Shown here: in pieces, positions 1-64,000 of the stretch | Numbering within the stretch: position 1 is the first letter of the stretch | How the letters are laid out: every line of letters starts with the position of its first letter | Assembly (NCBI GenBank): GCA_001780725.1 | Contig: MFIM01000001.1 | Location: forward strand, 83,642 to 147,641 | Length of the DNA stretch: 64,000 bases | Reading direction: 5' to 3' | From: Candidatus Giovannonibacteria bacterium RIFCSPLOWO2_02_FULL_45_28 | Lineage (GTDB): Bacteria; Patescibacteriota; Minisyncoccia; UBA11713; 2-01-FULL-45-33 | Program-made: the position numbers and the translations under genes | Notes under the pieces: generated by a model | The model's database searches: none | What the model was told of the DNA's origin: nothing | What the model saw: the letters and a program-made list of their open reading frames with translations, nothing else

Positions 1-54
1 CAAGCTTTCCGGTTTTTGTGCCCCAAATGCCTACATGAGTATGCGCGTCAATAA

Positions 55-1053
55 TCATCTTCTTAAAATTCTGGCTGTTTCTTCGGGAGCGACTTTAACC
101 ACATCTATCCCGGCGCCGAGTTCCAAGCCGCCCCATGTGGCTATTCTCGGCAAAATCTCCATGTGCCAATGATAGTGCCGCGCGTGCCGCTCTTTGGGCG
201 GGGCGGTATGTATGAAAAAGTTATAATCCGGATTTTTCAGCGTCTTAATAAAACGAGAAAAAATTACGCTCAATGCGTCCGCCAAATCATTGCGCTGCTC
301 CTGATCAATAGCCTCAAACCTGGATTCGTGCCTTTTTGGGAAAATTCTTATCTCATACGCCACCCGCGAAGCATACGGGGCCAGCACAACAAATGACTTA
401 TTTTGATAAATAAGCCGCTTTTTTTCTTTAATCTCCGTTCGCAAAACATCACAATGCACGCACCTTTTGTGTGTATGAAAATATTTTCTGGATCCTTCAA
501 TGCTTCTTTTAACATCCGGTGGAATTATCGGAATTGCAAAAACCTGGGAGTGCGGATGCGGCACGGTAGCGCCCGCGCGGGATCCGTGATTGTGAATTAT
601 TAAAATGTAATCAACGCAAGACTCGGCTGAAAGAGCCTGATATCTTGATTGGTACGCCTCAATTACCAATTCTATTTCGCCTTTTGACATGGCGCCGAAA
701 TGTCTGTCGTGCGACCTGGTTACTATAACCTCCTGAAATCCAACCCCGATCTTTGTTTCGTGTATTCCGCATCTCTCAAGCGGCGGGCAGATATTTGAGC
801 GCTCAACTACCGGATATTTATTGGGAAAAATCGCCACCCACCAGTCTTTTAAATCTTTTTTGCCTGGCGCTGGGAACCACAACAGAATTTTTTCTTGGTT
901 GGACTTTTGCGGGTCCTCAAAAGGGCATCGTGATTTTGGTGATGGCTTGCTCACCTCGCCCTTAAAAAAAACTGGTTTTTTTTGAATACCGGTGGAAACC
1001 AAAACCCAATCGCCGGATACTGGATCCTTTCTAAATTCTATCGTTGTTTTCAT
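55..1053 (-). CDS. galT: Galactose-1-phosphate uridylyltransferase (HIT superfamily GalT-like)
   Basis: 332 aa. HPHSQ histidine-triad-type motif (GalT has HPHGQ) and Cys/His-rich putative Zn site (CPF...C..HC). The downstream GT2 gene's stop overlaps this gene's start at 1050-1053, so the two are translationally coupled. Confidence 0.7.
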   Translation of the reverse strand: MKTTIEFRKDPVSGDWVLVSTGIQKKPVFFKGEVSKPSPKSRCPFEDPQKSNQEKILLWFPAPGKKDLKDWWVAIFPNKYPVVERSNICPPLERCGIHETKIGVGFQEVIVTRSHDRHFGAMSKGEIELVIEAYQSRYQALSAESCVDYILIIHNHGSRAGATVPHPHSQVFAIPIIPPDVKRSIEGSRKYFHTHKRCVHCDVLRTEIKEKKRLIYQNKSFVVLAPYASRVAYEIRIFPKRHESRFEAIDQEQRNDLADALSVIFSRFIKTLKNPDYNFFIHTAPPKERHARHYHWHMEILPRIATWGGLELGAGIDVVKVAPEETARILRR

Positions 1054-1787
1054 AATTTTATTTTCTTTAATCTGCGATTAATTTTAAAAACCTCCCACAA
1101 AGTCCTGAAATAAGATCCGAACTTTACGGAAGTCCTTGGATCGTTAATCCAGTTCGCCGGAACAATCCCGATTTTGTATCCGAAGCGCTTGGCAAGCGCC
1201 AAAGTCTCAACGTCAAAAGCCCAACGATTTATTTTTGCGGAATTAAAAATTTTTTCCGCCGCGAAATCACGAAACGCCTTAAAACCGCACTGCGTATCCC
1301 AAATTCCCGGAACGGCCATCCATTGAATGTAAAGGTTTCCCATATTTCCTAAAAGCCTCTTCCACCAAACCTGCGACACCGCCTGCTTTGCGCCCGCGGC
1401 GTCTTTGGGATCTCTGGAGCAAATTACAACTTCGTAACCCTTGTCAAAAAACGCGCGCATCGCCTCAAAATGTGAAATGTCCGTAGCGTTGTCAGCGTCG
1501 GCAAAAAGGCGTATTCTGCCGTATGCGGCAAGCATGCCTTCCCGCACGGTATAACCTTTGCCCATATTTCTTTTGCGGTCAATAATCCGCAAATTTTTTA
1601 TATCGTTAACCGCTCTCCCCGCAATTTCCGCAGTTCCGTCACGCGATCCGTCGTTTACAACCAAAATTTCGTAGCTGTAAGCCTGCTCTGACAAATATTC
1701 ATGAAAGCGGCGCAGTGTTTTCGGCAACCGCTCTGCCTCATTGTAAGCCGGAACAATAACCGACAAATACACGTCAGGTTGTGGCAT
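1050..1787 (-). CDS. Family 2 glycosyltransferase (dolichol-phosphate mannosyltransferase-like)
   Basis: 245 aa. N-terminal SVIVPAYNE...NDGSRDGT and DAD motifs typical of GT-A fold GT2 enzymes. Confidence 0.8.
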   Translation of the reverse strand: MPQPDVYLSVIVPAYNEAERLPKTLRRFHEYLSEQAYSYEILVVNDGSRDGTAEIAGRAVNDIKNLRIIDRKRNMGKGYTVREGMLAAYGRIRLFADADNATDISHFEAMRAFFDKGYEVVICSRDPKDAAGAKQAVSQVWWKRLLGNMGNLYIQWMAVPGIWDTQCGFKAFRDFAAEKIFNSAKINRWAFDVETLALAKRFGYKIGIVPANWINDPRTSVKFGSYFRTLWEVFKINRRLKKIKL

Positions 1788-1811
1788 GGGTTTATTTTAA
1801 CATGCCGGAAA

Positions 1812-1840
1812 CCAAACAAAAAAGCGGCCTAGGTGGCCGC
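1812..1840 (-). terminator. Rho-independent terminator (hairpin GCGGCC-TAGGT-GGCCGC followed by a U-run on the minus strand)
   Basis: Perfect 6-bp GC stem at 1824-1840. On the minus strand it is followed by TTTTTTGTTT, directly downstream of the 65-aa ORF at 1857-2054. Confidence 0.55.
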
Positions 1841-1856
1841 AGATAGTTTCTGTGTT

Positions 1857-2054
1857 TTACGAGCTTATCAATTCAACAGCCCTTCTCCGATCGCACTCGT
1901 GCATAGCGTTAACAGCTATGTCAGCTAAGACTGGTTTTGATGCTTCTTTGGGCACGAGTGTTTTGAGAGTCAGAAATATAACCCTTGCCGCCATATCAAA
2001 GTTAATGCTCGCTTTCGCGGAAATCTCCAATATAAGATCGTCAAATTTTGTCAT
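1857..2054 (-). CDS. Small hypothetical protein (65 aa)
   Basis: ORF with its own downstream terminator hairpin. No recognisable motif. Confidence 0.35.
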   Translation of the reverse strand: MTKFDDLILEISAKASINFDMAARVIFLTLKTLVPKEASKPVLADIAVNAMHECDRRRAVELISS

Positions 2055-2108
2055 TGTAAAACACCCTTTTGTTAGATTGTTCTATGGCTAATGTAGCAAA
2101 TTAACTAT

Positions 2109-2200
2109 TGCTTTGTCAATACCTCCGCGCCGGTTTTTGTTACAACAATCGTATGCTCAAAATGGGCGGCGCGGGAGCCGTCACGAGTGACCCATGTCCA
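2109..2200. repeat. Degenerate duplicate of the map 3' end (direct repeat partner of 2604-2697)
   Basis: About 90 bp at ~85% identity to the 3' terminus of map. Its reverse-complement translation gives [31 protein letters not shown], a diverged version of the Map C-terminus [31 protein letters not shown]. Confidence 0.8.
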
Positions 2201-2240
2201 GCAGTTTTGACGTTTATGTTGTTAATGTTACAATCAGCTT

Positions 2241-2432
2241 ATGGAAGTCATTACTGATTTTCTTACAGATTCAGCAAAGATAGTGTTTGGCTCTGCTGTT
2301 ATCGGATTTTTCATTCCTGGCATTGTCGGACCAATTTCGCTTACCACATTTGCCGGCGGGGCCGTTGCAACCACGGCGCTTTTGACGCTAGCAACTTTAT
2401 TATCAACTAAATTTAAAAGCATAAAACCATGA
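2241..2432 (+). CDS. Hydrophobic micro-protein 1 (63 aa, predicted membrane peptide)
   Basis: First of three tiny ORFs linked by ATGA stop/start overlaps. Gly/Ala/Ile/Leu-rich sequence consistent with a single transmembrane helix. Confidence 0.35.
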   Translation: MEVITDFLTDSAKIVFGSAVIGFFIPGIVGPISLTTFAGGAVATTALLTLATLLSTKFKSIKP

Positions 2433-2518
2433 ATCCAATCGTCGTCTATATTTACGCGTTAGTAGTAGGTCTTATCGCATTTTTTATAGGCATAAAGTTA
2501 AGCCAAAAAAAGCCATGA
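2429..2518 (+). CDS. Hydrophobic micro-protein 2 (29 aa)
   Basis: ATG overlaps the stop of the preceding ORF (CCATGA). Sequence MNPIVVYIYALVVGLIAFFIGIKLSQKKP. Confidence 0.3.
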   Translation: MNPIVVYIYALVVGLIAFFIGIKLSQKKP

Positions 2519-2601
2519 GCACCGACACAATACTTTATATAATTTTCGGCGTTCTAGTAATTTTTTCATTTGCCGTAGCTTATTATTACGGCAGACAGTA
2601 A
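2515..2601 (+). CDS. Hydrophobic micro-protein 3 (28 aa)
   Basis: Again ATGA-coupled to the previous ORF. Sequence MSTDTILYIIFGVLVIFSFAVAYYYGRQ. Confidence 0.3.
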   Translation: MSTDTILYIIFGVLVIFSFAVAYYYGRQ

Positions 2602-2603
2602 TT

Positions 2604-3395
2604 CTACCACTTTGTCAATACCTCCGCCCTATTTTTTGTTACTACCACCGTATGCTCAAAATGGGCGGCGCGGGAGCCGTCGCTGGTCACCCATATCCAG
2701 CCGTCGGGAGCAATTTTTACTTTTGGACTGCCGTCGGTCGCCATTGGCTCCAATGCAATAACCATTCCCTCAACAAGTTCGGCGCCGACTCCTTTTTTTC
2801 CAAAATTCGGGATTTCCGGATCCTCGTGAACAGCACTTCCGACGCCATGCCCAACAAGCTCACGGACAACACCGAAACCCTCTTTTTCTAAAAATTGCTG
2901 AATTGCGTATCCGATATCGCCGACTCGCGCTCCCGCGCGGACTTGCGCGATGCCGATTTCCAAAGATTTTTTAGTGGCTTCAATAAGTTTGTTTGATCTG
3001 CCCCAAACCGAGTTTAGGTCACTTGTTGACCTAAACTCGGTTTGGGTCACCAAAGTAAGCGCAGTATCCGTAAACAGCCCCTCCCATTGCATCCCGATAT
3101 CCAACCCCACAACGTCCCCTGCTTTCAAAACCCTGTCCGTCGGCAACCCATGCACAACTTCGTCGTTTATAGAAACGCAAAGCGAGCCCGGATAGGGCAT
3201 CGGCGCTCCCCGAACTTTGTATCCCTTAAATGAAGGCGCGCCTCCGGCTTTTAAAATCAGCTTCTCCGCCAAATCATCCAGCTCACGCGCGGAAACTCCG
3301 GCAATCGCATGGTGTGCAACTTCCTGCAAAACGGCGGCAAGTCTCTTGCCGCCTTCCCGCAAAATCTCAAGCTCTTTTTGGTTTTTGATGATCAT
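2604..3395 (-). CDS. map: Methionine aminopeptidase type I
   Basis: 263 aa. Pita-bread fold metal ligands (D..D...H...E...E pattern: DVVGLDIG, VHGLP, HFEHTVVVT). In the canonical secY-adk-map position. Confidence 0.9.
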   Translation of the reverse strand: MIIKNQKELEILREGGKRLAAVLQEVAHHAIAGVSARELDDLAEKLILKAGGAPSFKGYKVRGAPMPYPGSLCVSINDEVVHGLPTDRVLKAGDVVGLDIGMQWEGLFTDTALTLVTQTEFRSTSDLNSVWGRSNKLIEATKKSLEIGIAQVRAGARVGDIGYAIQQFLEKEGFGVVRELVGHGVGSAVHEDPEIPNFGKKGVGAELVEGMVIALEPMATDGSPKVKIAPDGWIWVTSDGSRAAHFEHTVVVTKNRAEVLTKW

Positions 3396-3994
3396 AGCCC
3401 AACTGCTTTTACAATGTCTTGATGAACTTTTTCAACAGATTGCTCACCATTTATTTCCAAAAACTTGTGTTTTGCGCTTTTTTTATAAAATTCTATTGCC
3501 GGCACAACGCGTTTTTCGTAATAAGCCATGCGGTGCTTGATGTTTTCCGGATTGTCATCTGCCCGGCCCCTAGCAAGCATACGATCGCGCACCCACTCCG
3601 CGCTGCAATTCAGCCAAATACGAAAAACGTTTTTGCGGTCATAAAAATCTAAAATTTCATCCCAAACCTCCGCCTCTATTGCTGTGCGCGGAGTCCCGTC
3701 CGCAATGATGTGATTAGATTCCGTCACTCCATGTATTAATTCTTTTGTGAAAGCCCAAATAGCCAAAGCATCCGGCGCTTTTTCTCCCGGACCAAGAATT
3801 TTGTTTTGCAGAAACCTGGCTGTCAAAAATTCAGGATGATCAAGCAGTCCTCTCAATTGCGCACCTGTAGAAATATATAGCACGCTATTCAGTCCGCTTT
3901 TATTCTCTAACAATTTCTTTAATAATTCCGCTTGCGTCCCCTTGCCGCAGCCGGAACGCCCAATGAAAGCAAAGCTGTAAAGTGCATTACTCAT
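3392..3994 (-). CDS. adk: Adenylate kinase (P-loop NMP kinase)
   Basis: 200 aa. P-loop GRSGCGKGTQ. Sits between secY and map as in the spc operon. ATGA overlap with map. Confidence 0.8.
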   Translation of the reverse strand: MSNALYSFAFIGRSGCGKGTQAELLKKLLENKSGLNSVLYISTGAQLRGLLDHPEFLTARFLQNKILGPGEKAPDALAIWAFTKELIHGVTESNHIIADGTPRTAIEAEVWDEILDFYDRKNVFRIWLNCSAEWVRDRMLARGRADDNPENIKHRMAYYEKRVVPAIEFYKKSAKHKFLEINGEQSVEKVHQDIVKAVGL

Positions 3995-5252
3995 ACGCGC
4001 GCAAAGATAATTGGCCCTCCACCTGCTTGGCGGTTTCTAAAACAACAGAAACGACAATCAGCAAAGCCGTGCCGCCGATAGTCAAAGTGGCAATACCTGT
4101 AAAACCCTGCACGACAATCGGCAAAACCGCGACCGCGCCCAAAAAAAGCGCCCCCACGAAAGTAATGCGCGTAACAATTTTGCTTAAAAATTCCGCCGTT
4201 GAAGCGCCCGGCCTTATGCCGGGGACGAAAGCCCCGCTTTGCTGAAGATTTTTAGAAACAGCCTGTGGATCAAAAGTTACCGCCGTATAAAAATAAGTAA
4301 ATAGAAAAACTAAAATGAAATAAGCCGCCGCGTAAGCCCAGGAACTTCCCAAAAAGTTAATCACAAAAGCCGCCACCGCCCGCAAAATAGCGCTGGAAGA
4401 GGCTGTAAAAAAATTAGCAACCATTTGCGGCAAAAGCAGGATGGAAAGAGCAAAAATAATAGGAATCACTCCGGCTTGATTCACCTTAAGAGGCAGATAA
4501 GTCGTAGTGCCGCCATACATTCTCATTCCACGGATTCTTTTTGCATAATAAACGGGAATAGGCCTGTCGCCTTCGGAAATATAAACGACGGCCGCAACAG
4601 TAACAACAGCGATAACAAAAAATGAAATGAGCGTCGGCAGCTGCGACGGATCAAATGCGATTACGGTTTGCCTGAAATCGGAAGGCAGGCGCGCCACAAT
4701 ACCCGCAAAGATAAGAAGAGACACGCCGTTGCCGATTCCGTATTCAGAAATCAGCTCGCCAATCCACATAAGCAAAATTGAACCGGCGGCAACTATAATC
4801 ATGTTCCCGAATTTTTCGTAAAAGGTTAAAAATTGCAAAATTCCCTGGCGTTCCAAAATCGTCAAAAGCCCGAAGCCCTGAACCAAAGCCAACGGCACCG
4901 TGAGCATGCGCGAATACTGATTAAATTTCTGGCGGCCGGCTTCACCTTCTTCCTGTTGCAATTCTTTTAAAGCAGGAATGAGCATCGTCAGAAGCTGCAT
5001 AATGATTGATGCGGTAATGTACGGGCCGACTCCCAACATCATAATAGAAAGATTTCCCAAGGCACCGCCGGAAAAAAGGTTCAAAAGCCCGAAAAACTGG
5101 TTTGCCTCAAAAAACTGCCGCAGTTTTTCGGCATCAATCCCGGGAATAGGAACTGAAGAAATCAGCCTGAAAATGGCCAAAAAGCCCAAAACATACAAAA
5201 ATTTTCGGCGCAAATCAATATCTTTTAAAATTAGTTTAAATTTTTCCCACAT
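3987..5252 (-). CDS. secY: Preprotein translocase subunit SecY
   Basis: 421 aa, 10 predicted TM helices, SecY signature segments. Position after rplO. Confidence 0.95.
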   Translation of the reverse strand: MWEKFKLILKDIDLRRKFLYVLGFLAIFRLISSVPIPGIDAEKLRQFFEANQFFGLLNLFSGGALGNLSIMMLGVGPYITASIIMQLLTMLIPALKELQQEEGEAGRQKFNQYSRMLTVPLALVQGFGLLTILERQGILQFLTFYEKFGNMIIVAAGSILLMWIGELISEYGIGNGVSLLIFAGIVARLPSDFRQTVIAFDPSQLPTLISFFVIAVVTVAAVVYISEGDRPIPVYYAKRIRGMRMYGGTTTYLPLKVNQAGVIPIIFALSILLLPQMVANFFTASSSAILRAVAAFVINFLGSSWAYAAAYFILVFLFTYFYTAVTFDPQAVSKNLQQSGAFVPGIRPGASTAEFLSKIVTRITFVGALFLGAVAVLPIVVQGFTGIATLTIGGTALLIVVSVVLETAKQVEGQLSLRAYE

Positions 5253-5667
5253 GTTTTTTGACAGATTCCGACATCAAAATATCTTCTTCAAAGGTTAACT
5301 TTCTTGTAAGCTTTCCTGCTCCCAAAATTTTGACTTTCGGAAATTTTCCGTTTCTCGCCGCAATAAGACCGCGGTCCGCCAAAAGCTTCACAGTCACTTT
5401 TTCTCCGTCAACGAATTTTTTATCCAAACCGCCTAGATTCACCACAGCCGGCTTCATGACAAACCCGCGCCTGAACTTATAACCGCGGCGTTTGTGGATC
5501 TTCTTTATAATATCACGAATTTGCGGGCGAATCCTGCGACCGGAGCGTGATTTCTGCCCCTTAATTCCCCTGCCCGAAAATGACCCGCGCTTCCCCCCGC
5601 GGCCAATGCGTTTGTGTTTTCTCCTGTTTGATTTTAACAAATTATGAGTTTGCATAATGACAACCAT
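5236..5667 (-). CDS. rplO: 50S ribosomal protein L15
   Basis: 143 aa. N-terminal KRIGRGGKRG..SGRG Gly/Arg-rich L15 motif. Confidence 0.9.
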   Translation of the reverse strand: MVVIMQTHNLLKSNRRKHKRIGRGGKRGSFSGRGIKGQKSRSGRRIRPQIRDIIKKIHKRRGYKFRRGFVMKPAVVNLGGLDKKFVDGEKVTVKLLADRGLIAARNGKFPKVKILGAGKLTRKLTFEEDILMSESVKKHVGKI

Positions 5668-5759
5668 GCTAGCTTAAAAGGGCGCGATAGACAAGGACTT
5701 GACACAAATAAACAGGTATGCTAGCTTTAAATTGGGCTTAGATTCCTTGAAAGGAGATT

Positions 5760-6251
5760 GTGATGATGGAAGAGAACCCGCCCTCTTTTGCGGTTTTAGT
5801 TGGGATAATCGTACTCTTTGGTTTGATTCTCATGGTCCTTTTCGGGCAGTCTTCTGTTTCAGATTCTCCAGATTCGCCATTTATCAAAGACAGGTTACCA
5901 TTGTTCTTCTCACCGGCTTTTGGGGACAAAGAAGACATTTTAGCTTACATTGACCTAGATGGCGACGGGAAACACGAAACTGTGTTCGGAAGTACTGGTA
6001 GGATTCACTGGGACTATGTAGGATATAATTTGTGGATATCACCCAACGAATCAAAAACCGGGCGCCGTCTGGTTTTGCAATTTAAAAAGCCTCCGGATAG
6101 GATATGTTTTACCGATATCGACCGTGACGGTATTCTGGATTTAGTTTTGGGCGTGGATGGACACACCCATGTAGCAAGAGGTGATGGTTCGGGAAATTTT
6201 AGGAGTCCCGAACTGATCAGTACTCAGAAAAGGCGAATATGTATCTCCTAA
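5760..6251 (+). CDS. Membrane-anchored FG-GAP/VCBS-like repeat protein
   Basis: 163 aa. AGGAG Shine-Dalgarno sequence 7 nt upstream. N-terminal TM helix. Two Asp/Gly-rich Ca-binding-type repeats (DLDGDGKHE, DIDRDGILDLVLGVDGH). Confidence 0.5.
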   Translation: MMMEENPPSFAVLVGIIVLFGLILMVLFGQSSVSDSPDSPFIKDRLPLFFSPAFGDKEDILAYIDLDGDGKHETVFGSTGRIHWDYVGYNLWISPNESKTGRRLVLQFKKPPDRICFTDIDRDGILDLVLGVDGHTHVARGDGSGNFRSPELISTQKRRICIS

Positions 6252-6295
6252 TCATGCGCACCACCTTCGGGTGTGGCGCTTTTTTGTTTCAAATT

Positions 6296-6356
6296 TTTTT
6301 ATTTCCTCTCTTTCAACTTTTTCAGCGCTTCAAGGGTAGCAAGCGCGTTGGTGAGT
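6296..6356. repeat. Duplicate of the rpsE 3' end (direct repeat partner of 6966-7026)
   Basis: About 55 bp near-identical to the last 18 codons plus stop of rpsE. It differs at synonymous positions (AAA CTC vs AAG CTT). The copy forms a mini-ORF MSKLTNALATLEALKKLKERK*. Confidence 0.85.
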
Positions 6357-6722
6357 TTACTCATTGCCGCTTCGCATTCTAATCCGATGCGGAGAGAAAA
6401 CAACAATTGAGCGGCGCAAATCTTCGGTGGCAATTTCGTCTATCATCGGGCTGATCATTTTAAGCATTGCATTTACCGTAAGTTCATTTGGAAATCTCAA
6501 AATTACGATGCCGTTGTGGCTGCTGAGTGGAAATTTTGTTATATCCGCAAAACCTAAATCCGCAGTAAAAATAACTGCGTTTTTGCTTTGTGCAAATTTA
6601 AAAATTTCTTCGTCAGAGTGGCCACGAAGCCCCACATCTCTGACATCATAAACTTCGTAACCTTTCTCGCGAAAAAGTGGCGCCAATGACCTCGGCAAAT
6701 CCTCATCAACAACAACTCTCAT
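6357..6722 (-). CDS. DUF5615-type PIN-like putative toxin
   Basis: 121 aa. MRVVVDEDLP...FTADLGF pattern characteristic of DUF5615, which pairs with DUF433. Start overlaps the upstream gene's stop (ATGA). Confidence 0.55.
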   Translation of the reverse strand: MRVVVDEDLPRSLAPLFREKGYEVYDVRDVGLRGHSDEEIFKFAQSKNAVIFTADLGFADITKFPLSSHNGIVILRFPNELTVNAMLKMISPMIDEIATEDLRRSIVVFSPHRIRMRSGNE

Positions 6723-6946
6723 ACATAAGCAAGCTTTTCTTCTGCAACCAAACTCGCAGCATAGCGAAGCGCAGCCAAAATCTGATCCTTTGTAAGATCG
6801 TACTCTGTCATAATTTCTTCAAATGTCATGCCCCCAGCAATCTTTCCCACCACTAAGTCAACTGGCACTCTTGTCCCCTTAATAATCGGCTTCCCAAATT
6901 TCACATCTGGGTTTAAAACTATGCCATCTGCTATTTCTTTTACCAT
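6719..6946 (-). CDS. DUF433-type putative antitoxin
   Basis: 75 aa. GKPIIKGTRVPVDLVV...GMTFEEIMTEYDLTKDQILAALRYA matches the DUF433 consensus. Sits upstream of and overlapping the DUF5615 gene. Confidence 0.6.
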   Translation of the reverse strand: MVKEIADGIVLNPDVKFGKPIIKGTRVPVDLVVGKIAGGMTFEEIMTEYDLTKDQILAALRYAASLVAEEKLAYV

Positions 6947-6963
6947 AAATTCATTGTAACAGA

Positions 6964-7425
6964 TTATTTCCTCTCTTTCAACTTTTTCAGCGCTTCAAGG
7001 GTAGCAAGCGCGTTGGTAAGCTTGTTTTTTGTGTGAGATAAAATTTTTGCGCTGGCGTTTTTCACTCCGGCCAAAGCCAGCACAGTTCTTGCGGCCCCGC
7101 CAGCGACCAAACCTTTTCCGGCTTTGCCCGGCTTTAAAATAACTCTTGCGCTGCCGAATTTTGCGTAAACTTCATGCGGTATAGATTGTTCTTTGGTCAG
7201 CGGCACAAAAAGCATATTTTTTCTAGCCTTGCGCGCCGCTTTTTCAATGGACTGCGAAGTATCTGCGGCTTTGCCCAAACCAAAGCCAACCTTGCCTTTT
7301 TGGTCGCCCAAAACCACAGCCGCGCGGAAAGTAAAACGCCGTCCGCCCGCCATAACCCTGGCGACCCTGCGAAGATCAATTAATTTTTGTTCGTATTCGC
7401 TTTTTTGTCTTTGCTGTCTAACCAT
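6964..7425 (-). CDS. rpsE: 30S ribosomal protein S5
   Basis: 153 aa. S5 dsRBD and C-terminal domain motifs (GGRRFTFRAAVVLGDQKGKVGFGLGKA). Confidence 0.9.
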   Translation of the reverse strand: MVRQQRQKSEYEQKLIDLRRVARVMAGGRRFTFRAAVVLGDQKGKVGFGLGKAADTSQSIEKAARKARKNMLFVPLTKEQSIPHEVYAKFGSARVILKPGKAGKGLVAGGAARTVLALAGVKNASAKILSHTKNKLTNALATLEALKKLKERK

Positions 7426-7521
7426 AATATAATACTAATCTACAAATCTTATGCTAATGATACGAATAACGAATAGTTTATTTGTAATTTGTTGCATTCG
7501 AATATCATTCGTTGATTTGCA

Positions 7522-7863
7522 TTATAATTTTAATCCGCTCTCTCTGGCTCCTTCAGCGGCTTTTTTGACTCGGCCATGATATTTATAGCCGCCGCGGTCA
7601 AAAACAGCCCTTGTAATTTTCTTTTCTTTTGCCAGTTTAGCCAAAAGCTTTCCTGCCTCATAAGCAAAATCTGATTTTTTTTGGCCCTTTTTCATTTTAA
7701 TATGCTTGTCTGACACTCCTAAAATGGTTTTCCCCTTATCGTCGTCTATAAGTTGTAAAAATAGGTGCCTGTTGGAGCGATAAACCGAAAAGCGCGGCCT
7801 CTCATTTGTGCCAAAAATTTTTGCCCTAACCCGCTTATGCCTTATGGTTCTTTTTGAAATCAT
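7522..7863 (-). CDS. rplR: 50S ribosomal protein L18
   Basis: 113 aa. L18 family (RLSVYRSNRH, FDRGGYKYHGRVKA). Confidence 0.9.
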   Translation of the reverse strand: MISKRTIRHKRVRAKIFGTNERPRFSVYRSNRHLFLQLIDDDKGKTILGVSDKHIKMKKGQKKSDFAYEAGKLLAKLAKEKKITRAVFDRGGYKYHGRVKKAAEGARESGLKL

Positions 7864-7865
7864 AT

Positions 7866-8411
7866 TTATGCCGCGGCTACCGCTTTCTTGCCGGCCTTTC
7901 TCCTTATAATTTCTCCAAAATAATGTATGCCCTTGCCCTTGTATGGTTCCGGGGGCTTTTGAGCGCGTATTTCCGCCGCCACCCTCCCAACCAATTCTTT
8001 ATCAGCGCCATTTACTAAAATGATATTTTTTTCCACCTTAAAATTAATGCCTTCAGGCGCGGCAACCCGCACCGGATGTGTAAATCCCAAAGACAAGATC
8101 AGGTCGCGCCCTTCCGCCTGCGCCTTGAAGCCGATGCCCGCGATTTCCAGTTTTTTTTCGAAACCGTCCTTAACGCCCAAAATGCAATTTTTAAAAAGCG
8201 CCGCAGTCGTGCCAAGCACGGCATAAGCCTCTTTTGGAACGCGCGGTTTGAGCGAAATAAAAACCCCCTCCGGCTTTTCTTCAATGTTCGCATAAGAAGA
8301 AAACGATTTTTTCAATTCGCCTTTCGGTCCCTTAAAAACCCAAGCGCCGCGGTCATCTGTTATTGATACGCCCGGCGGCACGATTATCGGTTTTTTTGCA
8401 AGTCTGGACAT
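7866..8411 (-). CDS. rplF: 50S ribosomal protein L6
   Basis: L6 N-terminus MSRLAKKPI. The listed ORF starts 9 codons upstream at 8438; true start probably 8411. Confidence 0.85.
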   Translation of the reverse strand: MSRLAKKPIIVPPGVSITDDRGAWVFKGPKGELKKSFSSYANIEEKPEGVFISLKPRVPKEAYAVLGTTAALFKNCILGVKDGFEKKLEIAGIGFKAQAEGRDLILSLGFTHPVRVAAPEGINFKVEKNIILVNGADKELVGRVAAEIRAQKPPEPYKGKGIHYFGEIIRRKAGKKAVAAA

Positions 8412-8412
8412 A

Positions 8413-8808
8413 TTACCAAATCTCAAACAATATTTCACCTCCGACTTTTCCTTTTCTGGCCTCGCGGTCGGTCATAACTCCTTTTGGGGTAGAATAAACC
8501 GCGGCCTTAAATCCGTTTTTTGAGAAATAAATATCCCGCCAGCCGCGATAAGTACGGCGCGAGAGTTTGGAAACGCGCCGCACGCCGGAAATTTTCGGAT
8601 TGCCAGATTCATCATACAAAAACTTAACTTCAATGGATTGCCCGTTTTTTTTGCCTTTCAGAACTGCCGCGCCTAAGTATCCCGCTCGCCCCAAAGCCTT
8701 GGCGATTTCAAGCTTAATTCCGGAATAAGGAAAAGAAACGGCTTCCTTCTTGGACGCTTGAGCGTTCTTGATTCTTATTAACATGTCTGCAATTTGATCT
8801 GTTACCAT
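8413..8808 (-). CDS. rpsH: 30S ribosomal protein S8
   Basis: Canonical S8 N-terminus MVTDQIADMLIRIKNA. The ORF call extends 21 codons upstream into rpsZ and is rejected. Confidence 0.85.
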   Translation of the reverse strand: MVTDQIADMLIRIKNAQASKKEAVSFPYSGIKLEIAKALGRAGYLGAAVLKGKKNGQSIEVKFLYDESGNPKISGVRRVSKLSRRTYRGWRDIYFSKNGFKAAVYSTPKGVMTDREARKGKVGGEILFEIW

Positions 8809-8987
8809 GATGATTTTCTTATTCCAGGTATTAAGCCTTCGTTTGCCAATTCTCTGAAGCAAATGCGGCAAAGGTCAAAATCGCGCATATAGCCGCGTTT
8901 CCTGTGGCAACGAAAGCAACGCCTCACCACCCGGCTTTTGAATTTTGGCGGCTTTAGAGATCTTACGTATGTGGAAGTCTTAGCCAT
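8802..8987 (-). CDS. rpsZ: 30S ribosomal protein S14 type Z (zinc-binding)
   Basis: 61 aa with a CxxC...CxxC zinc ribbon (CFRCHRK...CRICFRE). Confidence 0.9.
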   Translation of the reverse strand: MAKTSTYVRSLKPPKFKSRVVRRCFRCHRKRGYMRDFDLCRICFRELANEGLIPGIRKSSW

Positions 8988-9525
8988 TTTTTTGCAGCGG
9001 AAAACCTAATAACCTTAATAGCTTCTCGGCTTCGCCGCGCTTTTTAGAATTCGTTACAACCGTAACCTCCAACCCAAAAATGTTGCGCACGTCTTCCCCT
9101 ATCATTTCAGGAAAGATGATATGCTCTTTTATGCCGATTGTCAAATTGCCTCCGTGATCAAGCGATTTTAAAGGAATCCCGCGAAAATCCCTTGTTCTGG
9201 GAATGGCGAAATTAATAAGCCTGTCAAGAAAATCATACATTTTTTGTCCGCGCAGAGTCACTTTATATCCAATGATCATCCCTTCTCGTGTCTTAAAAGA
9301 CGCAATCGCAATCCGCGCCGGCCGCGGCGAAGGTTTTTGGCCCGTAATCAAAGCGAGGTGTTTTTCAACTGTTTCTACGGCATCTTTCTTGTCGCGTATT
9401 TTTCCGGTGCCCACATTTACAACAACTTTCAAAATTCTCGGGACAGCCATCGGAGATTTTAATCCGAATTCCTTCATCATCTTCGGTACGGCTTCTTTTG
9501 TGTATTTTTCTTTAATTGATTGCAT
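8980..9525 (-). CDS. rplE: 50S ribosomal protein L5
   Basis: 181 aa. L5 family motifs. Position between L24 and S14. Confidence 0.9.
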   Translation of the reverse strand: MQSIKEKYTKEAVPKMMKEFGLKSPMAVPRILKVVVNVGTGKIRDKKDAVETVEKHLALITGQKPSPRPARIAIASFKTREGMIIGYKVTLRGQKMYDFLDRLINFAIPRTRDFRGIPLKSLDHGGNLTIGIKEHIIFPEMIGEDVRNIFGLEVTVVTNSKKRGEAEKLLRLLGFPLQKNG

Positions 9526-9530
9526 ATATT

Positions 9531-9836
9531 TTAAATCTCGTTTTTACATTTTTTGCAAATTCTGACTTTTGTTTCGCCTAAAATATGATACCCGGTGCGG
9601 ACGCCGCGATTGCAGTTTTTACAGAATAGCATCGCGTTGGAGACATGGATCGGCGAAGGCAACGTTACAACTTCGCCTTTTTGTCCCTGCCGGCGCGGAC
9701 GCCGGTGTTTCTTTCTTAAAGCAACTCCTTCCACCAAAATCTTTTCTTTTTTCGGAAAAACCTTAAGAACCTTGCCCTGCTTGCCGCGGTCTTTTCCGGA
9801 AATTATTTGAACAGTGTCTCCTTTTTTTATTTTCAT
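9531..9836 (-). CDS. rplX: 50S ribosomal protein L24 with C-terminal Cys4 zinc-ribbon extension
   Basis: 101 aa. KOW motif (KKGDTVQIISGKDRGKQGKV). Extra C-terminal segment CKNCNRG...CKKCKN. Confidence 0.85.
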   Translation of the reverse strand: MKIKKGDTVQIISGKDRGKQGKVLKVFPKKEKILVEGVALRKKHRRPRRQGQKGEVVTLPSPIHVSNAMLFCKNCNRGVRTGYHILGETKVRICKKCKNEI

Positions 9837-9840
9837 AAAT

Positions 9841-10206
9841 TCAAACTAGTTCCTCTGCCAACGACGCTATTTTTACAAATCCCTTTTCTTTAATTTCTCG
9901 CGGGATCGGACCGAAAATTCGTCCGCCCTTTGGTTCTTTTCCATCCAAAATTACAACGGCGTTATCGTCAAAACGGATATAAGAGCCGTCAGCGCGCCTC
10001 AAAACGTTTTTTTGACGCACAACAAGCGCCCTATGCACCTCTTTTCTCTTTACGATTTTTCTTGGCTCGGCGATTTTTACGGCGACCGTTACAACATCTC
10101 CAATGCCTGCATATCTGCGACGCGTTCCGCCTAACACCTTAATACACTGGACCAGTTTTGCCCCAGAATTGTCTGCCACATTTAACATTGTGCGGTGCTG
10201 GATCAT
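9841..10206 (-). CDS. rplN: 50S ribosomal protein L14
   Basis: 121 aa. [17 protein letters not shown] start is diagnostic. Confidence 0.95.
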
Positions 10207-10430
10207 AAAACTTTAATAATCTTCCATTTTTTATCTTTTGACATTGGGCGGGTTGATTGAATAATCACCGTTTTGCCTTCCGGAATATTTTCTTCGGCAT
10301 GCGCCTTAAATCTTTTTGAAACTTTGGTATATTTGCCGTAAATCGGATGTTTTTTAAGGCGCGAGACCTCCACAATCGCCGTTTTTTCCATTTTATTTGA
10401 AACCACTTTCCCTTTTAATTCTTGTGCCAT
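10203..10430 (-). CDS. rpsQ: 30S ribosomal protein S17
   Basis: 75 aa. S17 OB-fold sequence ([14 protein letters not shown]...HPIYGKY). Confidence 0.9.
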
Positions 10431-10435
10431 ATTAG

Positions 10436-10633
10436 TTAAATGGTTGAATTGTTAAATTGTTTTAATAAAGTTAGAATGCGGGCAATTGTTTTTCTGGTCT
10501 CTTTGGATTCTTTAACATTTTTCGGACGCGACTGGCCGCTTTTCATTCGCAACTCCAAAATCTTTTGGCGTTCTGCTTGCAGCAACTCCATTAACTCGTT
10601 TTTGTCTTTAACTTTTAATTCGCTTGTTTTCAT
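10436..10633 (-). CDS. rpmC: 50S ribosomal protein L29
   Basis: 65 aa helical protein. ELRMKS motif. Position between L16 and S17. Confidence 0.85.
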
Positions 10634-10635
10634 AG

Positions 10636-11046
10636 TTATCTGAATATAAATTTGGTTCTAACCGGCAATTTCGCGCCAGCCCGCCGCAAGGCATTCTCCG
10701 CAACCTCTTTTGGCACGCCGTCCATTTCAAAAATAATCCTCCCCGGCAAAACAGGAAAAACATATCCGGCGACATCCCCCTTTCCTCCGCCCATTGTAAC
10801 TTCCGGCGGTTTTTGGGTTATCGGCTTATCGGGAAAGATGCGTATCCAAATTTTACCTCCGCGCTCTACATAATGCGTCATCGCTTTTCTTGCGGCTTCC
10901 AGTTGTTTGGAGTTCACCCAGCATGCCTCTTCTGATCTAAGTCCGTAGGAGCCGAAAGCCAAAGTAACGCCGCGGGTTTCTTTAAGCTTCCTTTTGGTGG
11001 CCATTCTTTGCCATTTTCTAAATTTTACTCTTTTTGGTAAAAGCAT
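10636..11046 (-). CDS. rplP: 50S ribosomal protein L16
   Basis: 136 aa. [11 protein letters not shown]...[11 protein letters not shown]. Confidence 0.95.
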
Positions 11047-11055
11047 TGGTTTAAT

Positions 11056-11730
11056 TTACTTAATCGGCTTATTGTTTTGAAGCACCTCGCCCTTATAAAT
11101 CCAGATTTTAATACCCAAATCTCCGTAAGGCAAATGCGCGCGGCCTTTAGCGAAATCTATGTCTGCGCGCAGAGTTGAGAGCGGCATCTGCCCCTCTTTT
11201 AACCATTCGTATCTGGCCATTTCCGCGCCGTCCAACCTTCCGGACAGGGCGATTTTCGCTCCCAAGACGCCGCGAGACGCCATAATTTTACTAATGGTTT
11301 GCTTCAAAACCCTCCTAAATGACAAGCGCTTCTCCAAATCCTGCGCCATAGATTCCACCATGATCATGGCGTGCTGTTCCGGAGCTTTTATTTCTTCAAT
11401 AGTCAGTTTGAGGTTGGCTTTGCCGAACATCTTTGCCTTAAAAAACTTCTCTATGTCTTTTTTTAATTTTTCGGCTCCTTCGCCGCCACGCCCTATGAGC
11501 ATGCCCGGCCTTGCGGTTTTTACTATTACATTGAGAGTTGACGGAGATCTTTCAATTTCAATAGAATCAACAAGCATGCCGCGCAGTTTTTTTTCTAAAA
11601 ATTCGCGCAGCAACACATCCTCCTTAAGCGGCCTCTTGAAATCTCGCCGCACAAACCAGCGCGACTTCCATGGCCGCAAGATTACTAACCTCATTGAATA
11701 TGGATGCGATGTGTGCGACATAAAATTCAA
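11056..11730 (-). CDS. rpsC: 30S ribosomal protein S3
   Basis: 224 aa. KH domain and S3 C-terminal domain motifs. Start could be 11721 or 11730. Confidence 0.9.
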   Translation of the reverse strand: MNFMSHTSHPYSMRLVILRPWKSRWFVRRDFKRPLKEDVLLREFLEKKLRGMLVDSIEIERSPSTLNVIVKTARPGMLIGRGGEGAEKLKKDIEKFFKAKMFGKANLKLTIEEIKAPEQHAMIMVESMAQDLEKRLSFRRVLKQTISKIMASRGVLGAKIALSGRLDGAEMARYEWLKEGQMPLSTLRADIDFAKGRAHLPYGDLGIKIWIYKGEVLQNNKPIK

Positions 11731-11736
11731 AAATTT

Positions 11737-12075
11737 CTAATTTTTAACATTTAATATTATGGTAATATGGCTTTCGCGCTTTCTGATCGGTGAAGCAGAG
11801 CCTCTGGCGCGCGGCATGAAACGTTTTAAGGTCGGCCCATTATCAACTCTAATGTTTTTTACAAATAAATTTTCTTTCTCAACATTGAAATTGTGTTTGG
11901 CGTTTGCAACTGCCGACTTCAAAAGTTTTTGCAGCGGAATAGCGGGCTTGCGCGCAAGAAAACCCAAAACAGCTTCCGCTTCCGCAGCCGGCTTGCCCTT
12001 GATCAAGTTTGCCACCGTTCTTACTTTCCGCGGCGACATCCTCAAATATTTTAAATGCGCTTTTATCTCTATCAT
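11737..12075 (-). CDS. rplV: 50S ribosomal protein L22
   Basis: 112 aa. L22 family (RMSPRKVRTVANLIKG). Confidence 0.9.
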   Translation of the reverse strand: MIEIKAHLKYLRMSPRKVRTVANLIKGKPAAEAEAVLGFLARKPAIPLQKLLKSAVANAKHNFNVEKENLFVKNIRVDNGPTLKRFMPRARGSASPIRKRESHITIILNVKN

Positions 12076-12079
12076 TTTG

Positions 12080-12436
12080 TTATTTTTTGGCTGGCTGGTT
12101 GGCCGGCGCAGCTGCGGCTGTCGCAGAAGCCGCCTTGGCTTTTTCGGCCTCCTTGGCCTGTAATTCCAATTCTTTCTGCATTTTTCCTCCGTGCTTTACA
12201 AATTTCCGCGTAGGGCTGAATTCTCCCAGCCTGTGGCCGACCATTTCTTCTGAAACGCTAACCGGAATAAAATCCTTGCCGTTGTGCACGCCGAAAGTAA
12301 AACCGATCATCTCCGGGGTTATCTGCGAACGCCTAGACCAAGTTTTTATAATATCTTTCCCGTCGGCACGGAATTTGCTCAATTTTTTGAGTAATTTCGG
12401 ATCCGTATACGGGCCCTTTTTTAAACTTCTCGCCAT
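12080..12436 (-). CDS. rpsS: 30S ribosomal protein S19 with Ala/Lys-rich C-terminal tail
   Basis: 118 aa. S19 core ([10 protein letters not shown]...[11 protein letters not shown]) plus ~25-aa tail [31 protein letters not shown]. Confidence 0.9.
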
Positions 12437-12437
12437 T

Positions 12438-13274
12438 TTAGTTTTTGGTCCTCCGGCTAATAATAAATTTGGAAGAATATTTATTCGGATTTCTAGTTTT
12501 GACTCCGCGCGTCCCCTTCCCCCACTTATTTTTAGGACGGCGCGTGCCGCGGAGAGTTCTACCCTCTCCGCCTCCGTAAGGGTGATCTACCGGATTCATG
12601 GCCGAACCGCGCACCGTCGGGCGAATGCCCATAAGCCGCGACCTGCCCGCTTTCCCTATTACAACCAAGTTATTTTCTTCGTTTGAAACCTGGCCCACGG
12701 AGGCCCAAGCATCATCTTTTATTTTTCTAACTTCGCCGGACGGAAGTTTAATCGTTGCATAACCCTCATCTTTTGCTACAATCTCCGCAAAAGATCCAGC
12801 CGATCGCACCAATAGCGCATCGCCTTCCGAAGAAAGTGAGATGTTATAAATAAGCGTGCCGGGAAGCAGTTTGCTTAACGGCAAGCGATTGCCGGGAAGA
12901 ATCGGCGCTTTTTCGGAAACCAGAATCTCGCGGCCAGGGCGAACATCTTTAGGCAAAACCATATATCGTTTCTCGCCGTCTTTATAAATTACGAGCCCGA
13001 TAAACGCGGTGCGGTTTGGATCATACTCAACCGATGCCACGCGCGCAGGAATATCTTTTTTGTTAAATTTGAAATCTACCAGGCGCATGAGCCGCTTAGC
13101 CCCGCCTCCCTTGTGGCGAGTTGTAATTCTTCCGAGATTGTTTCTGCCGACATCGCGTTTCACTCCGAAAATCAAAGATTTTTCCGGATGCGGGCGTACG
13201 TGAGTCAAAAATTCCCGGTAGTTAATACCTGTCATTTGTCTCCTTCCCGGACTTCTTGGCGCAAAAGTTTTCAT
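12438..13274 (-). CDS. rplB: 50S ribosomal protein L2
   Basis: 278 aa. L2 signature [22 protein letters not shown] at the C-terminus. Confidence 0.95.
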
Positions 13275-13278
13275 AAAT

Positions 13279-13758
13279 TTAAAATTCCGAAATTGTTTGG
13301 CCTTCTTTTAATTTAATGACGGCTTTTTTAAATCCCGACTTAATCCCCAAATTCGCGCCGCGGCGCCGCTGTTTCTCTCTCGGAGCCACAATGTTCACGG
13401 CCTCAACACCGACTCCGTAGCGGTCTTCTATGGCTTTTTTTAGCGAATTTTTATTCGCGCCGCCGGTGACTTTAAAAACATATCTGCCTTCGCCCAACAT
13501 CGTCGCTTTTTCTGAAATGTGCGGAGCAATAAGCAATCTGCGCGCAAGCTCGCTTTGGGATTTTGTACCGCCTCGCGCGCCAACAGATTTGTTTTGTTCG
13601 GAAGCAGAAAAACCCACCCCCTCGCCCCCTCCCTTGGTAAGGGAGGGGGAAGATGGAGGGATACCCCTGCCCCTTTCGCGACCAGAACCAAGAGCTTTAC
13701 GCGTTCTGCTTTCTTTCCTCCTCCATCCTCCGAAAATTTGCGATAAATTAAACGGCAT
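13279..13758 (-). CDS. rplW: 50S ribosomal protein L23 (with ~65-aa Gly/Arg-rich N-terminal extension of uncertain translation)
   Basis: The L23 core begins around ...LIAPHISEKA. The upstream in-frame extension overlaps the rplD stop and contains a GC-rich palindrome (13626-13650). Confidence 0.8.
   Translation of the reverse strand: MPFNLSQIFGGWRRKESRTRKALGSGRERGRGIPPSSPSLTKGGGEGVGFSASEQNKSVGARGGTKSQSELARRLLIAPHISEKATMLGEGRYVFKVTGGANKNSLKKAIEDRYGVGVEAVNIVAPREKQRRRGANLGIKSGFKKAVIKLKEGQTISEF
13626..13650. repeat. GC-rich perfect palindrome CCCCCTCCCTT-GGT-AAGGGAGGGGG
   Basis: 11-bp arms with a 3-nt loop. Member of a CCCTCCC/GGGAGGG hairpin family that also clusters at 54965-55078. Confidence 0.7.
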
Positions 13759-14422
13759 AAGTTTTTTCTAATTCTTTAATGCTTGACTGGTCCAAAACCA
13801 AATATTTATTATTCAAAAGCTCCGCAATATTTAAATTTCTCGGTTCAATGTAATTTACAAAAGGCAAGTTATGAAGTGGTCTTTCTATCCCAGCTTTTTT
13901 TGGCCCGCCTGCCGGACGGGCAGGCAAAGCCGCCAAAACTCTGCCGCCTTTAATCCCGATGTTATAAATTTTTGCGCTGTGGCGCAAATTTTTAAAAACG
14001 CCGAAAGCCTCTTTTGTTTTTGAGCTAGAAAGCCGAAAATCATCCAAAACAACAACTTCCTTATCTTTTAATTTTCTGGAAAGCAGGGAAAGAAGCGCGC
14101 CTCGCCGCATTTTTTTATTTATTTTAACCTGATAATTTCTTTCGTTTCTAGGCCCGTGAGAAACTCCTCCGCCGACCCAGAGCGGCGAGCGTATTGAACC
14201 GTGCCGTGCCCTTCCGGTGCCTTTTTGCCGCCAGGGTTTTATTCCTCCGCCGCGCACTTCGCCTCTGGTCTTGGTGTGCGCCCATGGGCGGCGCTTGTTT
14301 GCCATTTCGCCTTCATATACTTGTTTTACCAATGCCGGTTTCCACGCAACTCCGAAAATCCGCTCCGGCAGTTCCGCAGTTCCGGCTTTTTCTCCTTTTA
14401 TGTTGTATATTTCTGCTTTCAT
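13748..14422 (-). CDS. rplD: 50S ribosomal protein L4
   Basis: 224 aa. L4 family (GGGVSHGPRNERNYQ; KKMRRGAL). Confidence 0.9.
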   Translation of the reverse strand: MKAEIYNIKGEKAGTAELPERIFGVAWKPALVKQVYEGEMANKRRPWAHTKTRGEVRGGGIKPWRQKGTGRARHGSIRSPLWVGGGVSHGPRNERNYQVKINKKMRRGALLSLLSRKLKDKEVVVLDDFRLSSSKTKEAFGVFKNLRHSAKIYNIGIKGGRVLAALPARPAGGPKKAGIERPLHNLPFVNYIEPRNLNIAELLNNKYLVLDQSSIKELEKTYAV

Positions 14423-14554
14423 AAAAATAAAAATGGGCGGGTAAAGTCCCGCCTCGCGAAATACACGAGCAAATCAGGCCATTAACCCTCTTTTTTGCCA
14501 AACCTATGCGTTATATTTAAGCCTCTCACAAGTGATTTAGATATTAGCATGGCC

Positions 14555-14580
14555 CAAAAACAGGCGCAAGACCTGTTTTT
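14555..14580. terminator. Bidirectional terminator-like hairpin (AAAAA-CAGGC-GCAAGAC-CTGTT-TTTTT)
   Basis: Short GC stem flanked by an A-run and a T-run. Immediately adjacent to the duplicated rplC 3' end. Confidence 0.4.
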
Positions 14581-14582
14581 TT

Positions 14583-14640
14583 ATCCTCTCACTTCCACCA
14601 AACTACCGCGGTGGCCGGGGATGGCGCCGGAGACGGCACC
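14583..14640. repeat. Duplicate of the rplC 3' end (direct repeat partner of 20095-20152)
   Basis: About 56 bp. Reverse-complement translation gives GAVSGAIPGHRGSLVEVRG*, identical to the L3 C-terminus. Only synonymous differences (CCC vs CCA, GGT vs GGC). Confidence 0.85.
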
Positions 14641-14788
14641 TTATATAGTCTTTTCTTGAGATAACTCAAATTTTTTGCAATTACAATTTTCATTTTAACA
14701 AAAATATGCGGGTGCGCGGAAAAGGGTAAGGTACTCTCTGTGAATAAAATACTTGTTGCTCTTTTTCTTTTTATTTGCTATCATTTGA

Positions 14789-15109
14789 ATGTATATGCAA
14801 ACGAAAGACATTCAAAAAATTAGAAAAGAATTGAATGATAGGAAAGCGATTCTCCGCTGCGCCAAGGAATTTAATATGGTGGGCGACCCGACGCGGCTCA
14901 AGATTTGCTATCTCTTGTGTCGGCATAAAGAGCTCGCGGTGGGCGAGATTTCAGAAATTATCGGCGTTTCTATTTCGGCTATTTCTCATACGCTCAAAAA
15001 GTTGCAAAAGGCTGGCATGGTTGAAAACCGCCGAGAATTCCGAACGGTCTATTACAAACTTAAACAAACGCCCCTTGCCGATATGCTCAAGGAGCGGCTT
15101 ACAACATAA
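14789..15109 (+). CDS. ArsR/SmtB-family metalloregulatory transcriptional repressor
   Basis: 106 aa. Winged HTH. CYLLC motif in the position of the ArsR metal-binding CVC site. Stop lies 4 nt before the MerA-like start. Confidence 0.75.
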   Translation: MYMQTKDIQKIRKELNDRKAILRCAKEFNMVGDPTRLKICYLLCRHKELAVGEISEIIGVSISAISHTLKKLQKAGMVENRREFRTVYYKLKQTPLADMLKERLTT

Positions 15110-15113
15110 CTTT

Positions 15114-16517
15114 ATGCAAAAATTTGACCTTATCATCATTGGTGGCGGTGCAGGGGCGTTTGCAGCGGCAATCCGCGCTAACGAGCTTAAAGCAAAAACT
15201 GCGCTCGTGAACGCTGGGCTTCCGCTCGGCGGCACTTGTGTCAATGTCGGGTGCGTCCCGTCAAAAACACTTCTCTATGCCGGTGAAATTTTGCACCACT
15301 CAAAACATCACGGCGTTGCCGGTGTTGAGCTTGAAGTGAAAAATTTTGATTTTCAGAAAGTCGTGCAAGACGAACTTTCTCTAGTGGAAAAATTACGCCA
15401 AGAAAAATACGAGAAAGTGCTAAAAAATTTAGAGTATGTAACGGCAATCGAGGGAAAAGCAAAATTTATTTCTCAAAATGAGGTGGAGGTGAACGGCGAA
15501 AAATTGAGTGCGGAAAAATTTATCATTGCCGCAGGCTCAACCGCCAGTGTACCGCCGATTGAGGGAATACGGGAAGCTGGTTTCATCACCCATATCGAAG
15601 CTCTTAAAATGCCAAAACAACCGAAAGAGTTGGTTGTCATCGGTGCGGGGCCTCTTGGTTTGGAATTTGCTCAAATGTTTGCGCGTTTTGGCACAAAAGT
15701 AACCATTTTACAGCGCGGCGATTCAATTTTTCCGCACTCTGAAAAGGCACTCACCGACCGCCTCGCCGAGATACTTGCAAAAGAAGGAATTACTATCAAA
15801 ACAAATGTTGAGGTAAAAAGCGCGCGCAAAGAGAGCGATAAAAGAATTGTTTCGTATCAAATCGGCGAGGCGCAAGAAGAAGTTTCCGCTGATGAAATAC
15901 TTTTGGCGGCAGGCAAAACGCCAAACACACAGGGACTTGGCCTTGATATCGCTGGCATTGAAATTGACAAGCGGCAAGCTGTTGCTGTCAATCAAAATTT
16001 TCAAACATCCAATAAGAACATCTTTGCGGTGGGCGATGTTACAAACGGTCCCTTGCGGCTTGAGCCGACCGCTGGACGCGAAGGCACGCTTGCCGCGGAA
16101 AACGCGCTCAAAGACACAACACTTTCCATTGATTACAACGCTGTACCTTACACCATTTTTACCGATCCCCAGCTTGCTGGTGTCGGCTTTACCGAAGACG
16201 AGCAAATGAAGCAGGTGGGCGTTTGCGCGTGCCGCACGGTTTCGTTTGAAAATGTGCCGAAAGCAATCATCATGCGCCGCACCGAAGGACTTATCAAAAT
16301 GGCGATTCATCCGCAAACAAAACAAATTTTGGGCGTTCACATTCTCGCACCAAACGCCGGGGAACTTATCGCCGAAGCGATGATGCTGGTCAAGAACGAA
16401 AACACGATTGACGATGTGGTGAACTCCTTGCCAATGTTCCCGACGCTATCCGAGGCGATAAAAATTGCCGCATTGTCATTTACCAAAGACATTTCTAAAT
16501 TAAGCTGTTGCGTATGA
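15114..16517 (+). CDS. merA: Mercuric reductase core (MerA-like class I pyridine nucleotide-disulfide oxidoreductase, no NmerA domain)
   Basis: 467 aa. FAD site GGGAGAFAAA. Redox-active GGTCVNVGCVPSK identical to the Tn501 MerA active site. C-terminal vicinal Cys pair ...KDISKLSCCV, as in MerA (KQLSCCAG). TPNT..GL and FTDPQ segments are shared with MerA. The 93-codon upstream extension of the ORF call (14835) is an overlapping-frame artefact. Confidence 0.8.
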   Translation: MQKFDLIIIGGGAGAFAAAIRANELKAKTALVNAGLPLGGTCVNVGCVPSKTLLYAGEILHHSKHHGVAGVELEVKNFDFQKVVQDELSLVEKLRQEKYEKVLKNLEYVTAIEGKAKFISQNEVEVNGEKLSAEKFIIAAGSTASVPPIEGIREAGFITHIEALKMPKQPKELVVIGAGPLGLEFAQMFARFGTKVTILQRGDSIFPHSEKALTDRLAEILAKEGITIKTNVEVKSARKESDKRIVSYQIGEAQEEVSADEILLAAGKTPNTQGLGLDIAGIEIDKRQAVAVNQNFQTSNKNIFAVGDVTNGPLRLEPTAGREGTLAAENALKDTTLSIDYNAVPYTIFTDPQLAGVGFTEDEQMKQVGVCACRTVSFENVPKAIIMRRTEGLIKMAIHPQTKQILGVHILAPNAGELIAEAMMLVKNENTIDDVVNSLPMFPTLSEAIKIAALSFTKDISKLSCCV

Positions 16518-17023
16518 ATAAACTTCAAGAAGTATATAGTGCAGTTAAGCAAGTGCTTGGAGAACAAATGTATGGTTTTATCGTTCTTTCGTTTGCGCTT
16601 TTATTTTTTGGATTGTTTGTTTTTATTCCTGTTGCCACGACTCCCGGCAATACGCTTGCGTTTCAACTATCAATTTTCCGCGTGCAAGATTACTTCTTGA
16701 TGGTATTTCTCGCTTTTTTGGTGGGGCTTAATTTTTCAATGAATATCTATGTTTGGAGAAAACGAAGACAATCGGTCAATATTTCTAAATCTGCGGCAAG
16801 CGGCACAGCGGCAGGATTCGGAGGAGCTTTTGCCGCAATTGTGGGAACCGCTACTTGCGCGTCGTGTCTTGCTTCTCTATTCGGTATTATGGGTTTGGGA
16901 ATCGGAAGTGTTGCGTTTGTTTTGAAGTATCAAACCCTCTTTCTTCTTGGCGCAATAGCCCTTGTGGTTATTTCCCTTTACTTTACCGCTAGAAAAATAA
17001 ACAGAGTATGCAATTCATGTTAA
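16508..17023 (+). CDS. Integral membrane protein with CxxC and C-terminal CxxC motifs (candidate metal transport component)
   Basis: 171 aa, ~4 TM helices. TATCASCL within a TM segment and a CNSC C-terminus. Start overlaps the MerA-like stop. Confidence 0.4.
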   Translation: MRMNKLQEVYSAVKQVLGEQMYGFIVLSFALLFFGLFVFIPVATTPGNTLAFQLSIFRVQDYFLMVFLAFLVGLNFSMNIYVWRKRRQSVNISKSAASGTAAGFGGAFAAIVGTATCASCLASLFGIMGLGIGSVAFVLKYQTLFLLGAIALVVISLYFTARKINRVCNSC

Positions 17024-17038
17024 AATGACATTAAATCT

Positions 17039-17632
17039 ATGGATAGAAATTTATTTCTTATCGCCGCTTTAATCATTGTAGCTGGAGGTGTCTATTTTTA
17101 TATCACCAACCAACTCGGCAAATCCCTGACAAACAATACTGCCTATAACGAAACTGGTACGGTTCAAACGGCATTAGCCGCTAAATTTGATTATTTATCT
17201 CAAAACGGAAACTCTTCTTGTTCCGCTTCGTTTAAGGAATCAATTCCGTCGTTACCCGCTGGAACGCGGCTTCAAGGTTCTTGTTGTTCGCCAATGGACT
17301 TTCATCGGTATACTGAACAGGTTGAAGGATTAAAAAAGTATTCGGACATTCCAGAAATTCCACCAGACCCGTATGATATTGAGGCAGGATTGGCTAAAAA
17401 ATTGTTGGGCTACTATGATGTGGAACTCACGCCCGAAAAACAGAAAGCATACGACTACGCTATGCTTAACTCAAACGAGAAAGGACCTTGCTGCTGCAAA
17501 TGCTGGCGTTGGTATGTCTACGGCGGATTAGGTAAATACCTTATTAAAAATCATGGCTTCACCGGCGAGCAAGTAACTGAGGTATGGAATCTCTCTGATG
17601 GTTGTGGCGGCGACAACGAGCATACTCATTAA
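17039..17632 (+). CDS. N-terminally membrane-anchored Cys-rich extracytoplasmic protein
   Basis: 197 aa. One N-terminal TM helix. Clusters SCS, GSCCSP, GPCCCKCWRW, DGCGGDNEHTH. Confidence 0.4.
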   Translation: MDRNLFLIAALIIVAGGVYFYITNQLGKSLTNNTAYNETGTVQTALAAKFDYLSQNGNSSCSASFKESIPSLPAGTRLQGSCCSPMDFHRYTEQVEGLKKYSDIPEIPPDPYDIEAGLAKKLLGYYDVELTPEKQKAYDYAMLNSNEKGPCCCKCWRWYVYGGLGKYLIKNHGFTGEQVTEVWNLSDGCGGDNEHTH

Positions 17633-17647
17633 AACTTAAGTAGAGTT

Positions 17648-18622
17648 ATGACATCTAAAATTCGTAACAGCTTAATCATTTTTTCTTTCCTTCTCCTCTC
17701 GATCACCATCATCGGCATTTTTTGGCTTGTTACCACGCCCGGAGCGCAAGCTGGCCTCATTTTCGCCTACGCAGCCGGACTTTCCATGATTTTTCTTCCT
17801 TGCACCCTGCCTTTAGTATTCGTCATTGTGCCTCTGGCAATGAAGCAATCACCGCTCAAAGGGCTTACGATGGCATTACTTTTCGGATTGGGACTTGCCA
17901 TTACGCTTAGTATCTACGGCGCGGCTGTCGCTTGGGTAGGCGGATATATTGGCATGAACGCCATTATTCGCTGGATGTTTGGAATTGCCGGAGCAATGGC
18001 ATTTGTTTTTGGACTCTCCGAATTAAAACTTCTTGCCTTGCGCCTGCCTTTTATGGCAAAAGTGCTGCCGACTTCGCTTCAAAAAGGCGGCAATTACTCA
18101 AAATCGTTTTTCATGGGCCTTTTCTTGGGCAATGCCGGCGTGGGCTGTCCCAATCCCGCTTTCTATGTACTACTTACATATATTGCAACCGTAGGAACAG
18201 TAAGCGACGGTGTTCTTTTGGGAGTGGTGCATGGCTTGGGAAGAGCCACGCCACTTATCTTTCTTGTCATCCTTGCCATTCTTGGCATCAACACCATGAA
18301 TTGGGTCAGCCGCTCGCAGGTAAAAGTTGAACGGTTTATGGCGTGGGGGTTGGTCGGCATAGGCGCATATCTTTTTCAATATCTGCCGTTTAAGATGGCA
18401 TTTTGGGAGGGCTCAATCTTTCATGTTATCTGGAACAACATCGTGAGCAAAACCTTGCCGAGCATAGCCGAAAGCGAGAGAATTGAAGAACTGCTGAACA
18501 TTCAAGGAGGCACCGCCACCATTTTGCCGTGGGTGTTTATTGGGCTTATGGTCGGAGCGGTGATTATTTGGGACGCGTTTGTTCAACGTAAAAAGTTATC
18601 ACAAAATCAAGTTATACAATGA
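17648..18622 (+). CDS. CcdA/DsbD-family thiol-disulfide transporter (cytochrome c biogenesis-type membrane protein)
   Basis: 324 aa polytopic. The two conserved TM cysteines (FLPCTLP and GVGCPNP) typical of the DsbD beta-domain/CcdA family. Confidence 0.7.
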   Translation: MTSKIRNSLIIFSFLLLSITIIGIFWLVTTPGAQAGLIFAYAAGLSMIFLPCTLPLVFVIVPLAMKQSPLKGLTMALLFGLGLAITLSIYGAAVAWVGGYIGMNAIIRWMFGIAGAMAFVFGLSELKLLALRLPFMAKVLPTSLQKGGNYSKSFFMGLFLGNAGVGCPNPAFYVLLTYIATVGTVSDGVLLGVVHGLGRATPLIFLVILAILGINTMNWVSRSQVKVERFMAWGLVGIGAYLFQYLPFKMAFWEGSIFHVIWNNIVSKTLPSIAESERIEELLNIQGGTATILPWVFIGLMVGAVIIWDAFVQRKKLSQNQVIQ

Positions 18623-18798
18623 ACACAATGTTTTCAATAATCCAAGTCGCTTACGCCCACGAAGAAGGGGCGAGTACCGCAACAGCCGACAACACCCTCG
18701 GTCCCATTTTAGCGTTGGTTATTATTATCTTGGCCATAGTCGTAGCCAAGCGCATTAAAAAGATTAATAAAGAAAATCATTATGAACAAAGAAATTAA
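18619..18798 (+). CDS. Small membrane protein (59 aa)
   Basis: Not in the ORF track. ATG overlaps the CcdA-like stop (ATGA). Hydrophilic N-terminus followed by one TM helix (ILALVIIILAIVVA). Confidence 0.3.
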   Translation: MNTMFSIIQVAYAHEEGASTATADNTLGPILALVIIILAIVVAKRIKKINKENHYEQRN

Positions 18799-19048
18799 AA
18801 TGACCCTCGTTACCCGCGAAGGGTGCGTTCATTGCGCGCAGACCAAAGAAATTCTTAAAAAGATACAGCCCGAGTATCCCGAACTTGCGGTGGAAGAAAT
18901 AGATATGACCACGCCCCAGGGGCAAGAACTTATCAGTAAATACGGAATTATGTCGAGTCCGGGGATTATTATTAACGGCGAGCTGTTCTCTATAGGCGGA
19001 ACTACGGAAAAGGAATTAAGAGAGAAATTTGTCGCATTAAGGAGTTAA
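18782..19048 (+). CDS. Glutaredoxin/thioredoxin-fold CxxC protein
   Basis: 88 aa. CVHC redox motif near the N-terminus. Glutaredoxin-like YruB/NrdH architecture. True start may be the internal Met at ~18800. Confidence 0.7.
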   Translation: MNKEIKMTLVTREGCVHCAQTKEILKKIQPEYPELAVEEIDMTTPQGQELISKYGIMSSPGIIINGELFSIGGTTEKELREKFVALRS

Positions 19049-19425
19049 ATTTTGTAGCCCGCCAAAAAATCCGCCAGCCCAAGCGAGGGCGCGGCGGAAG
19101 GAGGGTGTGGGAGAATTTCGCCGCACCCGAGCGGAAACATCAGCACGCCTCCGCCTGCTCGTTTAGAGCAGAACGCCGAAAGCAAAATTTTCTTTTCCTT
19201 TAGAAGAAAAAATTGGTGGCGCGCGCAAAAAAAGAATCGTAAAGAAAATTTTGCTTGAGGCGTAGCCCCGCCTTTGGCGGGGCGCGGAGGCGTTCGTCAG
19301 AGTAAGACATTTTTGCTAAAATAGGTTCGAGCGTGGTTGTATAGATACACCATGTTATAATAAAAACATCGGCTCGAACCATATTTTAATTTTGGGGGAA
19401 GAAAATTTTTTTTCCATGTTAGTTA

Positions 19426-19851
19426 TCAAACCTTAATTGGGATAATTTCAAAAGTATTATGGTCGCGTTCAAACTTTATTCGGTAATTATCAAAAAAACC
19501 GATTTGCCCCAATAAAGCATGAACTGCCAGGTTGGGCACAAAACCAACTTCAACTTTTACTTTGTCCGTGAATTCTTTGATTTTGATATCAACGTCAATA
19601 AAATGTGTTTCCATCGCTTTGCCATCTATGCCCGTTACGCTCTCTTTCTTTTTGGCTTTGTCCAGATTTATACCAACGTATTTTGCAAATTCAGCGTTTA
19701 TTAAAATATTATCTGCCCCAGAATCCACCAGCGCTCCAAAAATAGAAACATTCTTTAAAGGTCCAAACAACTCAATCTCTATAATTGGTCGTCTCCTGTG
19801 AGGAGCTGTTGGTTTTGATGGATCAAATACAGCAGAGTACTGATATTTCAT
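19426..19851 (-). CDS. Retropepsin-like (clan AA) aspartic protease
   Basis: 141 aa. ALVDSGADNILI catalytic motif. Confidence 0.6.
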   Translation of the reverse strand: MKYQYSAVFDPSKPTAPHRRRPIIEIELFGPLKNVSIFGALVDSGADNILINAEFAKYVGINLDKAKKKESVTGIDGKAMETHFIDVDIKIKEFTDKVKVEVGFVPNLAVHALLGQIGFFDNYRIKFERDHNTFEIIPIKV

Positions 19852-20075
19852 AAACTCGAAGGCGCCAAATTTGCTCCGAGCGGTAATACCTTCGAAAACG
19901 CCACTCTGCTTTGAAGCACACTGTCTATTTTAGAAGCCGTTTCCTCAAGAGTTTCTCCACTAGCTATAATCTTTGTTCGGTCAGGAGAAAGCGCCACCCA
20001 TTTATTTTCGTATGGCTTAAGAATTGAGCTTAAATCGGGCATTTTTACAATGTTTTCTTCTTGTGTTTTTGACAT
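19848..20075 (-). CDS. Small DUF5678-like protein partnered with the retropepsin-like gene
   Basis: 75 aa. KWVALSPDRTKIIASGETLEE pattern. Overlaps the downstream protease gene start. Confidence 0.45.
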   Translation of the reverse strand: MSKTQEENIVKMPDLSSILKPYENKWVALSPDRTKIIASGETLEETASKIDSVLQSRVAFSKVLPLGANLAPSSL

Positions 20076-20094
20076 ATGCTTAAATATAACACAC

Positions 20095-20682
20095 TTATCC
20101 TCTCACTTCCACCAAACTGCCGCGGTGGCCTGGGATGGCGCCGGAGATGGCCATAAGATTTTTTTCGGGAATGATTTTGATGATTTTGAGATTGCTGACG
20201 GTGACGCGTTCCGCACCCATGTGCCCGGCCATGCGCATGCCTTTTAAAACTCTTTGCGGCCAAGTTGCGCCGATTGATCCCGGCTCGCGCTCGGAATGTT
20301 TTTGTCCGTGAGTTCTAGGTCCGCCGTGGAAACCATGACGTTTTACAACGCCCTGAAAACCTTTGCCTTTTGAAACGCCACTGACATTTACAAAGTCGCC
20401 CTCCTCAAAAGCGGTTGCCTCAATTTTGTCGCCCACATTTAAAGCGCTGGTTTTAAACTCGCGAAAATACTGAAAATTTCCCAATTTTTTCTGCGGCTTT
20501 TCTACGTTTTTTCCCTTTTTCGCGCTAAACCCGACCTGTACGGCAACGTATCCGTCCTTTTCTTCAGATTTTTTTTGCGTAACAAAAATGGGGCCGGCTT
20601 CCAGCCAAGTAACCGGTTGAACCCGTCCATTACCGTCAAAAATTTGCGACATCTCAATTTTTCTCGCCAAAATAAATTTCAT
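20095..20682 (-). CDS. rplC: 50S ribosomal protein L3
   Basis: 195 aa. L3 family. Directly downstream of rpsJ. Confidence 0.95.
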   Translation of the reverse strand: MKFILARKIEMSQIFDGNGRVQPVTWLEAGPIFVTQKKSEEKDGYVAVQVGFSAKKGKNVEKPQKKLGNFQYFREFKTSALNVGDKIEATAFEEGDFVNVSGVSKGKGFQGVVKRHGFHGGPRTHGQKHSEREPGSIGATWPQRVLKGMRMAGHMGAERVTVSNLKIIKIIPEKNLMAISGAIPGHRGSLVEVRG

Positions 20683-20683
20683 A

Positions 20684-21025
20684 TTACACCTTTATCTCAA
20701 TGTCCACCCCTGCCGGCAAGTTAAGATTGGTCATCGCCTCCACAACTTTCGGGGTGGGATCTAAAACATCAATCAAGCGCTTGTGAACCCGCATTTCAAA
20801 CTGCTCACGGGCATTTTTGTGGACAAACGAAGAACGATTAACCGTATATTTGCGAATTTCAGTAGGCAACGGCACCGGTCCTGCCAGCTCCGCTCCGTAC
20901 CGTAGGGCAGTATCTACTATTTGCCTCACTGACGAATCCAAAATTTTGTGGTCATACGCCCTTACGCGTATCCTCAATTTTTGCTTTTCCTCAACTGCTT
21001 TTTCTTTTGGCTTGGCTTTGGCCAT
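20684..21025 (-). CDS. rpsJ: 30S ribosomal protein S10
   Basis: 113 aa. [14 protein letters not shown]...VPLPT... S10 signature. Confidence 0.95.
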
Positions 21026-21028
21026 TTA

Positions 21029-22222
21029 TTATTTATTGATCTTGGTGACCACACCAGCGCCGACGGTTTTGCCTCCCTCTCTGATTGCAAACCTTTGTTT
21101 TTCTTCCAAAGCCACAGGCGCGATAAGTTTTACGGAAAATTTGATAGTATCTCCCGGCATCACCATCTCCGTGCCTTGCGGCAAAGTTACGTCTCCCGTC
21201 ACATCAGTGGTGCGGATATAAAACTGTGGCTTATATCCGCTGAAAAACGGGGTGTGCCTGCCGCCCTCTTCTTTAGTCAAAATATAGACTTCCGCGTCAA
21301 ATTCAGTGTGTGGAGTGATAGATCCGGGCTTTGAGATAACTTGTCCGCGCTCCACATCTTCCTTTTTGACGCCGCGAAGCAAAATTCCCGCGTTGTCTCC
21401 GGCCAAGCCTTCATCCAATTGCTTGTTAAACATCTCTATGCCGGTTACCACTGTTTTTTGGGTATCGTGAAGACCCACTATCTCCACTTCATCGTTTAAT
21501 TTAACTTTGCCTCTTTCAATCCTTCCGGTAACCACAGTGCCGCGGCCTTCAATGGAAAACACGTCTTCAACAGGCATAAGGAATGGCCTGTCAATATCGC
21601 GAACCGGTTCCGGAATATATTCGTCCAACTGCTTTGCAAGTTCCAAAATCGGTTTTGCCCACTCATCTTCCGCTGATTTGACTTCCAAGGCTTTCAAAGC
21701 CGAGCCGCGGATAATCGGAGTTTTGTCTCCCGGGTATTCATATTTAGTCAAAAGCTCACGGACTTCGGTTTCAACCAAGTCAACCAATTCTTTGTCGTCC
21801 ACCGCGTCAACTTTGTTTAAGAAAACAATAATTGCCGGCACGCCGACTTGGCGCGCAAGAAGTATGTGCTCTCTTGTCTGCGGCATCGGGCCGTCAGCAG
21901 CCGAAACAACCAAAACTGCGCCGTCCATCTGCGCCGCGCCAGTAATCATATTTTTGATGTAGTCCGCATGCCCCGGAGCGTCAATGTGCGCGTAATGGCG
22001 CTTGTCGGTTTCATACTCCGAATGGTGAAGAGCTATGGTAATTCCGCGCTGGCGCTCTTCGGGAGCGTTATCAATATCTTCAACCTTTTCCACTCTCGCC
22101 TTTTTGCCGGCTAAATTAAGCACGTGCAAAATTGACGCTGTTAGCGTGGTTTTGCCGTGGTCAACATGGCCGATTGTGCCCACGTTAAGATGGGGCTTTG
22201 TCCTCTCAAATTTCTCCGCCAT
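21029..22222 (-). CDS. tuf: Elongation factor Tu
   Basis: 397 aa. [18 protein letters not shown] GTPase motifs. Confidence 0.97.
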
Positions 22223-22313
22223 AAATTTATTTAAAAATTAGCGCTTATAAAAGCCAATACGCATTTTCAGCGTATAATCCGTATATTATAGGATGATAAA
22301 ACCCCTGTCAAGG

Positions 22314-22342
22314 CGCAAAAAAACCCCGACACAAGGTCGGGG
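22314..22342 (-). terminator. Rho-independent terminator (CCCCGAC-ACAAG-GTCGGGG plus U-run on minus strand)
   Basis: 7-bp GC stem preceded on the plus strand by AAAAAAA. Downstream of the small minus-strand ORFs and upstream of tuf. Confidence 0.55.
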
Positions 22343-22370
22343 CGAGGCGGCTAAACTAGCCGCAGGTTTC

Positions 22371-22547
22371 TTACAACATTATTAATTTAACGATAAGGAA
22401 CAAAATGTAAGCTATTGATAATAGGGATAAAAACCAGGAAAATTTGGCAATCCAAACCAGATGTCTCTCCAGCCAAAATCTTTGTGGAACAACCGCCCGA
22501 TAAACCGTCATCAAAATAGCTCCGAAAATTCCAGCAAGGAACATCAT
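22371..22547 (-). CDS. Small membrane protein (58 aa)
   Basis: Not in the ORF track. Two predicted TM helices. ATG overlaps the stop of the 68-aa ORF upstream. Followed by a terminator. Confidence 0.35.
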   Translation of the reverse strand: MMFLAGIFGAILMTVYRAVVPQRFWLERHLVWIAKFSWFLSLLSIAYILFLIVKLIML

Positions 22548-22750
22548 CCTTGTTCACCCCCTTGATGCGTTGTTAGAAAAGTTTTTTCTTCGGCAGAAAG
22601 CTTTTTGAAAATTGCCGACAGTTTTTGCCAAATCTCTTTGGCTTCCGGATCGTTTTGACGCCTCTGCTTTTCAAAAACTTTTAGAATAAACTGAAGCCGT
22701 AAAAATTCTTCTAATTTCTTGCTCTGCCCGTACTCAACGCCTTTGGGCAT
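22544..22750 (-). CDS. Hypothetical protein (68 aa)
   Basis: Charged helical ORF. No recognised motif. Confidence 0.3.
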   Translation of the reverse strand: MPKGVEYGQSKKLEEFLRLQFILKVFEKQRRQNDPEAKEIWQKLSAIFKKLSAEEKTFLTTHQGGEQG

Positions 22751-22758
22751 AAATCACC

Positions 22759-23019
22759 TCACTGCCATCGAGACATCACTCCAGCATTTCCAGTCACGCT
22801 CACTACCACCTGTCCATAATGATCGTCAATGCGCACCACTCCGCCACCGCGAGAGATAAGAATGGCGGCATTAACATCTTTTGGAACGATTATCTTCGTG
22901 CCATCGGTAAATTCCATACCGACAACGTTTCCGTCGCTAAGCTCAAGCGATTTTATAGTCCTCACTATTCTACCTCCTATTCTAAACCAAAGCTTATCAC
23001 TAAACCGGCAGGTCGTCAA
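22759..23019 (-). CDS. Hypothetical protein (86 aa)
   Basis: ORF with no recognised motif. Confidence 0.3.
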   Translation of the reverse strand: MTTCRFSDKLWFRIGGRIVRTIKSLELSDGNVVGMEFTDGTKIIVPKDVNAAILISRGGGVVRIDDHYGQVVVSVTGNAGVMSRWQ

Positions 23020-23234
23020 GCCCCACTTCTTCGTCTAGATTTTCTGCAAGCAGTTTGTCAGACAAAATTTTTTCTTCTTGTTGTAATTCTATATTTTCGT
23101 TTTCCATAAATTATACCAATTCTAAAATCTTTGAACGAAGCTTGCAAGCATTCCCGTGCTTCAACAAGCCAAGATAAGAATTTAGAGTATCCGCCATATT
23201 ATTTTCTTGTAATCTTCTCATCATCCGCCTTTTT

Positions 23235-23540
23235 GTGCTTGTCCGCAAAACTCATAGACATTCTTTAGGCCAGCGCATTGACGCGTTTTTTATTGAAATT
23301 ATGGAAGCGATTGCGGTTGCGAGTTTTCTTTCGCGAGAAGAAAAACTGCCTTATATCAGATTGGCTATGCGAAAAACGGACGCGCTGAAAATACTGCTTA
23401 TGGTACTTTGGGAAACCAAATCTTTGGACAATAAAAAATATGCCGCGTTGTCGATCAAAATAATCGAAATTGGAAAAATGCTGGGCGGATGGAGCGGACA
23501 GATACAAAAACAAAACTCTCCCAAAACGGGAGAGAAATGA
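23235..23540 (+). CDS. avd: Four-helix-bundle protein of the 23S rRNA IVS / DGR accessory variability determinant (Avd) family
   Basis: 101 aa (start may be further upstream at a non-ATG codon). LVRKTHRHSLGQRIDAF... and C-terminal IIEIGKMLGGWSGQ resemble Bordetella phage bAvd (IAEVGRILGSWIAR). Confidence 0.65.
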   Translation: MLVRKTHRHSLGQRIDAFFIEIMEAIAVASFLSREEKLPYIRLAMRKTDALKILLMVLWETKSLDNKKYAALSIKIIEIGKMLGGWSGQIQKQNSPKTGEK

Positions 23541-23546
23541 AAAGAG

Positions 23547-23673
23547 TTGCCGAAGCGGAGAGCGGGATTGTTAGAATACCAGCTGTAGCCCAACCAGCAC
23601 CAGAGCAACACGACCTCGTCGCCGTACTCGCAGAGATACGGGACATTCAGGTTGCCGTTGCGGTTCTGCACGA
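23547..23673 (-). repeat. DGR template repeat (TR)
   Basis: 127 bp homologous to the 3' end of the target gene (24052-24178). Carries adenines (AAC codons, sense = minus strand) at 11 of the 13 positions where the two copies differ. Confidence 0.75.
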
Positions 23674-24047
23674 AATGTATGGGATTTCATCTGTGCCACT
23701 GCCCTTTGAGTGCTCTTGGAGCTGTATCGTATTCGGCATAGCAATGCCTTAAAACCCCACACCAAGTATATTCATTTTTTATGAAGTGCTGCATACACCG
23801 CTCTATTTGAAACCTTGATCGCAAATATTCCGGATATATGGATACTGGGTTCGGTAGCAAGAAACCTTAATTTCCTGCGTATTCACCTACTGCCATTTTT
23901 GATGGTAGCACAAAAAAGAAAAGCCCCCGATGTTCTGGGGGCTGGAGTTCTGCGCTATTCTCCACAGCGTTTGGCATTATGCCAGTTCGGAAGGACAAAG
24001 GTTCAAGCGTCCAAGCGCAGCAGGACACAGGAGCCAATGTCTAAGTT

Positions 24048-24710
24048 CTACTTGCTGAAGCGGAGAGCGGGATCGTTAGAATACCAGCTGCAGCCCAACC
24101 AGTACCAGAGCAACACGACCCCGCCGCCGTACCCGCAGAGACACGGGACATCCAGGCGGCCGTAGCGGTCCTGCACGACCGACTTCCACCCAAACACCGT
24201 CTTGCCTGCATATAACTTGCGGAACACAGCAATGCCCTTGGTTTGGATGGCCAGGAGGTCGGCCAGTCCGAGGCAATCGGCAAGAGCATTGTCCTTCTGA
24301 AGATGCTTGTAAATCGCGTTGCCGATCGCAACTCCCGTTTTCTGGTCATTGTGGAGCCAAAGCCCGACCGCGGCGTTGAGGTTGTATTCGGCGGGTCCAA
24401 CGAGCTCCAATTCGGGATGCATCACTTTCTTCATCCAGCCGGGATAGCTCGGTTTGACCGAGCGGTCCACGCTGATAATGAAGTCAAGTAACACCTCGGG
24501 AGCGGGGACAACATCTCCAACGGTTACTAGGCGCTCAATCGGCTTGATCTCGCTGAAACCGTTGAGTACGGCCTTGATGGTCCCGAGATCATACTTCCTT
24601 AATTTGGTTACCTCCTCGACACTAAATCCCGCCTTTTCCAGAGCATCGGCCAGTTGGTTCATATGGCCGATAGAATACAGAGTAGACATAATCTTCCTCC
24701 CTTTGGACAT
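24048..24710 (-). CDS. DGR target (variable) protein, 220 aa
   Basis: C-terminal 42 codons form the variable repeat ...QDRYGRLDVPCLCGYGGGVVLLWYWLGCSWYSNDPALRFSK. The TR encodes N at the diversified positions. Confidence 0.65.
   Translation of the reverse strand: MSKGRKIMSTLYSIGHMNQLADALEKAGFSVEEVTKLRKYDLGTIKAVLNGFSEIKPIERLVTVGDVVPAPEVLLDFIISVDRSVKPSYPGWMKKVMHPELELVGPAEYNLNAAVGLWLHNDQKTGVAIGNAIYKHLQKDNALADCLGLADLLAIQTKGIAVFRKLYAGKTVFGWKSVVQDRYGRLDVPCLCGYGGGVVLLWYWLGCSWYSNDPALRFSK
24052..24178 (-). repeat. DGR variable repeat (VR) at the target gene 3' end
   Basis: Pairs with the TR. Substitutions are confined almost entirely to TR adenine positions (AAC to GAC, TAC, CGC). Confidence 0.75.
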
Positions 24711-24921
24711 GTTCCTTTCTAGAACTCGTCCGTTTGCTGTTTTAATTTGACTTTCGCCACAGCCCCGACATGACTTTTTATAAGCCAGTTCGGGGCTACG
24801 GCAAAGCGCAAGTTAACGTATTAAAGAGCTACGCCCCAATTATACACCCGAAAGGTTTAAAAGTCAATAGCTGAAAATCCTTTATTTTATAAGGGTTTTT
24901 TGGGTAATTATAGCTTTCGCG

Positions 24922-27012
24922 TTATTTTTTTCCTTCCTTAATCAACTCCGCGATATTGTTTGACACCTCATCATAATGATCAAATTCCATTGTGTACGAA
25001 GCCCGGCCTTCCGTCATGCTTCGGAGCTTGGTGACATATCCGAACATTTCGGAAAGCGGAACTTTGGCGTCCACCACCCGCGCGTTGCCGCGCTCCGACA
25101 TCTGTTCAATTTTTCCGCGCTTGGAAGAAAGATCTCCAGTAACATCTCCCAAAAACTGGTCCGGAGTTACAACTTCAACTTTCATAACAGGCTCAAGCAA
25201 AACTGCGCCAGCGCGTTTTGAGGCTTCCTGTAAAGCAATAGAGCCCGCAATCTTAAACGCCGCTTCGGAAGAATCTACGTCGTGATAAGAGCCGTCATAA
25301 AGCGCCACGCGCATGTCCACCAAAGGAAAGCCCGCCACTACGCCTTTTTCCACCGCTTCTTTAATGCCTTTTTCTACTGCCGGAATAAATTCTTGCGGGA
25401 TAATCCCGCCCTTTATTTCGTTAAGAAATTCAAATCCCTTGCCGCGATCGTTCGGCTCAACTCTTAACCATACGTGCCCATATTGCCCCCTGCCTCCTGA
25501 TTGGCGAATATATTTTCCTTCAGCCTCCGCTGTTTTTTTAACGGTTTCTTTGTAGGCAACCTGCGGGCGGCCGACGTTGGCCTCAACTTTAAATTCCCGC
25601 TTCATGCGGTCAACCAAAATTTCCAAATGGAGTTCGCCCATTCCGGAAATAATTGTCTCCATTGTTTCTTCGTCGCCCTTGATGCGAAAAGTGGGGTCTT
25701 CTTCCGAAAGCCTGCGCAGCGCCAACCCCATTTTTTCCTGATCCGCTTTTGTTTTGGGTTCAATCCGCAAAGAAACCACCGGTTCGGGAAATACAATTGA
25801 TTCCAAAACGATGGGATGTTCCGGGTCGGAAAGCGTGTCCCCCGTCTTTGTATTTTTTAAACCAACAATCGCGCCTATCTCCCCCGCCTGCATTTCCTTT
25901 ACTTCTTCGCGGTGGTTGGCATGCATCCGCAAAATTCTGCCGATGCGCTCTTTGTCGCCCGTGCGCGTATTTAAAACGTAAGATCCGGCGGAAAGTATGC
26001 CGGAATACACTCTAAAATAAGTAAGCTGTCCGACATACGGATCGGTCTGCAGCTTGAAAGCTAGGGCCGCAAACGGCACGTCGTCTTTGGACTCGCGAGT
26101 AAGTTCTGCTTCTGTTTTTGGATCGTATCCCTTGATCGGCAGAAGGTCGGCCGGACTCGGCAGATAATCCACAACCCCGTCAAGCATCATTTGCACGCCT
26201 TTGTTTTTCAAGGCCGATCCGCAAAAAACTGGAACCAGTTTATAATCAAGCGTTGCGCGCCTAAGCGCAGATCTTAATTCTGCCTCGCTGATTTCTTTGC
26301 CCTCAAGATATTTCTCGGTAAGCGCGTCGTCTTCTCCGGCAATGCGCTCTACCATTTTGTGCCGCCATTCTTCGGCTTCTGTTTTTTTCTGCGCCGGAAT
26401 TTCTTCTTCAACTATTTTTTCCCCATGCTCTCCTTCAAATTTGATAAATTTCATTCTCATAAGATCAATTACACCGGAAAAATCTCCTTCTAAACCAACA
26501 GGGATGTTCACTGCCACGGCGTTCGGAGTCAGGCGTTCCAAAATAGAGTTAAAACTATTAACAAAAGACGCACCCATGCGGTCAAGTTTGTTTATAAAGC
26601 AAATCCGCGGGACTTTATATTTATCCGCTTGCCGCCAGACTGTCTCGGATTGCGGCTCAACGCCCGCAACTCCGTCAAAAACAACAACGCCGCCATCCAA
26701 AACGCGCAAAGACCTTTCCACTTCAACCGTAAAATCCACGTGTCCGGGAGTATCAATAATATTTATGCGATATTTTTCTCCACCGTATGACTTGGTCCAA
26801 AAACAAGTTGTGGCTGCGGAAGTAATTGTAATGCCGCGCTCTCTTTCCTGCTCCATCCAGTCCATCACAGCCTCGCCTTCGTGCACCTCGCCGATTTTAT
26901 GCGAAACTCCGGTATAAAAAAGCACCCGTTCGCTAACGGTCGTTTTCCCCGCGTCAATATGGGCAATTATGCCGATATCCCGCGTCCGCTCAATTGGATA
27001 TTCCCGTGCCAT
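24922..27012 (-). CDS. fusA: Elongation factor G
   Basis: 696 aa. [18 protein letters not shown] motifs. EF-G domains IV-V present. Confidence 0.97.
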
Positions 27013-27043
27013 AAAAATTAAAAGATAGTTTATAGATTACTAT

Positions 27044-27069
27044 AAAAAAATGCCCAACGCAAGGTTGGG
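27044..27069 (-). terminator. Rho-independent terminator (CCCAAC-GCAAG-GTTGGG plus U-run on minus strand)
   Basis: Hairpin directly downstream of the 178-aa ORF and upstream of the fusA start. Confidence 0.5.
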
Positions 27070-27103
27070 ATTCTAATTTTTTTACAAGACCGAGGCTTTA
27101 TTA

Positions 27104-27640
27104 TTAAAAAGGCCTGCCTGTTCTTAACTTGCCTTTAGTAAAAGAGTCTACTATAATCTTCCCGTTTTTTTCATGGCCATGGATTATCGCTGGTTTTATT
27201 ACTTCGAGGACAACACCCCCCCGCTCACTTGCCTTAAAAAACCTGTTTAATGCGGTATCAAAATTGTCCCGTAGTAAAGGCCTGATTTCCCAACCGCCCT
27301 CAACCTTTTCGAGATAATATATCCCCCCCCTAATTTCTGGGCGGTAATCATGTTCCAATATTTTCAGTTCCATGGCATAACTATCGGCATACTCACCTTC
27401 TTTTCTCACAATGAACGCAGTATCGTCGTTTGGATATTCAAAGCCCTTTTCAAGCTCACTTACATTCTCTTCTAAACCTTTGGCGGGCTCGCCAATACTC
27501 TCTTCGCTGCGCCCGTCTCTAAATCGTTGGATTGCTTCTTGGTATTTAGCAACAATGCGTTCAGCTTCTTCCAACTCGGTCTCGGATTTTATTTCCAAGT
27601 CTTCTTTGCTGGGAAACCCGCTTTCGAATTTATTTACCAC
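27104..27640 (-). CDS. Hypothetical acidic protein (178 aa)
   Basis: ORF with its own terminator. No recognised motif. Inserted between rpsG and fusA. Confidence 0.4.
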   Translation of the reverse strand: MVNKFESGFPSKEDLEIKSETELEEAERIVAKYQEAIQRFRDGRSEESIGEPAKGLEENVSELEKGFEYPNDDTAFIVRKEGEYADSYAMELKILEHDYRPEIRGGIYYLEKVEGGWEIRPLLRDNFDTALNRFFKASERGGVVLEVIKPAIIHGHEKNGKIIVDSFTKGKLRTGRPF

Positions 27641-27676
27641 AATATAATGCTAGCACAAAAGTTTTAAAAATGCAAT

Positions 27677-27961
27677 CTACTTAGATTTTTTATAAATCTC
27701 GTGCGTGCCGATGTTTAAATAAACTACAACATTATCATTCACAAAATAAAAATGAATGCGGTAGTCTTTATTTACCGAATATGCCCAGTCGTTCTTAAGC
27801 TTTCCGCCAAGTTTATGAGTTTCTAAAGAAGGATGAAATGCGTTTTGCCGAAAAATCTTATCTTTGTTTGCCGCTAATTTTTGGACGACTTTAGGCAACC
27901 GCTCAAAATTCTTTTCAAAAAGAGAGGTGTGTTCTACCCCGAAGATCCTCCGTGGTGTCAT
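27677..27961 (-). CDS. RelE/ParE-family type II toxin
   Basis: 94 aa. C-terminal WAYSVNKDYRIHFYFVNDNVVVYLNIGTHEIYKK matches the RelE/ParE fold consensus. Confidence 0.6.
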   Translation of the reverse strand: MTPRRIFGVEHTSLFEKNFERLPKVVQKLAANKDKIFRQNAFHPSLETHKLGGKLKNDWAYSVNKDYRIHFYFVNDNVVVYLNIGTHEIYKKSK

Positions 27962-28167
27962 TTAATAAGCCGGCTCAGGTTTTTTAAAATTTTTGTCTTG
28001 CCTAATCTGTGTTCTCGCCTCCCCAATCTGCTAGCTTTGAGAGCGTCGTCCATTTCCCAACTTCTCTGTAAATCTTTTGCGAATTCTTTCGGATCCACGA
28101 CCAAAAGCTTGCGGCCGTTAGCGCGTTTTAAAATTTCTTTTGGAATTTCTATGGTAATAGTTGCCAT
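27958..28167 (-). CDS. Putative antitoxin (69 aa) of the RelE-like toxin
   Basis: Small ORF directly upstream of, and overlapping (ATGA), the toxin gene. Confidence 0.45.
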   Translation of the reverse strand: MATITIEIPKEILKRANGRKLLVVDPKEFAKDLQRSWEMDDALKASRLGRREHRLGKTKILKNLSRLIK

Positions 28168-28189
28168 AAAATTATTTTAACACAAAATA

Positions 28190-28663
28190 TTACCAAGCAA
28201 AGTGCGCAAAGGCTCTGTTGGCTTCGGCCATGCGATGAGTGTCCAGTTTTTTCTTAATTGCGGCGCCTTCGTTTTTTGTCGCGAGCAAAATCTCTTCAGC
28301 TAATTTTTTAGCCATTGGTTTGCCTTTTTTGGCGCGCGCTGCGCTGATAAGCCATCTGGCCGCCAACGAAAACCCGCGGTCTGGCTGAACCTCTCGTGGC
28401 ACCTGATAGGTTGCGCCGCCAATTCTCCTTGGGCGGATTTCCACGATTGGCGTAATATTTTTCATCGCTTGTTCCAAAACAGCTACAGGAGTTTCGTCTT
28501 TTTTCACCGCTTTTTTTATTTCCTCAAGCGCCCCCCACATAACCCTCTGCGCCGTAGATTTTTTTCCTGAAAACATTAAATGGTTGGTGAGTTTCGCAAC
28601 CAACCGCGAATCATAGAGTGGGTCCAACATTAAATCTCTGTTTTCTTTCTTTTTTCGCCTCAT
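28190..28663 (-). CDS. rpsG: 30S ribosomal protein S7
   Basis: 157 aa. S7 family. Ends ...RAFAHFAW. Confidence 0.95.
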
Positions 28664-29073
28664 TGTTTTGGCCGCTTAGTTCCGTATTTTGACCTTTGCT
28701 GTTTCCTTTTTTCAACTCCGGTTGCGTCCAAGACCCCGCGCACAATGTGATATTGCACCCCAGGCAGGTCTTTTACGCGGCCTCCGCGGATTACAACAAC
28801 AGAGTGCTCCTGCAAAGTATGCCCTTCGCCGCCGATATAAGCTGTGACCTCCATGCCGTTAGTAAGACGGACTCTCGCAACCTTTCGCAAAGCGGAATTA
28901 GGTTTTTTGGGGGTCATTGTTTTGACAGCTAGGCACACTCCGCGCTTAAAGGGCGACGGATAAAACCGCGGGCGGTTTTGGAGCGCATTAAAAGACTTGG
29001 CAAGCGCCACCGACTTCGCCTTATATTCCATCTTCTTTCTGCCCCTTTTTACAAGCTGATTAATAGTAGGCAT
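28660..29073 (-). CDS. rpsL: 30S ribosomal protein S12
   Basis: 137 aa. [12 protein letters not shown] start and [10 protein letters not shown] motif. Confidence 0.97.
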
Positions 29074-29121
29074 ATATGTAAAAAAAGCTTATCACACAAA
29101 AAATAGAGCGTCAATGACGCT

Positions 29122-30087
29122 CTATGCTTTTTTCGTGCCTTTTGCGTATTCGGTTGATGAATACAACGAATCTTTTGTCCAAAGAGGCTGCCATCTTCCA
29201 TCAAACGTTCCGTAGATTTTATCCAAGCCGAAGACGGCAAACATGTTCTCGCAATAAGTGCAGGTGTAACTTGGCTCGTCCCGCCACCACGGGCTGCCAT
29301 CAGGCTTAAATCCAGCTTCATAAAAGTCAAGCATCGGCAGGTCGCTTGGCTTCCACCCAAGCTCAAAAACTTTTGCCAAACACCAAATTGGCGCGTGCCC
29401 GCAATCTCCCAAAGTCGCATCCGTGCGCGAAGGCATTCCAAGTCTTACACAAACCGATCCATCAAACGAACAGAGCCGCTCTTTGCCGAACTCCACGCAA
29501 AAATTCTTGTTCGTGCTTTCCGTGATTAAATTGCCAACTTTGTCATAAACAGAGCACACAAAGCGCATTTTTAGACATTTTGATTCTCCGGAAAATCCGG
29601 AAAATGCCAACTCCCATGCGTGCTGAAATTTCAAGTCTGTGAAAAGCGGGTTGGACATCAACAAATTTAAAACTCTGGACGCCAAAAGAACATGCCTGTT
29701 GGCGGTTTTATCAAAAGACAAAATGTAGTCCCGCCAATCTTTATTTTCAGACATTTCGCCGACTTCTCCATTAACGAAATCGTCATATGGGAAATCTGAT
29801 GGAAATTGATCTCGAGACAAATCAAAATTTTCCGGCAAATCGGAATTAAAAATAATTTCTTCATTCCAATAATGCGAGCGAGAGCCAAACTTATCCGCCC
29901 ATTCTTTAGGAAAAAGCGCTCTTTTAATCCAGCCGCCGTAAAAATCTTGGAAAATCGCTGCGATAACGGCACAGTGCCCAAAAAGCGGATTTTCCGGCGT
30001 CCACTTATCCGGAGCGTCTGAAGTTTCTTGAGAACAAGAGTTTTTTAAAAGATATTTTAACTCAACCAACGGAATTTTCTGTTTCAT
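29122..30087 (-). CDS. Hypothetical Cys/Trp-rich protein (321 aa)
   Basis: Long ORF upstream of rpsL. No recognised motif. Confidence 0.4.
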   Translation of the reverse strand: MKQKIPLVELKYLLKNSCSQETSDAPDKWTPENPLFGHCAVIAAIFQDFYGGWIKRALFPKEWADKFGSRSHYWNEEIIFNSDLPENFDLSRDQFPSDFPYDDFVNGEVGEMSENKDWRDYILSFDKTANRHVLLASRVLNLLMSNPLFTDLKFQHAWELAFSGFSGESKCLKMRFVCSVYDKVGNLITESTNKNFCVEFGKERLCSFDGSVCVRLGMPSRTDATLGDCGHAPIWCLAKVFELGWKPSDLPMLDFYEAGFKPDGSPWWRDEPSYTCTYCENMFAVFGLDKIYGTFDGRWQPLWTKDSLYSSTEYAKGTKKA

Positions 30088-30104
30088 ACAAGCGCCCTTT
30101 CTTT

Positions 30105-30137
30105 TTCAAAACAAAAACCTGCTACAAATGTAGCAGG
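30105..30137 (-). terminator. Rho-independent terminator (CCTGCTACA-AA-TGTAGCAGG plus U-run on minus strand)
   Basis: Perfect 9-bp stem directly downstream of the 30152-30892 gene. Confidence 0.6.
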
Positions 30138-30151
30138 TTGAGTAAAAAAGG

Positions 30152-30841
30152 TCAAAACTTACAGCCGAGCGCTTGAGCCATTTTAGAAACCACGCCATCA
30201 TAGTACGAAGAGCCGCACCAATCTTTTATCTCCTTATCCCCGATCATTATTTCAAGCTCTTTTTTGCCACCGCTGCCAAGTCCTCCTAAAAAATCTTCGC
30301 CTTCCGTTTTCAGCGGTTTATTGAGCTGCAAAGCGATGTCAACAGCGTCTCCCAATAAACTCCTAATGGATAAACCGCCGGCCACAACCGAAATTTTCTC
30401 GCTTCTACTCCCATAAACAACATGATTTTCCGACGGAAACACCATACTGCCTTTGGCGCAATTAAAAATCATTTTTCCCTTGTTCAGAACTCCCAAATAC
30501 AAGCTGGTCTCAATCGCCACGTATCCGCGCCCCCCAAAACCGGTACAGCCACGCTGCAACTCGCGTCTAACAACCGCTAAAACAAATTCGCCAACGCTTC
30601 TTTGCGCGCGATTTTGCAAATCCCGATATACGCCCTCAAGCTTTTCGTTTAAAAAGCCGTATTTAGCGATTACAAAATCTTTGATTTCGTCTCCGGTTGT
30701 TTCTCCGTTTTTGATTCTGCTCTGAAGCTTAGCGAAATCCCGATTGGCTTGCTCTATAAGCTTCTCGGCGTCCTTTTTCAAACCCCCAACTTCCTCCAAC
30801 AATTTATTAATGTCTGTCAACTCTTTAGCCGCGCTGCCCAT
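30152..30841 (-). CDS. Hypothetical protein with N-terminal coiled coil (~230 aa)
   Basis: Probable start MGSAAKELTD (30841). The longer ORF call extends to 30892. Confidence 0.4.
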   Translation of the reverse strand: MGSAAKELTDINKLLEEVGGLKKDAEKLIEQANRDFAKLQSRIKNGETTGDEIKDFVIAKYGFLNEKLEGVYRDLQNRAQRSVGEFVLAVVRRELQRGCTGFGGRGYVAIETSLYLGVLNKGKMIFNCAKGSMVFPSENHVVYGSRSEKISVVAGGLSIRSLLGDAVDIALQLNKPLKTEGEDFLGGLGSGGKKELEIMIGDKEIKDWCGSSYYDGVVSKMAQALGCKF

Positions 30842-30916
30842 AAACTTCCTCCATGTTTTTGATATCAAACAAACCTGCCACCAATGTAGCAAGCGCGAGA
30901 CAAGAAAGCAAGCGTA

Positions 30917-31537
30917 CTAAAAACTCAATCCGGTTATCAGCCGGAAAAGAAATGCGGCTATTGGAAGAATGGCGCCAGCGAAAAAGAATATAAAAAGCAA
31001 AAGGAGAATGAGGCCGTATTTTTCAAAAAATATTTCAAGGTCTCTGGCGCGATCCGGCAAAAACGCAAAAAGCACTTTAGAGCCGTCCAACGGGGGGATC
31101 GGCACTAAATTAAAAATCGCAAGAATCAAATTGAGAAAAACGATAAACATCGCGATCTGCAAAAATTGCGCTGGCAGAGCAAATGCGTCCGCGAATCTTA
31201 TTAAAACCCCAAAAAATAGCGCCATCAAAATGTTGGAAAGCGGCCCTGCCGCTCCAACCATAGCCGGTCCGTACTTTTGATTTTTCAAATAATACGGATT
31301 ATACGGCACGGGCCGCGCCCAACCGAAAATAAACCCGCCCGCCCAATATGTCAAAATGGGCAGCAAAACGGATCCGAAAGGATCAAGATGTTTTAGGGGA
31401 TTTAATGTCAGCCGCCCCTCGTCTTTTGCCGTGTTATCGCCCATCGCATAAGCCACCGCGCCGTGGGAAACCTCGTGAATCACCACGGAAAAAATTAAAA
31501 TCGCGATTTGAAAAATAAATTCAAGGGCTTGATTCAT
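30917..31537 (-). CDS. Site-2 protease family (peptidase M50) membrane metalloprotease
   Basis: 206 aa. HEVSHG (HExxH) in the first TM helix. Polytopic. Confidence 0.7.
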
Positions 31538-31565
31538 TATGTTTTTATGATAACATATTAAGACT

Positions 31566-31781
31566 ATGGCGAAAATTTGCGCAATTTGTAAAAAGGGTTC
31601 AGTGATAATGGGAACACGGCGGCTTCTCCGCGGCCACTATAACCCCACCAAAAGATCCCGAAAATATCCCAATCTCCAATGGGCCCGTTTGCCTGCCTCG
31701 CGACAAGGCGGGCCGTCTGGTGGAAGAGTAAAAATCTGCACAAGGTGCCTCAAAGCCGGGAAACACTTGAAGATGAAATAA
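31566..31781 (+). CDS. rpmB: 50S ribosomal protein L28
   Basis: 71 aa. MAKICAICKKG... with a second C..C pair (CTRC). L28 zinc-ribbon family. Confidence 0.75.
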   Translation: MAKICAICKKGSVIMGTRRLLRGHYNPTKRSRKYPNLQWARLPASRQGGPSGGRVKICTRCLKAGKHLKMK

Positions 31782-31843
31782 TCGGTTGACTATAAATATT
31801 ATAGTGATAACATATCCACAGAAGTAAAAAATGGGGAATTAGT

Positions 31844-32215
31844 ATGTCGCTGACACGAAGTCAAAAAGCTAAGCTGACAGTTAAAATTAAAAATTTAACC
31901 AAAAAAGCCGACGAGCTCGAAAGAAAAGCAAAAACCGAGGATGATAATTTTTATGCCTCTGCTATAACATGCGGCGGTGAGCTGGCTGGCTCATACGGCA
32001 CAGAATACATGCATGAGGAAGTCAAATTGTTGCGCGGAAGAGTAAAATTGCTTGAAGAAGTTAGAGATGGAGTTGTTGTTTTGAATGATCGCAAACACAC
32101 AAAAACTCGACTTGCGGTGATTCAACAAGAAATGAGTTTGCTTACTAAAGAAAAATTAAATTTAGAAGCCCGCCTCAAAGATTTCGGGGAGGTAAAAAAA
32201 CTACTTTCTTCATGA
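31844..32215 (+). CDS. Hypothetical coiled-coil protein (123 aa)
   Basis: Charged helical ORF. Confidence 0.35.
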   Translation: MSLTRSQKAKLTVKIKNLTKKADELERKAKTEDDNFYASAITCGGELAGSYGTEYMHEEVKLLRGRVKLLEEVRDGVVVLNDRKHTKTRLAVIQQEMSLLTKEKLNLEARLKDFGEVKKLLSS

Positions 32216-32237
32216 GCCTAAAAAGGCTCTTTTTTTT

Positions 32238-32308
32238 CGGGCCAGGCGGAATTGAACCGCCGCCACACCCACCCCAAGGGTGCGTACTGCCGTTATACTA
32301 TGGCCCGG
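32238..32308 (-). tRNA. tRNA-Pro (anticodon GGG)
   Basis: Manual cloverleaf: 7-bp acceptor CGGGCCA/TGGCCCG. Anticodon stem CACCC/GGGTG with loop TTGGGGT. T-arm GGCGG-TTCAATT-CCGCC. No encoded CCA. Confidence 0.8.
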
Positions 32309-32400
32309 AACGTTTGACGTTCCTGTACTTGCACATTTTATATGAATTTGTTAATTTAGAAAATAGATAAAAACAGAACAAAAAAGAAAGGAGGTGACGA

Positions 32401-32769
32401 ATGGGCGATCAAGAATGGAAAATTTGGTGTTTTTTTAGAGTTTTTTGGCTTGCTGTAGCTATCGCGGCTATCGTCGCTGGCTGCGCCGCCGGGTCGCTGA
32501 CTACTCGCGAAAAGGGCGGAATTTTCGGCGGACTTTTAGGAGCGGGCGCCGGCGCAATCGTTGGCAACCAAATCGGTACAGGACACCCCGGAGCCGGAGC
32601 GCTAATCGGCGGCGCGCTTGGCTTGGGAGCCGGAGCGCTAATCGGAGACCAACTTCAAGGGCGGGATTCGGAAAATCAAAAACAGCAGGAAGAAATTGAT
32701 CGGCTGCAAAGAGAAATTGAGCGCCAACAAAGAGAGCTGGAAAGGCTCAAAAGACAACAAAACCGCTAG
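32401..32769 (+). CDS. Glycine-zipper lipoprotein with C-terminal coiled coil
   Basis: 122 aa. Lipobox-like IVAGC. GxxxG repeats (GGLLGAGAGAIVG...GGALGLGAGALIG). QQEEIDRLQREIERQ coiled coil. Confidence 0.55.
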   Translation: MGDQEWKIWCFFRVFWLAVAIAAIVAGCAAGSLTTREKGGIFGGLLGAGAGAIVGNQIGTGHPGAGALIGGALGLGAGALIGDQLQGRDSENQKQQEEIDRLQREIERQQRELERLKRQQNR

Positions 32770-32811
32770 ATCGAGGCATTGCCTCGGTCTTTTTCATAGA
32801 GCGAAAAAAAA

Positions 32812-33111
32812 TCAGCGTTTTTGCGCCATATCTTTGGCGGCAAAAACGAAGAAAATCATCCCCACCGTCATTAAAATATGGTGAATGTCTAACGGCGGCT
32901 TAGAAAAAATGGTCAGCAAAGAAAGGCGCAAAAAAACGATGCTGTCTAAAAAAGCAAAAACCATAAAAACAACGCCCCAAATAAACAAATTAAGCCCGCG
33001 AGCGGATTCTTCTCCGGTTTGCGCTTTAGTCTGCACAATAAACCAAATTGAAAACAGCCCAATTATCGCGCCGATTATATCAATCCATAGCGTAATTAAT
33101 GAAAGCGGCAT
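32812..33111 (-). CDS. Small membrane protein (99 aa)
   Basis: Three predicted TM helices. Confidence 0.35.
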   Translation of the reverse strand: MPLSLITLWIDIIGAIIGLFSIWFIVQTKAQTGEESARGLNLFIWGVVFMVFAFLDSIVFLRLSLLTIFSKPPLDIHHILMTVGMIFFVFAAKDMAQKR

Positions 33112-33333
33112 ATTAAGTATTATCAGTTTACCATCAAATTAAATAATTGCGAAAAGAAACTTATCCACATCTCATTTTATTTTCTTTAACTTTCTTGAAC
33201 CAACTTGTCTTATAAAAAGATGTTCTGCTTTAAAAAATTTTAGAGCTGTTTGAATCTGCTTATTGCAGCTTTTCGACCTGATCTCATATTGCTCCATCGC
33301 ACCCATGATATCTATTGATATACTAAAGCAAAT

Positions 33334-33651
33334 TTGCTAGCCTTTCAATTGGGAGGAAAATGTATGCTCATGGAAATTGAATTTGACCATGACAAAATGC
33401 AGGAATTCGGCGATTTAATCGGCGCACATGTTGTGCCAAAAATAACACCAAAGCGCAGGTTAGCCGCTTGGTTGAAAGGAGAAAGGCTAGTTGATTATAA
33501 AAGAATAATCAATGCGGCGTTCACATTCTACAAATGGCGCCAAAAAGAAATGAAAACTGGCCGAAAAGTGGTTTCCGCAGTAGAAACAACAACAAGTGAT
33601 TTAATCGAAGTTAAAACGCCCGAGATATTGTTTCCAACACAAGTAAAATGA
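33334..33651 (+). CDS. Hypothetical protein (105 aa)
   Basis: ORF with no recognised motif. Confidence 0.3.
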   Translation: MLAFQLGGKCMLMEIEFDHDKMQEFGDLIGAHVVPKITPKRRLAAWLKGERLVDYKRIINAAFTFYKWRQKEMKTGRKVVSAVETTTSDLIEVKTPEILFPTQVK

Positions 33652-33685
33652 CAAAAAAGACAGCCTCACGCTGTCGTTTTTTTTG

Positions 33686-33759
33686 TGCCCTCGGCGCGAT
33701 TTGAACGCGCAACCTTCGGCTTCGGAGGCCGACGCTCTATCCAGTTGAGCTACGAGGAC
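33686..33759 (-). tRNA. tRNA-Arg (anticodon CCG)
   Basis: Manual cloverleaf: acceptor GTCCTCG/CGAGGGC. D-loop AACTGGATA. Anticodon stem TCGGC/GCCGA with loop CTCCGAA. T-arm GCGCG-TTCAAAT-CGCGC. No encoded CCA. Confidence 0.8.
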
Positions 33760-33792
33760 AAAAAACCACTTGGGTGTCCGACACCCAAGTGG
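33760..33792 (-). terminator. Rho-independent terminator (13-bp perfect stem CCACTTGGGTGTC-CG-GACACCCAAGTGG plus U-run on minus strand)
   Basis: Directly downstream of the 33794-34276 gene and upstream of tRNA-Arg. Confidence 0.7.
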
Positions 33793-33793
33793 T

Positions 33794-34276
33794 TTACGTG
33801 TGGCGGTCGGCCACAATTGATGCTCCGAAAGAATAGGGCTTAATTACAGCGTCAAAACCGTAGCCTTTGACCATGCCGACGACCGTTTCTATAAAATCTT
33901 TTGTCGGGCCGTTCTCGCCAACATCAATATGAATCTGATCGTTCCAGAAAAACTCGTCTCCCAGTTTTTCTTTAAGGCGTCCGCGCAGTTCCTGCGCCAA
34001 AGTTATTGAGTGAATCGTTTCTTTATAAATCCTTTCGCGCATGTCATGGCAATGCGTTTTTTCCGAGCGCGTCCAAAAGTGTATTCCTCCGTTTCCAATC
34101 CGCCACACAGTTATAGCCGTTACAAAACTGACATCCGATCTCGCCGCCGAATCGGTCCCAACGATTATTTTGTATTTTCTTTGCGGTTTTAAATTAACAA
34201 AATCATAAATTGCCCGGACAACACACTCCAAATCCAGCTCATTTCCGATTATATTAAAAAATTTTGAGTTGGGCAT
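33794..34276 (-). CDS. YkuK/DUF458-family RNase H-like protein
   Basis: 160 aa. YKIIVGTDSAARSDVSFVTAITVWR... resembles Bacillus YkuK. Confidence 0.55.
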   Translation of the reverse strand: MPNSKFFNIIGNELDLECVVRAIYDFVNLKPQRKYKIIVGTDSAARSDVSFVTAITVWRIGNGGIHFWTRSEKTHCHDMRERIYKETIHSITLAQELRGRLKEKLGDEFFWNDQIHIDVGENGPTKDFIETVVGMVKGYGFDAVIKPYSFGASIVADRHT

Positions 34277-34880
34277 TGTCTAAATTCTTACTTCTGACTT
34301 CTAAATTCCAATTAACGGGCACTGCCACTTTTCCGCCGGCGTCTCTTGAATAAAAAAGCACGTGGCCGTTTTTTCTGCCGAAGTCGTAAAGATTCTTGGT
34401 GATCTCAACATCTTTCAGGCAATATTTTTTAATCTCGTCAATTTTGCCCTCCTTATACCACCTCAAGGCCTGCATTCCGTCTCCGCTTTTTCTAACGCCC
34501 AGAGTCGCATCGGCCAAGCTGTCTAAATAAAGCCGATGGCCGAGCGATTTTTTCACATCATCCATCAAATCAAGCGTGGAAAGTTTCTTTAAATCCCACG
34601 AAATGTATGGGCGCAAAACCTCAAGGTCAAAATGGTGAATATTAAAACCGACAACGCGGACGGCTTTTTGGAGCAACTTTTCAAATTCGGGAATTTCGTG
34701 TTCTTCAAAAGTTAAATATTGGTCGGGCCCATAAACGTAAGTTCCCACAACGGAAATGCCAAGTTTATCAAAAAAAGTCCTTCCGCCAACTTCGTCAAAC
34801 GATTTCTGTGTCTCGATATCAAAAACAATATCTCCGATGTCCATAGGATAATATGTACCACAAAGACGATTTTTTACCAA
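34254..34880 (-). CDS. DEDD-family 3'-5' exonuclease (DnaQ-like)
   Basis: 208 aa. Exo I motif FDIETQ. Exo III-like H..D region. Confidence 0.6.
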   Translation of the reverse strand: MVKNRLCGTYYPMDIGDIVFDIETQKSFDEVGGRTFFDKLGISVVGTYVYGPDQYLTFEEHEIPEFEKLLQKAVRVVGFNIHHFDLEVLRPYISWDLKKLSTLDLMDDVKKSLGHRLYLDSLADATLGVRKSGDGMQALRWYKEGKIDEIKKYCLKDVEITKNLYDFGRKNGHVLFYSRDAGGKVAVPVNWNLEVRSKNLDNAQLKIF

Positions 34881-34886
34881 ATGCGC

Positions 34887-35891
34887 TTAAAGTCCGAGCT
34901 CGGAGGGCTTCACAACGTAATCTTCAATTGGAAAATTTGACGGAATAAAACCCAACTCTTTGGCTTGCGCGAAATATCTTTCAAACGCCCTCATTTCTTT
35001 CTCGCCGTAATTATTAGGAAGCTGTTTTGGGCTATTTGCTTCAAGCAACGCTATAATTGGCGGTGTATTAAGGTTATATTTATTAAGATAATCAGCAAGT
35101 TCGGAAATAACGCTTGGCCGCTCCTGGATAAAACGCCCCGCGTCCAAAATGGTCTCCACCACCTTTTTTGCGGTGTCTTTATTGCGCTCATACCAGTCTC
35201 TATTGGCCGCGATCACAACAAAAGGCAAAACAAGCCCGCCTTCTTTTTCGCTCCAAATATCTCCTAATGCCGCCGCGCTCTTGAATTTTCCGCTTGCGAT
35301 AAGCGAGGCCGCAACTGGATATGCCGCCATAGCCGCGTCGGCTTCTCCTTTTTCTACCGCAGCTATAGTTTGGGGAATATTTCCAAAAGAAACGCTGACA
35401 TCTTTTTCAACATCAATCCCCCCCGCCTTGAGCGCTATAGCAGTAGCGATATAAGCCGCAGTGACTTTCGGCTGTGTTCCGATTTTCTTCCCTTTTAAGC
35501 CTTGAATTGAAGTTATGCCGGAATTGGCGGAAACGAGCGCGTGATAGCGATAAAGCACTGCCGGACCAATGATCAACAAATTTATATTCTTCTGCTTCGC
35601 CGCCAAAATAGTGAATGGCGAGATTTCAGCCAAATAAGACTCGCCGTTAGCTATTCTTCTTTCCAATTCGCCAGGATCGGTGGTGACGACCTCAAAATCA
35701 ATGCCGTGCTTTTTGTCAATACCGTATTTTTTAATCACCTGCGCCCGCAGTTCGTTAGCCCCGCCAACCGCAACCTGATACTGGACCTTAACCGGCTCTT
35801 TCTTCCACAAATTAGGCGGAATCAACCAAAAAATCGCCGCCAATAACACGACCGCACCAGCGATTAAAAGGCTTGTTTTGAGATTAATCAT
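34887..35891 (-). CDS. ABC-transporter substrate-binding protein, NMT1/THI5 (SsuA/TauA-like) family
   Basis: 334 aa. N-terminal TM/signal anchor. Paralogous to 47629-48609 and 48628-49587. Confidence 0.6.
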   Translation of the reverse strand: MINLKTSLLIAGAVVLLAAIFWLIPPNLWKKEPVKVQYQVAVGGANELRAQVIKKYGIDKKHGIDFEVVTTDPGELERRIANGESYLAEISPFTILAAKQKNINLLIIGPAVLYRYHALVSANSGITSIQGLKGKKIGTQPKVTAAYIATAIALKAGGIDVEKDVSVSFGNIPQTIAAVEKGEADAAMAAYPVAASLIASGKFKSAAALGDIWSEKEGGLVLPFVVIAANRDWYERNKDTAKKVVETILDAGRFIQERPSVISELADYLNKYNLNTPPIIALLEANSPKQLPNNYGEKEMRAFERYFAQAKELGFIPSNFPIEDYVVKPSELGL

Positions 35892-35946
35892 GATTAAATT
35901 GTAACATTTACCCTAAAAACAGGGCGGGTGTCGCTGTGGATAAACT

Positions 35947-36348
35947 TTAAAGCGGCAAGTCAAACGCCCATGCACCCGGACCGAGGATGAGAAGCGCGAG
36001 AAGCGCCATAAAAATCAGGAAATCAAGTTCCCATCCGCCAATAAATTTTTGGCCGCGCTTGAACCAAAAAAGTATCACCAAAAATTGAATAGCCAAAATT
36101 AGGGCCACCAGCTGTGTCCAAAACCCGACGATTAGCGCGATACCGCCCAAAAATTCCACCAGCGTCACCAGCCACGCCCAAAACTTGCCGGGCTTGAATT
36201 TCATTGACTCAAGCCAGCCCGCGAATTGCGCCTTGTCTTGGGATAATTTTTGATATCCGTGCGCCAAAAAAATGGCCCCGAGCGCCAAACGAAGCGCGAG
36301 TGGCCCGTAAAACTGGTAGTCTAAAAGCTGTGGAAAAAGGCTTAGCAT
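35947..36348 (-). CDS. DoxX-family membrane protein
   Basis: 133 aa, 4 TM. LRLALGAIFLAHGYQK DoxX-like N-terminus. Confidence 0.6.
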   Translation of the reverse strand: MLSLFPQLLDYQFYGPLALRLALGAIFLAHGYQKLSQDKAQFAGWLESMKFKPGKFWAWLVTLVEFLGGIALIVGFWTQLVALILAIQFLVILFWFKRGQKFIGGWELDFLIFMALLALLILGPGAWAFDLPL

Positions 36349-36366
36349 ACTGATAGTATAGCAAGG

Positions 36367-37188
36367 ATGAACAAAGATATCATGTGGCTAGTTTTTGTGC
36401 TTATACTGGTGGGTATCGTCTTTAATTTCCAAAGAAAAAATGGCAGGCTTTTTAAGCAGCCGCCAGTATCTGAATCACCGCTGGCCACGACAACGCCGCC
36501 GCTGGGTCCGCCCGCAACGCCTCCCGGACAAAGTGGTCCGGTCCCTACTCCGCCCCAAAAATCATCTGGCCCGACTTTGAGATTGGCGGCCGCCAACGCG
36601 TATGCAGCAAATCCGTCCGCGGAATATATTTTGCTGGAAAATATAGATTATGAAAATAAGCAAAAGATAACCATCTCCGGATTCAAACTGCAAAATAGAG
36701 ACAAACTGACGGCAACTATCGGGCAAGACGAAAACGGCGCTTCAATAACATTAGATTACGGCGAGCGCACCATTATCATTACCGGAGAAAGCCCGTTGGG
36801 ATACAATTTTAAAATAAACAAATGCTCCGGTTATTTTAACCAGAGAGCGGCAATTTCTCCACAAATCTACGCGATATGTCCATCTGTATCAAGTTTATCT
36901 TTGCCGAGAAATTTAAATAACGCATGCATAAATTACATAGAAAGCCTGCCCGTGTGCACAATGCCGACAATCAACGCTGATACGGGAATCAACAATGACT
37001 GTGCGGAGTTCGTACAAGCGCATGCAAGCTACGCAGCATGCGTCGCCGATTACAAAAACGACAAAGATTTTGACAAAAAAGAGTGGCGGGTTTATCTGGG
37101 CAAAAACTTTGATTTTTGGAACAACCGCCACGACCTCATCCAGCTTTTTGATCCCGCCGGAAAATTAGTTACGGAGATTTCTTACTAA
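36367..37188 (+). CDS. Secreted/anchored hypothetical protein with Pro-rich linker and Cys-rich C-terminal domain
   Basis: 273 aa. N-terminal TM. PPVSESPLATTTPPLGPPATPPGQSGPVPTPP linker. Confidence 0.4.
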   Translation: MNKDIMWLVFVLILVGIVFNFQRKNGRLFKQPPVSESPLATTTPPLGPPATPPGQSGPVPTPPQKSSGPTLRLAAANAYAANPSAEYILLENIDYENKQKITISGFKLQNRDKLTATIGQDENGASITLDYGERTIIITGESPLGYNFKINKCSGYFNQRAAISPQIYAICPSVSSLSLPRNLNNACINYIESLPVCTMPTINADTGINNDCAEFVQAHASYAACVADYKNDKDFDKKEWRVYLGKNFDFWNNRHDLIQLFDPAGKLVTEISY

Positions 37189-37641
37189 TTCATAGACCGC
37201 TATTCCGGCGGCGACGGAGACGTTGAGGGATTCCTTTTTGCCGCGCATCGGTATTTCAACTATTTTGTCGCATTTTTTAAGAATTGACTTTGGGATGCCA
37301 CGCACTTCATTGCCTAAAATCAGAGCAAAAGATTTTTTCGGCTTAAGCTTTTTTAAATCTATTGATTTTTTTGACTGCTCCAGCGCAATGATTTGAATTT
37401 TTTCTTCTTTAAGGCGTTTAATCAGCGTGTGAATATTTTTAATCTGCGCCCAATCGGCGTATTTCTCCGCGCCCAGCGCGGTTTTTTGAAAATCCTTCCG
37501 CAGTTTGCCGAAAATATCGTACGGTTCCGGCGTATAGCCTGTCAAATAAATTTTCTTCACCCCCAGCCCCTCCGCCGTGCGAAAAATCGCCCCGACATTA
37601 TGAAGGCTTCGGATGTTGTGCAAAATAAGAAAAATGTTCAT
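37165..37641 (-). CDS. SpoU/TrmH-family RNA 2'-O-methyltransferase (TrmL-like)
   Basis: 158 aa SPOUT fold (NIRSLHNVGAIFRTAEGLG; LILGNEVRGI). Confidence 0.7.
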   Translation of the reverse strand: MNIFLILHNIRSLHNVGAIFRTAEGLGVKKIYLTGYTPEPYDIFGKLRKDFQKTALGAEKYADWAQIKNIHTLIKRLKEEKIQIIALEQSKKSIDLKKLKPKKSFALILGNEVRGIPKSILKKCDKIVEIPMRGKKESLNVSVAAGIAVYELVRNLRN

Positions 37642-37644
37642 CGC

Positions 37645-38409
37645 CTACCTAATCTCGTACGTCAAATTCACGTTCACATGGATTTCGTTTTCGCCTTCCG
37701 GAGTTGGCGGGATGCCGGGGCCGCCCATTCCGAAACTCTCGGCTTTGGCGAAAATCGGCATCGGTATGCCGCCTTCGGATTCGCTGTATCCCAAAATTTT
37801 TCCCAAACCAACATTCAAATTTTTTGAGAGAGTTGCCGCTTTTGTTTTTGCGTCAGTAATTGCAAGAGCGCGCGCTTCTTCTTTTGCTTTTTTAGGGTCG
37901 TCAACGCTGAAAGAAAGCGAGCCGATTTGATTCGCTCCGGCTTGCGCCGCACCGGAAAGAATTTCGCCGACCTTGCTCAATTCCCTAATTTTCACCTCCA
38001 AGTTTTGGAAAATTTCGTAGCCACGGAATTTTTGCTCGCCGTCTTTATAGTCATACCGCGGACTAATGCTGTAAGAAGTGGTTTTTGTGTCTTTATCTAA
38101 AACGCCCTTTTTCTTCAGCGTGTCCGAAAGCCGATTCATAACTTCGGCCGCTGATCGCTGCACGGCCAGAAGATCGGTCCCCTCTTTCAAAACGCCCACA
38201 TTAACTATCGCAATGTCCGGTTTTATCAAAATTTTTCCCTCGCCCGAAACGCTTATAGACGGCGGCTGCATAGCACGATTATAACCGCTAAATTCGCTCC
38301 GTATCTTCACCAAAAAAAATACGCTGAGCACGGCCAAAAACGCTATCATCGCCCAAAGCGCCTCTTTGGGCGGCCGAATATGCAAATATTTAGACTCGTT
38401 TATTTCCAT
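37645..38409 (-). CDS. SIMPL/DUF541-family periplasmic protein
   Basis: 254 aa. N-terminal TM. ISVSGEGKILIKPDIAIVNVGV motif typical of SIMPL (26-kDa periplasmic immunogenic protein). Confidence 0.6.
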   Translation of the reverse strand: MEINESKYLHIRPPKEALWAMIAFLAVLSVFFLVKIRSEFSGYNRAMQPPSISVSGEGKILIKPDIAIVNVGVLKEGTDLLAVQRSAAEVMNRLSDTLKKKGVLDKDTKTTSYSISPRYDYKDGEQKFRGYEIFQNLEVKIRELSKVGEILSGAAQAGANQIGSLSFSVDDPKKAKEEARALAITDAKTKAATLSKNLNVGLGKILGYSESEGGIPMPIFAKAESFGMGGPGIPPTPEGENEIHVNVNLTYEIR

Positions 38410-38498
38410 ATTTTAATTTTAGCATATCTGTTGCGTAGAAAACATTGACAGCCAGTTAAAAACATTGTAGCTTGTAAAAAGACTGAAGGGGGCAACCG

Positions 38499-39688
38499 GT
38501 GGTCAAAAACATTCTCTGGCTTTGCGGGGCGGCGTTGCCGCCGCTACTCTGGATAATTATCAGACTTTCCGGAGCACACCTCGGCTCCGGCACAGAAACT
38601 TTACTGGCGGGTCTGGCAATATTCGGCGCTGCATTTTTGCTTTCATGTGCGGCGGAGCTGGCCCAACTTGAAATTCCGCAATCCTTGGCAATCGTGTTTG
38701 TGGCATTTCTGGCTGTTCTGCCTGAATACGCCGTGGATATTTATTTTGCTTGGAGTGCCGGCAAAGATCCTGTTTACGCGCACTACGCCGTAGCCAATAT
38801 GACCGGCGCCAACCGCCTTCTTATCGGCGTTGGCTGGGCGGCGGTTGTTGGATTTTTTTGGCTAAAAAGCAAAAAAAACAGCATAGCGCTGGAATCTTCA
38901 CGCAAGGTTGAGATTTTTTTCTGATTCTTGCAACGGCGTACTCATTCGTTATTCCGTTTAAGGGCTCTCTTTCCTTGATTGATTCAGTTTTTCTTTTGGC
39001 ACTATTCATTTGTTACTTGAGAGTAAGTTCAAAATCGCCAATGGTAAAACCGGCGCTTGACGGCGGACCGGCAGAACTAATTGAAAAGTTGCAAAGAGCG
39101 CCGAGAATTGCCTGCACAATTTTTATGTTTGTTTATAGTGGCATCGTCATTTACGCGGCTGCGGAACCGTTTGCGGAGGGACTGTTAAAATCAGCTAACT
39201 CTTTGGGCATAGAAGAATTTCTTCTTGTGCAATGGCTAGCGCCGCTTGCGTCCGAAGCACCGGAGTTTATTGTTGCGATATTATTTACGCTTCGCCTTAA
39301 TCCGGGAGCGGGCATTGGCACGTTAATCTCATCAAAAGTAAACCAGTGGACGCTTTTGGTTGGCGCGATTCCTATTGCTTACAGCTGGTCTTCGGGTTCG
39401 TTTGGCGCTCTTTTGTTGGATGCGCGCCAGATTGAAGAGCTGTTTTTGACATCAGCGCAGTCATTATTTGCGGTTATGGTAATAGTTAATCTGTCTTTTT
39501 CCGTTTGGGAAGCGCTCGTTCTCTTTTTACTTTTTGCAACACAAGTATTTATCCCCGGCACGGAGGCCAGATACATTTATGCATGCTTCTACATCGTTTT
39601 AGCGGTTGGCATCTTCTCCTTCTGCCCCTCCAACCGCCGCGCATTTTTGGGTCTTTTTAAAAGTCTTTTCAAAAAACACTCCGCCTAG
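38499..39688 (+). pseudogene. Cation/Ca2+ antiporter (CaCA)-like membrane protein split into two ORFs (38499-38924 and 38975-39688)
   Basis: Alpha-repeat-like LPEYAVD in the first ORF and ASEAPEFIVAI in the second. The two are in different frames and separated by 50 bp. Either a frameshifted gene or two half-transporter genes. Confidence 0.4.
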
Positions 39689-39697
39689 CGGGGTGTT

Positions 39698-41008
39698 TTA
39701 ATTTTTTTCTATTTTTTTCAACTCCTCTCTGACAACTTCGCGGTCATCCCATGGAATTTTTGTGCCGCGAGGGCCCATAATCCACGGCTCGGAGCCTTTG
39801 CCGGCGATGATAACAATGTCACCTGATTTGGCGGATTTTAGTGCGGCGCGGATGGCCTCGCGCCGGTCAAGAATTTTTTTATAGTTTATAGTTTGTGGTT
39901 TATAGTTTGGCGTTTTCGAAAATCCGGCTTCAATCTCATTTAAAATAGTGGCTGGATTTTCGTCGTATGGGTCTTCGTTGGTTAAAACAATTTCATCACA
40001 AAACTCGGCCGCGATTTTCCCCATCTCCGGCCGTTTCCATTTATCGCGCCCCCCTCCGGCAGAACCAAGAACGCAGACTAATCGTCCGCCCGGAAAGAAG
40101 TCCGACTTCTTTTGGATCCCGAAGTCGGACTTCGAGGAGGGCGGATTCCCGGCTAGCGGACGCAAAGTCTCGTAAACTTTGCGAAGCGCATCCGGCGTGT
40201 GCGCGTAGTCAACCACCGCCGAGAACGGCTCGTGCTGAATAAATTCCAATCTCCCAGGCACACATTCAACTTTTTCCAGTGCGCGTTTTATTGCTTCGCG
40301 GTCCACGCCCAACACCTTCGCGGCGTGATACGCCGCAATGGCATTTTCCAAGTTAAAGTCGCCGAGGAGTTTTAAATGTATGTCGGGCGGCAAATCTTTT
40401 TTGGTGTAAACAATTTTCTGTCTGGCAGGCCTGCCTGCCGACAAGGCAGAAATCTTTAGAAAATATTCAACGCTCGGATCCTCGCCGTTTAAAATATGTA
40501 TCGGCGCTTTTTTGAAAAGCTCTGCTTTTGCCGCGCGGTATTTTTCAAACGAGCCGTGCGATTCAATGTGCTCCGGAGTCACATTTGTTAAAACAGCCAT
40601 ATAAAAATTTATCCCCGTGTGCCTGAATTGTTTTATTCCTTCCGAAGTAACCTCAATCACGACGTATTTACATCCCGCCCTGACTGCCTCCCGCAAAAAT
40701 TTCTGGAGTTTGAACCGCCCCGGCATGGTCATCTTTAAATTATTTTTTTCTTCTTTTTTATTTATCCGGAAACGCAGTGAAGAAACAGACGCGACTTTCT
40801 CACCGGCTTCTTCCAAAATGGCCGCGAGCAAATGCACAACCGTTGACTTGCCATTTGTTCCGGTTACACCGATTATCTTGAGTTTTTTAGACGGGAAAGC
40901 GTAAAAAAACGCCGCCACCCAAGCCAGCAGCCAATGATACGCAGGCTGGAGCGCGGCAAAAATAGGCCTCGGTATTATTTTTTTAAAAAAACGCAAAAAT
41001 GTTTCCAT
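39698..41008 (-). CDS. Mur ligase family protein (MurE-like) carrying an in-frame palindromic-element insertion
   Basis: 436 aa. GVTGTNGKST P-loop. DYAHTPDAL motif. Inserted segment ...SSKSDFGIQKKSDFFPGG encoded by the repeat at 40086-40152. Confidence 0.7.
   Translation of the reverse strand: METFLRFFKKIIPRPIFAALQPAYHWLLAWVAAFFYAFPSKKLKIIGVTGTNGKSTVVHLLAAILEEAGEKVASVSSLRFRINKKEEKNNLKMTMPGRFKLQKFLREAVRAGCKYVVIEVTSEGIKQFRHTGINFYMAVLTNVTPEHIESHGSFEKYRAAKAELFKKAPIHILNGEDPSVEYFLKISALSAGRPARQKIVYTKKDLPPDIHLKLLGDFNLENAIAAYHAAKVLGVDREAIKRALEKVECVPGRLEFIQHEPFSAVVDYAHTPDALRKVYETLRPLAGNPPSSKSDFGIQKKSDFFPGGRLVCVLGSAGGGRDKWKRPEMGKIAAEFCDEIVLTNEDPYDENPATILNEIEAGFSKTPNYKPQTINYKKILDRREAIRAALKSAKSGDIVIIAGKGSEPWIMGPRGTKIPWDDREVVREELKKIEKN
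40086..40152. repeat. Intragenic palindromic element copy 1 (GAAGTCCGACTTC...GAAGTCGGACTTC)
   Basis: 13-bp inverted arms at 40097-40109 and 40121-40133. In frame within the MurE-like CDS. Confidence 0.85.
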
Positions 41009-41413
41009 TGTTATGGCCTATGCACCACGCTATCCATATTAACCACTTTAAACGATTAATCCAGACGTTAAAAGCCAGAACTCCGGCCCTCGGCATTTGC
41101 GTGCCTCGTCGGAGTTGCATTATTCCAAGAATTTGCTATAATTAAGGAAAGCAAAAGGCCGATCAATTAATCGTTAATTTATAGGTAAAACTAAAAAGTA
41201 TATGAAAATTTTAAAGGAACTTACGCCAAAAAACATGCAATGTATAATAGGAAATTGCTCAGCTTGGTTCAAAACCGACAGAGGTACTTATTTGTTTATT
41301 GGCAAGAAAATAAAAAATCAGAAGGTTATGCGCGGTTTAAAAAACAGAATAGGTAAAGATGAAACCACTATAGAAGTACCGTTGAGTTTGCTAAGCAATA
41401 AGTAATAACTATC

Positions 41414-42115
41414 TTATTCGTTTTGAACTGCAATAGTGCAAATATTTTCAGCGTAATAACAACGCTCTCTAATAATTTTTAATTTGTATGCGTGAATCCA
41501 AACAGACACTCCGCCATTTTTTATAAAATCGAGATAATTTTTGTAATGCAACGGATAAACTTTGCCAATCCCGCGTTCATCTCTATCGATAAATAATTTC
41601 ATTAATCTCGCCAATAGCGTAAACTTTTTTGGAACGGAAATGTCTGTCACGACCATTATACCGCCATGCTTCACATAACTACAAATTTCATTCCAAGCTT
41701 TTTCTTGTATTTCCACGTTCATTTCGTGTAGCGAAAAGCTTAAAATCGCCGCATCAAATACCGTAGAGATCCCTAACAGCGAAGATAAGTATTGGGCGTC
41801 GCCTATCAACAATTTAGAATAACTTTGTTGCTTATTAGCTCTCGTTATCATCGTAGGGGAACGATCCACCCCAACCGCCTCAATCCCATATTTTTTTAAG
41901 TATGCCCCTAAGCCTCCGGTACCACAGCCGATGTCTAAAACGCGCTTAGCACCTAATTCATAGAGAATGCGGGCAATGTTTTTCTTAATGTGTCCGAGAG
42001 TGATTTTCTGAATTTTCTCTGAAATCGGCAAAAACCGCTTAAGTGTTTCATAATGATCTGTACTATTCATGTGGCTGTTTGGCATATGGCGGTTATGGCC
42101 TATGCACAGCCCCAC
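41414..42115 (-). CDS. Class I SAM-dependent methyltransferase
   Basis: 233 aa. Motif I VLDIGCGTGG. Confidence 0.7.
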   Translation of the reverse strand: MGLCIGHNRHMPNSHMNSTDHYETLKRFLPISEKIQKITLGHIKKNIARILYELGAKRVLDIGCGTGGLGAYLKKYGIEAVGVDRSPTMITRANKQQSYSKLLIGDAQYLSSLLGISTVFDAAILSFSLHEMNVEIQEKAWNEICSYVKHGGIMVVTDISVPKKFTLLARLMKLFIDRDERGIGKVYPLHYKNYLDFIKNGGVSVWIHAYKLKIIRERCYYAENICTIAVQNE

Positions 42116-42581
42116 CGACGTAAATAATGCCGATGGACAAAGAGAGCATTATTATAAGCTCTAACGTTTTGGTAAACGTGTAAAAACCGGAAATTAATGC
42201 CAACCCAGATGAGATCGTCAGAAGCCCGAGCCAGCCTATTACGAAAAATTCCCCCCAATGGCGCGAATAAAGGGCATATCGCCTCTTGCGCGATTCCTTT
42301 AAAATCGTGTAAATGCCAACCGCCCCCAAATAAGGCTCTGCTAAAGCCCGAATGAGCTTGGTGGCCACCGTATCAAAGCTGGACACTCCGCTCAAATACA
42401 AAAATGCTATCGCGAAAAGATAAACGTAAGTAAAAATTCCTAAAAAAAGATAAAGCGCGTCAACGGCCTCCTGAAAAAATATGTCGTTCAGCCTTTGCCA
42501 AAATGTTTTCGGCGCGTTGTTGCGCTTGTCTTCCAAGCCTGACTCGTATATATAATTAGTTGTTTCTTCCCACCAAGCCAT
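42093..42581 (-). CDS. Membrane protein (162 aa)
   Basis: Four predicted TM helices. Overlaps the methyltransferase start. Confidence 0.4.
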   Translation of the reverse strand: MAWWEETTNYIYESGLEDKRNNAPKTFWQRLNDIFFQEAVDALYLFLGIFTYVYLFAIAFLYLSGVSSFDTVATKLIRALAEPYLGAVGIYTILKESRKRRYALYSRHWGEFFVIGWLGLLTISSGLALISGFYTFTKTLELIIMLSLSIGIIYVGGAVHRP

Positions 42582-42600
42582 ACTTAAAAATTTTTAATTT

Positions 42601-43170
42601 TTAATTTCCAATTTTCAATGATTCTTTGAGGCGCAACTCTCGACCTTTTATATCCTTTGGAATTTTCTGGATCATCTCGCGCGCGTCTCTCTGTGAATAG
42701 CCCAAAGAAAGCAGGGCGTCCAGAATATCGGCATCTTCTTTCATTTCGTCAGACGCGTAAAAGGTTTTGCCGAAACCTAATTTATCTTTGAGCTCCAGCA
42801 CAATTTTTCCGGCAGTTTTTCTGCCGATGCCGGAAACTTTTGTAAGATAAGATGTGTCGCCGGAAGAAATTGCTTTTTTAATTGTATCCACCGGCGCGAG
42901 CGACAAAACTCCCAAAGCGGATTTCGGGCCTATGCCGGAAATGGAAATCAGCATTTCAAAAAATTCAAGTTCCGTTTGATTCAAAAATCCGTAAAGCTCC
43001 AGCGCGTCTTCTTTGACATGCAAATGCGTCCATAATTTTGCCGCTCCGTCCTGATTTAAATTTTTTAAATCTTGAGCGGCAACAAAAATTTTATACCCCA
43101 CGCCGCCGACATCCAAAATTACATGCCGCTCTCCTTTAAATATCACCTTGCCTTCTAAGTGTCCTATCAT
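42601..43170 (-). CDS. ruvA: Holliday junction branch-migration complex subunit RuvA
   Basis: MIGHLEGKVIFKG...ILDVGGVGYKI N-terminus. HhH motifs GIGPKSA / GIGRKTA. The ORF call begins 9 codons upstream. Confidence 0.9.
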   Translation of the reverse strand: MIGHLEGKVIFKGERHVILDVGGVGYKIFVAAQDLKNLNQDGAAKLWTHLHVKEDALELYGFLNQTELEFFEMLISISGIGPKSALGVLSLAPVDTIKKAISSGDTSYLTKVSGIGRKTAGKIVLELKDKLGFGKTFYASDEMKEDADILDALLSLGYSQRDAREMIQKIPKDIKGRELRLKESLKIGN

Positions 43171-43190
43171 TAGTATAATGGTACCACAAA

Positions 43191-45197
43191 ATGTCAACCT
43201 TTAAACTACATGAGCCATATAAGCCTGCCGGCGATCAGCCGAAAGCCATAGCACAGCTCACCAAATTACTAACTTCCGGCAGCCGACATCAGACGCTTTT
43301 GGGGGTTACGGGTTCTGGAAAAACTTTTACGATGGCGAATGTAATCGCGAATTTAGGCCGTCCGGCTTTGGTGATTTCCCACAACAAAACTTTGGCCGCC
43401 CAGCTTTATCAGGAATTTAAAACTTTTTTCCCAGAAAACGCCGTGCATTATTTTGTTTCCTACTACGACTATTACCAACCGGAAGCCTACATCCCGCAAA
43501 GCGATACTTACATAGAAAAAGACGCGCGAATCAATGATTTTATTGATGCAATGCGTCATGCCACGACCGCCACAGCGCTTACGCGCCGAGATTTTGTGGT
43601 TGTGGCATCGGTTTCCTGCATTTACGGCATCGGCGATCCGGCTGAATATGAAAAGGCAGCGCTGGAAATAAAAGAGGGGCTGCCGATTTCCCAACGCGCA
43701 TTTTTGAAAAAATTGGTTGAAATGCAGTATGAAAGGAATGACTACGAGCAGAGAGCGGGGATTTTCCGCGTCCGCGGAGAAACTGTTGAAATTTTCTCTC
43801 CCGCAGGAGATTCGGTAATTAGGATTGAGTGGAATGGGAATGTGATTGAAAGAATAAGCCAAACCGAAACGCCCCCCTCGAAGTCCGACTTCAAGACCCA
43901 AAAGAAGTCGGACTTCTTCCCGGCTGGCGGCTTAGAGGAGGCTGGCGCGAGAAAAATCTTCCCAGCCAAACACTTCGTCACACCGCAGGACAAATTAGAA
44001 CTGGCGCTTTCCAACATAGAGCTTGAACTGAAAACTAGAGCCGCGGAGCTCAAAGGGGCAGGAAAATTGTTGGAAGCGCAAAGAATAACCCAACGCACGA
44101 ATTTTGATTTAAAAATGCTCCGCGAGATCGGTTATACGCACGGCATTGAAAATTATTCGCGCCAACTTTCTTTTCGGAAACCCGGCGAACCGCCACATAC
44201 TTTATTAGATTATCTTCCGGATGATTTCATCACGTTTATTGATGAATCGCATATGTCCATCCCGCAAATCCGCGGAATGTATAACGGAGACCGCGCAAGA
44301 AAACAGGTTCTTGTGGATTACGGCTTCCGCCTGCCGTCTGCTATTGATAATCGCCCGTTAACTTTTGAAGAGTTTAATAAAAAAGCAGAGCAAGCAGTTT
44401 ATGTTTCGGCAACTCCGGCTGAATACGAAATAAAACTTTCCGGCGAACACATTGTAGAGCAAATTATCCGCCCCACCGGACTTTTGGATCCGCAGTTGGA
44501 AATCCGGTCGGCGAATCCGCCGACCGGCGGGCAGATGCCCGATGTCATCAACGAAATTCAAAAGCGGATCAAACAAAAACAGCGCGTACTTGTAACCACG
44601 CTTACAAAACGCATGGCGGAAGATTTAGCTGATTTTTTGAAAGAAAACCAAATCAAAGCTGAATATATTCATTCGGACATAAAAACGCTGGAACGGCACA
44701 AAATTTTAACCGATCTCCGAAAAGGCGCTTACGATGTTATTGTTGGAATAAATCTTCTGCGCGAGGGAATTGATTTGCCAGAAGTTTCACTTGTAATAAT
44801 TTTAGACGCCGACAAGGAGGGTTTTTTAAGAAACGCACAAACATTGATACAGACCATCGGCAGAGCTGCGCGGCATACAGGGGGAACGGTCTTAATGTAT
44901 GCAGACATAACTACGGACTCAATGCAAAAAGCGCTGGAGGAAACCGAGCGCCGTAGAAAAATTCAGGAAGAACACAACGCGAAACACGGCATTACACCTC
45001 AATCCATTCAACGCCGAATCAGCGAGAATATATTCGGCGCAGAATCATCTGTTAAAAAATTTGATTTAACAAAAATGTCCAAACAAATGTCCAAGGAAAA
45101 ATTAAAACAGGAGCTTGAAGAAGAAATGCTGGAAGCCGCCAAAGAACTTGACTTCGAAAAAGCCGCCGAATTAAGAGATTTGATTAAAACTTTATAG
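43191..45197 (+). CDS. uvrB: Excinuclease ABC subunit B with in-frame palindromic-element insertion
   Basis: 668 aa. GVTGSGKT Walker A. Helicase motifs. C-terminal UVR domain (EKAAELRDLI). Inserted ETPPSKSDFKTQKKSDFFPAGG encoded by 43872-43950. Confidence 0.95.
   Translation: MSTFKLHEPYKPAGDQPKAIAQLTKLLTSGSRHQTLLGVTGSGKTFTMANVIANLGRPALVISHNKTLAAQLYQEFKTFFPENAVHYFVSYYDYYQPEAYIPQSDTYIEKDARINDFIDAMRHATTATALTRRDFVVVASVSCIYGIGDPAEYEKAALEIKEGLPISQRAFLKKLVEMQYERNDYEQRAGIFRVRGETVEIFSPAGDSVIRIEWNGNVIERISQTETPPSKSDFKTQKKSDFFPAGGLEEAGARKIFPAKHFVTPQDKLELALSNIELELKTRAAELKGAGKLLEAQRITQRTNFDLKMLREIGYTHGIENYSRQLSFRKPGEPPHTLLDYLPDDFITFIDESHMSIPQIRGMYNGDRARKQVLVDYGFRLPSAIDNRPLTFEEFNKKAEQAVYVSATPAEYEIKLSGEHIVEQIIRPTGLLDPQLEIRSANPPTGGQMPDVINEIQKRIKQKQRVLVTTLTKRMAEDLADFLKENQIKAEYIHSDIKTLERHKILTDLRKGAYDVIVGINLLREGIDLPEVSLVIILDADKEGFLRNAQTLIQTIGRAARHTGGTVLMYADITTDSMQKALEETERRRKIQEEHNAKHGITPQSIQRRISENIFGAESSVKKFDLTKMSKQMSKEKLKQELEEEMLEAAKELDFEKAAELRDLIKTL
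43872..43950. repeat. Intragenic palindromic element copy 2
   Basis: Arms at 43880-43892 and 43904-43916, followed by TTCCCGGCTGGCGG...GGCTGGCGCG. In frame in uvrB. Confidence 0.85.
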
Positions 45198-45214
45198 TAT
45201 ATTAAACTACTTCT

Positions 45215-45454
45215 ATGCCAATAACTTCGTCGGCCAAAAAAGCATTAAGGCAATCCCGCACCAGGCGGGGGAAGAATTTGGTTTGGAAAGACAAACTAAA
45301 AGAAGCCGTCAAAACAACAGAGAAAACCAAGTCGGCAGAATCGCTGCGCCTTGCTTACAAAACCATAGATAAATCCGCCAAAAGGGGTCTCATCAAAAAA
45401 AACAAAGCCGCCAGGATGAAATCTAGGCTAGCTAAGCTTTTATCGCCAAAATAA
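45215..45454 (+). CDS. rpsT: 30S ribosomal protein S20
   Basis: 79 aa. MPITSSAKKALRQS... S20 helical family. Confidence 0.85.
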   Translation: MPITSSAKKALRQSRTRRGKNLVWKDKLKEAVKTTEKTKSAESLRLAYKTIDKSAKRGLIKKNKAARMKSRLAKLLSPK

Positions 45455-46301
45455 ATCTTTCCAAAATCTCATAGGCGTTTTTGGGGTCGCGGCGGATTGC
45501 TGATTCAGCAAGTATCCCATGCCAATATGCGTCGGCCATTCTTTTTTGCTTTGCCTTCCAAAGCAACGGATAAATAAGCCTCTGCAAGTCTTGGCCGGAA
45601 ATTTCCGCTTCTTTGAGAGCCAAAAGCGCCCAGCCCAACGAGGCGGAGAAAATTTTTTCAACAAAGGGAAAGGGGCTAGCGCCAGCCTCTTTGAAGTCCG
45701 ACTTCAAATCCCCAAAGAAGTCGGACTTCTTCCCGGCTGGCGGCTTCAAAGGGGCTGGCGCGCCTAAGACTCTTTTCTCCAATTCATTCTCCAGCGCCCA
45801 CTCTGCCACTCCGCCAGCTGGCGGACCAGCCTCTTCAATAATTATCGCGCATTCTTCTTTACTCAATCCAAACCCCAACGCTTTTGCTTTTTTATCCACC
45901 CAAGCCGCCAGCTCTTTTTTGGTCAGCGGACGCACTTCCTGTATTTTTTCGGCATATTTTTTAAAAAAATTAAGCGTTGATTTTACCGATTCTTTTTCCC
46001 AAAAAACAAAAATGTCGCGCGATGCCTTTATAAAATCCCCGTTTTTTTTCAGGATTTTAAAAATACTTTCATTGGATTCCAAAACATTTTTAAAAATAAC
46101 TAATCTGGTTTTAGAAAATAAATTGCCCTGCTCCAAAGCGGCATAAAATTTTTCCGGCTGAATTTCGTCGGCGTCTCCGTCAAATTCTTCAACCAGAACA
46201 TTTCCACCCGCCTGCCGAGATTTTTTATAAAATGCGGATTTTAATTCTCCGATTTTGCGGAGCGCTTGATAGGAATTTGGCCCAAGGAGAAGATACATCA
46301 T
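45432..46301 (-). CDS. holA: DNA polymerase III delta subunit (HolA-like) with in-frame palindromic-element insertion
   Basis: 289 aa. N-terminal MYLLLGPNSYQ. Adjacent to rpsT as in many bacteria. Inserted LKPPAGKKSDFFGDLKSDFKEAGAS encoded by 45672-45766. Confidence 0.6.
   Translation of the reverse strand: MMYLLLGPNSYQALRKIGELKSAFYKKSRQAGGNVLVEEFDGDADEIQPEKFYAALEQGNLFSKTRLVIFKNVLESNESIFKILKKNGDFIKASRDIFVFWEKESVKSTLNFFKKYAEKIQEVRPLTKKELAAWVDKKAKALGFGLSKEECAIIIEEAGPPAGGVAEWALENELEKRVLGAPAPLKPPAGKKSDFFGDLKSDFKEAGASPFPFVEKIFSASLGWALLALKEAEISGQDLQRLIYPLLWKAKQKRMADAYWHGILAESAIRRDPKNAYEILERFILAIKA
45672..45766. repeat. Intragenic palindromic element copy 3
   Basis: Arms at 45693-45705 and 45717-45729. 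Outer inverted repeat GCGCCAGCC / GGCTGGCGC. Downstream part near-identical to copy 2. Confidence 0.85.
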
Positions 46302-47608
46302 TGTCTTTCGTGAGTAACATCGTGAATAATTTTAAGATAACGCTGCTCCGGAAGCGGGCCAATGCCTTTGATATACACGGTGATTATCTGCAAAACCCTT
46401 TTTTGCGGCGACATAAATGTTATTTCGTACACATTTTCCCCGACATTCTGCTTCTGCGTCGGAAAAAATACTTTCCACAATTTCTCAAATCCGAGAAAGG
46501 CGGCCGCGCTCTCTGTAATATAAAGTTCTTTCGGGGGTGATTCCGCAATATCTAAATATTTTTTAGCGGCCGGATTAATGGCTAAAATTTGATTTTCCCC
46601 GGTATATTCAATAATGCCGTCCGGAATATAAGCGATGGTTCTTTCTCTTTCTGCGCGCTCGCGCCCAACGCTTACAATCGCGCGCATAAGTCTGATGGTG
46701 CTGAAAATCAAAAGCGCCAACAGCGCCAAGCTCGCCACGGAAAAAGTAACAGCCACGAACAGGGTTTGATTGCGCTGCTTCAGCGCTACTGCTTCACGCT
46801 GCTCCACAACCACACCCCACCCGGTTGACGGCATCTTGAGTCCGAGCGCCAGCACATTTTCGTTTTTTTCGTTTACGTACCGGTTAAACTCAATCCTCTC
46901 TCGGCCCTGAACCAAAAGGTTAACGATCTCGCGATATTTTAAATTTTCCCCGGAACGCGCTAGTTCAATATCCGGATCCGAAATTATCGCACCGCGGCTA
47001 TCCACAAGATATATTTTCCCTTCCTCCACCGATGTTTTGCTTGCTACCCCCCAAAGAAGAGTAAAATCTATTTCGCTGGAGGCCACTGCAGCGACTTTCC
47101 CATTTCGTATTATGGGAGCGGAGATTTGCAGTGACGGGCCATGCGGACCAAAAAAAACCGGGCTGATGTAACGTTTCCCGGCCAAAGCTTCTTTAAAAAA
47201 GGAACTGTTTTTTACCGAAATCTCTGAAAATTGCGGGGCCGTATCCCGCCGCACCAAAGAACCCAAACGCTCGCCGTCCGTGTTAAAAATAAGCAGATTT
47301 ATAAAGTCGCTCCGGCTGCCAAAAAAAACTTCAGAAAGGGTTTCACCCTTGTTGATATCTTCAAGAAAATGGCCGCTGAAATGAATCAGGTCTTGAAAAG
47401 TTAAATCTAAAAACAAATCCAACAAAGCAATGGCGTGCGAAGCAGTTGTGTTTTGAGAAATTATGGCGTTTTGCTCAACGCCGTTTAAAACAGGGAAAAG
47501 CCAATAAAAACTGGCTGTAACAAGAAAAATACCGACCGCAAATATGATCGCGACATTATACCAAAGAGGGCCGGAAACAAGCCGAGTCCACTTCTTAATA
47601 AAATCCAT
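46298..47608 (-). CDS. Membrane sensor (Cache/PAS) protein lacking kinase domains; N-terminal paralog of the histidine kinase at 50461-52551
   Basis: 436 aa. TM-periplasmic-TM-PAS architecture. Ends at ...YLKIIHDVTHERQ, exactly where the HisKA H-box region begins in the paralog (FLKILHDISREK...). Confidence 0.55.
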   Translation of the reverse strand: MDFIKKWTRLVSGPLWYNVAIIFAVGIFLVTASFYWLFPVLNGVEQNAIISQNTTASHAIALLDLFLDLTFQDLIHFSGHFLEDINKGETLSEVFFGSRSDFINLLIFNTDGERLGSLVRRDTAPQFSEISVKNSSFFKEALAGKRYISPVFFGPHGPSLQISAPIIRNGKVAAVASSEIDFTLLWGVASKTSVEEGKIYLVDSRGAIISDPDIELARSGENLKYREIVNLLVQGRERIEFNRYVNEKNENVLALGLKMPSTGWGVVVEQREAVALKQRNQTLFVAVTFSVASLALLALLIFSTIRLMRAIVSVGRERAERERTIAYIPDGIIEYTGENQILAINPAAKKYLDIAESPPKELYITESAAAFLGFEKLWKVFFPTQKQNVGENVYEITFMSPQKRVLQIITVYIKGIGPLPEQRYLKIIHDVTHERQ

Positions 47609-47628
47609 ATGCTATTTTGTGTGAACGC

Positions 47629-48609
47629 CTAAAACTTTATAAACAACTCTCTGGGGTTTCTGGGGATTTCCTTGATGAAACCGAATTCCGCTGCTTTTTG
47701 CATCACAAATACGGCATTATCAATAAACTCATCGTCCCAGCGCGACGGAAAAGCTTTTGACAGGCGCTCAACAATAAAATTTACTTCCGCTTCAGTTTTG
47801 GCGCCTACCACCTCGCGAGCATACTTGGCAACGATTTCCGGATGATCTTTAATTTGTTTGGACGCTTCAATCCTCATAGCAGCAAAATGTTCTGCGGTAT
47901 CCCGATTTGCCGCAATCCAGTCGGCATAGGCAGCTCGAGCGTTAAAAAAGTAAGGAATGTTGTATTTCTCCTTCCACAAGTCCGCGAGATTAAGAAGCTC
48001 CCGATACTGACCAGAAACGATAAGTTGTGCCGCCAGAGGGTCTGGAAGAAAAGCGGCATCCACCTCACCACCCTTAAGAGAAGAAAGAATATCAGGAATG
48101 CCGCCAAAAGTAAGAGAAAACTCTTTTTCTAAATCTATACCCAAAATCTTAAGCTCCAAAGCCATGCTTTGGTAACCAGCGGTTGCCTTCGGCAACACCG
48201 CAATCTTTTTTCCTTTTAGGTCGTCTATGGTTCTATACTTAGAGTTGGTTTTAACCAGCAGGCCATGAATGGCAGTCAGGAGCGGCGCTAAAGCGCGGAT
48301 ATCCCTTCCCGCTTGTTGAGACTGAACAAGCTCAATAGGACTAAGGGCGCCAACATCAACTTCCCGAGCAATGGTTCTCCGCGCAACTTCACCCGGCTCT
48401 ACCGCTTGGATAGTAAGGTCAAGGCCATGTTGTTTATCAAGTTTGAGTTGCTCAATTACGTATTTAAGCAGCCCCTCCGCGCCAGTAGCCACAAATGTTG
48501 CGCTAACTTTTTTAGGCTCCGACGGCTTTTTAGCTGGCCAGGCCCAAAGCGCGATTCCTATTAAAACCGCAATTCCAACAATTATCAAAACATGTTTTTT
48601 TACATTCAT
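47629..48609 (-). CDS. NMT1/THI5-like ABC substrate-binding protein (paralog 2)
   Basis: 326 aa. Signal anchor. Similar to 34887-35891 and 48628-49587. Confidence 0.6.
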   Translation of the reverse strand: MNVKKHVLIIVGIAVLIGIALWAWPAKKPSEPKKVSATFVATGAEGLLKYVIEQLKLDKQHGLDLTIQAVEPGEVARRTIAREVDVGALSPIELVQSQQAGRDIRALAPLLTAIHGLLVKTNSKYRTIDDLKGKKIAVLPKATAGYQSMALELKILGIDLEKEFSLTFGGIPDILSSLKGGEVDAAFLPDPLAAQLIVSGQYRELLNLADLWKEKYNIPYFFNARAAYADWIAANRDTAEHFAAMRIEASKQIKDHPEIVAKYAREVVGAKTEAEVNFIVERLSKAFPSRWDDEFIDNAVFVMQKAAEFGFIKEIPRNPRELFIKF

Positions 48610-48627
48610 ATTTTAATGAAATCCATA

Positions 48628-49587
48628 TTACTCAATAAAAATATTTTCTCTCGGAAATTCCTGAATCAGTTTTAGCTCAAAAGCTTTTTTAACAAGAGCG
48701 TCGTGCGCCTCCGGTAGCCATGTAAGCGGGAAAATTGCCGGCAGACGCTCTTTCATCAAGTTTATTTCTTCCGGACGCTGAAGCCCCAAAATCTGTTTGT
48801 ATTCTTCTATCAACTGCGGATTTTTCCGAATGAAAATTGCCGCATCCGAAATCGCCTCTCTCAAACGCTCAACATTCTTCGGATTTTGTGAAATCCAGTC
48901 CGCATGCGCCGCTAAATCAACAAACGGTATAACAGAAGAACCAGTCATGCTGCCCCACTCATCGCTCAAGTTGATTATCTCTCTGTAGTTGCCAGTTGCT
49001 AAAAAGCGCGCCGTGGCAACCACGTTTAAAAACGCCGCCTCTACTTCTCCTTTAGCCAAACGTTCCTCGTTTTGCGGAAACGAGCCAAAAACAAGCTTGA
49101 AATCGCGATCCAAATCCAGTCCCAACGTTTTCATCCCCAAAGCGTGCATGGTATAAGATGCGCTCCCTTTCGGGTGCATGGCGATTCTCGCGCCCTTAAG
49201 ATCTTCAAATCTATAAAATGTGGATTTGGCCCTCACCACCAAGGCCTGATTGGTTTGGTAAGTAGACGCGAACGCACGCAGTTTTGTGTTTTTAGTCTGG
49301 TTGGCAATAACAATTGATAACGGATTTATGCTGCCCACTTCAACTCCGTCTACTTTCTCAATTAAGCGGCGTTCTGCTTCGAATGGAGGCGCAAAAGCTA
49401 CATCCAACTTCAACCCGTGTTTCTCTGCAATCCCTTTGTCCTGCAATACCGCCAGCAAAAATTTCAAATTTTCGGCATCCGCAAAACTCATTTTGACGGT
49501 TTCAATCTTGTTAGCGGAAAAATAATAAAATCCAGCCAACGCGACCACAGCAACCGACAACAAAATGTAAAATAATTTATATCTCAT
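48628..49587 (-). CDS. NMT1/THI5-like ABC substrate-binding protein (paralog 3)
   Basis: 319 aa. Same family. Confidence 0.6.
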   Translation of the reverse strand: MRYKLFYILLSVAVVALAGFYYFSANKIETVKMSFADAENLKFLLAVLQDKGIAEKHGLKLDVAFAPPFEAERRLIEKVDGVEVGSINPLSIVIANQTKNTKLRAFASTYQTNQALVVRAKSTFYRFEDLKGARIAMHPKGSASYTMHALGMKTLGLDLDRDFKLVFGSFPQNEERLAKGEVEAAFLNVVATARFLATGNYREIINLSDEWGSMTGSSVIPFVDLAAHADWISQNPKNVERLREAISDAAIFIRKNPQLIEEYKQILGLQRPEEINLMKERLPAIFPLTWLPEAHDALVKKAFELKLIQEFPRENIFIE

Positions 49588-49595
49588 AACTTAAA

Positions 49596-50441
49596 TTAAA
49601 AATATTTCTTTTTAAGAACGACCTTTATTTTGGCAATAATTTCGTTTGGAGTAAAATGGGCTTTGACCATAAAATCTTCCGCTCCGCCGGAAAGCGCCCT
49701 ATCCATGTCTTCCTTCTGCCCGAGATTGGAAAGCACTATCACCGGTATTTGTGATAATTGCTTATCTCCTTTTACGCGCCTCAAAACCTCAAACCCGTCC
49801 AATCCGGGCAAGATAAGATCAAGCAAAATTAAATCCGGGAGTTTTTCTTCTACCATTTTTAGTCCTTCCTCGCCGTCCAGCGCTTCAAATGTCAAAAAAC
49901 CTTCCCGCTTGAGCTTTTGCACAATTAAATCCCGTAAAAATTTATCATCTTCTACAATTAATATGCGCGCCTTGCCGCCGCCACCGGAGCTTTTAACGAT
50001 CAACGCGTCTTCTGGTTCCGCCGCCTTAGACTGCGTGGTTTCTGACGATTTGTGATTTTTTGGAGATGAATCCGCCTTACCCAATACCTTTTCCACCTTC
50101 TCCAGGACATCGGCCGGATTAAATTCTGCCTTCACCAAATAATCGCGCGCACCCATCTTCATCGCCCGGTCTACTTCCACGGGCTGGCCGGAGTTTGAAA
50201 CCACGATTATTGGAACAGTTGAACCGTCTTTTTTAAGGCGCTCCAAAACTTCAAAACCGTTCATTTTCGGCAAAATTATATCCAAAAGCACAAGATCCGG
50301 ATTTTCATCCTTAACCATCCTATAACCGGCCTCCCCGTCCGTAGCCACAAGAACGCTGTAACCCTCGTATTCCAACTTAGCCTTCATGACATTAAGGTGC
50401 ACAAGCTCGTCTTCTATGATTAAAATCTTTAGCATGGCCAT
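49596..50441 (-). CDS. Tandem-receiver response regulator (two REC domains, no output domain)
   Basis: 281 aa. Two D-D...D/K receiver domains (ILIIEDE...LLDIILP and ILIVEDD...LLDLILP). Confidence 0.8.
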   Translation of the reverse strand: MAMLKILIIEDELVHLNVMKAKLEYEGYSVLVATDGEAGYRMVKDENPDLVLLDIILPKMNGFEVLERLKKDGSTVPIIVVSNSGQPVEVDRAMKMGARDYLVKAEFNPADVLEKVEKVLGKADSSPKNHKSSETTQSKAAEPEDALIVKSSGGGGKARILIVEDDKFLRDLIVQKLKREGFLTFEALDGEEGLKMVEEKLPDLILLDLILPGLDGFEVLRRVKGDKQLSQIPVIVLSNLGQKEDMDRALSGGAEDFMVKAHFTPNEIIAKIKVVLKKKYF

Positions 50442-50460
50442 ATAGCTTTATAGTATCATG

Positions 50461-52551
50461 TTAAATTGTTTCTAAAAACTCTTCCAGTGGCTGGGTTTCT
50501 TCGCTGGGGACAAGTTCTTTTTTGACAGGCAGGGTCAGGACGAAGCTTGAGCCTTGGCCTTCTTTGGAAACAAATTGAATATCCCCGCCGTGGCGCCTGA
50601 TAATGTTGCGCACAATAAAAAGTCCGAGTCCGGTTCCTTCTGTCTCCATGCGTATTACATTGGAAGCCCTGAAAAACTTTGAAAAAACGCGCTTTTGCTC
50701 GGCGGCCGGTATTCCTACTCCGGTGTCCGAAATACTAACTATTGCGTAATCTCCTTTGAGTTCCGGCTTTATGGTGATCTTGCCGTTAACTGTGGTGTAT
50801 TTAATCGCATTTTCAAGCAAGTTGTTGAAAGCCAGAGTAAGTTTTTCCTGATCGGCATAAATAAGAGGAAAGCTTTTTGTTAAGCCCTCAAGCCTTAAAT
50901 CAATGGATTTTTGACGAACGATGCCGGTATAATTTTTAACGGCGTCTCTTAAAAATTCTCCCAAGTCAATATCTCTAAACTCATATCCAAACTTTCCTTC
51001 CTCTATGCGCGCGGCGTTAAGAAGATCGTTGACCAGTTTAATCATTCTTTCATTAGTCTCGTAACCCTTGGAAAGAAAATCCAACTGTTCTTTAGAAAGC
51101 GCGCCGGCATCTCCGTCCAAAAGCAGGCGCAATGTCCACTTAATCGCCGACAGCGGTGTGCGCAATTGATGCGCGGCGATGGAAACAAATTCCGATTTAA
51201 GCCGGGTCAAAAGCTTTTCGCGGGAAATATCGTGTAAAATTTTTAGAAATCCGCGGACATTTCCTGCCCGATCAACAACATGCGTCATTGTAATAAGCAA
51301 TCTCAAATCCGGAGCCGAAATATGCACCTCCATGGTTTTGGTAAAAGGCGCCCCAAGAACTTGTTTGACGCTGGAGGCGTAAGGCGCCAAAGCGGGATAC
51401 ATCAATTCCACAAGGCCTTTGAGTTTATCATTGGTTTTGGCTAATTCCGGAGTTACAACTACCCCGCTGATATCGGAGAATTTTACTCCCAAAAGCTCCT
51501 CCGCCCTTGGGTTCATTAAAATAATTTGGGACTGGTCGTTGTATTCAATCACGCCATCCGAAAGGCTGTTTAAAATCGCCTCTCTTTGATTTCTTTCTGA
51601 ATAAAAAAGCGCGGCGGCTCTTACTAAATTGAAATAGTTCCAAACCAACAAAAACAGCAATAAAATTTCCAGCACGAATGAAATAATCGCTGCCGACAAA
51701 ATTCGTCTTGATGAAGCAAGCGCGAAAGACCTCGGATTTTCCACCACAACACCCCAGCCGGTAAGCGCAAAAGGTAAAGCAACCGCAAACACATTCTCCC
51801 CTTTTTCATTGTTGTAAACTAAGGTTGCGTCGCGCGTGTCGGCTTCTCGCCCGGATAAGACGGTGGCGATGATTTTCCTTTCCAGTATATTAACGCGCCC
51901 GAATACCAAAGATGAATTGGGGTGGGCAATTATGAAGCCGTCGCGATCAACAACGTAAGTCTCACCCTGATCTCCTATTTTTATTCCGCGGACAACGTCC
52001 AGTAAAAATTTCAAATTGACGTCGGCGACAATCGCGGAAAAACCCGACTCCTTTCTTAGCGGCAAAGCAATTGTAATCAACGGTTCTGAAATGCCTGAGA
52101 CCAGCACCGGGCCGCGATAAATCTCTCCGCGGCTTATCACTTTGAAAAGGTCCTCTCCAGATCTGTCTTTTAAATCAGCCGGCGTAATAAGCAAAAATCT
52201 GTGATTTTTTAGGCTCTCGCGGCCATTTTGATCCAAAAGAGTAAGCGATTCAAACGGCTGGTTTTCTTTCATCAATCTATAAACGGTGGTTTCCCCAAGA
52301 GCGCCGTTTTGATTAATAATATCAACCGCATTTCCCAAAGAGTTTTCGTATCGGCCCAAAAAAGCGGCTGTTTGATTTCTCACATCCAATGCAAAAGACC
52401 GGTGCAGCACGTAAGCGTTTGTCTCCAATTCATCCAGTGTAGGCAAAAGCCATGCGGCGTTCGCGGCCGTCAACGCCAAAACCGCAACTAAGCCCAAAGC
52501 CCATAATTGCGACTTTTTCCCAAAGAAAAATTCAATAATAGTTTGCCGCAT
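50461..52551 (-). CDS. Sensor histidine kinase (Cache-like periplasmic domain, PAS, HisKA, HATPase_c)
   Basis: 696 aa. H-box AAHQLRTPLSAI. N/G1/G2 boxes (NLLENAIKYT; DTGVGIP; GTGLGL). Confidence 0.85.
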   Translation of the reverse strand: MRQTIIEFFFGKKSQLWALGLVAVLALTAANAAWLLPTLDELETNAYVLHRSFALDVRNQTAAFLGRYENSLGNAVDIINQNGALGETTVYRLMKENQPFESLTLLDQNGRESLKNHRFLLITPADLKDRSGEDLFKVISRGEIYRGPVLVSGISEPLITIALPLRKESGFSAIVADVNLKFLLDVVRGIKIGDQGETYVVDRDGFIIAHPNSSLVFGRVNILERKIIATVLSGREADTRDATLVYNNEKGENVFAVALPFALTGWGVVVENPRSFALASSRRILSAAIISFVLEILLLFLLVWNYFNLVRAAALFYSERNQREAILNSLSDGVIEYNDQSQIILMNPRAEELLGVKFSDISGVVVTPELAKTNDKLKGLVELMYPALAPYASSVKQVLGAPFTKTMEVHISAPDLRLLITMTHVVDRAGNVRGFLKILHDISREKLLTRLKSEFVSIAAHQLRTPLSAIKWTLRLLLDGDAGALSKEQLDFLSKGYETNERMIKLVNDLLNAARIEEGKFGYEFRDIDLGEFLRDAVKNYTGIVRQKSIDLRLEGLTKSFPLIYADQEKLTLAFNNLLENAIKYTTVNGKITIKPELKGDYAIVSISDTGVGIPAAEQKRVFSKFFRASNVIRMETEGTGLGLFIVRNIIRRHGGDIQFVSKEGQGSSFVLTLPVKKELVPSEETQPLEEFLETI

Positions 52552-52556
52552 TTGCT

Positions 52557-53564
52557 CTACTCTTGATAGATTTTATTGGCCTGCAAGCGCAAAGACTCCG
52601 GGATTAGAAGTCCAATCTCGTTGGCAAGTTTTGCGTTAATTTCAAAAGTAAGCGCGGAAGCAAACTCAATCGGGATCTCACCGGGGTCTGCCCCTTTGAG
52701 AACTTTGTCAATAATTCTCGCGCCTTGTTTCCCGACTTCAAATCTAGGAATACCGTAAACCATGAGATAGCCGGAGGAAACTCCTCGCTCAACGTTAAAA
52801 TCAATTGAAGGAATTTTAGCCTGCTTAAGCGGCGGAGCGATAAGGCTGGAATTTCCGGAAATAACGGCATCATTGACAGTCATAAACGCGCCGGCGCCGT
52901 CGCGAACCAATTTTTGCATAGCCGCCGGAACATCTTCTTGTTTTGCAACGTCATACCAAAGCACACGGAGTCCCAATTTGCCCGCCGCTTCTTCGTAAAC
53001 TTTTATCACCTGTTGGTAGCTCACATTTTTAGGATTTGCCAAACTGCCGATAGTTTTTAATTTCGGAACAAGGGTTTTTAAAATCTCCATCCGTTTAGGA
53101 GCCGTTGAAACATTATCTACAACAACTCCGGTCATAAATCCTCCCGGATACTGAATATTTTCCACGCCCAATTGCGCAAAGTTGCCCACATCCACCGCCA
53201 CAACCGGGATTTTAGCATCCTTATTTGCGTCTTTCACTGCGCTAGACGCGCTGGTTGACACAGAAACAATTAAATCCGGATTTGAAGCTACGATTTCCGA
53301 AGCTAATTTTTTTGTAAGATCTAAGTCGCCCTTTGGATTTCTTACTTCAATAACAATATCTTTCCCCTCTTCGTACCCGAGCTCCTTAAGGCCGGCCTTG
53401 ATGCCGTCCACGGAGGCAAGCTGTAAATCGGACGCCGTAAGCACGGCGATTTTTTTAGGAGTGGGACTCGGTATACTCCGAAACGGAGGCGCCACAAAAA
53501 ACACGAAAGCCGCCGAGCCGAGCAATATTAATAAAATAATTAGTGCTACTTGTTTATTGCCCAT
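52557..53564 (-). CDS. ABC-type substrate-binding protein of the PF04392 family (often paired with sensor kinases)
   Basis: 335 aa. N-terminal anchor. PBP type I fold. Confidence 0.5.
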   Translation of the reverse strand: MGNKQVALIILLILLGSAAFVFFVAPPFRSIPSPTPKKIAVLTASDLQLASVDGIKAGLKELGYEEGKDIVIEVRNPKGDLDLTKKLASEIVASNPDLIVSVSTSASSAVKDANKDAKIPVVAVDVGNFAQLGVENIQYPGGFMTGVVVDNVSTAPKRMEILKTLVPKLKTIGSLANPKNVSYQQVIKVYEEAAGKLGLRVLWYDVAKQEDVPAAMQKLVRDGAGAFMTVNDAVISGNSSLIAPPLKQAKIPSIDFNVERGVSSGYLMVYGIPRFEVGKQGARIIDKVLKGADPGEIPIEFASALTFEINAKLANEIGLLIPESLRLQANKIYQE

Positions 53565-53578
53565 GTGCTTCTATTATA

Positions 53579-54475
53579 TCACTCGGAATTCAGTCTCGCC
53601 ACAAGGCTGGTAAAGCCAAGTTCTTCAAAAAGGGCTTTTAATTGGTCCTTGCGAAGTTGGAAGCCAGAAATCGGGAGTTGGAAATTAATTGGCGCATCTC
53701 GCCGGATAGTAGCAAGTGTTTTTGAAAAAAATGCGTCTTCTTTGTGATCCGAAAGCAAATTTATAACGCGCTCTTTCACAATCTTTCCGACTTCTAATCT
53801 CCCACCTCCGACTTCTAATTTGTTATATAAATTTTCCAGCGTTGCAAAATTTTTAATTATATCAGTCGCAGTTTTTTCGCCTATGCCTTTTACTCCGATG
53901 ATATTATCCGATGGGTCACCCTTTAACCCTTTAAAGTCCGGTATGGCGGACGGGGGGAATCCGTACCTCTCAACCACTTTTGCCTCGTCATATATAACCG
54001 TGTCCTCAATGCCTTTGCGCAAAGTGTAAACAACAACCTTGTTGTCATCTACCAACTGCAAAACATCCATATCGCCCGAGACAATAATTGTTTTTGTGTC
54101 TTTTAATTTTTTAGTTTGTTCCACGATCGTCCCCAAAATGTCATCGGCCTCAAATCCGGCCGCGTCTAAAATAGGAATTCCGAACGCTTCAACAACATCG
54201 CGCGACCGAATCAATTGTTTTACCAAATCGTCTTCCGCTTCCGGACGTTTGGCTTTGTAGGCTTCGTAGCTTTCGTGCCGGAAGGTCGGCTCGGGCCGGT
54301 CAAACGCGGCAACAATATAATCCGGTTTTAATTCCCGAATAACTTTCAAAAGCATAGTTGAAAGGCCGTAAAGCGCTCCGGTCGGCTCGCCGGTATTTTT
54401 GGAAGTAAACTTCGGAAGCGCGTGATACGCACGATGAATTAAAGCATGAGCGTCCAATAAAACAAGTGTTTTCAT
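53579..54475 (-). CDS. 5'-3' exonuclease (Pol I N-terminal domain/FEN-like)
   Basis: 298 aa. LLLDAHALIHRAYHALP start. Acidic metal-binding clusters. HhH region. Confidence 0.8.
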   Translation of the reverse strand: MKTLVLLDAHALIHRAYHALPKFTSKNTGEPTGALYGLSTMLLKVIRELKPDYIVAAFDRPEPTFRHESYEAYKAKRPEAEDDLVKQLIRSRDVVEAFGIPILDAAGFEADDILGTIVEQTKKLKDTKTIIVSGDMDVLQLVDDNKVVVYTLRKGIEDTVIYDEAKVVERYGFPPSAIPDFKGLKGDPSDNIIGVKGIGEKTATDIIKNFATLENLYNKLEVGGGRLEVGKIVKERVINLLSDHKEDAFFSKTLATIRRDAPINFQLPISGFQLRKDQLKALFEELGFTSLVARLNSE

Positions 54476-54936
54476 ATAATTATTTTTATCAGGCGGTGCT
54501 CGTGATGTCTAATGTGTTTAAAAATTATGCGCATGGCGTTTTTCGGCAGAATATTTTTTATTTTGTCTCCCCATTCTACTAAAATTATATTTTTGGGGTC
54601 GCGTATAAAATCGCGCCAATTCAAAACTTTAAAACCTTTTGATTTTAGGCGGTAGGCGTCAATATGAATGAATTGCCTTACGCCGTAGGCTTTACGCCTT
54701 ACGCTGTATATTCGCATTATCACAAACGTCGGGCTTCGGGGATTTTCTTTAATGCCCAATCCTTTGGCAAATCCCTGTGTAAAAGTTGTTTTTCCGGAAC
54801 CAAGTTCACCCTCAAGGCTGATGATAATAGCCCCCCTTTTGATTGAAGTCGGACTTCGATCAATTTCGTGAGCTAGTTTTTCGCCGAGTTTTTTTGTTTC
54901 TTTAGCGCTGCGAGTTAAAATTTCGATGTTCTCCAT
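54472..54936 (-). CDS. tsaE: tRNA threonylcarbamoyladenosine biosynthesis protein TsaE with short in-frame palindromic insertion
   Basis: 154 aa. LEGELGSGKTTF P-loop. The segment IDRSPTSIK is encoded by the palindrome at 54829-54853. Confidence 0.75.
   Translation of the reverse strand: MENIEILTRSAKETKKLGEKLAHEIDRSPTSIKRGAIIISLEGELGSGKTTFTQGFAKGLGIKENPRSPTFVIMRIYSVRRKAYGVRQFIHIDAYRLKSKGFKVLNWRDFIRDPKNIILVEWGDKIKNILPKNAMRIIFKHIRHHEHRLIKIII
54829..54853. repeat. Compact palindromic element copy 4 (TTGATTGAAGTCGGACTTCGATCAA)
   Basis: 25-bp near-perfect palindrome containing the same GAAGTCGGACTTC core. In frame in tsaE. Confidence 0.7.
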
Positions 54937-54964
54937 AAATTCATTTTATCACGTAACCTCTCCT

Positions 54965-55078
54965 CAAACCCCCTACCCACCCTTGTTAAGGAGGGGGTAG
55001 AAAACCTACCCCAACCCCTTCTCAAGGAAGGGGTAAATATAATACCCTCCCCTTTGGGGAGGGTTGGGAGGGGTAATT
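54965..55078. repeat. Cluster of GC-rich CCCTCCC/GGGAGGG-type palindromes
   Basis: Three or four tandem hairpin units (e.g. ACCCTCCCC-TTT-GGGGAGGGT at 55045-55066) related to the palindrome at 13626-13650. Confidence 0.65.
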
Positions 55079-55111
55079 AAAAAAACAGGGGGCATCCGTC
55101 CGGATGCCCCC
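55079..55111 (-). terminator. Rho-independent terminator (GGGGGCATCCG-TC-CGGATGCCCCC plus U-run on minus strand)
   Basis: 11-bp perfect stem downstream of the 55149-55625 gene. Confidence 0.65.
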
Positions 55112-55148
55112 AAATATCTAAAACCGAGCTTTGAACGTGCCGAGAGAG

Positions 55149-55625
55149 CTAGTTGCCCAAGCTCTCCTCGCGAATAGCGCTCTCCTCGTAACGAACATGC
55201 GCCCATGGTTCTTGTGCCGGGACTTCCGGTTTTAATTCTGGCAGCTTGGGTGGAGAAGTCGGTTGCTGCGAAAAAAGGCTCCGGCAGCCGCCAAACCAAA
55301 TCGTAATCAAACACTCCAGCGCATTTGCAATTGGCTTGAAATCGATCGGCACGTTAATTTGCGGTGAATTGCCACCGCCGGAACTCGGAGATGGCGCGTA
55401 GTAGTACCCGCCACCGCCGAAGTTGTTATTCTGTGGCGTAGACCACTGTTTGCTCTGCAAAAAGCTTGAGCCCGTTGAGCAGTTCCCCTTTTCGTTGCAA
55501 TACCTAGTTTCCTGGCGCGACTCTTGCTTGCTCGTATATCGCCGCGCCTCTACCAGCTGCGGATCCGCCGCAAACGGAATCTGCCATAAAAGCCAAAAAA
55601 TGCCGAAAATAAGCCACTTTTTCAT
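55149..55625 (-). CDS. Secreted hypothetical protein (158 aa) with signal peptide, Gly/Ser/Pro-rich
   Basis: MKKWLIFGIFWLLWQIPFAA signal sequence. Has a downstream terminator. Confidence 0.5.
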   Translation of the reverse strand: MKKWLIFGIFWLLWQIPFAADPQLVEARRYTSKQESRQETRYCNEKGNCSTGSSFLQSKQWSTPQNNNFGGGGYYYAPSPSSGGGNSPQINVPIDFKPIANALECLITIWFGGCRSLFSQQPTSPPKLPELKPEVPAQEPWAHVRYEESAIREESLGN

Positions 55626-55749
55626 GATTCTACCCTTCCTTTCTGCCTTAATTATACTCCTTTGTTGGAAAAAGTCAAGTTTTTAAGTGAGGTTAAAGGT
55701 TATCCACAATTGCACATATTTCCGTCCGCGTGCTAGGAATATATACATC

Positions 55750-56802
55750 ATGACCGAGCAAATGCAGAAATTTAAAGCAATTGTAGAAACTTCCGACACA
55801 ATCGCAATAAGAATTGGCGAGACCAACGATATCTCCAAAATTTTAGCCGGAACACTCCTTCACCAGGCTTTTCTAAAATTAAATAAGCGGGTAAGCATTG
55901 ATACCCAAGACGCAGAAACCGCTTCGGCCTTTTTTGAGACGCCACTCAAGAGCTTCGGCAAAGAAGAAAATATTCTAATCAAGTTTGACACCGAAAAATT
56001 GCCTGTTTCGGAACTGCGATACGAAAAAGACGGAAAGTTTATGAAAATTATCTTGAAAAGCGGCAATGGGGACGGCGACCGCGCTCCTGATTTGAGCGAG
56101 ATTGTTTTAGAAAAAGAGGCTTTGCCTGTTGACCTTTTAATGCTTATAGACACGCCGGAGACGGAAATTGAAAACGCGCTGAAAGAAAATCCGCACAAAG
56201 AGGTGGTTAAGCTCGGCACGAAAGATAAGGCGCTGTCTTTAAAAGTTGAAGAAATTTTCAATGCGTTTTTTGAGGAAACTCCGCAAGATGTAAAAGAGGC
56301 GCTTTGGTTTTTTATAAAATACGAAAAAAGGATGGATTGGGACATCGGCGGCGGCTTGCGGGAAGAAAAAATATTACGCGCAAAAGAGGCTCTTTTTGGC
56401 CCGAGTTTTTGGAGGCTTCTGGGAAGAGCTCTCGCGCGAAGCCATTTTGAAAAAGAGATTCAGACGCTTTGGGCATTTTTGCCAAAATCGGATTTTTCCG
56501 CCGCAGGCGGACCTGCCTTCGGCGGGGAAAATGTTGATGCGCAAAAAAACAAAAACTCGGTATTAAAAATACTAAACGAGTTGCGGGCGCTCCGCCCAGA
56601 AAGCAGGCTTTTTGCGCTTTTGTGGGAAGATGCGCCAAAATCCATAAGCGCCGTTATTGCCAGCAGGGATTCCACCATGCTTAAGAATCTAGCTGTTTCT
56701 ATGTCGAGCGTTCCGGCGTCTTCTTATTTCATTGCCAACGGATTTTCCGCGTTTTCGGAAGCGGAAATTAAAATACGCGGCCTGATCCGTCGAGTTCTTT
56801 AA
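55750..56802 (+). CDS. Hypothetical protein (~350 aa)
   Basis: Probable start MTEQMQKF. No confident family assignment. Confidence 0.4.
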   Translation: MTEQMQKFKAIVETSDTIAIRIGETNDISKILAGTLLHQAFLKLNKRVSIDTQDAETASAFFETPLKSFGKEENILIKFDTEKLPVSELRYEKDGKFMKIILKSGNGDGDRAPDLSEIVLEKEALPVDLLMLIDTPETEIENALKENPHKEVVKLGTKDKALSLKVEEIFNAFFEETPQDVKEALWFFIKYEKRMDWDIGGGLREEKILRAKEALFGPSFWRLLGRALARSHFEKEIQTLWAFLPKSDFSAAGGPAFGGENVDAQKNKNSVLKILNELRALRPESRLFALLWEDAPKSISAVIASRDSTMLKNLAVSMSSVPASSYFIANGFSAFSEAEIKIRGLIRRVL

Positions 56803-56820
56803 CAATGTTATAATAAATTC

Positions 56821-58470
56821 ATGGACGACACTCTTTCAGAGCTTAGGAAAAAGGAGGAGGAGGACTTGGCGCGCGTGCTTGCCACGCGCCACGGCATTCC
56901 GTATTTGGATCTCTCGCGCATTACTATAGATCTGGACGCGCTGAAACTGATACCGGAAAATGACGCGCGAGCCAACGGAATCGCGGTTATCCAAGGCATC
57001 GGCAAAAAACTGCAAATAGTCGTGACAAATCCAGAGCGTCCGGGTGTAAAAGAAATTTTAGACAGCCTCCAGAGAAAAAAATATGAAATCCAGCTTTTTA
57101 TGGTTTCGCCTTCGGGCACAGAAAGGGTCTTTTTGAAATACAAAGAAATTCCAAGGTTTGAGGAGATAAAGGCGGGAATTGTTGATGTCTCCCCGGAAAA
57201 ATTAAGCGCCCTTGAAACGTCCGCCGGTTCTTTCAAAAAATTCAAAGAGGCTCTTGTGGCAATGTCGCGCGAAAAAGAATCAAAAAAGGCTTCGGATGCG
57301 CTTGAGCTCATATTGGCTGGCGCGTTGGGCGCGGAGGCATCGGATATTCACATGGAACCCGCGGAAACGGAAACGAAAATCAGGCTAAGAATAGACGGCG
57401 TACTGCAAAACGTGACAGACATACCAATGCAATTGTTCCAACTTCTGCTCGCGCGCATTAAGCTGATTTCGGAATTGAAATTAAATGTGCACGACAAAGC
57501 CCAAGACGGCAGATTTACCATAAAAACGGAGAAGGAAAACACAGAAGTCAGGACTTCCGTGCTTCCGGGCCCATTCGGAGAATCCATAGTTTTGAGATTG
57601 CTTTTGCCAAAAACCATAAATATTACTTTTGATAAGTTGGGTATGCAGCCTCCGGTTTATAAAATAATGCAAAATGAACTCAAAAAACCCAATGGCATGA
57701 TTTTGACAACCGGCCCAACCGGCTCAGGAAAAACCACGACGCTCTACGCTTTTTTAAAAACCGTTTCTTCTCCGGAAGTTAAAGTAATCACCATTGAAGA
57801 TCCGATTGAATACCATCTGCCGCACATTACTCAAACGCAGATTGATCCGCCCAAAGGATATGATTTTTCAAACGGCCTCCGGTCAATCTTGCGCCAAGAC
57901 CCGGACATAATATTGGTCGGGGAAATCAGGGACCTTGAAACTGCGGGAATCGCAATGCACGCCGCGCTTACGGGGCATCTTGTCTTTTCCACGCTTCATA
58001 CCAACGATGCCGCCGGCACAATCCCGCGGCTTATAGATTTAGGGGTTAAGACCAACATTATATCGCCGGCGCTCAATGTGGTAATAGCGCAAAGACTGGT
58101 AAGGCTTCTTTGTAAAGAATGTAAAAGGGAAGTTAAGCCGAACGACCAGGAAAAGAAAATGATTGAGAAAGAAATAAAAAATCTGCCGCAAACCTATAAA
58201 AAACCGCCGCTTAAAGATTTCAAAATTTGGGAAGCAATCGGCTGCGAAGCGTGTAATATGACCGGATTTAGGGGGAGAATCGGCATTTTTGAAGCATTTT
58301 TGATTGATAACGAAATGGAGCGCATGATTATTAAAAATCCCCCGAAAGCCGATATAGAGGAGGCAGCCGGCCACCAAGGCATGGCTACAATGTATCAAGA
58401 CGGTGTTTTGAAAGTTTTGGCTGGAGCGACGTCCTTTGAAGAATTAAATAGAGTAGTAGCATCCCGCTAA
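56821..58470 (+). CDS. pilB: Type II/IV secretion system ATPase (PilB/GspE family)
   Basis: 549 aa. N-terminal GSPII_E_N-like domain. Walker A GPTGSGKTTT. Asp/His boxes. CxxC...CxxC tetracysteine (CKECK...CEAC). Confidence 0.85.
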   Translation: MDDTLSELRKKEEEDLARVLATRHGIPYLDLSRITIDLDALKLIPENDARANGIAVIQGIGKKLQIVVTNPERPGVKEILDSLQRKKYEIQLFMVSPSGTERVFLKYKEIPRFEEIKAGIVDVSPEKLSALETSAGSFKKFKEALVAMSREKESKKASDALELILAGALGAEASDIHMEPAETETKIRLRIDGVLQNVTDIPMQLFQLLLARIKLISELKLNVHDKAQDGRFTIKTEKENTEVRTSVLPGPFGESIVLRLLLPKTINITFDKLGMQPPVYKIMQNELKKPNGMILTTGPTGSGKTTTLYAFLKTVSSPEVKVITIEDPIEYHLPHITQTQIDPPKGYDFSNGLRSILRQDPDIILVGEIRDLETAGIAMHAALTGHLVFSTLHTNDAAGTIPRLIDLGVKTNIISPALNVVIAQRLVRLLCKECKREVKPNDQEKKMIEKEIKNLPQTYKKPPLKDFKIWEAIGCEACNMTGFRGRIGIFEAFLIDNEMERMIIKNPPKADIEEAAGHQGMATMYQDGVLKVLAGATSFEELNRVVASR

Positions 58471-58680
58471 GCGGGATGAATCGAGAGAATAGTCTCTAGG
58501 CAATTGCTCTTCCATGGGTAGATAGAGCTTAGATTTTCTCCGAGGAATGAACTCGCCTCGATATAAACCTGAGCCAATCCATCCTAAGTCTAAGAGACAA
58601 ATCCGCTATCCCGATTGTGGGGATAATTGCCTAGAGGCTATTCTTCCGATCTTGTCTTATTATATCAAATAAAAAAACTT

Positions 58681-59712
58681 ATGTCAAGTCCAGAACAGGA
58701 CCAATCCTTAAGAGGTAAAAAAAGAAGCGAAGATATGTCGCTGGATTTGGCATTGCGCCCGAAATCGTTTGACGAATATGTGGGTCAGGAAAAAGTCAAA
58801 AATAACCTTAAAATCCTTATTGAGGCCGCCAAAAGAAGAAAAGAACCTCTGGAACACCTGCTTTTTTACGGGCCGGCCGGGTTGGGTAAAACCACGCTCG
58901 CGCATCTTGTGGCCAGAGAAACGGCGAGCCAAATTAAAATCACTTCCGGGCCGGCGATAGAAAAAGTCGGGGACCTGGCTTCCATTTTGACCAACCTCTC
59001 GCCAAAAGATATTTTGTTCATAGATGAGGCGCACCGCTTGAACAAACTAATAGAGGAAATTTTATATCCTGCGATGGAAAATCGGTCCTTGGATATTATA
59101 ATAGGAAAAGGCCCGTCTGCCCGCACCATCCAACTGGAACTCCCGCCGTTCACTTTGGTTGCGGCAACCACCAGGATCGCGCTTCTTTCTTCGCCGCTCC
59201 GCTCCCGCTTTTCGGGGGGATCTTTTAGATTGGACTTTTATAATCAAGACGATATTGAGCGCATCATAAAACGGAGCGCCGGCATTTTACATACCAAAAT
59301 TGAACCGGGAGCAATCCCGCTGATCGCTTCCCGTTCCAGGTTTACCCCGCGGATAGCAAACCGCCTTTTGAAACGCGCGCGCGACTACTCCGAAGTAAAA
59401 GGCCAGGGAATCATTACCTCGGCCCTCGCCGAAGAAGCTCTGAAACTTTTAGAAATAGACAAGTTGGGGCTTGAATCATTGGACAGAAAAATTTTAGATA
59501 CCATTATTCAAAAATTCGCTGGCGGACCGGTTGGTCTCGGCACGGTCGCCGCTTCCGTTATGGAAGAGGAGGACACAATTGAAGAAGTATATGAACCTTA
59601 TTTAATGCAGCTCGGCTTTTTAGAGCGCACCCCCCGCGGGCGCTGCGCCACCGCAAGGGCATACGAACATCTAGGGCTTAATCCGCCGCAGAATCAGCGA
59701 AAGCTAATTTAG
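58681..59712 (+). CDS. ruvB: Holliday junction ATP-dependent DNA helicase RuvB
   Basis: [15 protein letters not shown]... [11 protein letters not shown] Walker A. The ORF call starts 18 codons upstream; preferred start is 58681. Confidence 0.9.
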
Positions 59713-59752
59713 TGCGGTTGATTTAACCGTTGCGCCGTGTTAAATTAAATAT

Positions 59753-60025
59753 ATGAACACTATTACTGCTCCGCGCGCGATCAAAAAAGGAGAGGAATTT
59801 GTTATCATACCACGCAAAGAATACGAGGAATTTTTACGTGCGCACAAAATGAACGGAAAGAAATATGAAAACATAGTTGTAAAACATACAATAAAAGTGC
59901 CGAAAAGGCATAAGAAATTTTATGAAGAATTGGATAAGGAACTAACCGAATCTCTAAGAGAATATTACGCAGGAAAATCATATGGACCATTCGATTCTAT
60001 TAATAAATTAAAAATGGCCGCTTAG
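59753..60025 (+). CDS. Hypothetical basic protein (90 aa)
   Basis: ORF with no recognised motif. Confidence 0.3.
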   Translation: MNTITAPRAIKKGEEFVIIPRKEYEEFLRAHKMNGKKYENIVVKHTIKVPKRHKKFYEELDKELTESLREYYAGKSYGPFDSINKLKMAA

Positions 60026-60099
60026 ACGTCGGACGTCTAAGTGGCCGAAAAACGATAACCAGCTTTGTGCCGTTGCTTACAACTTGCGGCGCCCCGGCT

Positions 60100-60381
60100 T
60101 CAGTCGTCAAAGGTGCACTGATCGTCCGGGCCATTTTTCAGACGAACCGGATTGTGGATACTCCAGCCGAGGAAGTAGACCGGAAAGACGATGGTTCCTG
60201 ACAAAAGGATGCTCCAAATGACGTTCCCCGCCGAAACCTCGTAGCAAACGTTCTTGCTCTTGCTTGAGCTTTCGTTAAAAAGCCCATAAGTTGGGTAGTA
60301 CGTCTGCCCGATATACTGCGGCTTGCCACAACCTACAAGCAGGACACCCAACACAATAATCAGCGCTATTGATTTCCTCAT
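60100..60381 (-). CDS. Lipoprotein (93 aa)
   Basis: Lipobox LLVGC after an N-terminal hydrophobic segment. Confidence 0.45.
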   Translation of the reverse strand: MRKSIALIIVLGVLLVGCGKPQYIGQTYYPTYGLFNESSSKSKNVCYEVSAGNVIWSILLSGTIVFPVYFLGWSIHNPVRLKNGPDDQCTFDD

Positions 60382-60680
60382 TTTACCCCACTTTGTTCGC
60401 TATTTCTGGTTTCTATTATACTCCTCCTATAAAAATTGTCAAGGGCGATGGCGAGCGCGTGAACTGCTATCATAAACTCATGAGTTTCGTTTTGGCGCTG
60501 GTTTTGTATGTCCTCTTTTTGGCGGTTTATTGGTTTTTTGTGCTGTCAATTTTGTGGCACGTCAAGGAATATTCTATGCCGCAAGATTCCTCAAAATGGA
60601 TTATTTTGGCTTTTATTGGCGTAATCATCTTTTTAAATATTACTTCGCTGGCATTATTTTTTAGCCTTCCTCTGCCGTGA
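60369..60680 (+). CDS. Small membrane protein (103 aa)
   Basis: Three predicted TM helices. Confidence 0.35.
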   Translation: MISSFYPTLFAISGFYYTPPIKIVKGDGERVNCYHKLMSFVLALVLYVLFLAVYWFFVLSILWHVKEYSMPQDSSKWIILAFIGVIIFLNITSLALFFSLPLP

Positions 60681-61180
60681 TCCACCTGTCCCAAAACGAG
60701 AAAATCCTGATGGTTTTGCACCGGCATTGGATAGCCATCGTCTGGAAATTTTTACTTGGCATTATTCTCTTGGTTTTACCGATTCTGGTTGCGCCCTATT
60801 TCCCAGCGGCCGAATCCGCAACCGGAGTTTCTCAAATAATGTTTTGGTTTTTTATTTTAATTTACCTGATGATAGTAGTAGTTATAATTTTTCTTTTTTG
60901 GATAGATTATTATTTGGATATTTGGATTATCACATCCGAAAGAATTGTTGATGTGGAGCAGAGGGGGCTGTTTAACAGAGAGGTTTCGGAGTTTATGCTA
61001 GACAAGGTTCAAGATATAACATTAGAAGTGCCGAACATGATGGCGACATTTTTAAGATACGGGAATCTTAAAATTCAAACTGCCGGAGAAAGGGAATTTT
61101 CTATAATGCAAATCCCGAATCTCTACGAAGCAAAAAATCTGATAATGGATTACGCCAAAAAACAAAATGTCGGGGCATAA
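60677..61180 (+). CDS. Membrane-flanked bacterial PH-domain (YdbS/YdbT-like) protein
   Basis: 167 aa. Two N-terminal TM helices followed by a soluble domain. ATGA overlap with the previous ORF. Confidence 0.45.
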   Translation: MIHLSQNEKILMVLHRHWIAIVWKFLLGIILLVLPILVAPYFPAAESATGVSQIMFWFFILIYLMIVVVIIFLFWIDYYLDIWIITSERIVDVEQRGLFNREVSEFMLDKVQDITLEVPNMMATFLRYGNLKIQTAGEREFSIMQIPNLYEAKNLIMDYAKKQNVGA

Positions 61181-61706
61181 TAAGTGGGCGCAAATAAAAT
61201 ATAAAAAGGGCGCGACTGACGCCAAGCGCGGCAAAATTTTTTCCAAGCTTTCGCGTGTTATCACTCTGGCCACCAAAGAATTGGGGACCGACCCAAAGAT
61301 AAATTCAAAATTGGCCACGGCAACGGAAGAGGCAAAAAAAGCCAATATGCCAGCTGACAACATTGAACGCGCAATAAAAAAAGCGTCCGCTAAAGAAAGC
61401 GCGGAGTTAAAAGAAGTTGTCTACGAAGCTTACGGACCCGGCGGGTCTGCTTTGGTTATAACCGCAGTGACCGACAATTCCAACCGAACAACAAATGAAA
61501 TCAAGCATCTTCTTTCCGAACACGGCGCAAAACTCGGCGAGCAAGGTTCCGCAATGTGGGCATTTCAAAAATCCGGAAAAGACTTTGTCGCCAAATTTCC
61601 GACAACTCTTTCGGAAAACGACTCCAAAAAATTTGATGCGCTCCTCTCCGCGCTAGACGACCACGACGACGTGCAGGAGGTTTATTCTAACGCCGAAATA
61701 AAATGA
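61167..61706 (+). CDS. yebC: YebC/PmpR-family transcriptional regulator (short form)
   Basis: MSGHNKWAQIKYKKGATDAKRGKIFSKL N-terminus is diagnostic. Conserved adjacency to ruvC. Confidence 0.85.
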   Translation: MSGHNKWAQIKYKKGATDAKRGKIFSKLSRVITLATKELGTDPKINSKLATATEEAKKANMPADNIERAIKKASAKESAELKEVVYEAYGPGGSALVITAVTDNSNRTTNEIKHLLSEHGAKLGEQGSAMWAFQKSGKDFVAKFPTTLSENDSKKFDALLSALDDHDDVQEVYSNAEIK

Positions 61707-62179
61707 AAATCCTAGGAATTGATCCCGGTATAGAGCGTTTGGGATGGGGAATTGTTGAAAAAAACGGCAGTCAACTGGCAAGAATCCGCTCCGGAGTCAA
61801 AAAAACGTCTAAAAACCAGAAAGAGGATGAGAGGCTTTGGGAGATTTTTGTGTTTTTGGACAAATTAATAAAAAAGGAAAAGCCCAATGCGGTGTCCACC
61901 GAAAAATTATTCTTTGCAAAGAATGTTAAAACCGCCCTTGTCATCGGGGAGGTCCGTGGCATAATTCTAGCTATCGCCAGGAAACACCACCTCCCCATAA
62001 AAGAGTTTGCTCCTTTGGGAATGAAAATGGCCATCTGTGGATATGGCAGAGCAGACAAACGGGCTGTTGCTAATATGGTAAAATTAATGCTTAATTTGCC
62101 TCAAAAAGAGCTTTTGGATGACGAAACCGATGCTCTGGCCTTAGCCATAGCCGGAACATCTTATCCCTCTTTTCCATAA
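61703..62179 (+). CDS. ruvC: Crossover junction endodeoxyribonuclease RuvC
   Basis: 158 aa. MKILGIDPG...GWGIV RNase H-like start. Confidence 0.85.
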   Translation: MKILGIDPGIERLGWGIVEKNGSQLARIRSGVKKTSKNQKEDERLWEIFVFLDKLIKKEKPNAVSTEKLFFAKNVKTALVIGEVRGIILAIARKHHLPIKEFAPLGMKMAICGYGRADKRAVANMVKLMLNLPQKELLDDETDALALAIAGTSYPSFP

Positions 62180-62378
62180 CTTATCCACACCTTACATTTG
62201 CAAGCGAAAATAAACTCTTTTAGACTTTGAAATCATGGTTAATTTAGATGATAATAAAAAGCCCGATTCCGGGCTTGGCGACGACGACTCGGCCGCCAAA
62301 GACGATGCCGAGTCTGGCGCCGGCGAGGAAGATGAGGAAGACTCCGAAGATTTGGATTCTTGGGAGCTAGAGGAAGAT

Positions 62379-63557
62379 TTAGAAGAGTAAAATCTTAATA
62401 AATCTATATTTTCCGATTTTAGCCGTTCCGCTTTCTGTAATTTGGTCGCTGGCTTTTAATATTTTTCTGTTTTCAAAATCTACCCCTCCGCCCCCCATTA
62501 ATCTCTTCGCGTCAGATTTTGATTTTACAAAACTTTCCCTCACTAAAAAATCCGCCCACTCTTCGCCGGAACGGACGCGGCAAGTTTTTAAATTTTCTGG
62601 CACCTCTTTTTTAGAAAAAGTTTTTTCAAAATCTGTGGACGTTTTTTCAGCGGTTTTTTCTCCGTGATAAATTTTTACGATTTCGTATGCTAACCTTTTT
62701 TTAGCATCAAGCGGTTTTTGTTTTTGTATGTTGGCGATCTCTGGCAAAGAAAGTTTGGTGTAGACTTCTAAGTATCGGTTTATTAAACCGTCCGGAATGG
62801 TCATTATTTTTCCAAATTTATTTTCCGGAGTATCCAGTATCGCCACGAAATTTCCTAGTGATTTAGACATTTTTTCTTTGCCATCCAATCCCGGAGTAAT
62901 TGATGTGGCAAGAATCACTTGAGGTTCTTGCCCAAAAATTTCTTGATATCGCCTTCCCAAAAGTTCGTTGAACAGCTGGTCGGTGCCTATTATTGTCAAA
63001 TCCGATTTAGTCATTACAGAGTCATAAGCCTGCAAAACCGGATAAATTATTTCGTGTTCATAAATTTCCTCGTTGTTTTTAATTCTGCCTTGAAACATGT
63101 CGCGCTCTATAAGACGGGCGTGGGTAACTTTTCTAAGCAATGCGATAAAATCGGCAAGCTTCATTTTGTCGTACCACTCGGAATTTTTGCGCACTTCCAA
63201 AAGATTTGGTTTATTGATAAGAATTTTTGTGGCTTGTTTTAAAAACTGTTTTGAATTTTCTTTAATAGTCTCCGGCGAAATCTCCGGCCTGATTTTGGAT
63301 TTGCCTGTGGGATCGCCTATTTGGGTCGTTAAATCGCCGATTAAAAATACCACCTTATGCCCCAGCTCTTGAAATTCGCGCATTTTCCAGTAATTTACGG
63401 CGTGGCCTATATGTAAAAGTGGGTTGGTAACATCCACTCCGTGTTTAATGCGCAGTTGTCTTCCAGAGCGAAGCTTTTTCCAAAACTCCGCTTCAGTAAC
63501 AATTCGTTCCACATTCCGCCCTAAAGTTCTTTTGATTTGTTCTTCGTCAACTTTCAT
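62379..63557 (-). CDS. tyrS: Tyrosine--tRNA ligase
   Basis: 392 aa. HIGH (LLHIGHAV) and KMSKS motifs. LIGDLTTQIGDPTGKS class Ic signature. C-terminal S4-like region. Confidence 0.8.
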   Translation of the reverse strand: MKVDEEQIKRTLGRNVERIVTEAEFWKKLRSGRQLRIKHGVDVTNPLLHIGHAVNYWKMREFQELGHKVVFLIGDLTTQIGDPTGKSKIRPEISPETIKENSKQFLKQATKILINKPNLLEVRKNSEWYDKMKLADFIALLRKVTHARLIERDMFQGRIKNNEEIYEHEIIYPVLQAYDSVMTKSDLTIIGTDQLFNELLGRRYQEIFGQEPQVILATSITPGLDGKEKMSKSLGNFVAILDTPENKFGKIMTIPDGLINRYLEVYTKLSLPEIANIQKQKPLDAKKRLAYEIVKIYHGEKTAEKTSTDFEKTFSKKEVPENLKTCRVRSGEEWADFLVRESFVKSKSDAKRLMGGGGVDFENRKILKASDQITESGTAKIGKYRFIKILLF

Positions 63558-63603
63558 GATTAAACACTATCATAAATTTAAAAAATCCTCTATAATAAGC
63601 GGG

Positions 63604-64000
63604 ATGAGGCGGCTTTTGGTAAAAATTGCTCTTGCCGGGACGCTTTTTGCGGCGGCCTTGGTTTTTTTTGTTGCTTCCGTAAACGCCCCCGACCTGAATA
63701 ATTTTAATGAACGCAAGGTTGCGCAATCAACGAAAATTTACGACCGCACCGGACAAATTCTTCTTTACGATGTGCACGGGAACGAAAAACGAACAGTGGT
63801 GCCGTTCGCGGAAATACCAAGGTATGTAAAAAATGCGACAATCGCGCTTGAGGATGATAATTTTTACAGCCATTATGGTTTTCGGCCGATGTCTTTTTTA
63901 AGAGCGATTATTACAAACCTCTTAAAGAGAAGCTTTGAACAGGGCGGTTCCACTATTACCCAGCAGGTTGTAAAAAACACCCTGCTCACACCGGAAAAAA
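63604..64000 (+). CDS. Class A penicillin-binding protein (transglycosylase domain), 5' partial
   Basis: N-terminal anchor followed by the GT51 motifs EDDNFYSHYG and GGSTITQQ. Continues beyond the window. Confidence 0.8.
   Translation, partial: MRRLLVKIALAGTLFAAALVFFVASVNAPDLNNFNERKVAQSTKIYDRTGQILLYDVHGNEKRTVVPFAEIPRYVKNATIALEDDNFYSHYGFRPMSFLRAIITNLLKRSFEQGGSTITQQVVKNTLLTPEK

Follow-up and report, generated by a model that had tools for sequence, protein, structure and literature searches.

The window (the whole 64,000-nucleotide stretch of DNA analysed here) belongs to a groundwater Giovannonibacteria (CPR) genome and contains a ribosomal-protein operon in which accessory genes lie behind map, rpsE and rplC, each time followed by a second copy of the last 57-100 bases of the gene. 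This arrangement raises the question of which event carried the accessory genes into the operon and duplicated the gene ends. The first-pass annotation had proposed small cassettes integrating at gene termini as attachment sites, an interpretation that our comparisons support in part.

Repeated gene ends and the cargos between them

Direct repeats derived from the 3' ends of the target genes were confirmed to flank the cargos at all three loci. At map (2604..3395, minus strand), the resident 3' end at 2604..2704 (minus) is repeated in a distal copy at 2105..2205 (minus), which comprises 31 codons, translating as previously given, and a stop codon, and which has clade-consensus sequence. The two are 86% identical over 95 nt (2111-2205 vs 2610-2704; 2105-2205 vs 2604-2704 with the stop codons included), with a Smith-Waterman score of 68 against a shuffle maximum of 14 and a self-blastn E=1e-24. 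The cargo (2207..2601, plus) is convergent with map and encodes three small hydrophobic or membrane peptides, pepA (2241..2432), pepB (2429..2518) and pepC (2515..2601), all on the plus strand and preceded by a promoter-like site at 2207-2234 (consensus match); another consensus match, the -35-like TTGACA, lies within the last codons of the distal map copy. This peptide cassette is conserved in L069 (pepC 96% at the amino acid level). Past the distal copy there is a native-type spacer (about 2059-2104, minus), homologous to the spacers behind the map ends of L069, and then orf65 (1857..2054, minus); about 296 nt including orf65 (roughly 1804-2099) are a separate insertion when compared with the empty-site genome L005.

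At rpsE (6964..7425, minus), the resident end at 6964..7023 (minus) and the distal copy at 6299..6358 (minus) are identical at 58/60 positions, with 54 contiguous identities from the stop codon inward, a Smith-Waterman score of 56 against a shuffle maximum of 15 and a self-blastn E=1e-23. Both differences are synonymous (AAG/AAA, CTT/CTC), as had been noticed. The cargo (6357..6946, minus) consists of a DUF433 antitoxin-like gene (6719..6946, minus; PF04255, 77.4 bits) and a DUF5615/PIN-like toxin gene (6357..6722, minus; PF18480, 76.3 bits), both above the Pfam gathering scores; by adjacency and Pfam assignment they form a DUF433/DUF5615 toxin-antitoxin (TA) pair, with predicted toxicity and neutralisation. 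The putative TA promoter (6981..6953) has its -35-like hexamer, a consensus match, within the coding end of the resident rpsE. Outside the repeats, a native-like flank (5760..6298, plus) carries a bidirectional terminator-like hairpin (6257-6275). It also holds an FG-GAP repeat gene (5760..6251, plus), a separate insertion, specific to the window, that parts the rpsE copy from rplO.

The rplC pair, also reported earlier, is likewise genuine: the resident end (20095..20151, minus; gene 20095..20682) and the distal copy (14581..14637, minus) are identical at 54/57 positions and stand out in the same Smith-Waterman/shuffle test, and the distal copy is followed by the native rplC-rplD intergenic flank. 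The 5.5 kb in between (14638..20094, assigned to neither strand) encode a DUF5678-like and retropepsin-like protease pair, an ArsR-type regulator, a MerA-like oxidoreductase, a DsbD-like membrane protein and a glutaredoxin-like protein; no integrase was found among them.

Formal alignment, comparison with shuffled sequences and self-blastn thus bear out the first-pass annotation on the map and rpsE repeats and on the cargos that they bracket, three micro-peptide ORFs and a DUF433/DUF5615 pair. The scars at map, rpsE and rplC are confirmed as a real and recurrent insertion signature, with repeats far beyond chance. The same structures were read in NCBI, ENA and JGI assemblies produced by different assemblers, in 24/24 contigs each for the rpsE, map and rplC proteins, and an assembly artefact is therefore ruled out.

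Gene junctions elsewhere present a varied picture. No duplicates were found at two further insertion-bearing junctions of the window, rpsG-fusA and fusA-tuf, many insertions at gene junctions are without any duplicate, and only 1/6 of the other DUF433/DUF5615 loci has flanking repeats. A like scar occurs in an unrelated contig (L159), where a DUF5678/protease pair lies between ftsE and ftsX and the junction to ftsX is carried by the distal ftsE copy. Another 3'-end repeat, the fourth of the window (23547-23673 vs 24052-24178), is of a different kind, namely a DGR-type template/variable repeat pair, at which about 11-12 of the 14 internal mismatches fall at adenines of the copy (hand count on the alignment) and to which a bAvd gene is adjacent. 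DGRs are also found downstream of map in other Parcubacteria, as in L030, which has avd together with an RT-like ORF bearing a YCDD motif; downstream of map in L047 there is an Asn-rich TR-like repeat only.

Displaced ends, empty sites and exchange among relatives

Judged by sequence comparison, the distal copy is the displaced native end, and the gene-attached end the one that travels with the cargo. In all three genes the distal copy has kept the native downstream flank. The rpsE copy of the window and its flank align to the resident rpsE end and flank of L010/L011/L058, the rplC copy and its flank are 88% identical to the resident end and flank in L004, and the map copy with a further 13 nt aligns to L005, where GT2 comes directly after map. 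Similarly, the flank of the rplC copies of the window, L006 and L058 is that found behind the resident rplC in the empty-site L011 and L007. The distal map copy, once taken for the foreign-looking one, has native flank and clade-consensus residues; it is the gene-attached end that is atypical, with residues (WIW, TSDG, NR) that set it apart from all relatives.

Empty sites exist in related species for all three genes. As the first-pass annotation had anticipated, rpsE is directly followed by rplO, and map by GT2, in L005/L072; map is also empty in L058/L070 and L077, rpsE in L011 and L074, and rplC in L011 and L007, so that the case of all relatives sharing identical repeats does not apply. 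These empty sites are confined to other species; no empty allele or excision variant was found within the population among 24 contigs per gene, and no circular or excision junction was seen in the same contigs (at contig level, not in reads).

The insertions are not fresh. The rpsE/TA insertion is common, with identical junctions, to the window, L004/L069 and L067, and the peptide cassette with its map copy to the window and L069. By this comparison the map and rpsE events are old, since a sister species whose nucleotide identity is about 82-85% has them too; in that sister species (L004) the toxin gene of the TA pair has decayed. L069 carries an array in the order map end, orf69-HicBA, map end, orf61 and peptides, map end, orf203. 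Its distal unit is colinear over 549 nt with the peptide cassette and map copy of the window, and the most distal of its three map ends is the most decayed. The L069 copies stay homologous for about 50-60 nt beyond the stop codon, into the promoter/RBS spacer, which would be expected if the donors were homologous chromosomal loci and would not be expected of an attP mimic.

Over the 54-nt rpsE end, copies within a genome match at 54/54 (window) and 42/54 (L004) positions, against 37/54 for orthologous copies between genomes, and by our own arithmetic the chance of 54/54 is about 1.5e-4 at a divergence of at least 15%. Since the orthologous distal copies in L004 and L067 are decayed, the perfect identity in the window reflects recent gene conversion, and the synonymous-only differences are not a mark of recent insertion. 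In some relatives the distal copies decay or are deleted.

Exchange of whole blocks is also visible. Between L067 and L006 the identity is about 90%, apart from the TA block, which stands in place of 99 nt; one breakpoint is 20 nt ahead of the rpsE stop and the other at the start of rplO. The tail of the operon in the window is a mosaic relative to L004 (amino acid identity of 55% for adk, 65% for map and 94% for secY).

On its left, the duplicated segment has a sharp boundary that is the same across lineages with unrelated cargos, lying at -57, -57 and -54 nt in rplC and at about -99 in three copies of map. Such constancy needs either one ancient duplication per gene with turnover of the cargo, or a site-specific step; random illegitimate joints would not give it. 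Coinciding boundaries would equally result if homologous recombination had spread one ancient duplication. The cargos themselves are mutually unrelated and no shared end motif or hairpin was found among them, which speaks against the family of cassettes that had been suggested.

Origin of the scars

Considering all of this, the explanation that we favour, at slightly better than an even chance, is integrase-free displacement of the 3' end (insertion-duplication) at junctions of the ribosomal super-operon, followed by gene conversion, loss and spread through homologous recombination. We infer that incoming DNA, comprising the conserved 3' end of map, rpsE or rplC and its follower, recombined with the resident gene via that end, which could have occurred by homology-facilitated illegitimate recombination of a linear fragment or by a single crossover of a circularised one. 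Natural transformation is a plausible route of entry, given the competence and recombination genes of Patescibacteria, in which ribosomal genes are also reported to be transferred frequently (PMC12455944). RuvA, RuvB and a PilB-like pilus ATPase are encoded in the window itself (Pfam); recA and comEC were not seen in its 64 kb. The comparisons show the outcome: the gene now ends in the cargo-borne copy, with its original last 57-100 nt and native flank pushed distal to the cargo. The distal copy has no coding role; in some lineages it decays or is deleted, and in others, as at rpsE in the window, it is overwritten by conversion from the resident gene. Arrays such as the three map ends of L069 come from repeated rounds or from unequal homologous exchange between genomes with different cargos, and whole blocks move from one lineage to another by recombination in flanking genes, as in the pair L067 and L006.

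The duplicate would also provide the cassette with two homology arms, namely the part of the gene that precedes the boundary on the left and the distal copy on the right. Insertion into a naive relative that has the same boundary, or scarless excision, could then require nothing more than RecA-type recombination. Moreover, promoter-like hexamers lie across the gene ends, the -35-like hexamers of map and rpsE being closely followed by -10 boxes (all consensus matches), and each gene end may thereby supply a -35-like element for the promoter of its follower. This role would favour insertions that duplicate the gene end over those that split the end from the downstream gene.

Degenerate site-specific elements (CIME-like) are an unlikely alternative, in which a tyrosine integrase, supplied by another part of the genome or by a transient element, would have recognised a core in the 3' end of each gene. 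With an attP on the cassette that mimics the gene end, integration would rebuild the gene and leave attL/attR direct repeats, and tandem accretion would give arrays. The repeat sizes are near the 12-54 bp of streptococcal ICEs at rplL, rpsI and rpmG (PMC4701971), and the per-gene boundary that stays constant despite different cargos, the tandem three-copy array of L069 and the empty sites in relatives agree with such elements. Yet no integrase was found in seven distinct cargos, as the first-pass annotation had noted of the cassettes, and no recombinase was matched by Pfam in 30 large ORFs of the 27-64 kb part of the window. Three unrelated targets would require three specificities, the cargos have no common end motif or hairpin, the L069 homology runs past the stop codon into native spacer, and the insertions are both old and fixed, 24 contigs per gene having yielded no excision variant. 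Homology past the stop, gene conversion and block transfer by flanking homology point to homologous recombination and make site-specific integration unnecessary; of the earlier proposal of an integration scar, the recurrent insertion signature at gene ends stands, and an integrase acting in trans keeps a lower probability, in view of the constant boundary at each gene.

Less likely still is illegitimate insertion in situ with a long target duplication, through template switching or staggered-break repair, for which neither a homologous anchor nor a donor gene end would be needed. Selection would keep the cases that duplicate the end, because the gene end overlaps the promoter/RBS of a downstream essential gene; the -35-like hexamers in the map and rpsE ends with their nearby -10 boxes, the ftsX junction borne by the distal ftsE copy of L159, the unrelated cargos and the many junction insertions without a duplicate would all suit it. 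However, it offers no account of boundaries that coincide between lineages whose cargos differ, of the divergence of the gene-attached map end and not of the distal copy, or of the hybrid TA promoter, conserved in the window, L004 and L067, that ties the cargo to its own rpsE end; gene conversion and block transfer also reveal active homologous recombination at the repeats.

Finally, a reading of the map, rpsE and rplC repeats as DGR template/variable pairs or assembly artefacts deserves almost no credence despite the genuine DGR-type pair in the same window and the DGRs behind map in other Parcubacteria, and is refuted for these three pairs, whose mismatches show no adenine bias, whose targets are housekeeping genes with no reverse transcriptase, and whose structures recur in independent assemblies and several species.

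Perhaps the displacement that we favour has a further consequence, which we put forward tentatively and hold to be possible rather than probable. The duplicated gene end may serve as an attachment site that is portable and needs no recombinase, where cassettes home, excise, stack and swap cargo by RecA-type recombination alone in competent CPR bacteria; this would be an integrase-less, integron-like system within the ribosomal operon, with gene ends doubling as promoter -35 elements for the cargo and the downstream gene. Of integron features proper, neither an attC-like shared end motif or hairpin among the cargos nor an integrase in the cargos or the Pfam-scanned ORFs was found.

Known systems compared and significance

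Campbell-type insertion-duplication, in which circular DNA with a short homologous fragment recombines with the chromosome, is the principle of insertion-duplication mutagenesis in naturally transformable bacteria. Here too, direct repeats as long as the homologous fragment flank the insert, and the process would be RecA-dependent and reversible via the repeats; however, this would be a natural event, the fragment would end exactly at the stop so that the gene stays intact, and the circular intermediate is hypothetical. Phage 21 and e14 integrate at icd. Streptococcal ICEs integrate site-specifically at the 3' ends of rplL, rpsI and rpmG (PMC4701971). In common with such ICEs, IMEs and prophages, the gene is rebuilt by an element-borne copy, ribosomal-protein genes are targets and tandem accretion is possible, whereas the cargos described here are without integrase, excisionase or transfer genes and can be as small as about 0.4-0.7 kb, the targets lie mid-operon, and the repeats reach about 100 nt and, in L069, extend beyond the stop codon.

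For the C-terminal displacement arrays of Rhs/CDI/T6SS genes, homology-facilitated illegitimate recombination (HFIR) is the proposed origin (Jackson 2009; Kirchberger 2017, PMC5361080). These arrays likewise are anchored in a conserved stretch of the resident gene, have the old 3' end shifted downstream with a piece of conserved sequence, grow by successive events and afterwards move by ordinary homologous recombination, with no integrase. In our loci the anchor is repeated at the head of the displaced fragments, with the older ones distal (L069 map ends), and the displaced end keeps its native downstream context. Nonetheless, the ends concerned are the conserved C-termini of housekeeping Map, S5 and L3 instead of polymorphic toxin tips with an immunity gene, the cargo is separate and accessory (TA pairs, small peptides, a redox/metal island) and adds no new C-terminal domain, and the sites lie within a CPR ribosomal operon. 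The TA pair itself resembles known DUF433/DUF5615 pairs in both Pfam families and in the 4-nt gene overlap with the antitoxin first, and differs in its position directly after rpsE, in the promoter -35 within the rpsE coding end and in the decay of the toxin in L004.

For annotation, a direct repeat of a gene 3' end does not prove that an integrase drove in an island, and it need not be an insertion scar at all, as the DGR template repeat in the window illustrates. CPR/Patescibacteria have tiny genomes with few recognisable mobile elements, yet they exchange genes. The scars show how accessory genes, from toxin-antitoxin pairs and small membrane peptides to a 5.5-kb redox/metal island, can enter the genome's most conserved operon and persist there while leaving it intact. 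Should the duplicates serve as homology arms, cassettes would have a simple and testable route of spread through transformation and homologous recombination.

Repeated gene ends in the ribosomal super-operon

The window comes from a Rifle groundwater genome of Candidatus Giovannonibacteria (CPR/Parcubacteria) and is the reverse complement of contig MFGY01000020.1 (GCA_001778395.1). Its str/S10/spc ribosomal super-operon lies on the minus strand, where rplC (20095..20682) is followed by a 5.5-kb island and then rplD, and rpsE (6964..7425, minus strand) by a DUF433 gene (6719..6946) and a DUF5615 gene (6357..6722), a putative toxin-antitoxin (TA) pair. A plus-strand FG-GAP gene (5760..6251) precedes rplO, secY, adk and map (2604..3395), after which come, on the plus strand, three genes for small peptides (2241..2601), then orf65 (1857..2054), a GT2 glycosyltransferase gene and galT. 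Pfam matches were obtained to Peptidase_M24, Ribosomal_S5, DUF433, DUF5615/PIN_10 and FG-GAP. As expected for CPR, rpmD (L30) is absent between rpsE and rplO (5668-6963).

The 3′ ends of map, rpsE and rplC are each repeated beyond the adjoining cargo. The map repeat (2111-2205 and 2610-2704) spans 95 nt with 86% identity, the rpsE repeat (6299-6358 and 6964-7023) matches at 58/60 positions, with 54 contiguous identities starting at the stop codon, and the rplC repeat (14581-14637 and 20095-20151) at 54/57. When the last 100 nt of each gene were aligned to its downstream gap, Smith-Waterman scores were 68 (map), 56 (rpsE) and 51 (rplC) vs shuffle maxima of 14-16, and identical structures are found in independent NCBI, ENA and JGI assemblies; the repeats reported by the first-pass annotation are thus real. 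Those assemblies and the occurrence in several species rule out an assembly artefact, and the exact repeat of 54 nt is no k-mer length. Rfam gave 0 matches over 1-30 kb of the window and the repeats contain no known RNA element and no tRNAs, the only tRNAs of the window being at 32-34 kb. Upstream of these boundaries no extended, decayed homology was found, with the marginal exception of map in L011 (P=0.05; L-numbers denote fetched loci or contigs of relatives).

An origin of the three pairs from a diversity-generating retroelement (DGR) was ruled out by the repeat alignments, in which mismatches are not adenine-specific. A further 3′-end repeat of the window is a DGR template/variable pair, with ~11-12 of its 14 internal mismatches at adenines of the copy (manual count from the alignment). 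It lies in a DGR-like module at 23235-24710 without reverse transcriptase (RT), where the 3′ end of a 220-aa gene (24048..24710, minus strand) recurs at 23547-23673 (127 nt, 90%), adjoining a bAvd-type four-helix-bundle gene (23235..23540, plus strand); no ORF between tuf and fusA in the window is large enough for an RT. Upstream of tuf there is strain-level variation: L155 (1-2300, compared with window 22223-24921) has, instead of this module, two small ORFs with a gene for a ParE-like toxin, and is 99.95% identical from just before tuf. Elsewhere in Parcubacteria, DGRs lie downstream of map in L030 (13032-15591, with target, template repeat (TR), avd and RT) and L047 (6202-7558, with an Asn-rich TR).

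Two of the five junction insertions in the window lack a duplicate, and the gene-end scar is not universal among such insertions. The rpsG-fusA insertion (27013-28189), without a gene-end duplicate, holds a 69-aa ORF, a 178-aa ORF (27104..27640) and a HigB-like toxin gene (27677..27961), and neither there nor at the fusA-tuf insertion were significant decayed gene-end copies detected. Contig L153 lacks the rpsG-fusA insertion and, since its identity is 77% upstream of fusA and 99.9% downstream, comes either from a recombinant strain or from chimeric assembly. Palindromes were also noted. Both uvrB and a 289-aa ORF contain an in-frame insertion of a palindromic element of ~75 nt (GAAGTCCGACTTC ... 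GAAGTCGGACTTC; 43873-43949 and 45686-45762), whose palindromic core recurs within a Mur ligase ORF (40097-40133) and at 54845-54857 (14 strand matches vs 0.06 expected). In map itself (~3001-3050), an in-frame 45-nt near-perfect palindrome, adding roughly ...TQTEFRSTSDLNSVWG..., is missing from the map genes of L005, L006 and L011, the alignments to which break at exactly this point.

Empty sites, cargo and native ends in relatives

Through SecY, 63 genome and 80 metagenome loci were fetched. Typical Parcubacteria gaps are ~3-30 nt for rplC-rplD and ~0-20 nt for rpsE-rplO. Empty sites were indeed found in other Giovannonibacteria, at both genes in L005/L072, where rplO directly follows rpsE and GT2 directly follows map, and singly elsewhere (map in L058/L070 and L077; rpsE in L011 and L074). 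Occupied sites carry varied cargo: after map, HicBA (L010, L011), orf69 with HicBA (the sister species L004/L069), two small peptides (L006) or ruvX (L007, L008); after rplC, orf123 (L058) or two small ORFs (L006), with no homology among the three rplC cargos. Gene-end duplicates accompany some, not all, of these cargos, namely those of map in L011 and L004/L069, of rpsE in L004 and L067, and of rplC in L006 and L058. At insertions without an obvious repeat, no significant decayed copies were found of the ends of rpsE (L010, L058), rplC (L004, L007, L011) or map (L006, L007, L008, L010, L074).

Other long direct repeats in the relatives' operons were rejected as gene-end duplicates, being dispersed intergenic repeat elements or DGRs. 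The dispersed repeats of 80-200 nt, a separate kind, occupy several ribosomal-operon spacers in L006 (up to 30 pairwise matches), L024, L026, L028, L033, L037, L038, L041, L043 and L049. The oppositely oriented FG-GAP gene that separates the rpsE copy from rplO is found in this species only, an unrelated 157-aa membrane protein gene taking its place in L004/L069.

Outside these operons, the unrelated contig L159 has the 3′ end of ftsE (1302-1333) duplicated at 2044-2075 (32 nt, 94%), flanking a DUF5678/retropepsin-like (aspartyl-protease) pair directly before ftsX (1302-2086); this pair is distantly related to that of the window, and a DUF433/DUF5615 pair follows ftsX. Flanking repeats are not a general trait of DUF433/DUF5615 loci, as only 1/6 other loci has them. 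No earlier description of such gene-end scars in CPR was found in the literature.

The first-pass annotation took the distal copy to be foreign, and it is here that its interpretation, otherwise partly supported, has to be reversed. In every case (map, rpsE, rplC) the native downstream context sits on the distal copy. The window rpsE copy and its flank align to the resident rpsE end and flank of L010, L011 and L058, and the rplC copy with its flank is 88% identical to the resident end and flank of L004. The rplC copies of the window, L006 and L058 have one flank in common, which in the empty-site loci L011 and L007 comes after resident rplC. The window map copy aligns, together with the next 13 nt, to L005, in which GT2 is immediately adjacent, and it carries clade-consensus residues (WTW, TRDG, TKxG) while the gene-attached end is atypical (WIW, TSDG, NR). 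By these flanks and residues, the displaced copy is the former native end, and it is the gene-attached end that belongs with the cargo. A 96-nt identity matrix gave no clear donor for the resident map end.

Age, decay and exchange of the insertions

Both junctions of the DUF433/DUF5615 insertion, left and right, are the same in the window, L004/L069 (toxin decayed) and L067/L068, and the peptide cassette, map copy and ~50 nt of flank are colinear with L069 over 549 nt (72%). The map and rpsE events thus predate the split from the sister species, ~82-85% identical in conserved genes, and the rplC island is specific to the window's species, because L004 has neither island nor duplicate. That the TA pair is a mobile cassette spread widely in near-identical form was ruled out: outside the window's own protein cluster, the sole close DUF5615 homologue (80%) is in L067 at the same rpsE site, the rest being ≤55%.

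Distal copies decay. That of map in L011 has an internal stop, the most distal map copy of L069, the rpsE copy of L004 and the rplC copy of L058 have lost their stops, the rpsE copy of L067 is barely recognisable, and L010 equals L011 without the map copy. Within one genome the rpsE copies match at 54/54 (window) and 42/54 (L004) positions, orthologous copies across genomes at only 37/54; derived bases common to the L004 and L067 copies are missing from that of the window, and in L006 and L058 species-specific rplC variants are common to resident end and copy. Given this decay and the closer match within than between genomes, the 54/54 identity must reflect recent gene conversion.

Arrays and block exchange are also seen. 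L069 has three map ends, in the order resident end, orf69, HicBA, copy 1, orf61, pepC-B-A (the three peptide genes), copy 2 and orf203, the copies being homologous for 50-60 nt past the stop codon, where a promoter/RBS-like spacer lies. In the sister taxa L067 and L006 (~90% identical), the rpsE site is empty in L006, and in L067 the TA block takes the place of 99 nt, the breakpoints lying 20 nt ahead of the rpsE stop and at the start of rplO; the distal L067 copy resembles those of the window and L004, unlike the L006 end. It follows that the block moved or was lost through recombination in the flanking genes. The tail of the operon is a mosaic: amino acid identity to L004 is 55% for adk and 65% for map (2604-3994) vs 94% for adjacent secY, which indicates that recombination replaced this part with that of a more distant lineage.

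A probable integrase-free displacement of gene ends

The seven cargos encode no integrase, as the first-pass annotation had proposed. The 30 large ORFs of window 27-64 kb gave no recombinase matches and encode RuvA, RuvB, a 5′-3′ exonuclease and a PilB-like ATPase. The main difficulty for a reading without integrase lies in the duplication boundary, which is sharp and always the same for a given gene (rplC -57/-57/-54 with three unrelated cargos; map ~-99). A site-specific integrase acting in trans also fits such boundaries, and matching footprints are left by ICEs at rplL, rpsI and rpmG, whose flanking direct repeats of 12-54 bp are the exact gene 3′ end (PMC4701971). Repeat homology continues past the stop codon, the cargos are unrelated and without end motifs, the targets are mid-operon and of three unrelated sequences, and no integrase was found in the cargos or ORFs searched; these points make homologous recombination more probable than an integrase. 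Boundary constancy fits one ancient duplication per gene: the duplicate could serve as right-hand homology arm, and purely homologous double crossovers would then recreate that boundary on entering naive genomes and give rise to arrays.

Promoter-like hexamers, by consensus match only, straddle the gene ends. The putative TA promoter (6981..6953), kept in L004 and L067, has its -35 within the last rpsE codons, and that of orf65 (2119..2090) within the map copy, which suggests a reason why end-duplicating insertions may be tolerated.

Of the readings considered, integrase-free 3′-end displacement, an insertion-duplication in the CPR ribosomal operon, is best supported. Recombination anchored in the conserved gene end, via homology-facilitated illegitimate recombination or a Campbell-type single crossover, would place a new gene end and cargo at the gene, shifting the former end and the native flank attached to it further downstream. 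Homologous recombination would thereafter bring gene conversion, decay, deletion, the growth of arrays and the transfer of blocks. Patescibacteria are reported to have recombination and competence genes and frequent ribosomal gene exchange (PMC12455944), and the 3′-end displacement proposed here has a parallel in displacement arrays at Rhs, CDI and T6SS loci (PMC5361080).

Follow-up and report, generated by a model that had tools for sequence, protein, structure and literature searches.

Analysis of a 64,000-nt stretch (64 kb; hereafter the window) of a Candidatus Giovannonibacteria genome revealed an island of non-ribosomal genes between rplC and rplD, bounded by two copies of the rplC 3′ end. 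The copies form a direct repeat (20095–20151 and 14581–14637; 57 nt, 54 identical, spacing 5514) recovered by a repeat search of the window and by self-BLAST (E = 4e-18), and a Hamming scan of the whole window on both strands finds only two copies of its 48-nt core at 27 or more of 48 matches. A first-pass annotation had described this repeat, correctly apart from coordinates (14583–14640) shifted by about 2 nt, and had placed the displaced copy next to the rplD start; the rplD ATG in fact lies 158 nt downstream of where this copy ends. The features of the locus are as follows.

13748–14422, minus: rplD (L4), first gene 3′ of the island (ORF; independent annotation)
14423–14555, minus: native rplD upstream region (alignment; terminator scan)
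14556–14580, minus: terminator-like hairpin AAAAACAGG-TCTTGCG-CCTGTTTTT, right after the displaced stop
14581–14637, minus: displaced rplC 3′ end, 57 nt, 54 identical, frame and TAA stop kept
14638–14712, no strand: AT-rich junction filler, 75 nt, separating the mer module from the displaced rplC end
14713–14788, plus: conserved mer promoter/operator region (blastn, sequence comparison)
14789–15109, plus: ArsR/SmtB-family metalloregulator, head of the mer operon (PF01022; NF033788)
15114–16517, plus: merA, mercury(II) reductase (TIGR02053 equivalog; 531.8 bits, cut-off 454)
16514–17023, plus: membrane protein with a weakly MerT-like C-terminal half (Cys pair)
17039–17632, plus: Cys-rich membrane-anchored protein, 197 aa (ORF)
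17648–18622, plus: CcdA/DsbD-type transmembrane thiol-disulfide electron transporter, 324 aa (PF02683, PF13386)
18619–18798, plus: small membrane protein, 59 aa (ORF; a gene in independent annotations)
18782–19048, plus: thioredoxin/glutaredoxin-like protein, 88 aa, CxxC (PF13192, PF00462)
19056–19352, minus: Segment A, about 300 nt, non-coding, strongly structured (blastn, RNAalifold)
19426–19851, minus: retropepsin-like (clan AA) aspartyl protease gene (PF13975/PF13650 above cut-off)
19848–20075, minus: DUF5678-like small gene (weak Pfam match below cut-off, E 3e-4)
20095–20151, minus: working repeat copy, the final 57 nt of rplC with its TAA stop
20095–20682, minus: rplC (ribosomal protein L3), intact, 195 aa (ORF; PF00297; homologues)

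Homologues of the rplC product are 72–91% identical, and those named belong to Ca. Giovannonibacteria. In frame, both repeat copies encode SGAIPGHRGSLVEVRG*, and an in-frame TAA stands ahead of the displaced one. The claim that the copies encode an identical peptide and differ only synonymously holds for these 16 codons, where the differences are CCA/CCC and GGC/GGT, but fails at the 5′ edge of the repeat, where the third mismatch is ATC/GTC (Ile/Val). The 5,457 nt between the copies are entirely non-ribosomal by Pfam and NCBIfam searches and run opposite to the ribosomal genes from 14789 to 19048, both as first described. In tetranucleotide composition, a comparison that the first-pass annotation had proposed, the island is the window's outlier (0.180 versus 0.128 ± 0.010; 0 of 94 same-size segments reach that value).

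Only three differences separate the copies in the window and the contigs are metagenome assemblies, as might be expected if the rplC end had been duplicated in situ or if the structure were an assembly artefact or chimera, either of which would be uninformative on acquisition. We consider this explanation highly improbable. The same structure recurs in independent MEGAHIT, JGI, and NCBI assemblies of many samples: all 24 of the longest contigs read with an identical rplC query carry the arrangement (7 distinct places shown), as do all 24 read with an identical rplD query (4 distinct places shown), among JGI, ENA, and NCBI assemblies that include GCA_001780605.1 and GCA_001778395.1. Since every long contig read for the species has the arrangement, it is not an assembly artefact, and because the three mismatches split the repeat into exact runs of at most 24 nt, the copies are not one collapsed graph node. 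In other species the copies differ by many synonymous changes, unlike post-duplication decay, and the cargo is compositionally foreign and common to distant CPR classes; local tandem duplication, dismissed in the first-pass annotation, does not fit.

The larger part of the cargo is a mercury module. Its MerA is a core enzyme lacking the NmerA domain, with the active site CVNVGC and a C-terminal CC, and its homologues in many CPR classes are 82–93% identical in amino acids, whereas the L3 proteins of those classes are only about 50–60% identical to that of the window. By blastn, the module is 81–92% identical in nucleotides to those of L103, L104, and L105, with a sharp outer limit of homology at 14713; the junction filler beyond it shows no homology by blastn or sequence comparison. 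Segment A is a conserved companion of the CPR mer module (73–79% identity by blastn; no Rfam match) that lies immediately upstream of ArsR in L103 and L105 and is inverted, at the opposite end of the operon, in the window. At the L104 mer locus, a large serine recombinase is encoded 7 kb away. MerA of CPR bacteria has been catalogued previously, with 10 Giovannonibacteria entries (PMC8261052), and the ArsR-MerA core circulates among many CPR lineages. As in canonical mer operons (Tn21/Tn501 type, and the ArsR-regulated operons of Thermus and archaea), a metal-responsive repressor heads the operon, the MerA equivalog has redox-active and C-terminal Cys pairs, and a membrane protein carries a MerT-like Cys pair. 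Unlike them, the operon has an ArsR/SmtB rather than a MerR regulator, lacks NmerA, MerP, and MerB, and adds the CcdA/DsbD, thioredoxin-like, and Cys-rich proteins. The membrane protein, whose MerT-like matches fall below cut-off (PF02411, E 2e-4; NF010314, E 4e-4), is a candidate Hg(II) importer, and the Cys-rich protein, which matches no Pfam or NCBIfam family, is a candidate extracytoplasmic metal- or thiol-binding protein.

The remainder is probably a two-gene toxin-antitoxin (TA)-like or addiction-like pair. The DUF5678-like gene begins 20 nt past the rplC stop, preceded by the extended -10-like TGTGTTATATT, and is overlapped by the retropepsin-like gene (GC 0.37). The rplC end and the DUF5678-like gene together are colinear with L097 8645–8934 (81.6% nucleotide identity by blastn); the DUF5678/retropepsin-like pair travels joined to an rplC end. 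The island is a composite of a TA-like unit and a widely circulating CPR mer module, which had escaped the first-pass annotation. Its cargo is of foreign origin and horizontally acquired, as that annotation had proposed.

The insertion had been expected to uncouple rplD from its promoter and to make a new one necessary. Uninterrupted rplC-rplD junctions, for which a search in related genomes had been advised, occur in L009/L010 and L095, and they already have a spacer of about 150 nt with a terminator-like hairpin, an extended -10-like ATGCTAnnAT motif, and a leader. Six species, of which two are uninterrupted, share the conserved spacer, with a hairpin of invariant loop CTTGCG, ATGCTAnnAT, and CACTTGTGnGA in common. 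In the window it is intact behind the displaced rplC copy, with the extended -10-like TGCTAATAT at 14541–14549, the conserved CACTTGTGAGAGG at 14522–14534, and a second hairpin plus T-run at 14436–14453 just 5′ of the rplD ATG; the native rplD upstream region is likewise found in L009 and L095. Because the displaced copy is still joined to this spacer, rplD needs no new promoter. Natively, the rplC/rplD junction of this lineage is a terminator-plus-promoter boundary, so that both ribosomal units stay intact when cargo lodges there. We read the displaced copy as the resident gene end since it is contiguous with the native rplD spacer.

The rplC/rplD site is a recurrent hotspot, which the earlier reading had also missed: of eight related species, six have other cargo there, and in five of these a displaced rplC end is present. 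This end measures 48 nt in L011, inside a two-cassette array, 48–54 nt in L012, beside a single small gene, 22 nt in L106, and 57 nt in L108, while L097 has a fragment at 8614–8687, a 24-nt remnant, an extra copy of the hairpin, and three TA-like cassettes. Displaced ends thus sometimes stand in nested arrays, and across species the repeat invariably has the stop codon as its right edge, with the left edge at -22 to -57. Two further genes of the window bear comparable scars.

6299–6352, minus: displaced rpsE 3′ end, 54/54 identical to 6964–7017
2111–2182, minus: displaced map (Met aminopeptidase) 3′ end, 72 nt, 90% identical to 2610–2681

Between the rpsE ends lies a DUF433 plus DUF5615/PIN TA pair (6357–6946), and between the map ends small membrane ORFs on the opposite strand; the displaced map end keeps its ORF. 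The same scar with other cargo in relatives, and at the essential genes rpsE and map nearby, suggests that these tiny bacteria acquire genes here with no integrase of their own.

The proposal that the two gene ends derive from different alleles is borne out by pooling: working and displaced copies across species differ by 45 synonymous and 23 non-synonymous changes (pN/pS 0.17; binomial p = 1e-12), and such mostly synonymous divergence indicates different functional alleles. In L097, rplC is 85–93% identical in nucleotides to its relatives except over the last ~54 nt (65–72%), and it is the displaced fragment that resembles the relatives' rplC ends. The window alone offers three differences, so its synonymous-only pattern is not significant by itself, and the rpsE repeat, 100% identical, gives no sign of two alleles.

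We therefore weighed how the island may have entered, and hold an integrase-free acquisition, anchored by homology and displacing the native gene end, to be the best reading, at somewhat better than even probability. Donor DNA carrying an rplC 3′ end of its own with cargo behind it would recombine within the conserved body of rplC, and homologous exchange there would make the incoming end the working gene end. Within the resident rplC, the far side of the cargo would be attached by a join that is non-homologous or guided by very short homology, so that the resident last 57 nt would be pushed downstream together with the native terminator, promoter-like motif, and rplD leader. This could proceed by homology-facilitated illegitimate recombination (HFIR) of linear DNA that had been taken up, by Campbell-type entry of a circularised fragment, or by donor-copied break repair followed by end joining, and would need no element-encoded integrase. 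A circular element with a Campbell-type or site-specific crossover, the route first envisaged, is one possibility. Displacement by an anchor and an illegitimate join is described as the source of arrays of orphaned gene 3′ ends at T6SS effector-immunity and Rhs loci (PMC5361080), and Patescibacteria are reported to have competence and homologous-recombination genes, with ribosomal-protein genes among their most frequently transferred (PMC12455944). We infer which copy is native, and with it the direction of the event, as well as the route of recombination and DNA uptake by competence, and assume that this organism is competent. Against this reading, neither a donor sequence nor an empty-site allele nor a circular form was found, so that direction and route are read indirectly, and in the species tested HFIR falls orders of magnitude below ordinary homologous recombination in frequency (PMC5361080). 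The left edges of five of the seven displaced rplC fragments fall between -48 and -57, and the rpsE repeat is also 54 nt, a hint of a favoured break or crossover point that simple illegitimate joining does not predict. In addition, L097 has the foreign end, together with 10 nt, placed cleanly at about -54 without loss of resident sequence, a pattern closer to precise insertion than to a random join.

These edges would suit a tyrosine or serine recombinase integrating site-specifically at an att site in the rplC 3′ end, with the enzyme since lost or acting in trans; the island would then be CIME-like or mobilisable, its attP supplying a substitute rplC end to restore the gene. A direct repeat ending exactly at the stop with a rebuilt target ORF is a hallmark of such integration, the 3′ ends of rplL and rpsI are precedents as integrase targets of streptococcal ICEs/IMEs (PMC4701971, PMC5704250, PMC5090054), nested arrays resemble tandem accretion, and the recombinase near the L104 mer locus would also be in keeping. 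We nevertheless judge it unlikely. Pfam searches find no recombinase in the island, as first noted for integrases, and none lies within ±10 kb of it, among ten otherwise unidentified window ORFs tested, or at the rplC-rplD site in the gene tables of L009, L011, L095, L097, L106, and L108; the 0.7-kb insertion of L012, for which the sequence itself was read, contains a single small secreted-protein gene of 0.4 kb and no other. Repeat length varies (22, 24, 48, 48–54, 57, and 57 nt), and rplC, rpsE, and map within one 20-kb stretch would require three specificities. Cargo ends distal to the gene have no conserved element-end sequences in the window or the relatives examined, and viral contigs lack the rplC-end motif. 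The variable repeats, the rpsE and map scars, and the lack of a recombinase in the island and at this site in those six relatives argue against a dedicated rplC-specific att system.

Clustered left edges would also follow, with shorter fragments as resected ends, if a homing-like nuclease cut the conserved 3′ ends of essential genes about 50–57 nt before the stop, repair copied in a recoded, cleavage-immune end along with cargo from a donor, and end joining to the broken resident end left the displaced fragment behind. Such break-and-copy would account for the similar rpsE repeat length and for the heavily recoded working end of L097 (20/42 nt changed, nearly all synonymously), and in L009 and L095 the same ribosomal clusters harbour free-standing GIY-YIG genes between their conserved genes. 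But neither the island nor the insertions seen at the site contain a nuclease gene, the ends in the window differ at only 3 nt, hardly immunity by recoding, and the map repeat is longer, at about 72–86 nt. Wholly inferential, this scheme strikes us as a long shot.

One related kind of known system is the integrase-borne island, ICE, or IME in the 3′ end of a ribosomal-protein or tRNA gene, with CIMEs as integrase-less derivatives. Shared are cargo directly after an essential gene, a direct repeat of the gene 3′ end, an intact ORF, resistance and TA-type cargo, and tandem or nested arrangements; the window, and the relatives examined at the same site, differ in having no integrase, relaxase, or conserved element ends, repeats of 22–57 nt, three target genes within 20 kb, and inserts down to about 0.5 kb. 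Integrons likewise hold ordered, repeat-separated arrays of small, often promoter-poor cassettes, frequently with TA genes, but here there is no IntI gene, attI, or attC-type imperfect palindrome, and the repeats are coding-sequence fragments. Core-gene-flanked hotspots of horizontal transfer and transformation-driven cassette exchange share the recurrent, lineage-specific cargo at one conserved-gene junction and turnover without need for mobile-element genes; plain double-crossover exchange, however, leaves no duplicated gene end, whereas these scars record at least one non-homologous or single-crossover step. In C-terminal displacement arrays, namely orphan Rhs/CdiA toxin tips and T6SS effector-immunity loci attributed to HFIR (PMC5361080), the anchor gene has a polymorphic end, while here it is an essential ribosomal or housekeeping gene with a conserved end, the displaced piece is only 22–86 nt without function of its own, and the cargo is unrelated to the anchor. 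Common to both are a conserved upstream anchor, an incoming end and downstream cargo that replace the working end without an integrase, and old 3′ fragments moved downstream in the same orientation into ordered arrays.

The 3′ end of rplC occurs twice in the window. A repeat search returned one outstanding pair, a direct repeat of 57 nt with 54 identical positions between the end of the working gene (20095-20151) and a displaced copy (14581-14637) at a spacing of 5514, and self-BLAST of the whole window recovered the same pair at E=4e-18. The duplication described in the first-pass annotation is thus confirmed, although its positions were about 2 nt off, and the displaced copy does not adjoin the start of rplD as described but ends 158 nt upstream of it. 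A Hamming scan of both strands of the whole window detected no third copy of the 48-nt core with at least 27/48 matches, and at that threshold no degenerate rplC end divides the island into cassettes. In the rplC frame, both copies translate to the peptide SGAIPGHRGSLVEVRG followed by TAA. The repeat terminates at the TAA stop and restores the rplC 3′ end, as the attL/attR cores of integrative elements do. The 5,457 nt enclosed by the two copies (14638-20094) are organized as follows.

Features of the island and its flanking genes
13748-14422, minus strand: rplD
75 nt between the mer promoter region and the displaced rplC end: junction filler
14789-15109, opposite strand to rplC: ArsR/SmtB regulator (NF033788, above cut-off)
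15114-16517, opposite strand to rplC: MerA (TIGR02053 equivalog, full length; 531.8 bits, cut-off 454.45)
16514-17023, opposite strand to rplC: MerT-like membrane protein, one half of which matches MerT weakly, below cut-off
mer operon, opposite strand to rplC: Cys-rich 197-aa protein with no family match
mer operon, opposite strand to rplC: CcdA/DsbD transporter
mer operon, opposite strand to rplC: 59-aa membrane protein
mer operon, opposite strand to rplC: thioredoxin/glutaredoxin-like protein
19056-19352, minus strand: segment A, a strongly structured non-coding stretch of ~300 nt that accompanies the mer module in CPR genomes
19426-19851: retropepsin-like aspartyl protease gene (Pfam), overlapping the DUF5678-like gene
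19848-20075: DUF5678-like gene (Pfam), starting 20 nt past the rplC stop, after the motif TGTGTTATATT
20095-20682, minus strand: rplC, intact
20684-21025, minus strand: rpsJ

The regulator of the mer operon is of the ArsR/SmtB type and not MerR. Judging from gene content, Hg(II) would enter through the candidate MerT-like protein and be reduced by MerA, while the CcdA/DsbD, thioredoxin-like, and Cys-rich proteins are probably involved in thiol redox or metal binding outside the cytoplasm. The DUF5678/retropepsin pair is a putative addiction-type module aiding retention, and the native terminator and promoter-like elements likely insulate the island. A 13-nt perfect inverted repeat, GTTATATTTAAGC, at 20069-20093 and 14507-14531 was rejected as the terminal repeat of a transposon; one arm lies outside the direct repeat, within the conserved native leader, and the pairing is not shared by relatives. 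We treat it as chance or promoter-like similarity.

The order rplC-island-rplD is found in all of the 24 longest contigs encoding the exact L3 protein, drawn from JGI, ENA, and NCBI assemblies, and likewise in 24/24 of the longest contigs encoding the exact L4 protein. None of the latter 24 contigs carried an empty-site allele. NCBI genomes with the locus include GCA_001780605.1 and GCA_001778395.1, the nearest named L3 relatives are Candidatus Giovannonibacteria, and the contigs originate from groundwater metagenomes. The RIFCS and GW2011 genomes derive from the Rifle aquifer, a former metal-mill site. Identical structure in every long contig read, across many samples and assemblers, speaks against an assembly artefact, and by these contigs the arrangement is fixed in the species. 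One further contig, L008 (ERZ27254767 k141_2146535, 8330-9190), is 99.7-100% identical to the window until about nt 330 of rplC; past this point its rplC 3′ third is very different, an 84-aa gene follows on the opposite strand, and its rplD shares only 47% identity. The contig is either chimeric or stems from a strain in which a recombination breakpoint falls within rplC.

An uninterrupted junction does exist in two related species (L009/L010 and L095), where rplD follows rplC directly across a spacer of 150-170 nt. When the L009 and L095 spacers were aligned with what follows the displaced copy in the window and in three relatives with cargo (L012, L097, and L011), four conserved elements emerged: a hairpin (its CTTGCG loop invariant) plus T-run immediately past the stop, an ATGCTAnnAT motif, a CACTTGTGnGA block, and a second hairpin with a T-run right before the rplD ATG. 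Since all four are conserved downstream of the displaced copy, this copy is still joined to the resident downstream region. The first-pass annotation had argued that the island forces a new promoter on rplD, a claim that is not supported, the native spacer elements being kept behind the displaced copy. By these shared motifs, the rplC/rplD boundary in this lineage is natively a terminator-plus-promoter-like spacer. The rplC-rplD gap measures 5-30 nt in about 60 of 75 diverse bacteria, and the long spacer is therefore a lineage feature. This background, along with L012, came from an L3 scan of genome contigs that returned mostly distant phyla, its back-translated patterns being too conserved; a pattern scan of metagenome contigs yielded three loci, all copies of species already in the set. 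A sigma-70 consensus scan found no two-hexamer promoter upstream of rplD; the promoter is assigned solely from the conserved extended -10-like motif, and the terminators are likewise assigned as sequence motifs. The conserved rplD leader spans 14423-14580 in the same alignment, matches no Rfam family, and may be an L4-type autoregulatory attenuator. In the neighboring rplW, the longest ORF (13279-13758) encodes 159 aa with a low-complexity N-terminal extension of ~85 aa, which is absent from the 73 aa called by NCBI; this suggests that rplD and rplW are separated by about 250 nt of non-coding or repeat DNA.

The differences between the two gene ends bear on their origin. Within the SGAIPGHRGSLVEVRG codons they are CCA/CCC and GGC/GGT, both synonymous, as first read, but a third mismatch at the 5′ edge of the repeat exchanges Ile and Val, and with three differences the synonymous pattern of the window pair alone is not significant. 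When working and displaced copies were pooled over the rplC pairs of five species and a similar pair at map, 45 synonymous and 23 non-synonymous differences were counted (pN/pS 0.17, p=1e-12 against neutrality), which supports the two-allele reading. In addition, the working rplC of L097 shares 85-93% nucleotide identity with its relatives along the gene, a value that drops to 65-72% in the last ~54 nt, and its displaced fragment resembles the relatives' rplC ends. The synonymous excess and this discordant end argue that the copies diverged while each was part of a functional gene. On these comparisons, one of the two rplC-end copies is from another lineage. In-situ duplication, or an artefact, is effectively excluded.

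The cargo has relatives well outside the host lineage. MerA has homologues of 82-93% amino acid identity in Saccharibacteria, Magasanik-, Berkel-, Nealson-, Vogel-, Harrison-, Kerfeld-, and Zambryskibacteria, extending as far as Margulisiibacteriota, lineages whose L3 proteins are only about 50-60% identical to that of the window. At the nucleotide level, 14713-16521 is 81-83% identical to mer-module loci of other CPR genomes (L103, L104, and L105), rising to 92% over the ArsR part in L105. The outer homology boundary at 14713 is common to all three loci, and their transporter genes vary, being absent or represented by MerT and HMA (L104) or MerF (L105). In two of these three loci, segment A immediately precedes ArsR; in the window its orientation is reversed and it occupies the opposite end of the operon. 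The rplC end and the DUF5678 gene are together colinear with L097 (81.6%), where the same gene follows a displaced rplC fragment. Compositional checks gave a divided answer: GC content (0.437 vs 0.448) carries no mark of foreignness, but the tetranucleotide distance of the island (0.180 vs 0.128±0.010) is reached by none of 94 same-size windows. The spread of MerA across CPR, the nucleotide homology to other CPR loci, and the tetranucleotide deviation bear out the foreign origin proposed in the first-pass annotation, and as far as sequence comparison can tell the cargo is both foreign and composite. No relatives of the rplC-end motif, MerA, or the retropepsin-like protein were found in a viral contig collection. 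The counterparts of segment A lie at 8273-8582 in L103 and 8062-8243 in L105; its consensus structure is long (-72 kcal/mol) with a few compensatory pairs in an RNAalifold alignment of only three sequences. Segment A may represent an RNA, an origin, or a recombination site. An Rfam search of 13000-22500 returned nothing relevant for either segment A or the rplD leader.

Different cargo lies between rplC and rplD in six of the eight related species sampled.

Cargo and displaced rplC ends at the rplC-rplD junction of related species
L011: antitoxin-like and HigB-like pair, then three more genes; displaced end at 9093-9140 (48 nt), encoding GAIPGNRGSLVEVRG*, between the two cassettes
L012: a single small gene for a secreted protein, with promoter and terminator of its own; displaced end at 11128-11172 (48-54 nt), directly ahead of the native hairpin
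L097: DUF5678 and membrane protein, SocA/Panacea pair, and HicAB; displaced fragment at 8614-8687, 24-nt remnant at 10719-10742, and an extra hairpin/promoter copy
L106/L107: 217-aa gene; displaced end of 22 nt (L106 8368-8389)
L108/L109: two small genes; displaced end of 57 nt (L108 8204-8260)

The stop codon is the right edge of every repeat, and within rplC a conserved block, AAAATCATTCCCGAAAAAAATCT, closely precedes the repeat. Old 3′ fragments persist downstream without change of orientation, some of them in ordered arrays (window, L011, L012, L097, L106, and L108). The left edges, at -57, -57, -54, -54/-48, -48, -24, and -22, are clustered and not constant, across events of uncertain independence. 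The L097 fragment is itself split by a 19-nt perfect palindrome (CTGCCTGCCGGCAGGCAGG) at 8626-8644 that resembles a miniature insertion.

Self-BLAST of the window, together with a scan aimed at all gene ends of the cluster, uncovered the same scar at two further genes. The last 54 nt of rpsE (6964-7017) recur perfectly at 6299-6352, behind a DUF433 and DUF5615/PIN pair, and the last ~72 nt of map (2610-2681) have a 90% identical copy at 2111-2182, beyond small membrane ORFs. Each of these repeats terminates at the stop codon. The scan found no displaced gene end at the insertions after rpsG and fusA. These two junctions, rpsG-fusA (27104-28190) and fusA-tuf (22250-24900), also hold accessory genes, namely a 69-aa and HigB-like pair with a 178-aa ORF in the former and several small ORFs in the latter. 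Relatives carry free-standing GIY-YIG genes at comparable positions (L009 5136-5399; L095 1290-1553). Repeat families of ~90-145 nt are dispersed between ribosomal-protein genes in other Patescibacteria loci, namely L013 (11973-19697), L051 (9321-12753), and L009 (9381-9523 and 12828-12972); almost none of about 50 non-CPR loci have such families.

A gene-end repeat is the hallmark of integration by a site-specific recombinase, which could act in trans or have since been lost; the clustered left edges (-48 to -57) fit such an enzyme, as does the clean L097 insertion, and streptococcal integrases target the ends of rplL and rpsI (PMC4701971, PMC5704250). Against it stand a recurrent hotspot with different cargo and varying left edges, the same scar at rpsE and map, and the recombinase searches. 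Pfam searches of all island ORFs found none, as the first-pass annotation had stated, and precomputed Pfam assignments within ±10 kb of the island, Pfam searches of ten otherwise unrecognized ORFs elsewhere in the window, and the gene tables at the rplC-rplD site of L009, L011, L095, L097, L106, and L108 held none either. The small insertion of L012, read as sequence, contains one small secreted-protein gene. The recombinase screen of the whole window was partial, with about 10 ORFs of no recognized identity covered by Pfam and the rest by eye. We consider a site-specific recombinase the main rival explanation, though an unlikely one. A homing-like nuclease would also explain the left-edge clustering, but with no enzyme to point to it seems distinctly improbable.

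Any explanation has to accommodate the stop-codon edge, the variable upstream extent, several target genes, heterogeneous cargo ends, xenologous alleles, ordered arrays, and no recombinase. Integrase-free routes, with recombination anchored in the conserved gene body, fit this pattern best, and we lean towards them. Donor DNA carrying an rplC end and cargo would exchange inside rplC, where the block just upstream of the repeat is conserved, and the far end of the cargo would be joined non-homologously or via short homology within the resident gene end, which would thereby be displaced. Linear homology-facilitated illegitimate recombination (HFIR), Campbell-type entry of a circle, and break-copy-join repair would be variants of such anchored recombination that fit equally well. 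The same scheme was proposed for orphan 3′ arrays at T6SS and Rhs loci (PMC5361080), and competence of Patescibacteria has been reported (PMC12455944). The window itself contains a PilB-like ATPase ORF at 56821-58470, recognized by eye only. More speculatively, Patescibacteria might possess a dedicated cassette-insertion mechanism, based on a recombinase acting in trans or on a homing-type nuclease coupled to break-copy repair. It would open the 3′ ends of conserved essential genes some 50-57 nt ahead of the stop and insert a new gene end together with cargo. We give this little credence; if true, ribosomal-protein operons would be integron-like platforms spreading TA, defence, and resistance genes across CPR classes.

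Two other kinds of repeat were observed in the window. A 127-nt repeat (24052-24178 and 23547-23673, 89.8% identical) lies at the 3′ end of a 220-aa ORF (24048-24710, minus strand) downstream of fusA; in 12 of its 14 core mismatches the downstream copy has an adenine, the VR/TR signature of a diversity-generating retroelement (DGR). An Avd-like gene (bAvd; 23235-23540, plus strand) adjoins this DGR-like pair, and no reverse transcriptase was seen within ±10 kb. A DGR origin of the rplC repeat was rejected because the three mismatched positions of the displaced copy carry C, T, and G and not the adenine pattern. A palindromic element of ~54 nt (GAAGTCCGACTTC...GAAGTCGGACTTCTTCCCGG) that recalls the palindromic elements of Rickettsia has inserted, each time in frame, into three unrelated housekeeping genes recognized by eye, adding KSDF..KKSDFF peptides.

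Sites of the ~54-nt palindromic element
43880-43933: uvrB
45693-45746: holA-like ORF (45432-46301)
40090-40143, inverted: murE-like ORF (39698-41008)

The locus is a sequence-level record of adaptive gene gain by genome-reduced, integrase-poor CPR bacteria, with a mercury-detoxification operon as cargo and the ends of the most conserved essential genes as landing pads, without a visible element-encoded recombinase. If the pattern is general, displaced gene ends offer a searchable signature with which to map such events across Patescibacteria and find the mechanism. Phylogenomics and MAG quality control should allow for mosaic 3′ ends in ribosomal-protein genes, for kilobase-sized inserts adjoining them, and for an 'S10 operon' natively divided by a terminator/promoter spacer before rplD in this lineage.

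An island with a duplicated target gene end and a mer operon are each of known kinds, and MerA in CPR genomes, including Giovannonibacteria, has already been catalogued (PMC8261052). The integrase-free, recurrent, multi-gene pattern of displaced ends seen in the ribosomal operons of CPR bacteria appears to be a variant not described before, and literature searches found no equivalent. Integron cassettes end in attC, whereas the repeats here are rplC coding fragments and not attC palindromes, and no IntI integrase was found in the island or within ±10 kb. With the HFIR-type displacement proposed for Rhs and T6SS arrays, these loci share a conserved upstream anchor and lineage-variable cargo directly downstream of it.

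Follow-up and report, generated by a model that had tools for sequence, protein, structure and literature searches.

Several described mer systems share features with the locus analysed here. In M. marinum pMM23, an ArsR-type regulator accompanies a core-only mercuric reductase (MerA), which is the same arrangement as in this cluster, and in the pI258-type mer operon of S. aureus, TlpA-family and CcdA genes lie between merR and merT. Moreover, TrxA-domain and CcdA-domain "mercury transporters" as well as an ArsR-domain MerR are entered for actinomycetes in the table of a 2025 review (PMC12195606), and a 2021 study catalogued CPR MerAs, Giovannonibacteria included, and in its phylogeny their clade is sister to the Thermococci MerAs (PMC8261052). 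ArsR-type mer regulators, NmerA-less MerA, and CcdA and thioredoxin-fold genes in mer operons are all already known, and given these precedents the preliminary description, which considered the system unusual for a reduced-genome organism, overstated its novelty.

The points that are new are an insert bounded by repeats of rplC, a CPR-wide module of two Cys-rich membrane proteins (P3 and P4), and a CPR triad of CcdA, a small peptide and a Trx-like protein (P5, P6 and P7). We read positions 14638-20094 as a horizontally acquired mercury-resistance island that was inserted at the rplC 3' end and built from three modules, a sensing-and-reduction core of ArsR and MerA, the P3/P4 pair and the P5-P7 triad, in which P4 and P3 import Hg(II); we put the probability of this reading at about 0.6.

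An insert in the S10 operon bounded by copies of the rplC 3' end

In the window, by which we mean the whole 64,000-nucleotide stretch of DNA analysed, a 5,457-bp insert (14638-20094) interrupts the S10 ribosomal operon of a very small groundwater bacterium with a Giovannonibacteria (CPR) genome. The insert lies between rplC (20095-20682, minus strand) and rplD (13748-14422, minus strand), with S10 and tuf past rplC on one side and L23, L2 and S19 after rplD on the other. The repeats and genes are as follows.

14581-14637, minus strand: left direct repeat, an orphan duplicate of the final 17 codons and stop of rplC (its 3' end), 158 nt upstream of rplD
14789-15109, plus strand: arsR, ArsR/SmtB-family metalloregulator, 106 aa
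15114-16517, plus strand: merA, core-only mercuric reductase, 467 aa, without NmerA
16514-17023, plus strand: P3, 169-aa membrane protein with four long helices, candidate Hg(II) transporter
17039-17632, plus strand: P4, 197 aa, with an N-terminal membrane anchor, an outward-facing helical domain and eight invariant Cys
17648-18622, plus strand: P5, long-form (324-aa) CcdA/DsbD-type transmembrane thiol-disulfide electron transporter
18619-18798, plus strand: P6, 59-aa peptide, overlapping the P5 stop by 4 nt
18782-19048, plus strand: P7, 88-aa thioredoxin-fold protein with a CVHC motif
19426-19851, minus strand: retropepsin-like aspartic protease gene, inside the insert
19848-20075, minus strand: DUF5678-like protein gene, inside the insert
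20095-20151, minus strand: right direct repeat, the functional 3' end of the intact rplC, starting exactly at its stop codon

The two 57-nt direct repeats agree at 54 of 57 nt, and the left one translates as SGAIPGHRGSLVEVRG followed by a stop, identical to the L3 C-terminus. The preliminary description had called the position inside the S10 operon striking; the location stands, and it is accounted for by an insertion bounded by the duplicated rplC 3' end. We found no integrase inside the island and no empty insertion site. Across many CPR phylum-level lineages, MerA identity is 67-90% and the gene sits at unrelated genomic sites, which we count in favor of an acquired island.

All seven co-directional plus-strand ORFs from arsR to P7 are present as first described. 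The cluster is not an assembly artefact, since the same genes were called by independent gene callers on at least 23 contigs from separate assemblies. The genes are closely packed or overlapping, with 4-nt ATGA overlaps at merA/P3 and P5/P6 and a 17-nt overlap at P6/P7, which we count, together with the conserved candidate promoter block described below, as evidence for an operon. The one overlap that had to be corrected is that reported between arsR and merA: arsR stops at 15109, ahead of the merA ATG at 15114, and the sole overlap with arsR comes from a spurious extension of the merA frame, 560 aa, on its upstream side.

The two small minus-strand genes (19426-20075) also sit between the direct repeats. 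The first matches Pfam gag-asp_proteas at 34 bits (cut-off 28) and the second DUF5678 at a sub-threshold 20.9 bits; neither has mer linkage in the other loci.

The reductase is a member of the CPR MerA clade

By every sequence criterion tested, the 467-aa enzyme is MerA, as first proposed, and it falls in the clade of CPR MerAs that was described in 2021 (PMC8261052). It scored 533.4 bits against TIGR02053 (cut-off 454.45), compared to 384 against the lipoamide dehydrogenase model, which is under that model's own cut-off, and its best PDB matches are the MerA structures 5x1y, 4ywo and 1zk7. The solved M. sedula MerA, 4ywo, is likewise without NmerA and ends in SCCV. In a neighbor-joining tree, the tight CPR MerA clade was recovered 100/100 and joins the S. 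aureus, Tn21-type and M. marinum MerAs (grouping with tested MerAs, 85/100), to the exclusion of Lpd, Gor, SthA and the CPR's own paralogues. The redox pair C42/C47, Y99 and the C-terminal CC are present; the motif GGTCVNVGCVPSK and the KLSCCV tail were both confirmed, as were the other motifs quoted in the preliminary description (GSCCSP and GPCCCKCWRW in P4, CVHC in P7). The best plasmid match is a Thermococcus plasmid (47% identity).

The cluster lacks NmerA, MerP, MerC and MerR, as had been noted. Elsewhere, MerAs of the same clade adjoin a true MerT (42 bits, cut-off 32.9), HMA-domain proteins, and genes whose Pfam matches to MerC and MerE are weak or precomputed.

A conserved candidate promoter and operator precedes arsR

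The regulator was assigned to the ArsR/SmtB type from the outset, and both profiles agree with this (Pfam HTH_5, 53 bits, cut-off 22; NCBIfam NF033788, 78.5 bits, cut-off 55). Its C24, C40 and C44 are kept in 33 of 35 mer-linked CPR orthologues. We aligned the upstream regions of 18 CPR arsR-merA loci (ArsR identity 62-97%), and these point to the following elements.

14740-14797, plus strand: candidate arsR-merA promoter and operator
14740-14748, plus strand: GTGAATAAA, part of the candidate promoter/operator
14756-14761, plus strand: -35-like TTGCTC, followed by a 17-nt spacer
14777-14790, plus strand: near-invariant block GCTATCATTTGAAT, which holds the palindrome CATTtgAATG and abuts the start codon
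14779-14784, plus strand: -10-like TATCAT of the candidate arsR-merA promoter

Of the 18 loci, 17 have the block TATCATTTGAA intact, with TTG(C/T) 17-18 nt upstream, while the surrounding sequence diverges; this pattern of conservation suggests that 14740-14797 acts as a promoter or operator. In the same alignment the first arsR ATG is not kept in other loci, and translation may instead begin at the second ATG, at 14795.

Proposed working of the island

We propose that ArsR represses the operon, probably by binding the conserved operator that overlaps the -10 element, and that Hg(II), sensed through the three conserved Cys, would release it. MerA, without its own metallochaperone domain, would then use NAD(P)H to reduce Hg(II) in the cytoplasm, yielding volatile Hg(0). 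By analogy, P3 and P4 most likely work like MerP/MerT: P4 would capture Hg(II) outside the cell, and P3 would relay it through the membrane by thiol exchange and pass it to the C-terminal CC of MerA. The accessory proteins may support this route, with electrons passing from P7 through the CcdA-type P5 to the outer face, where the relay would keep the thiols of its presumed client P4, and those of P3, reduced and hence able to bind Hg. What the data show is which genes are present, that the enzyme belongs to the MerA family, that the cysteines are conserved, that the modules are linked and that the insertion left scars; the sensing of Hg(II) by ArsR, the passage of Hg from P4 to P3, and P4 being served by the CcdA relay are inferred, as are the accessory proteins' roles.

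P3 and P4 form a CPR-wide two-gene module

P3 (169 aa from the ATG, 171 aa from the TTG at 16508) carries one CxxC in helix 3 (C115, C118) and a second at its C-terminus (C166, C169). Across 91 diverse members C115 is invariant, and C118, C166 and C169 are each kept in at least 90%. The family comprises 436 clusters at 50% identity. The invariant Cys of P4 are C61, CC82-83, CCC151-153, C155 and C189, and its C-terminal His is conserved. In 27 of 34 well-flanked loci, P4 has a P3-type gene no more than 3 kb away; the two share a strand in every case and are mostly immediate neighbors. P3 and P4 are a CPR-wide two-gene module from two widespread Cys-rich membrane families, uncharacterised so far. 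Neither protein has a family model or a structural match, and their structure models, of moderate confidence (pLDDT 70 and 65), match nothing known.

It had been stated that no MerT is recognisable in the cluster; this needs qualifying, as the C-terminal half of P3 matches Pfam MerT below threshold (21.9 bits, cut-off 32.9; E = 2e-4). Even weak matches of this kind are limited to 8 of the 38 close P3 members and 2 of the 91 diverse ones, and hhalign gave no match of P3 to S. aureus MerT, M. marinum MerT or MerH, such that homology of P3 to any known Hg transporter is not demonstrable. The arrangement of its four Cys is nonetheless like that in MerT, MerF and MerC, with one pair in a membrane helix and the other on the cytoplasmic side. 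The earlier suggestion that the Cys-rich membrane proteins hand off Hg(II) is plausible.

We considered that MerA might detoxify Hg(II) that leaks in, with P3/P4 and the triad serving general protection or repair of envelope thiols against thiophilic metals (Hg, Cu, Cd), as likened to the Scs/DsbD copper-tolerance systems, and merely co-selected on the island. This is possible, if doubtful. The P3/P4 module is much commoner than MerA, which is near only 7 of 83 P4 loci, and most P4 and P3-type genes are found without it. The usual neighbors are DsbA-like (Thioredoxin_4) proteins, the commonest beside P4 (27 of 83 loci), His-rich exoproteins and BlaI/BlaR-like sensors. Since this is so, the primary role of the module may not be mercury-specific. 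Furthermore, the triad is found at loci with Cu/Zn-type transporters, 26 of 47 CPR MerA loci have no P3-type gene closer than 5 kb, and P4 is present in just 3 of the 47. However, the Cys topology of P3, a membrane-helix pair plus a cytoplasmic C-terminal pair, is that of a thiol-relay transporter and would be needless for a purely external buffer; P3 is translationally coupled to merA by the ATGA overlap; and in sister loci its slot is filled by MerT, MerC or MerE.

It is unlikely that P3-type proteins and P4 are instead a CPR-specific membrane or envelope thiol-disulfide oxidoreductase (for example, a DsbB/VKOR stand-in acting with DsbA-like proteins), carried as island passengers without mercury chemistry. 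The frequent DsbA-like neighbor of P4 would fit, and the four helices and two Cys pairs of P3 superficially recall DsbB and VKOR, but by the positive-inside rule the second pair of P3 is at the cytoplasmic C-terminus, whereas that of DsbB/VKOR is in an external loop. Moreover, the pathway that accompanies P3/P4 in the island (CcdA) is reducing rather than oxidising, and hitch-hiking hardly explains the recurrent insertion of P3 in mer operons: 21 of 47 CPR MerA loci have a P3-type gene no more than 5 kb from MerA, and at locus L157 it sits inside an operon with genes matching Pfam MerC (weakly) and MerE.

The CcdA-peptide-Trx triad is an independent module

The reading in which P4 and P3 import Hg(II) assigns P5-P7 a supporting part. 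P5 matches Pfam DsbD_TM (37.2 bits, cut-off 27.1), and all 7 orthologues compared keep its Cys52 (LPCTLP motif) and Cys167 (GCPNP motif). Relatives with a length of about 320 aa number at least 2,000, and those with an organism name are from CPR or unclassified bacteria; some sources label P5 relatives CcdA. P7 matches Pfam Thioredoxin_3 (41.9 bits, cut-off 24.8), and its CxxC is kept in 6 of 6 orthologues. P7 has no signal peptide and so fits better as a cytoplasmic source of electrons for CcdA than as a MerA partner; it is probably the cytoplasmic electron donor to P5.

The triad of long CcdA, small anchored peptide and Trx-like protein is a conserved, independent CPR module at metal-homeostasis loci, also without MerA, and elsewhere it adjoins HMA P-type ATPase, CDF, YHS/TRASH, DsbA-like and cupredoxin genes. 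Of 47 CPR MerA loci, 13 have CcdA-type or Trx-fold genes no further than 5 kb from MerA. The preliminary description had offered a DsbD/Trx relay working with the MerA homologue on another substrate. This alternative, with for example a disulfide, a persulfide or another metal as substrate, is highly improbable: other-substrate "MerA-like" enzymes do exist, an NCBIfam hypothiocyanous acid reductase model is also named MerA, and the equivalent of the second catalytic Tyr (Tyr535, Tn501 numbering) is Phe, but the enzyme scores only 254 bits on that HOSCN-reductase model (cut-off 650) against its score on the MerA equivalog model, M. sedula 4ywo has the same Phe, the CC that defines Hg(II) hand-off is in place, clade members are flanked by the genes noted above, and the triad is separable from MerA.

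The N-terminus of P6 resembles a signal peptide and ends AYA|HEEG; it is followed by an acidic stretch, a membrane anchor and a basic tail. Small ORFs homologous to P6, with the same AHE(E/L)G ... LGPI-TM-KR layout, lie between the CcdA and Trx genes at five other loci (L009, L088, L110, L158 and L159). At L158 and L159, 84-aa Thioredoxin_3 proteins follow CcdA and the small ORF, and share with P7 the CxxC motif and long conserved stretches.

Organization of the gene cluster

We found that the seven mer genes of the island between rplC and rplD are co-directional, all lying on the + strand and opposite to the ribosomal genes, in agreement with the preliminary description, and every motif quoted in that description was found.

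Genes of the island and their ribosomal neighbors, from the ORF listing
14789-15109, + strand, arsR (106 aa)
15114-16517, + strand, merA (467 aa)
16514-17023, + strand, P3 (169 aa)
17039-17632, + strand, P4 (197 aa)
17648-18622, + strand, P5 (324 aa)
18619-18798, + strand, P6 (59 aa)
18782-19048, + strand, P7 (88 aa)
20684-21025, opposite strand, S10
20095-20682, opposite strand, L3 (rplC)
13748-14422, opposite strand, L4 (rplD), with L23, L2, S19 and others beyond it

Both the merA/P3 and the P5/P6 junctions are 4-nt ATGA overlaps, and P6 and P7 overlap by 17 nt. The arsR and merA genes, which had been described as overlapping, are in fact separated by 4 nt. The NCBI, JGI and ENA assemblies together contain at least 23 contigs with an identical MerA.

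The oxidoreductase is a core-only mercuric reductase by sequence

The 467-aa oxidoreductase is, judged from its sequence, a mercuric reductase (MerA). It scored 533.4 bits on TIGR02053, the NCBIfam MerA equivalog model (cut-off 454.45), and fell below the cut-offs of the lipoamide dehydrogenase model (384.4 bits; cut-off 408.8), the glutathione reductase model (315 bits; cut-off 480), and the 'MerA' HOSCN reductase and RclA models. Its top PDB matches were all mercuric reductases (5x1y, 4ywo and 1zk7), with lipoamide dehydrogenases ~30-85 bits lower; the 4ywo protein, MerA of Metallosphaera sedula, is likewise core-only and likewise ends in LSCCV. Both cysteine features on which the initial identification had been based, the CxxxxC active site and the C-terminal CC, are present: the redox pair C42/C47 lies within GGTCVNVGCVPSK and the vicinal pair C465/C466 within KLSCCV, and both pairs align to their counterparts in 5x1y and 4ywo. 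Y99, in a KYE motif, is conserved and aligns with a catalytic residue, and the position of the second active-site tyrosine is a Phe (PMFPT), as it is in M. sedula 4ywo (HMFPT); we take the two active-site tyrosines to be Y194 and Y535 in Tn501 numbering.

We built a neighbor-joining tree from 464 columns with MerA proteins and paralogues from CPR bacteria, Lpd, Gor and SthA from E. coli, and MerA proteins from S. aureus, M. marinum and Tn21-type elements. The CPR MerA proteins formed a clade in 100 of 100 bootstraps, and the sequences with a CC tail were monophyletic in 85 of 100, such that the window protein groups with tested MerA proteins and apart from Lpd, Gor and SthA. MerA was reported earlier in Giovannonibacteria, Daviesbacteria, Peregrinibacteria and other CPR from the same aquifer, and according to the main text of that study the CPR proteins, in clades K12-K14, were laterally acquired and are sister to those of Thermococci and Archaeoglobi (Christakis et al. 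2021, PMC8261052). Our results reproduce this placement, both in the tree and in the best plasmid match, a MerA with 47% identity on a Thermococcus peptonophilus plasmid, where it adjoins HMA-domain and YHS-domain genes. Near-identical mer modules also circulate among phylum-level lineages within the CPR: MerA is 67-90% identical among Magasanik-, Harrison-, Nealson-, Kerfeld-, Sacchari- and Peregrinibacteria, which points to frequent mer exchange. The CPR in aquifers are to be counted as potential Hg(II) reducers.

Two other kinds of gene were noted beside CPR merA. Genes for a PTP-like dual-specificity phosphatase (DSPc, Pfam 62 bits) occur in 8 of the 47 CPR MerA loci collected for comparison (L016, L017, L023, L028, L032, L047, L049 and L051), with a representative sequence bearing an HCxxGxxR motif and a C-terminal CC; in an additional locus, L157, a PTP-family gene (5336-5809) lies directly 3' of merA. 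A PTP-like phosphatase gene is thus a recurrent accessory gene of mer operons. Furthermore, a fusion of G6PD and 6-phosphogluconate dehydrogenase (~790 aa) lies by MerA and P3 in comparison locus L014 (1529-3877) and by P3 in L156 (3369-5735), and may provide a local supply of NADPH for MerA.

The regulator and a conserved block upstream of arsR

The ArsR/SmtB-type regulator proposed earlier is supported by scores of 53.3 bits on PF01022 (HTH_5; cut-off 22) and 78.5 bits on NF033788 (cut-off 55), and its closest solved relatives are SmtB, CadC and CzrA. Three cysteines (C24, C40 and C44) are kept in 33 of 35 mer-linked orthologues. Where the PDB relative Lmo1102 has a CVC motif, which we take to be the position of the classic helix-3 metal site known from R773 ArsR, the window protein reads ELAVGEI; thus, the classic helix-3 site is apparently absent.

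We aligned the 170 nt 5' of arsR from 18 CPR loci, and found a -35-like element, TTG(C/T), followed by a 17-18-nt spacer and then a near-invariant block, TATCATTTGAAT, which adjoins the arsR start codon and is intact in 17 of the 18 loci. This block consists of a -10-like TATCAT followed by a CATTtgAATG palindrome, and a further motif, GTG(G/A)ATAAA, lies ~40 nt further upstream. We infer that these conserved elements make up a promoter and an overlapping operator, and that the transcript would have a very short leader or none. In the intergenic region 5' of arsR, no inverted repeat was detected at default stringency, and a generic promoter and terminator scan was uninformative, giving only modestly more matches than shuffled sequence.

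A long CcdA, a small peptide and a thioredoxin-like protein form a recurrent triad

P5 is predicted to be a CcdA/DsbD-type transmembrane electron transporter. As had been proposed, it matches the DsbD_TM/CcdA model PF02683 (37.2 bits; cut-off 27.1), and Cys52 and Cys167, one in each pseudo-repeat helix, are kept in 7 of 7 orthologues. Its relatives make up a large set of ~320-aa proteins, some of them annotated as CcdA, and those with a named source are from the CPR or from unclassified bacteria; a tblastn search for relatives on plasmids gave no match. P7, described earlier as a glutaredoxin-like CVHC protein, has a CxxC thioredoxin fold of the Thioredoxin_3 type (PF13192, 41.9 bits; cut-off 24.8), lacks a signal peptide, and retains CVHC in 6 of 6 orthologues; it scored 44 bits on the MJ0307-type thioredoxin equivalog model, under the cut-off of 92.75. 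P6, encoded between these two, is a small signal-anchored peptide with a predicted mature N-terminus of HEEG, and may be an accessory or metal-binding subunit. The predicted A-x-A|HE cleavage site of P6 is shared by the peptides encoded at L158 5977-6174 and L159 5953-6204, and the His that would be the first mature residue of these triad peptides could be a metal ligand.

The order of the three genes, with homologous small peptides, recurs at 73-94% identity in three other mer contexts (L009, L088 and L110). Moreover, the triad is found around 322-aa CcdA proteins (~50% identical to P5) at metal-related loci of unrelated CPR genomes, in one case with a YHS/TRASH protein and MFP/ABC export genes (L158) and in the other with an HMA P-type ATPase, a CDF transporter, a DsbA-like protein and a cupredoxin (L159). 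A shorter CcdA, or TlpA- or Grx-type genes, lie alongside MerA in 13 of 47 CPR loci (either kind counted), and TrxA-domain and CcdA-domain genes are likewise annotated in actinomycete mer regions (PMC12195606).

P3 and P4 form a module found across the CPR

The AF2 model of P3 (pLDDT 65) consists of four long helices, and the positive-inside rule places the RKRR loop (83-86) and the C-terminus in the cytoplasm and the conserved PGN..FQL loop outside. Among 91 members of the family that are 24-51% identical to the window protein, C115 is invariant and C118, C166 and C169 are each kept in at least 90%. The AF2 model of P4 (pLDDT 70) has an N-terminal anchor helix followed by an all-helical ectodomain, with eight invariant cysteines (C61, C82, C83, C151, C152, C153, C155 and C189); H195, H197 and many aromatic residues are likewise invariant. 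Both belong to large uncharacterized families that can here be tied to thiol-based Hg(II) chemistry. The P3 family comprises 436 clusters at 50% identity, nearly all of 160-180 aa, and P4 has ~1,970 homologues (clusters at 90% identity), of which the 120 listed are 64-99% identical and, where the organism is named, come from many CPR lineages. Neither Pfam nor NCBIfam holds a family model for P3, and P4 matched no model in these databases, no PDB sequence and no PDB fold.

The two genes are found together in many CPR loci. Among the 34 P4 loci with at least 1.5 kb on both sides, 27 have a P3-type gene within 3 kb, on the same strand in every case and mostly directly adjoining. The neighbors of P4 in 83 loci include a DsbA-like Thioredoxin_4 protein (27 loci), a His-rich exoprotein (21 loci) and a 142-aa protein with a GCPFM motif (21 loci), with 500-aa proteins matching the P3 profile, ArsR, and BlaI/BlaR-like pairs as further frequent neighbors. 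Based on these neighborhood counts, we consider the P3-type gene and P4 a CPR-wide module that was recruited into some mer operons. CPR genomes are tiny and have many genes of unknown function, and the long-CcdA triad is conserved beside the P3 and P4 families.

We suggest, with a probability of about one in three, that P3-type proteins and P4 are a new capture and translocation pair for thiophilic metals across the CPR, analogous but unrelated to MerT and MerP and kept reduced by the triad, and that in this island they provide the entry of Hg(II) for a MerA that lacks NmerA. If so, the pair would add a third kind of route for the uptake of mercury, and would give a function to ~2,000 'hypothetical' CPR proteins. 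The main alternative is that both accessory modules, P3/P4 and the triad, protect envelope thiols and are not mercury importers. Two counts can be set beside these readings: MerA is nearby in 7 of the 83 P4-centered loci, and 21 of the 47 CPR loci have a P3-type gene no more than 5 kb from MerA, a strong linkage. A DsbD-family transporter takes electrons from cytoplasmic thioredoxin to an envelope thiol protein in the ScsB/ScsC and DsbD (CutA2) systems, which protect against thiophilic metals. The CPR triad resembles these systems, and is linked to metal-transporter genes and to DsbA-like Thioredoxin_4 proteins; it differs in that P5 consists of the CcdA-type core and lacks the periplasmic domains of DsbD or ScsB, that the presumed client, P4, does not have a thioredoxin fold, and that it is associated here with Hg(II) reduction.

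A different proposal is that P3 is a diverged MerT. The claim that no canonical Hg(II) uptake protein is recognizable in the cluster holds in that P3 is under the cut-off of the MerT model PF02411 (21.9 bits; cut-off 32.9), that neither P3 nor P4 matched MerC (PF03203) in the Pfam search, and that no island protein scanned with Pfam and NCBIfam matched the HMA domain of MerP, which has a GMxCxxC motif, but it has to be tempered by the sub-threshold MerT match of P3. This match pairs P3 residues 97-169 with MerT positions 7-76, and covers precisely the segment of P3 that begins with the Cys-pair helix and ends with the cytoplasmic Cys pair. Such weak matches, all below threshold, were limited to one sub-branch of the family (8 of the 38 close members and 2 of the 91 diverse ones), and hhalign of P3 with the MerT proteins of S. 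aureus and M. marinum gave probabilities of ~1%. Foldseek of the P3 model against the PDB yielded nothing with E < 1, and neither P3 nor P4 matched a PDB sequence in profile searches. Since there are few weak MerT matches and the profile comparisons are negative, homology of P3 to any known mercury transporter, MerT included, is not established. We also considered that P3 might be MerH, given the 171-aa gene after merA on pMM23, and dismissed this, since MerH belongs to the MerC family and has no similarity to P3 (BLAST E = 11; hhalign probability 0.3%).

We note that the reference MerT of the S. aureus pI258-type operon (L161 2245-2628, AMRFinder identity 100%) itself has no PF02411 match at E < 0.01; thus, in single-membrane lineages, failure on this model counts only weakly against a MerT-like function. 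Among the other CPR MerA loci, 5 have HMA-domain proteins, and the additional locus L157 has the order ArsR, MerC (a weak match), MerA, PTP-like phosphatase, MerE, P3 and Redoxin.

A proposed path for Hg(II) and its precedents

From the gene identities, conserved cysteines and gene linkages that we observed, we infer the following transfer steps. Hg(II) would take ArsR off its operator. At the outer face, the CC and CCC motifs of P4 would catch Hg(II), which would then move to the membrane pair C115/C118 of P3 and on to its cytoplasmic pair C166/C169. The flexible C-terminal C465/C466 of MerA would take over the ion, and its reduction to Hg(0) would follow at C42/C47, by means of FAD and NAD(P)H. 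P7 would reduce P5, which in turn would re-reduce external thiols; P4 is the likely client of P5, since it is the sole Cys-containing exoprotein of the cluster.

The logic of this path, from an external thiol protein to an in-helix Cys pair, a cytoplasmic Cys pair and finally MerA, is that of the Tn21/Tn501-type MerT/MerP, MerF and MerC systems. Indeed, the C-terminal half of P3 is laid out like MerF or the first two helices of MerT, with a Cys-pair helix, a second helix and a cytoplasmic Cys pair. P3 differs from MerT and MerF in two added N-terminal helices, the conserved external PGN..FQL loop, and CxxC instead of CC, while P4 is all-helical and membrane-anchored with eight cysteines, unlike the HMA ferredoxin fold of MerP.

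Two known operons share other parts of the island. The mer region of M. marinum pMM23 likewise has an ArsR/SmtB-family regulator in place of MerR, a MerA (472 aa, 34% identical to the window protein) without NmerA and with a CC end, and a ~170-aa membrane transporter directly 3' of merA. In contrast to the island, its transporter, MerH, is of the MerC family (Pfam 52 bits) with no likeness to P3; it has MerB; its ArsR is 36% identical to the window ArsR over 76 aligned residues, with C24, C40 and C44 all unmatched; and the annotated region contains neither a CcdA/Trx triad nor a P4-like gene. The S. aureus pI258-type operon (merR, a TlpA-family gene, CcdA, merT, merA, merB) shares a single-membrane envelope, the absence of MerP, and a CcdA-type reductant exporter with a thioredoxin-fold protein by the transporter and MerA. 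It differs in its true MerR, in the NmerA domain of its MerA, in its thioredoxin-fold protein (161 aa and TlpA/Redoxin-type, compared to 88 aa without a signal peptide for P7), and in its 226-aa CcdA, for which BLAST gave no significant match with the 324-aa P5; its annotated genes include no equivalents of P3, P4 or P6.

Thus, the combination of an ArsR-type regulator and an NmerA-less MerA core, which matches actinobacterial or archaeal-style mer systems such as that of pMM23, is already known, and the reductant-export pair has a precedent in the pI258-type operon. The MerA of CPR has likewise been published, with clades K12-K14 including Giovannonibacteria and other CPR of the Rifle aquifer; the main text of that study deals with MerA and MerB only, does not name ArsR, DsbD or MerH, and contains no account of the regulator, the accessory genes, P3/P4, the triad or the rplC insertion (PMC8261052). 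We found no published description of the P3 and P4 families or their pairing, the CcdA-peptide-Trx triad, the arsR promoter block, or the insertion scar at rplC.

A probable insertion at the rplC 3' end

The earlier observation that the cluster is located inside the S10 operon was correct, and the insert lies between rplC and rplD. The insert is flanked by 57-nt direct repeats (14581-14637 and 20095-20151), identical at 54 of 57 positions and 5,514 nt apart. The right repeat is the true 3' end of rplC, from its stop codon, and the left repeat, which is located 158 nt before rplD, is an orphan that still encodes SGAIPGHRGSLVEVRG and a stop. Enclosed by the two repeats are 5,457 nt, with the seven mer genes, a 60-aa ORF (19200-19382), and genes for a retropepsin-like protease and a DUF5678-like protein. 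The repeat pair is, on the face of it, the signature of an insertion at a gene 3' end in which the coding end was regenerated. A resistance island can apparently split the S10 ribosomal operon in this way, via duplication of the rplC 3' end; this island separates rplD and the genes downstream from the S10 promoter region, which bears on ribosomal gene transcription in CPR.

No recombinase or integrase domain was found in the nine island proteins scanned, the seven of the mer genes and the retropepsin-like and DUF5678-like proteins, and no tRNA genes or Rfam families were detected at the island borders. The base composition of the island is not deviant. A 23-nt inverted repeat after P7 (19173-19263) folds no better than shuffled sequence (z = -1.6), and a 16-nt inverted match between 14507-14522 and 20078-20093 is at chance level. 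No empty site was found among the 24 contigs examined that have an identical L4 protein, all of which carry the insert. In other CPR, the cassette is found at non-ribosomal sites, for example by clpB in the complete Giovannonibacteria genome CP066687, where the genes are arranged as MerA, MerC, P4.

Two comparison contigs, L003 and L005, are 99.8% identical to the window over the island, and their flanks diverge beyond window position 19352 (L003) and beyond 20375 and before 9902 (L005); the L3 and S10 proteins of L005 are only 66% and 62% identical to those of the window. These divergence points are unrelated to the repeats, and we regarded both contigs as products of chimeric metagenome assembly or of recombination between strains rather than of independent insertions.

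We noted several other features of the ribosomal region. A GC-rich hairpin with 6 GC pairs and a following T-run (14436-14453, - strand) was seen 14 nt before the start codon of rplD, within the spacer that separates this gene from the orphan rplC end. It resembles a terminator, yet precedes a gene whose expression is required, and might serve in regulation or attenuation. A PIN_10/DUF5615 and DUF433 pair (6357-6722, - strand, and the 75-aa gene upstream) lies inside the spc region, and the retropepsin-like and DUF5678-like pair (19426-20075, - strand) inside the island. This Giovannonibacteria genome has a ribosomal super-operon that is unusually tolerant of insertions. Between tuf and fusA, there is a bAvd-like gene (23235-23540, + strand; PF22296 36.6 bits, cut-off 40) followed by a 71-aa ORF; bAvd proteins are accessory proteins of diversity-generating retroelements, and we saw no reverse transcriptase near this gene. 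Finally, the start site of L23 is ambiguous: the ORF at 13279-13758 (- strand) would give a 159-aa protein whose Gly/Arg-rich N-terminal extension (~85 aa) is encoded in part by the end of rplD, and some gene callers give a 73-aa L23 in its place.
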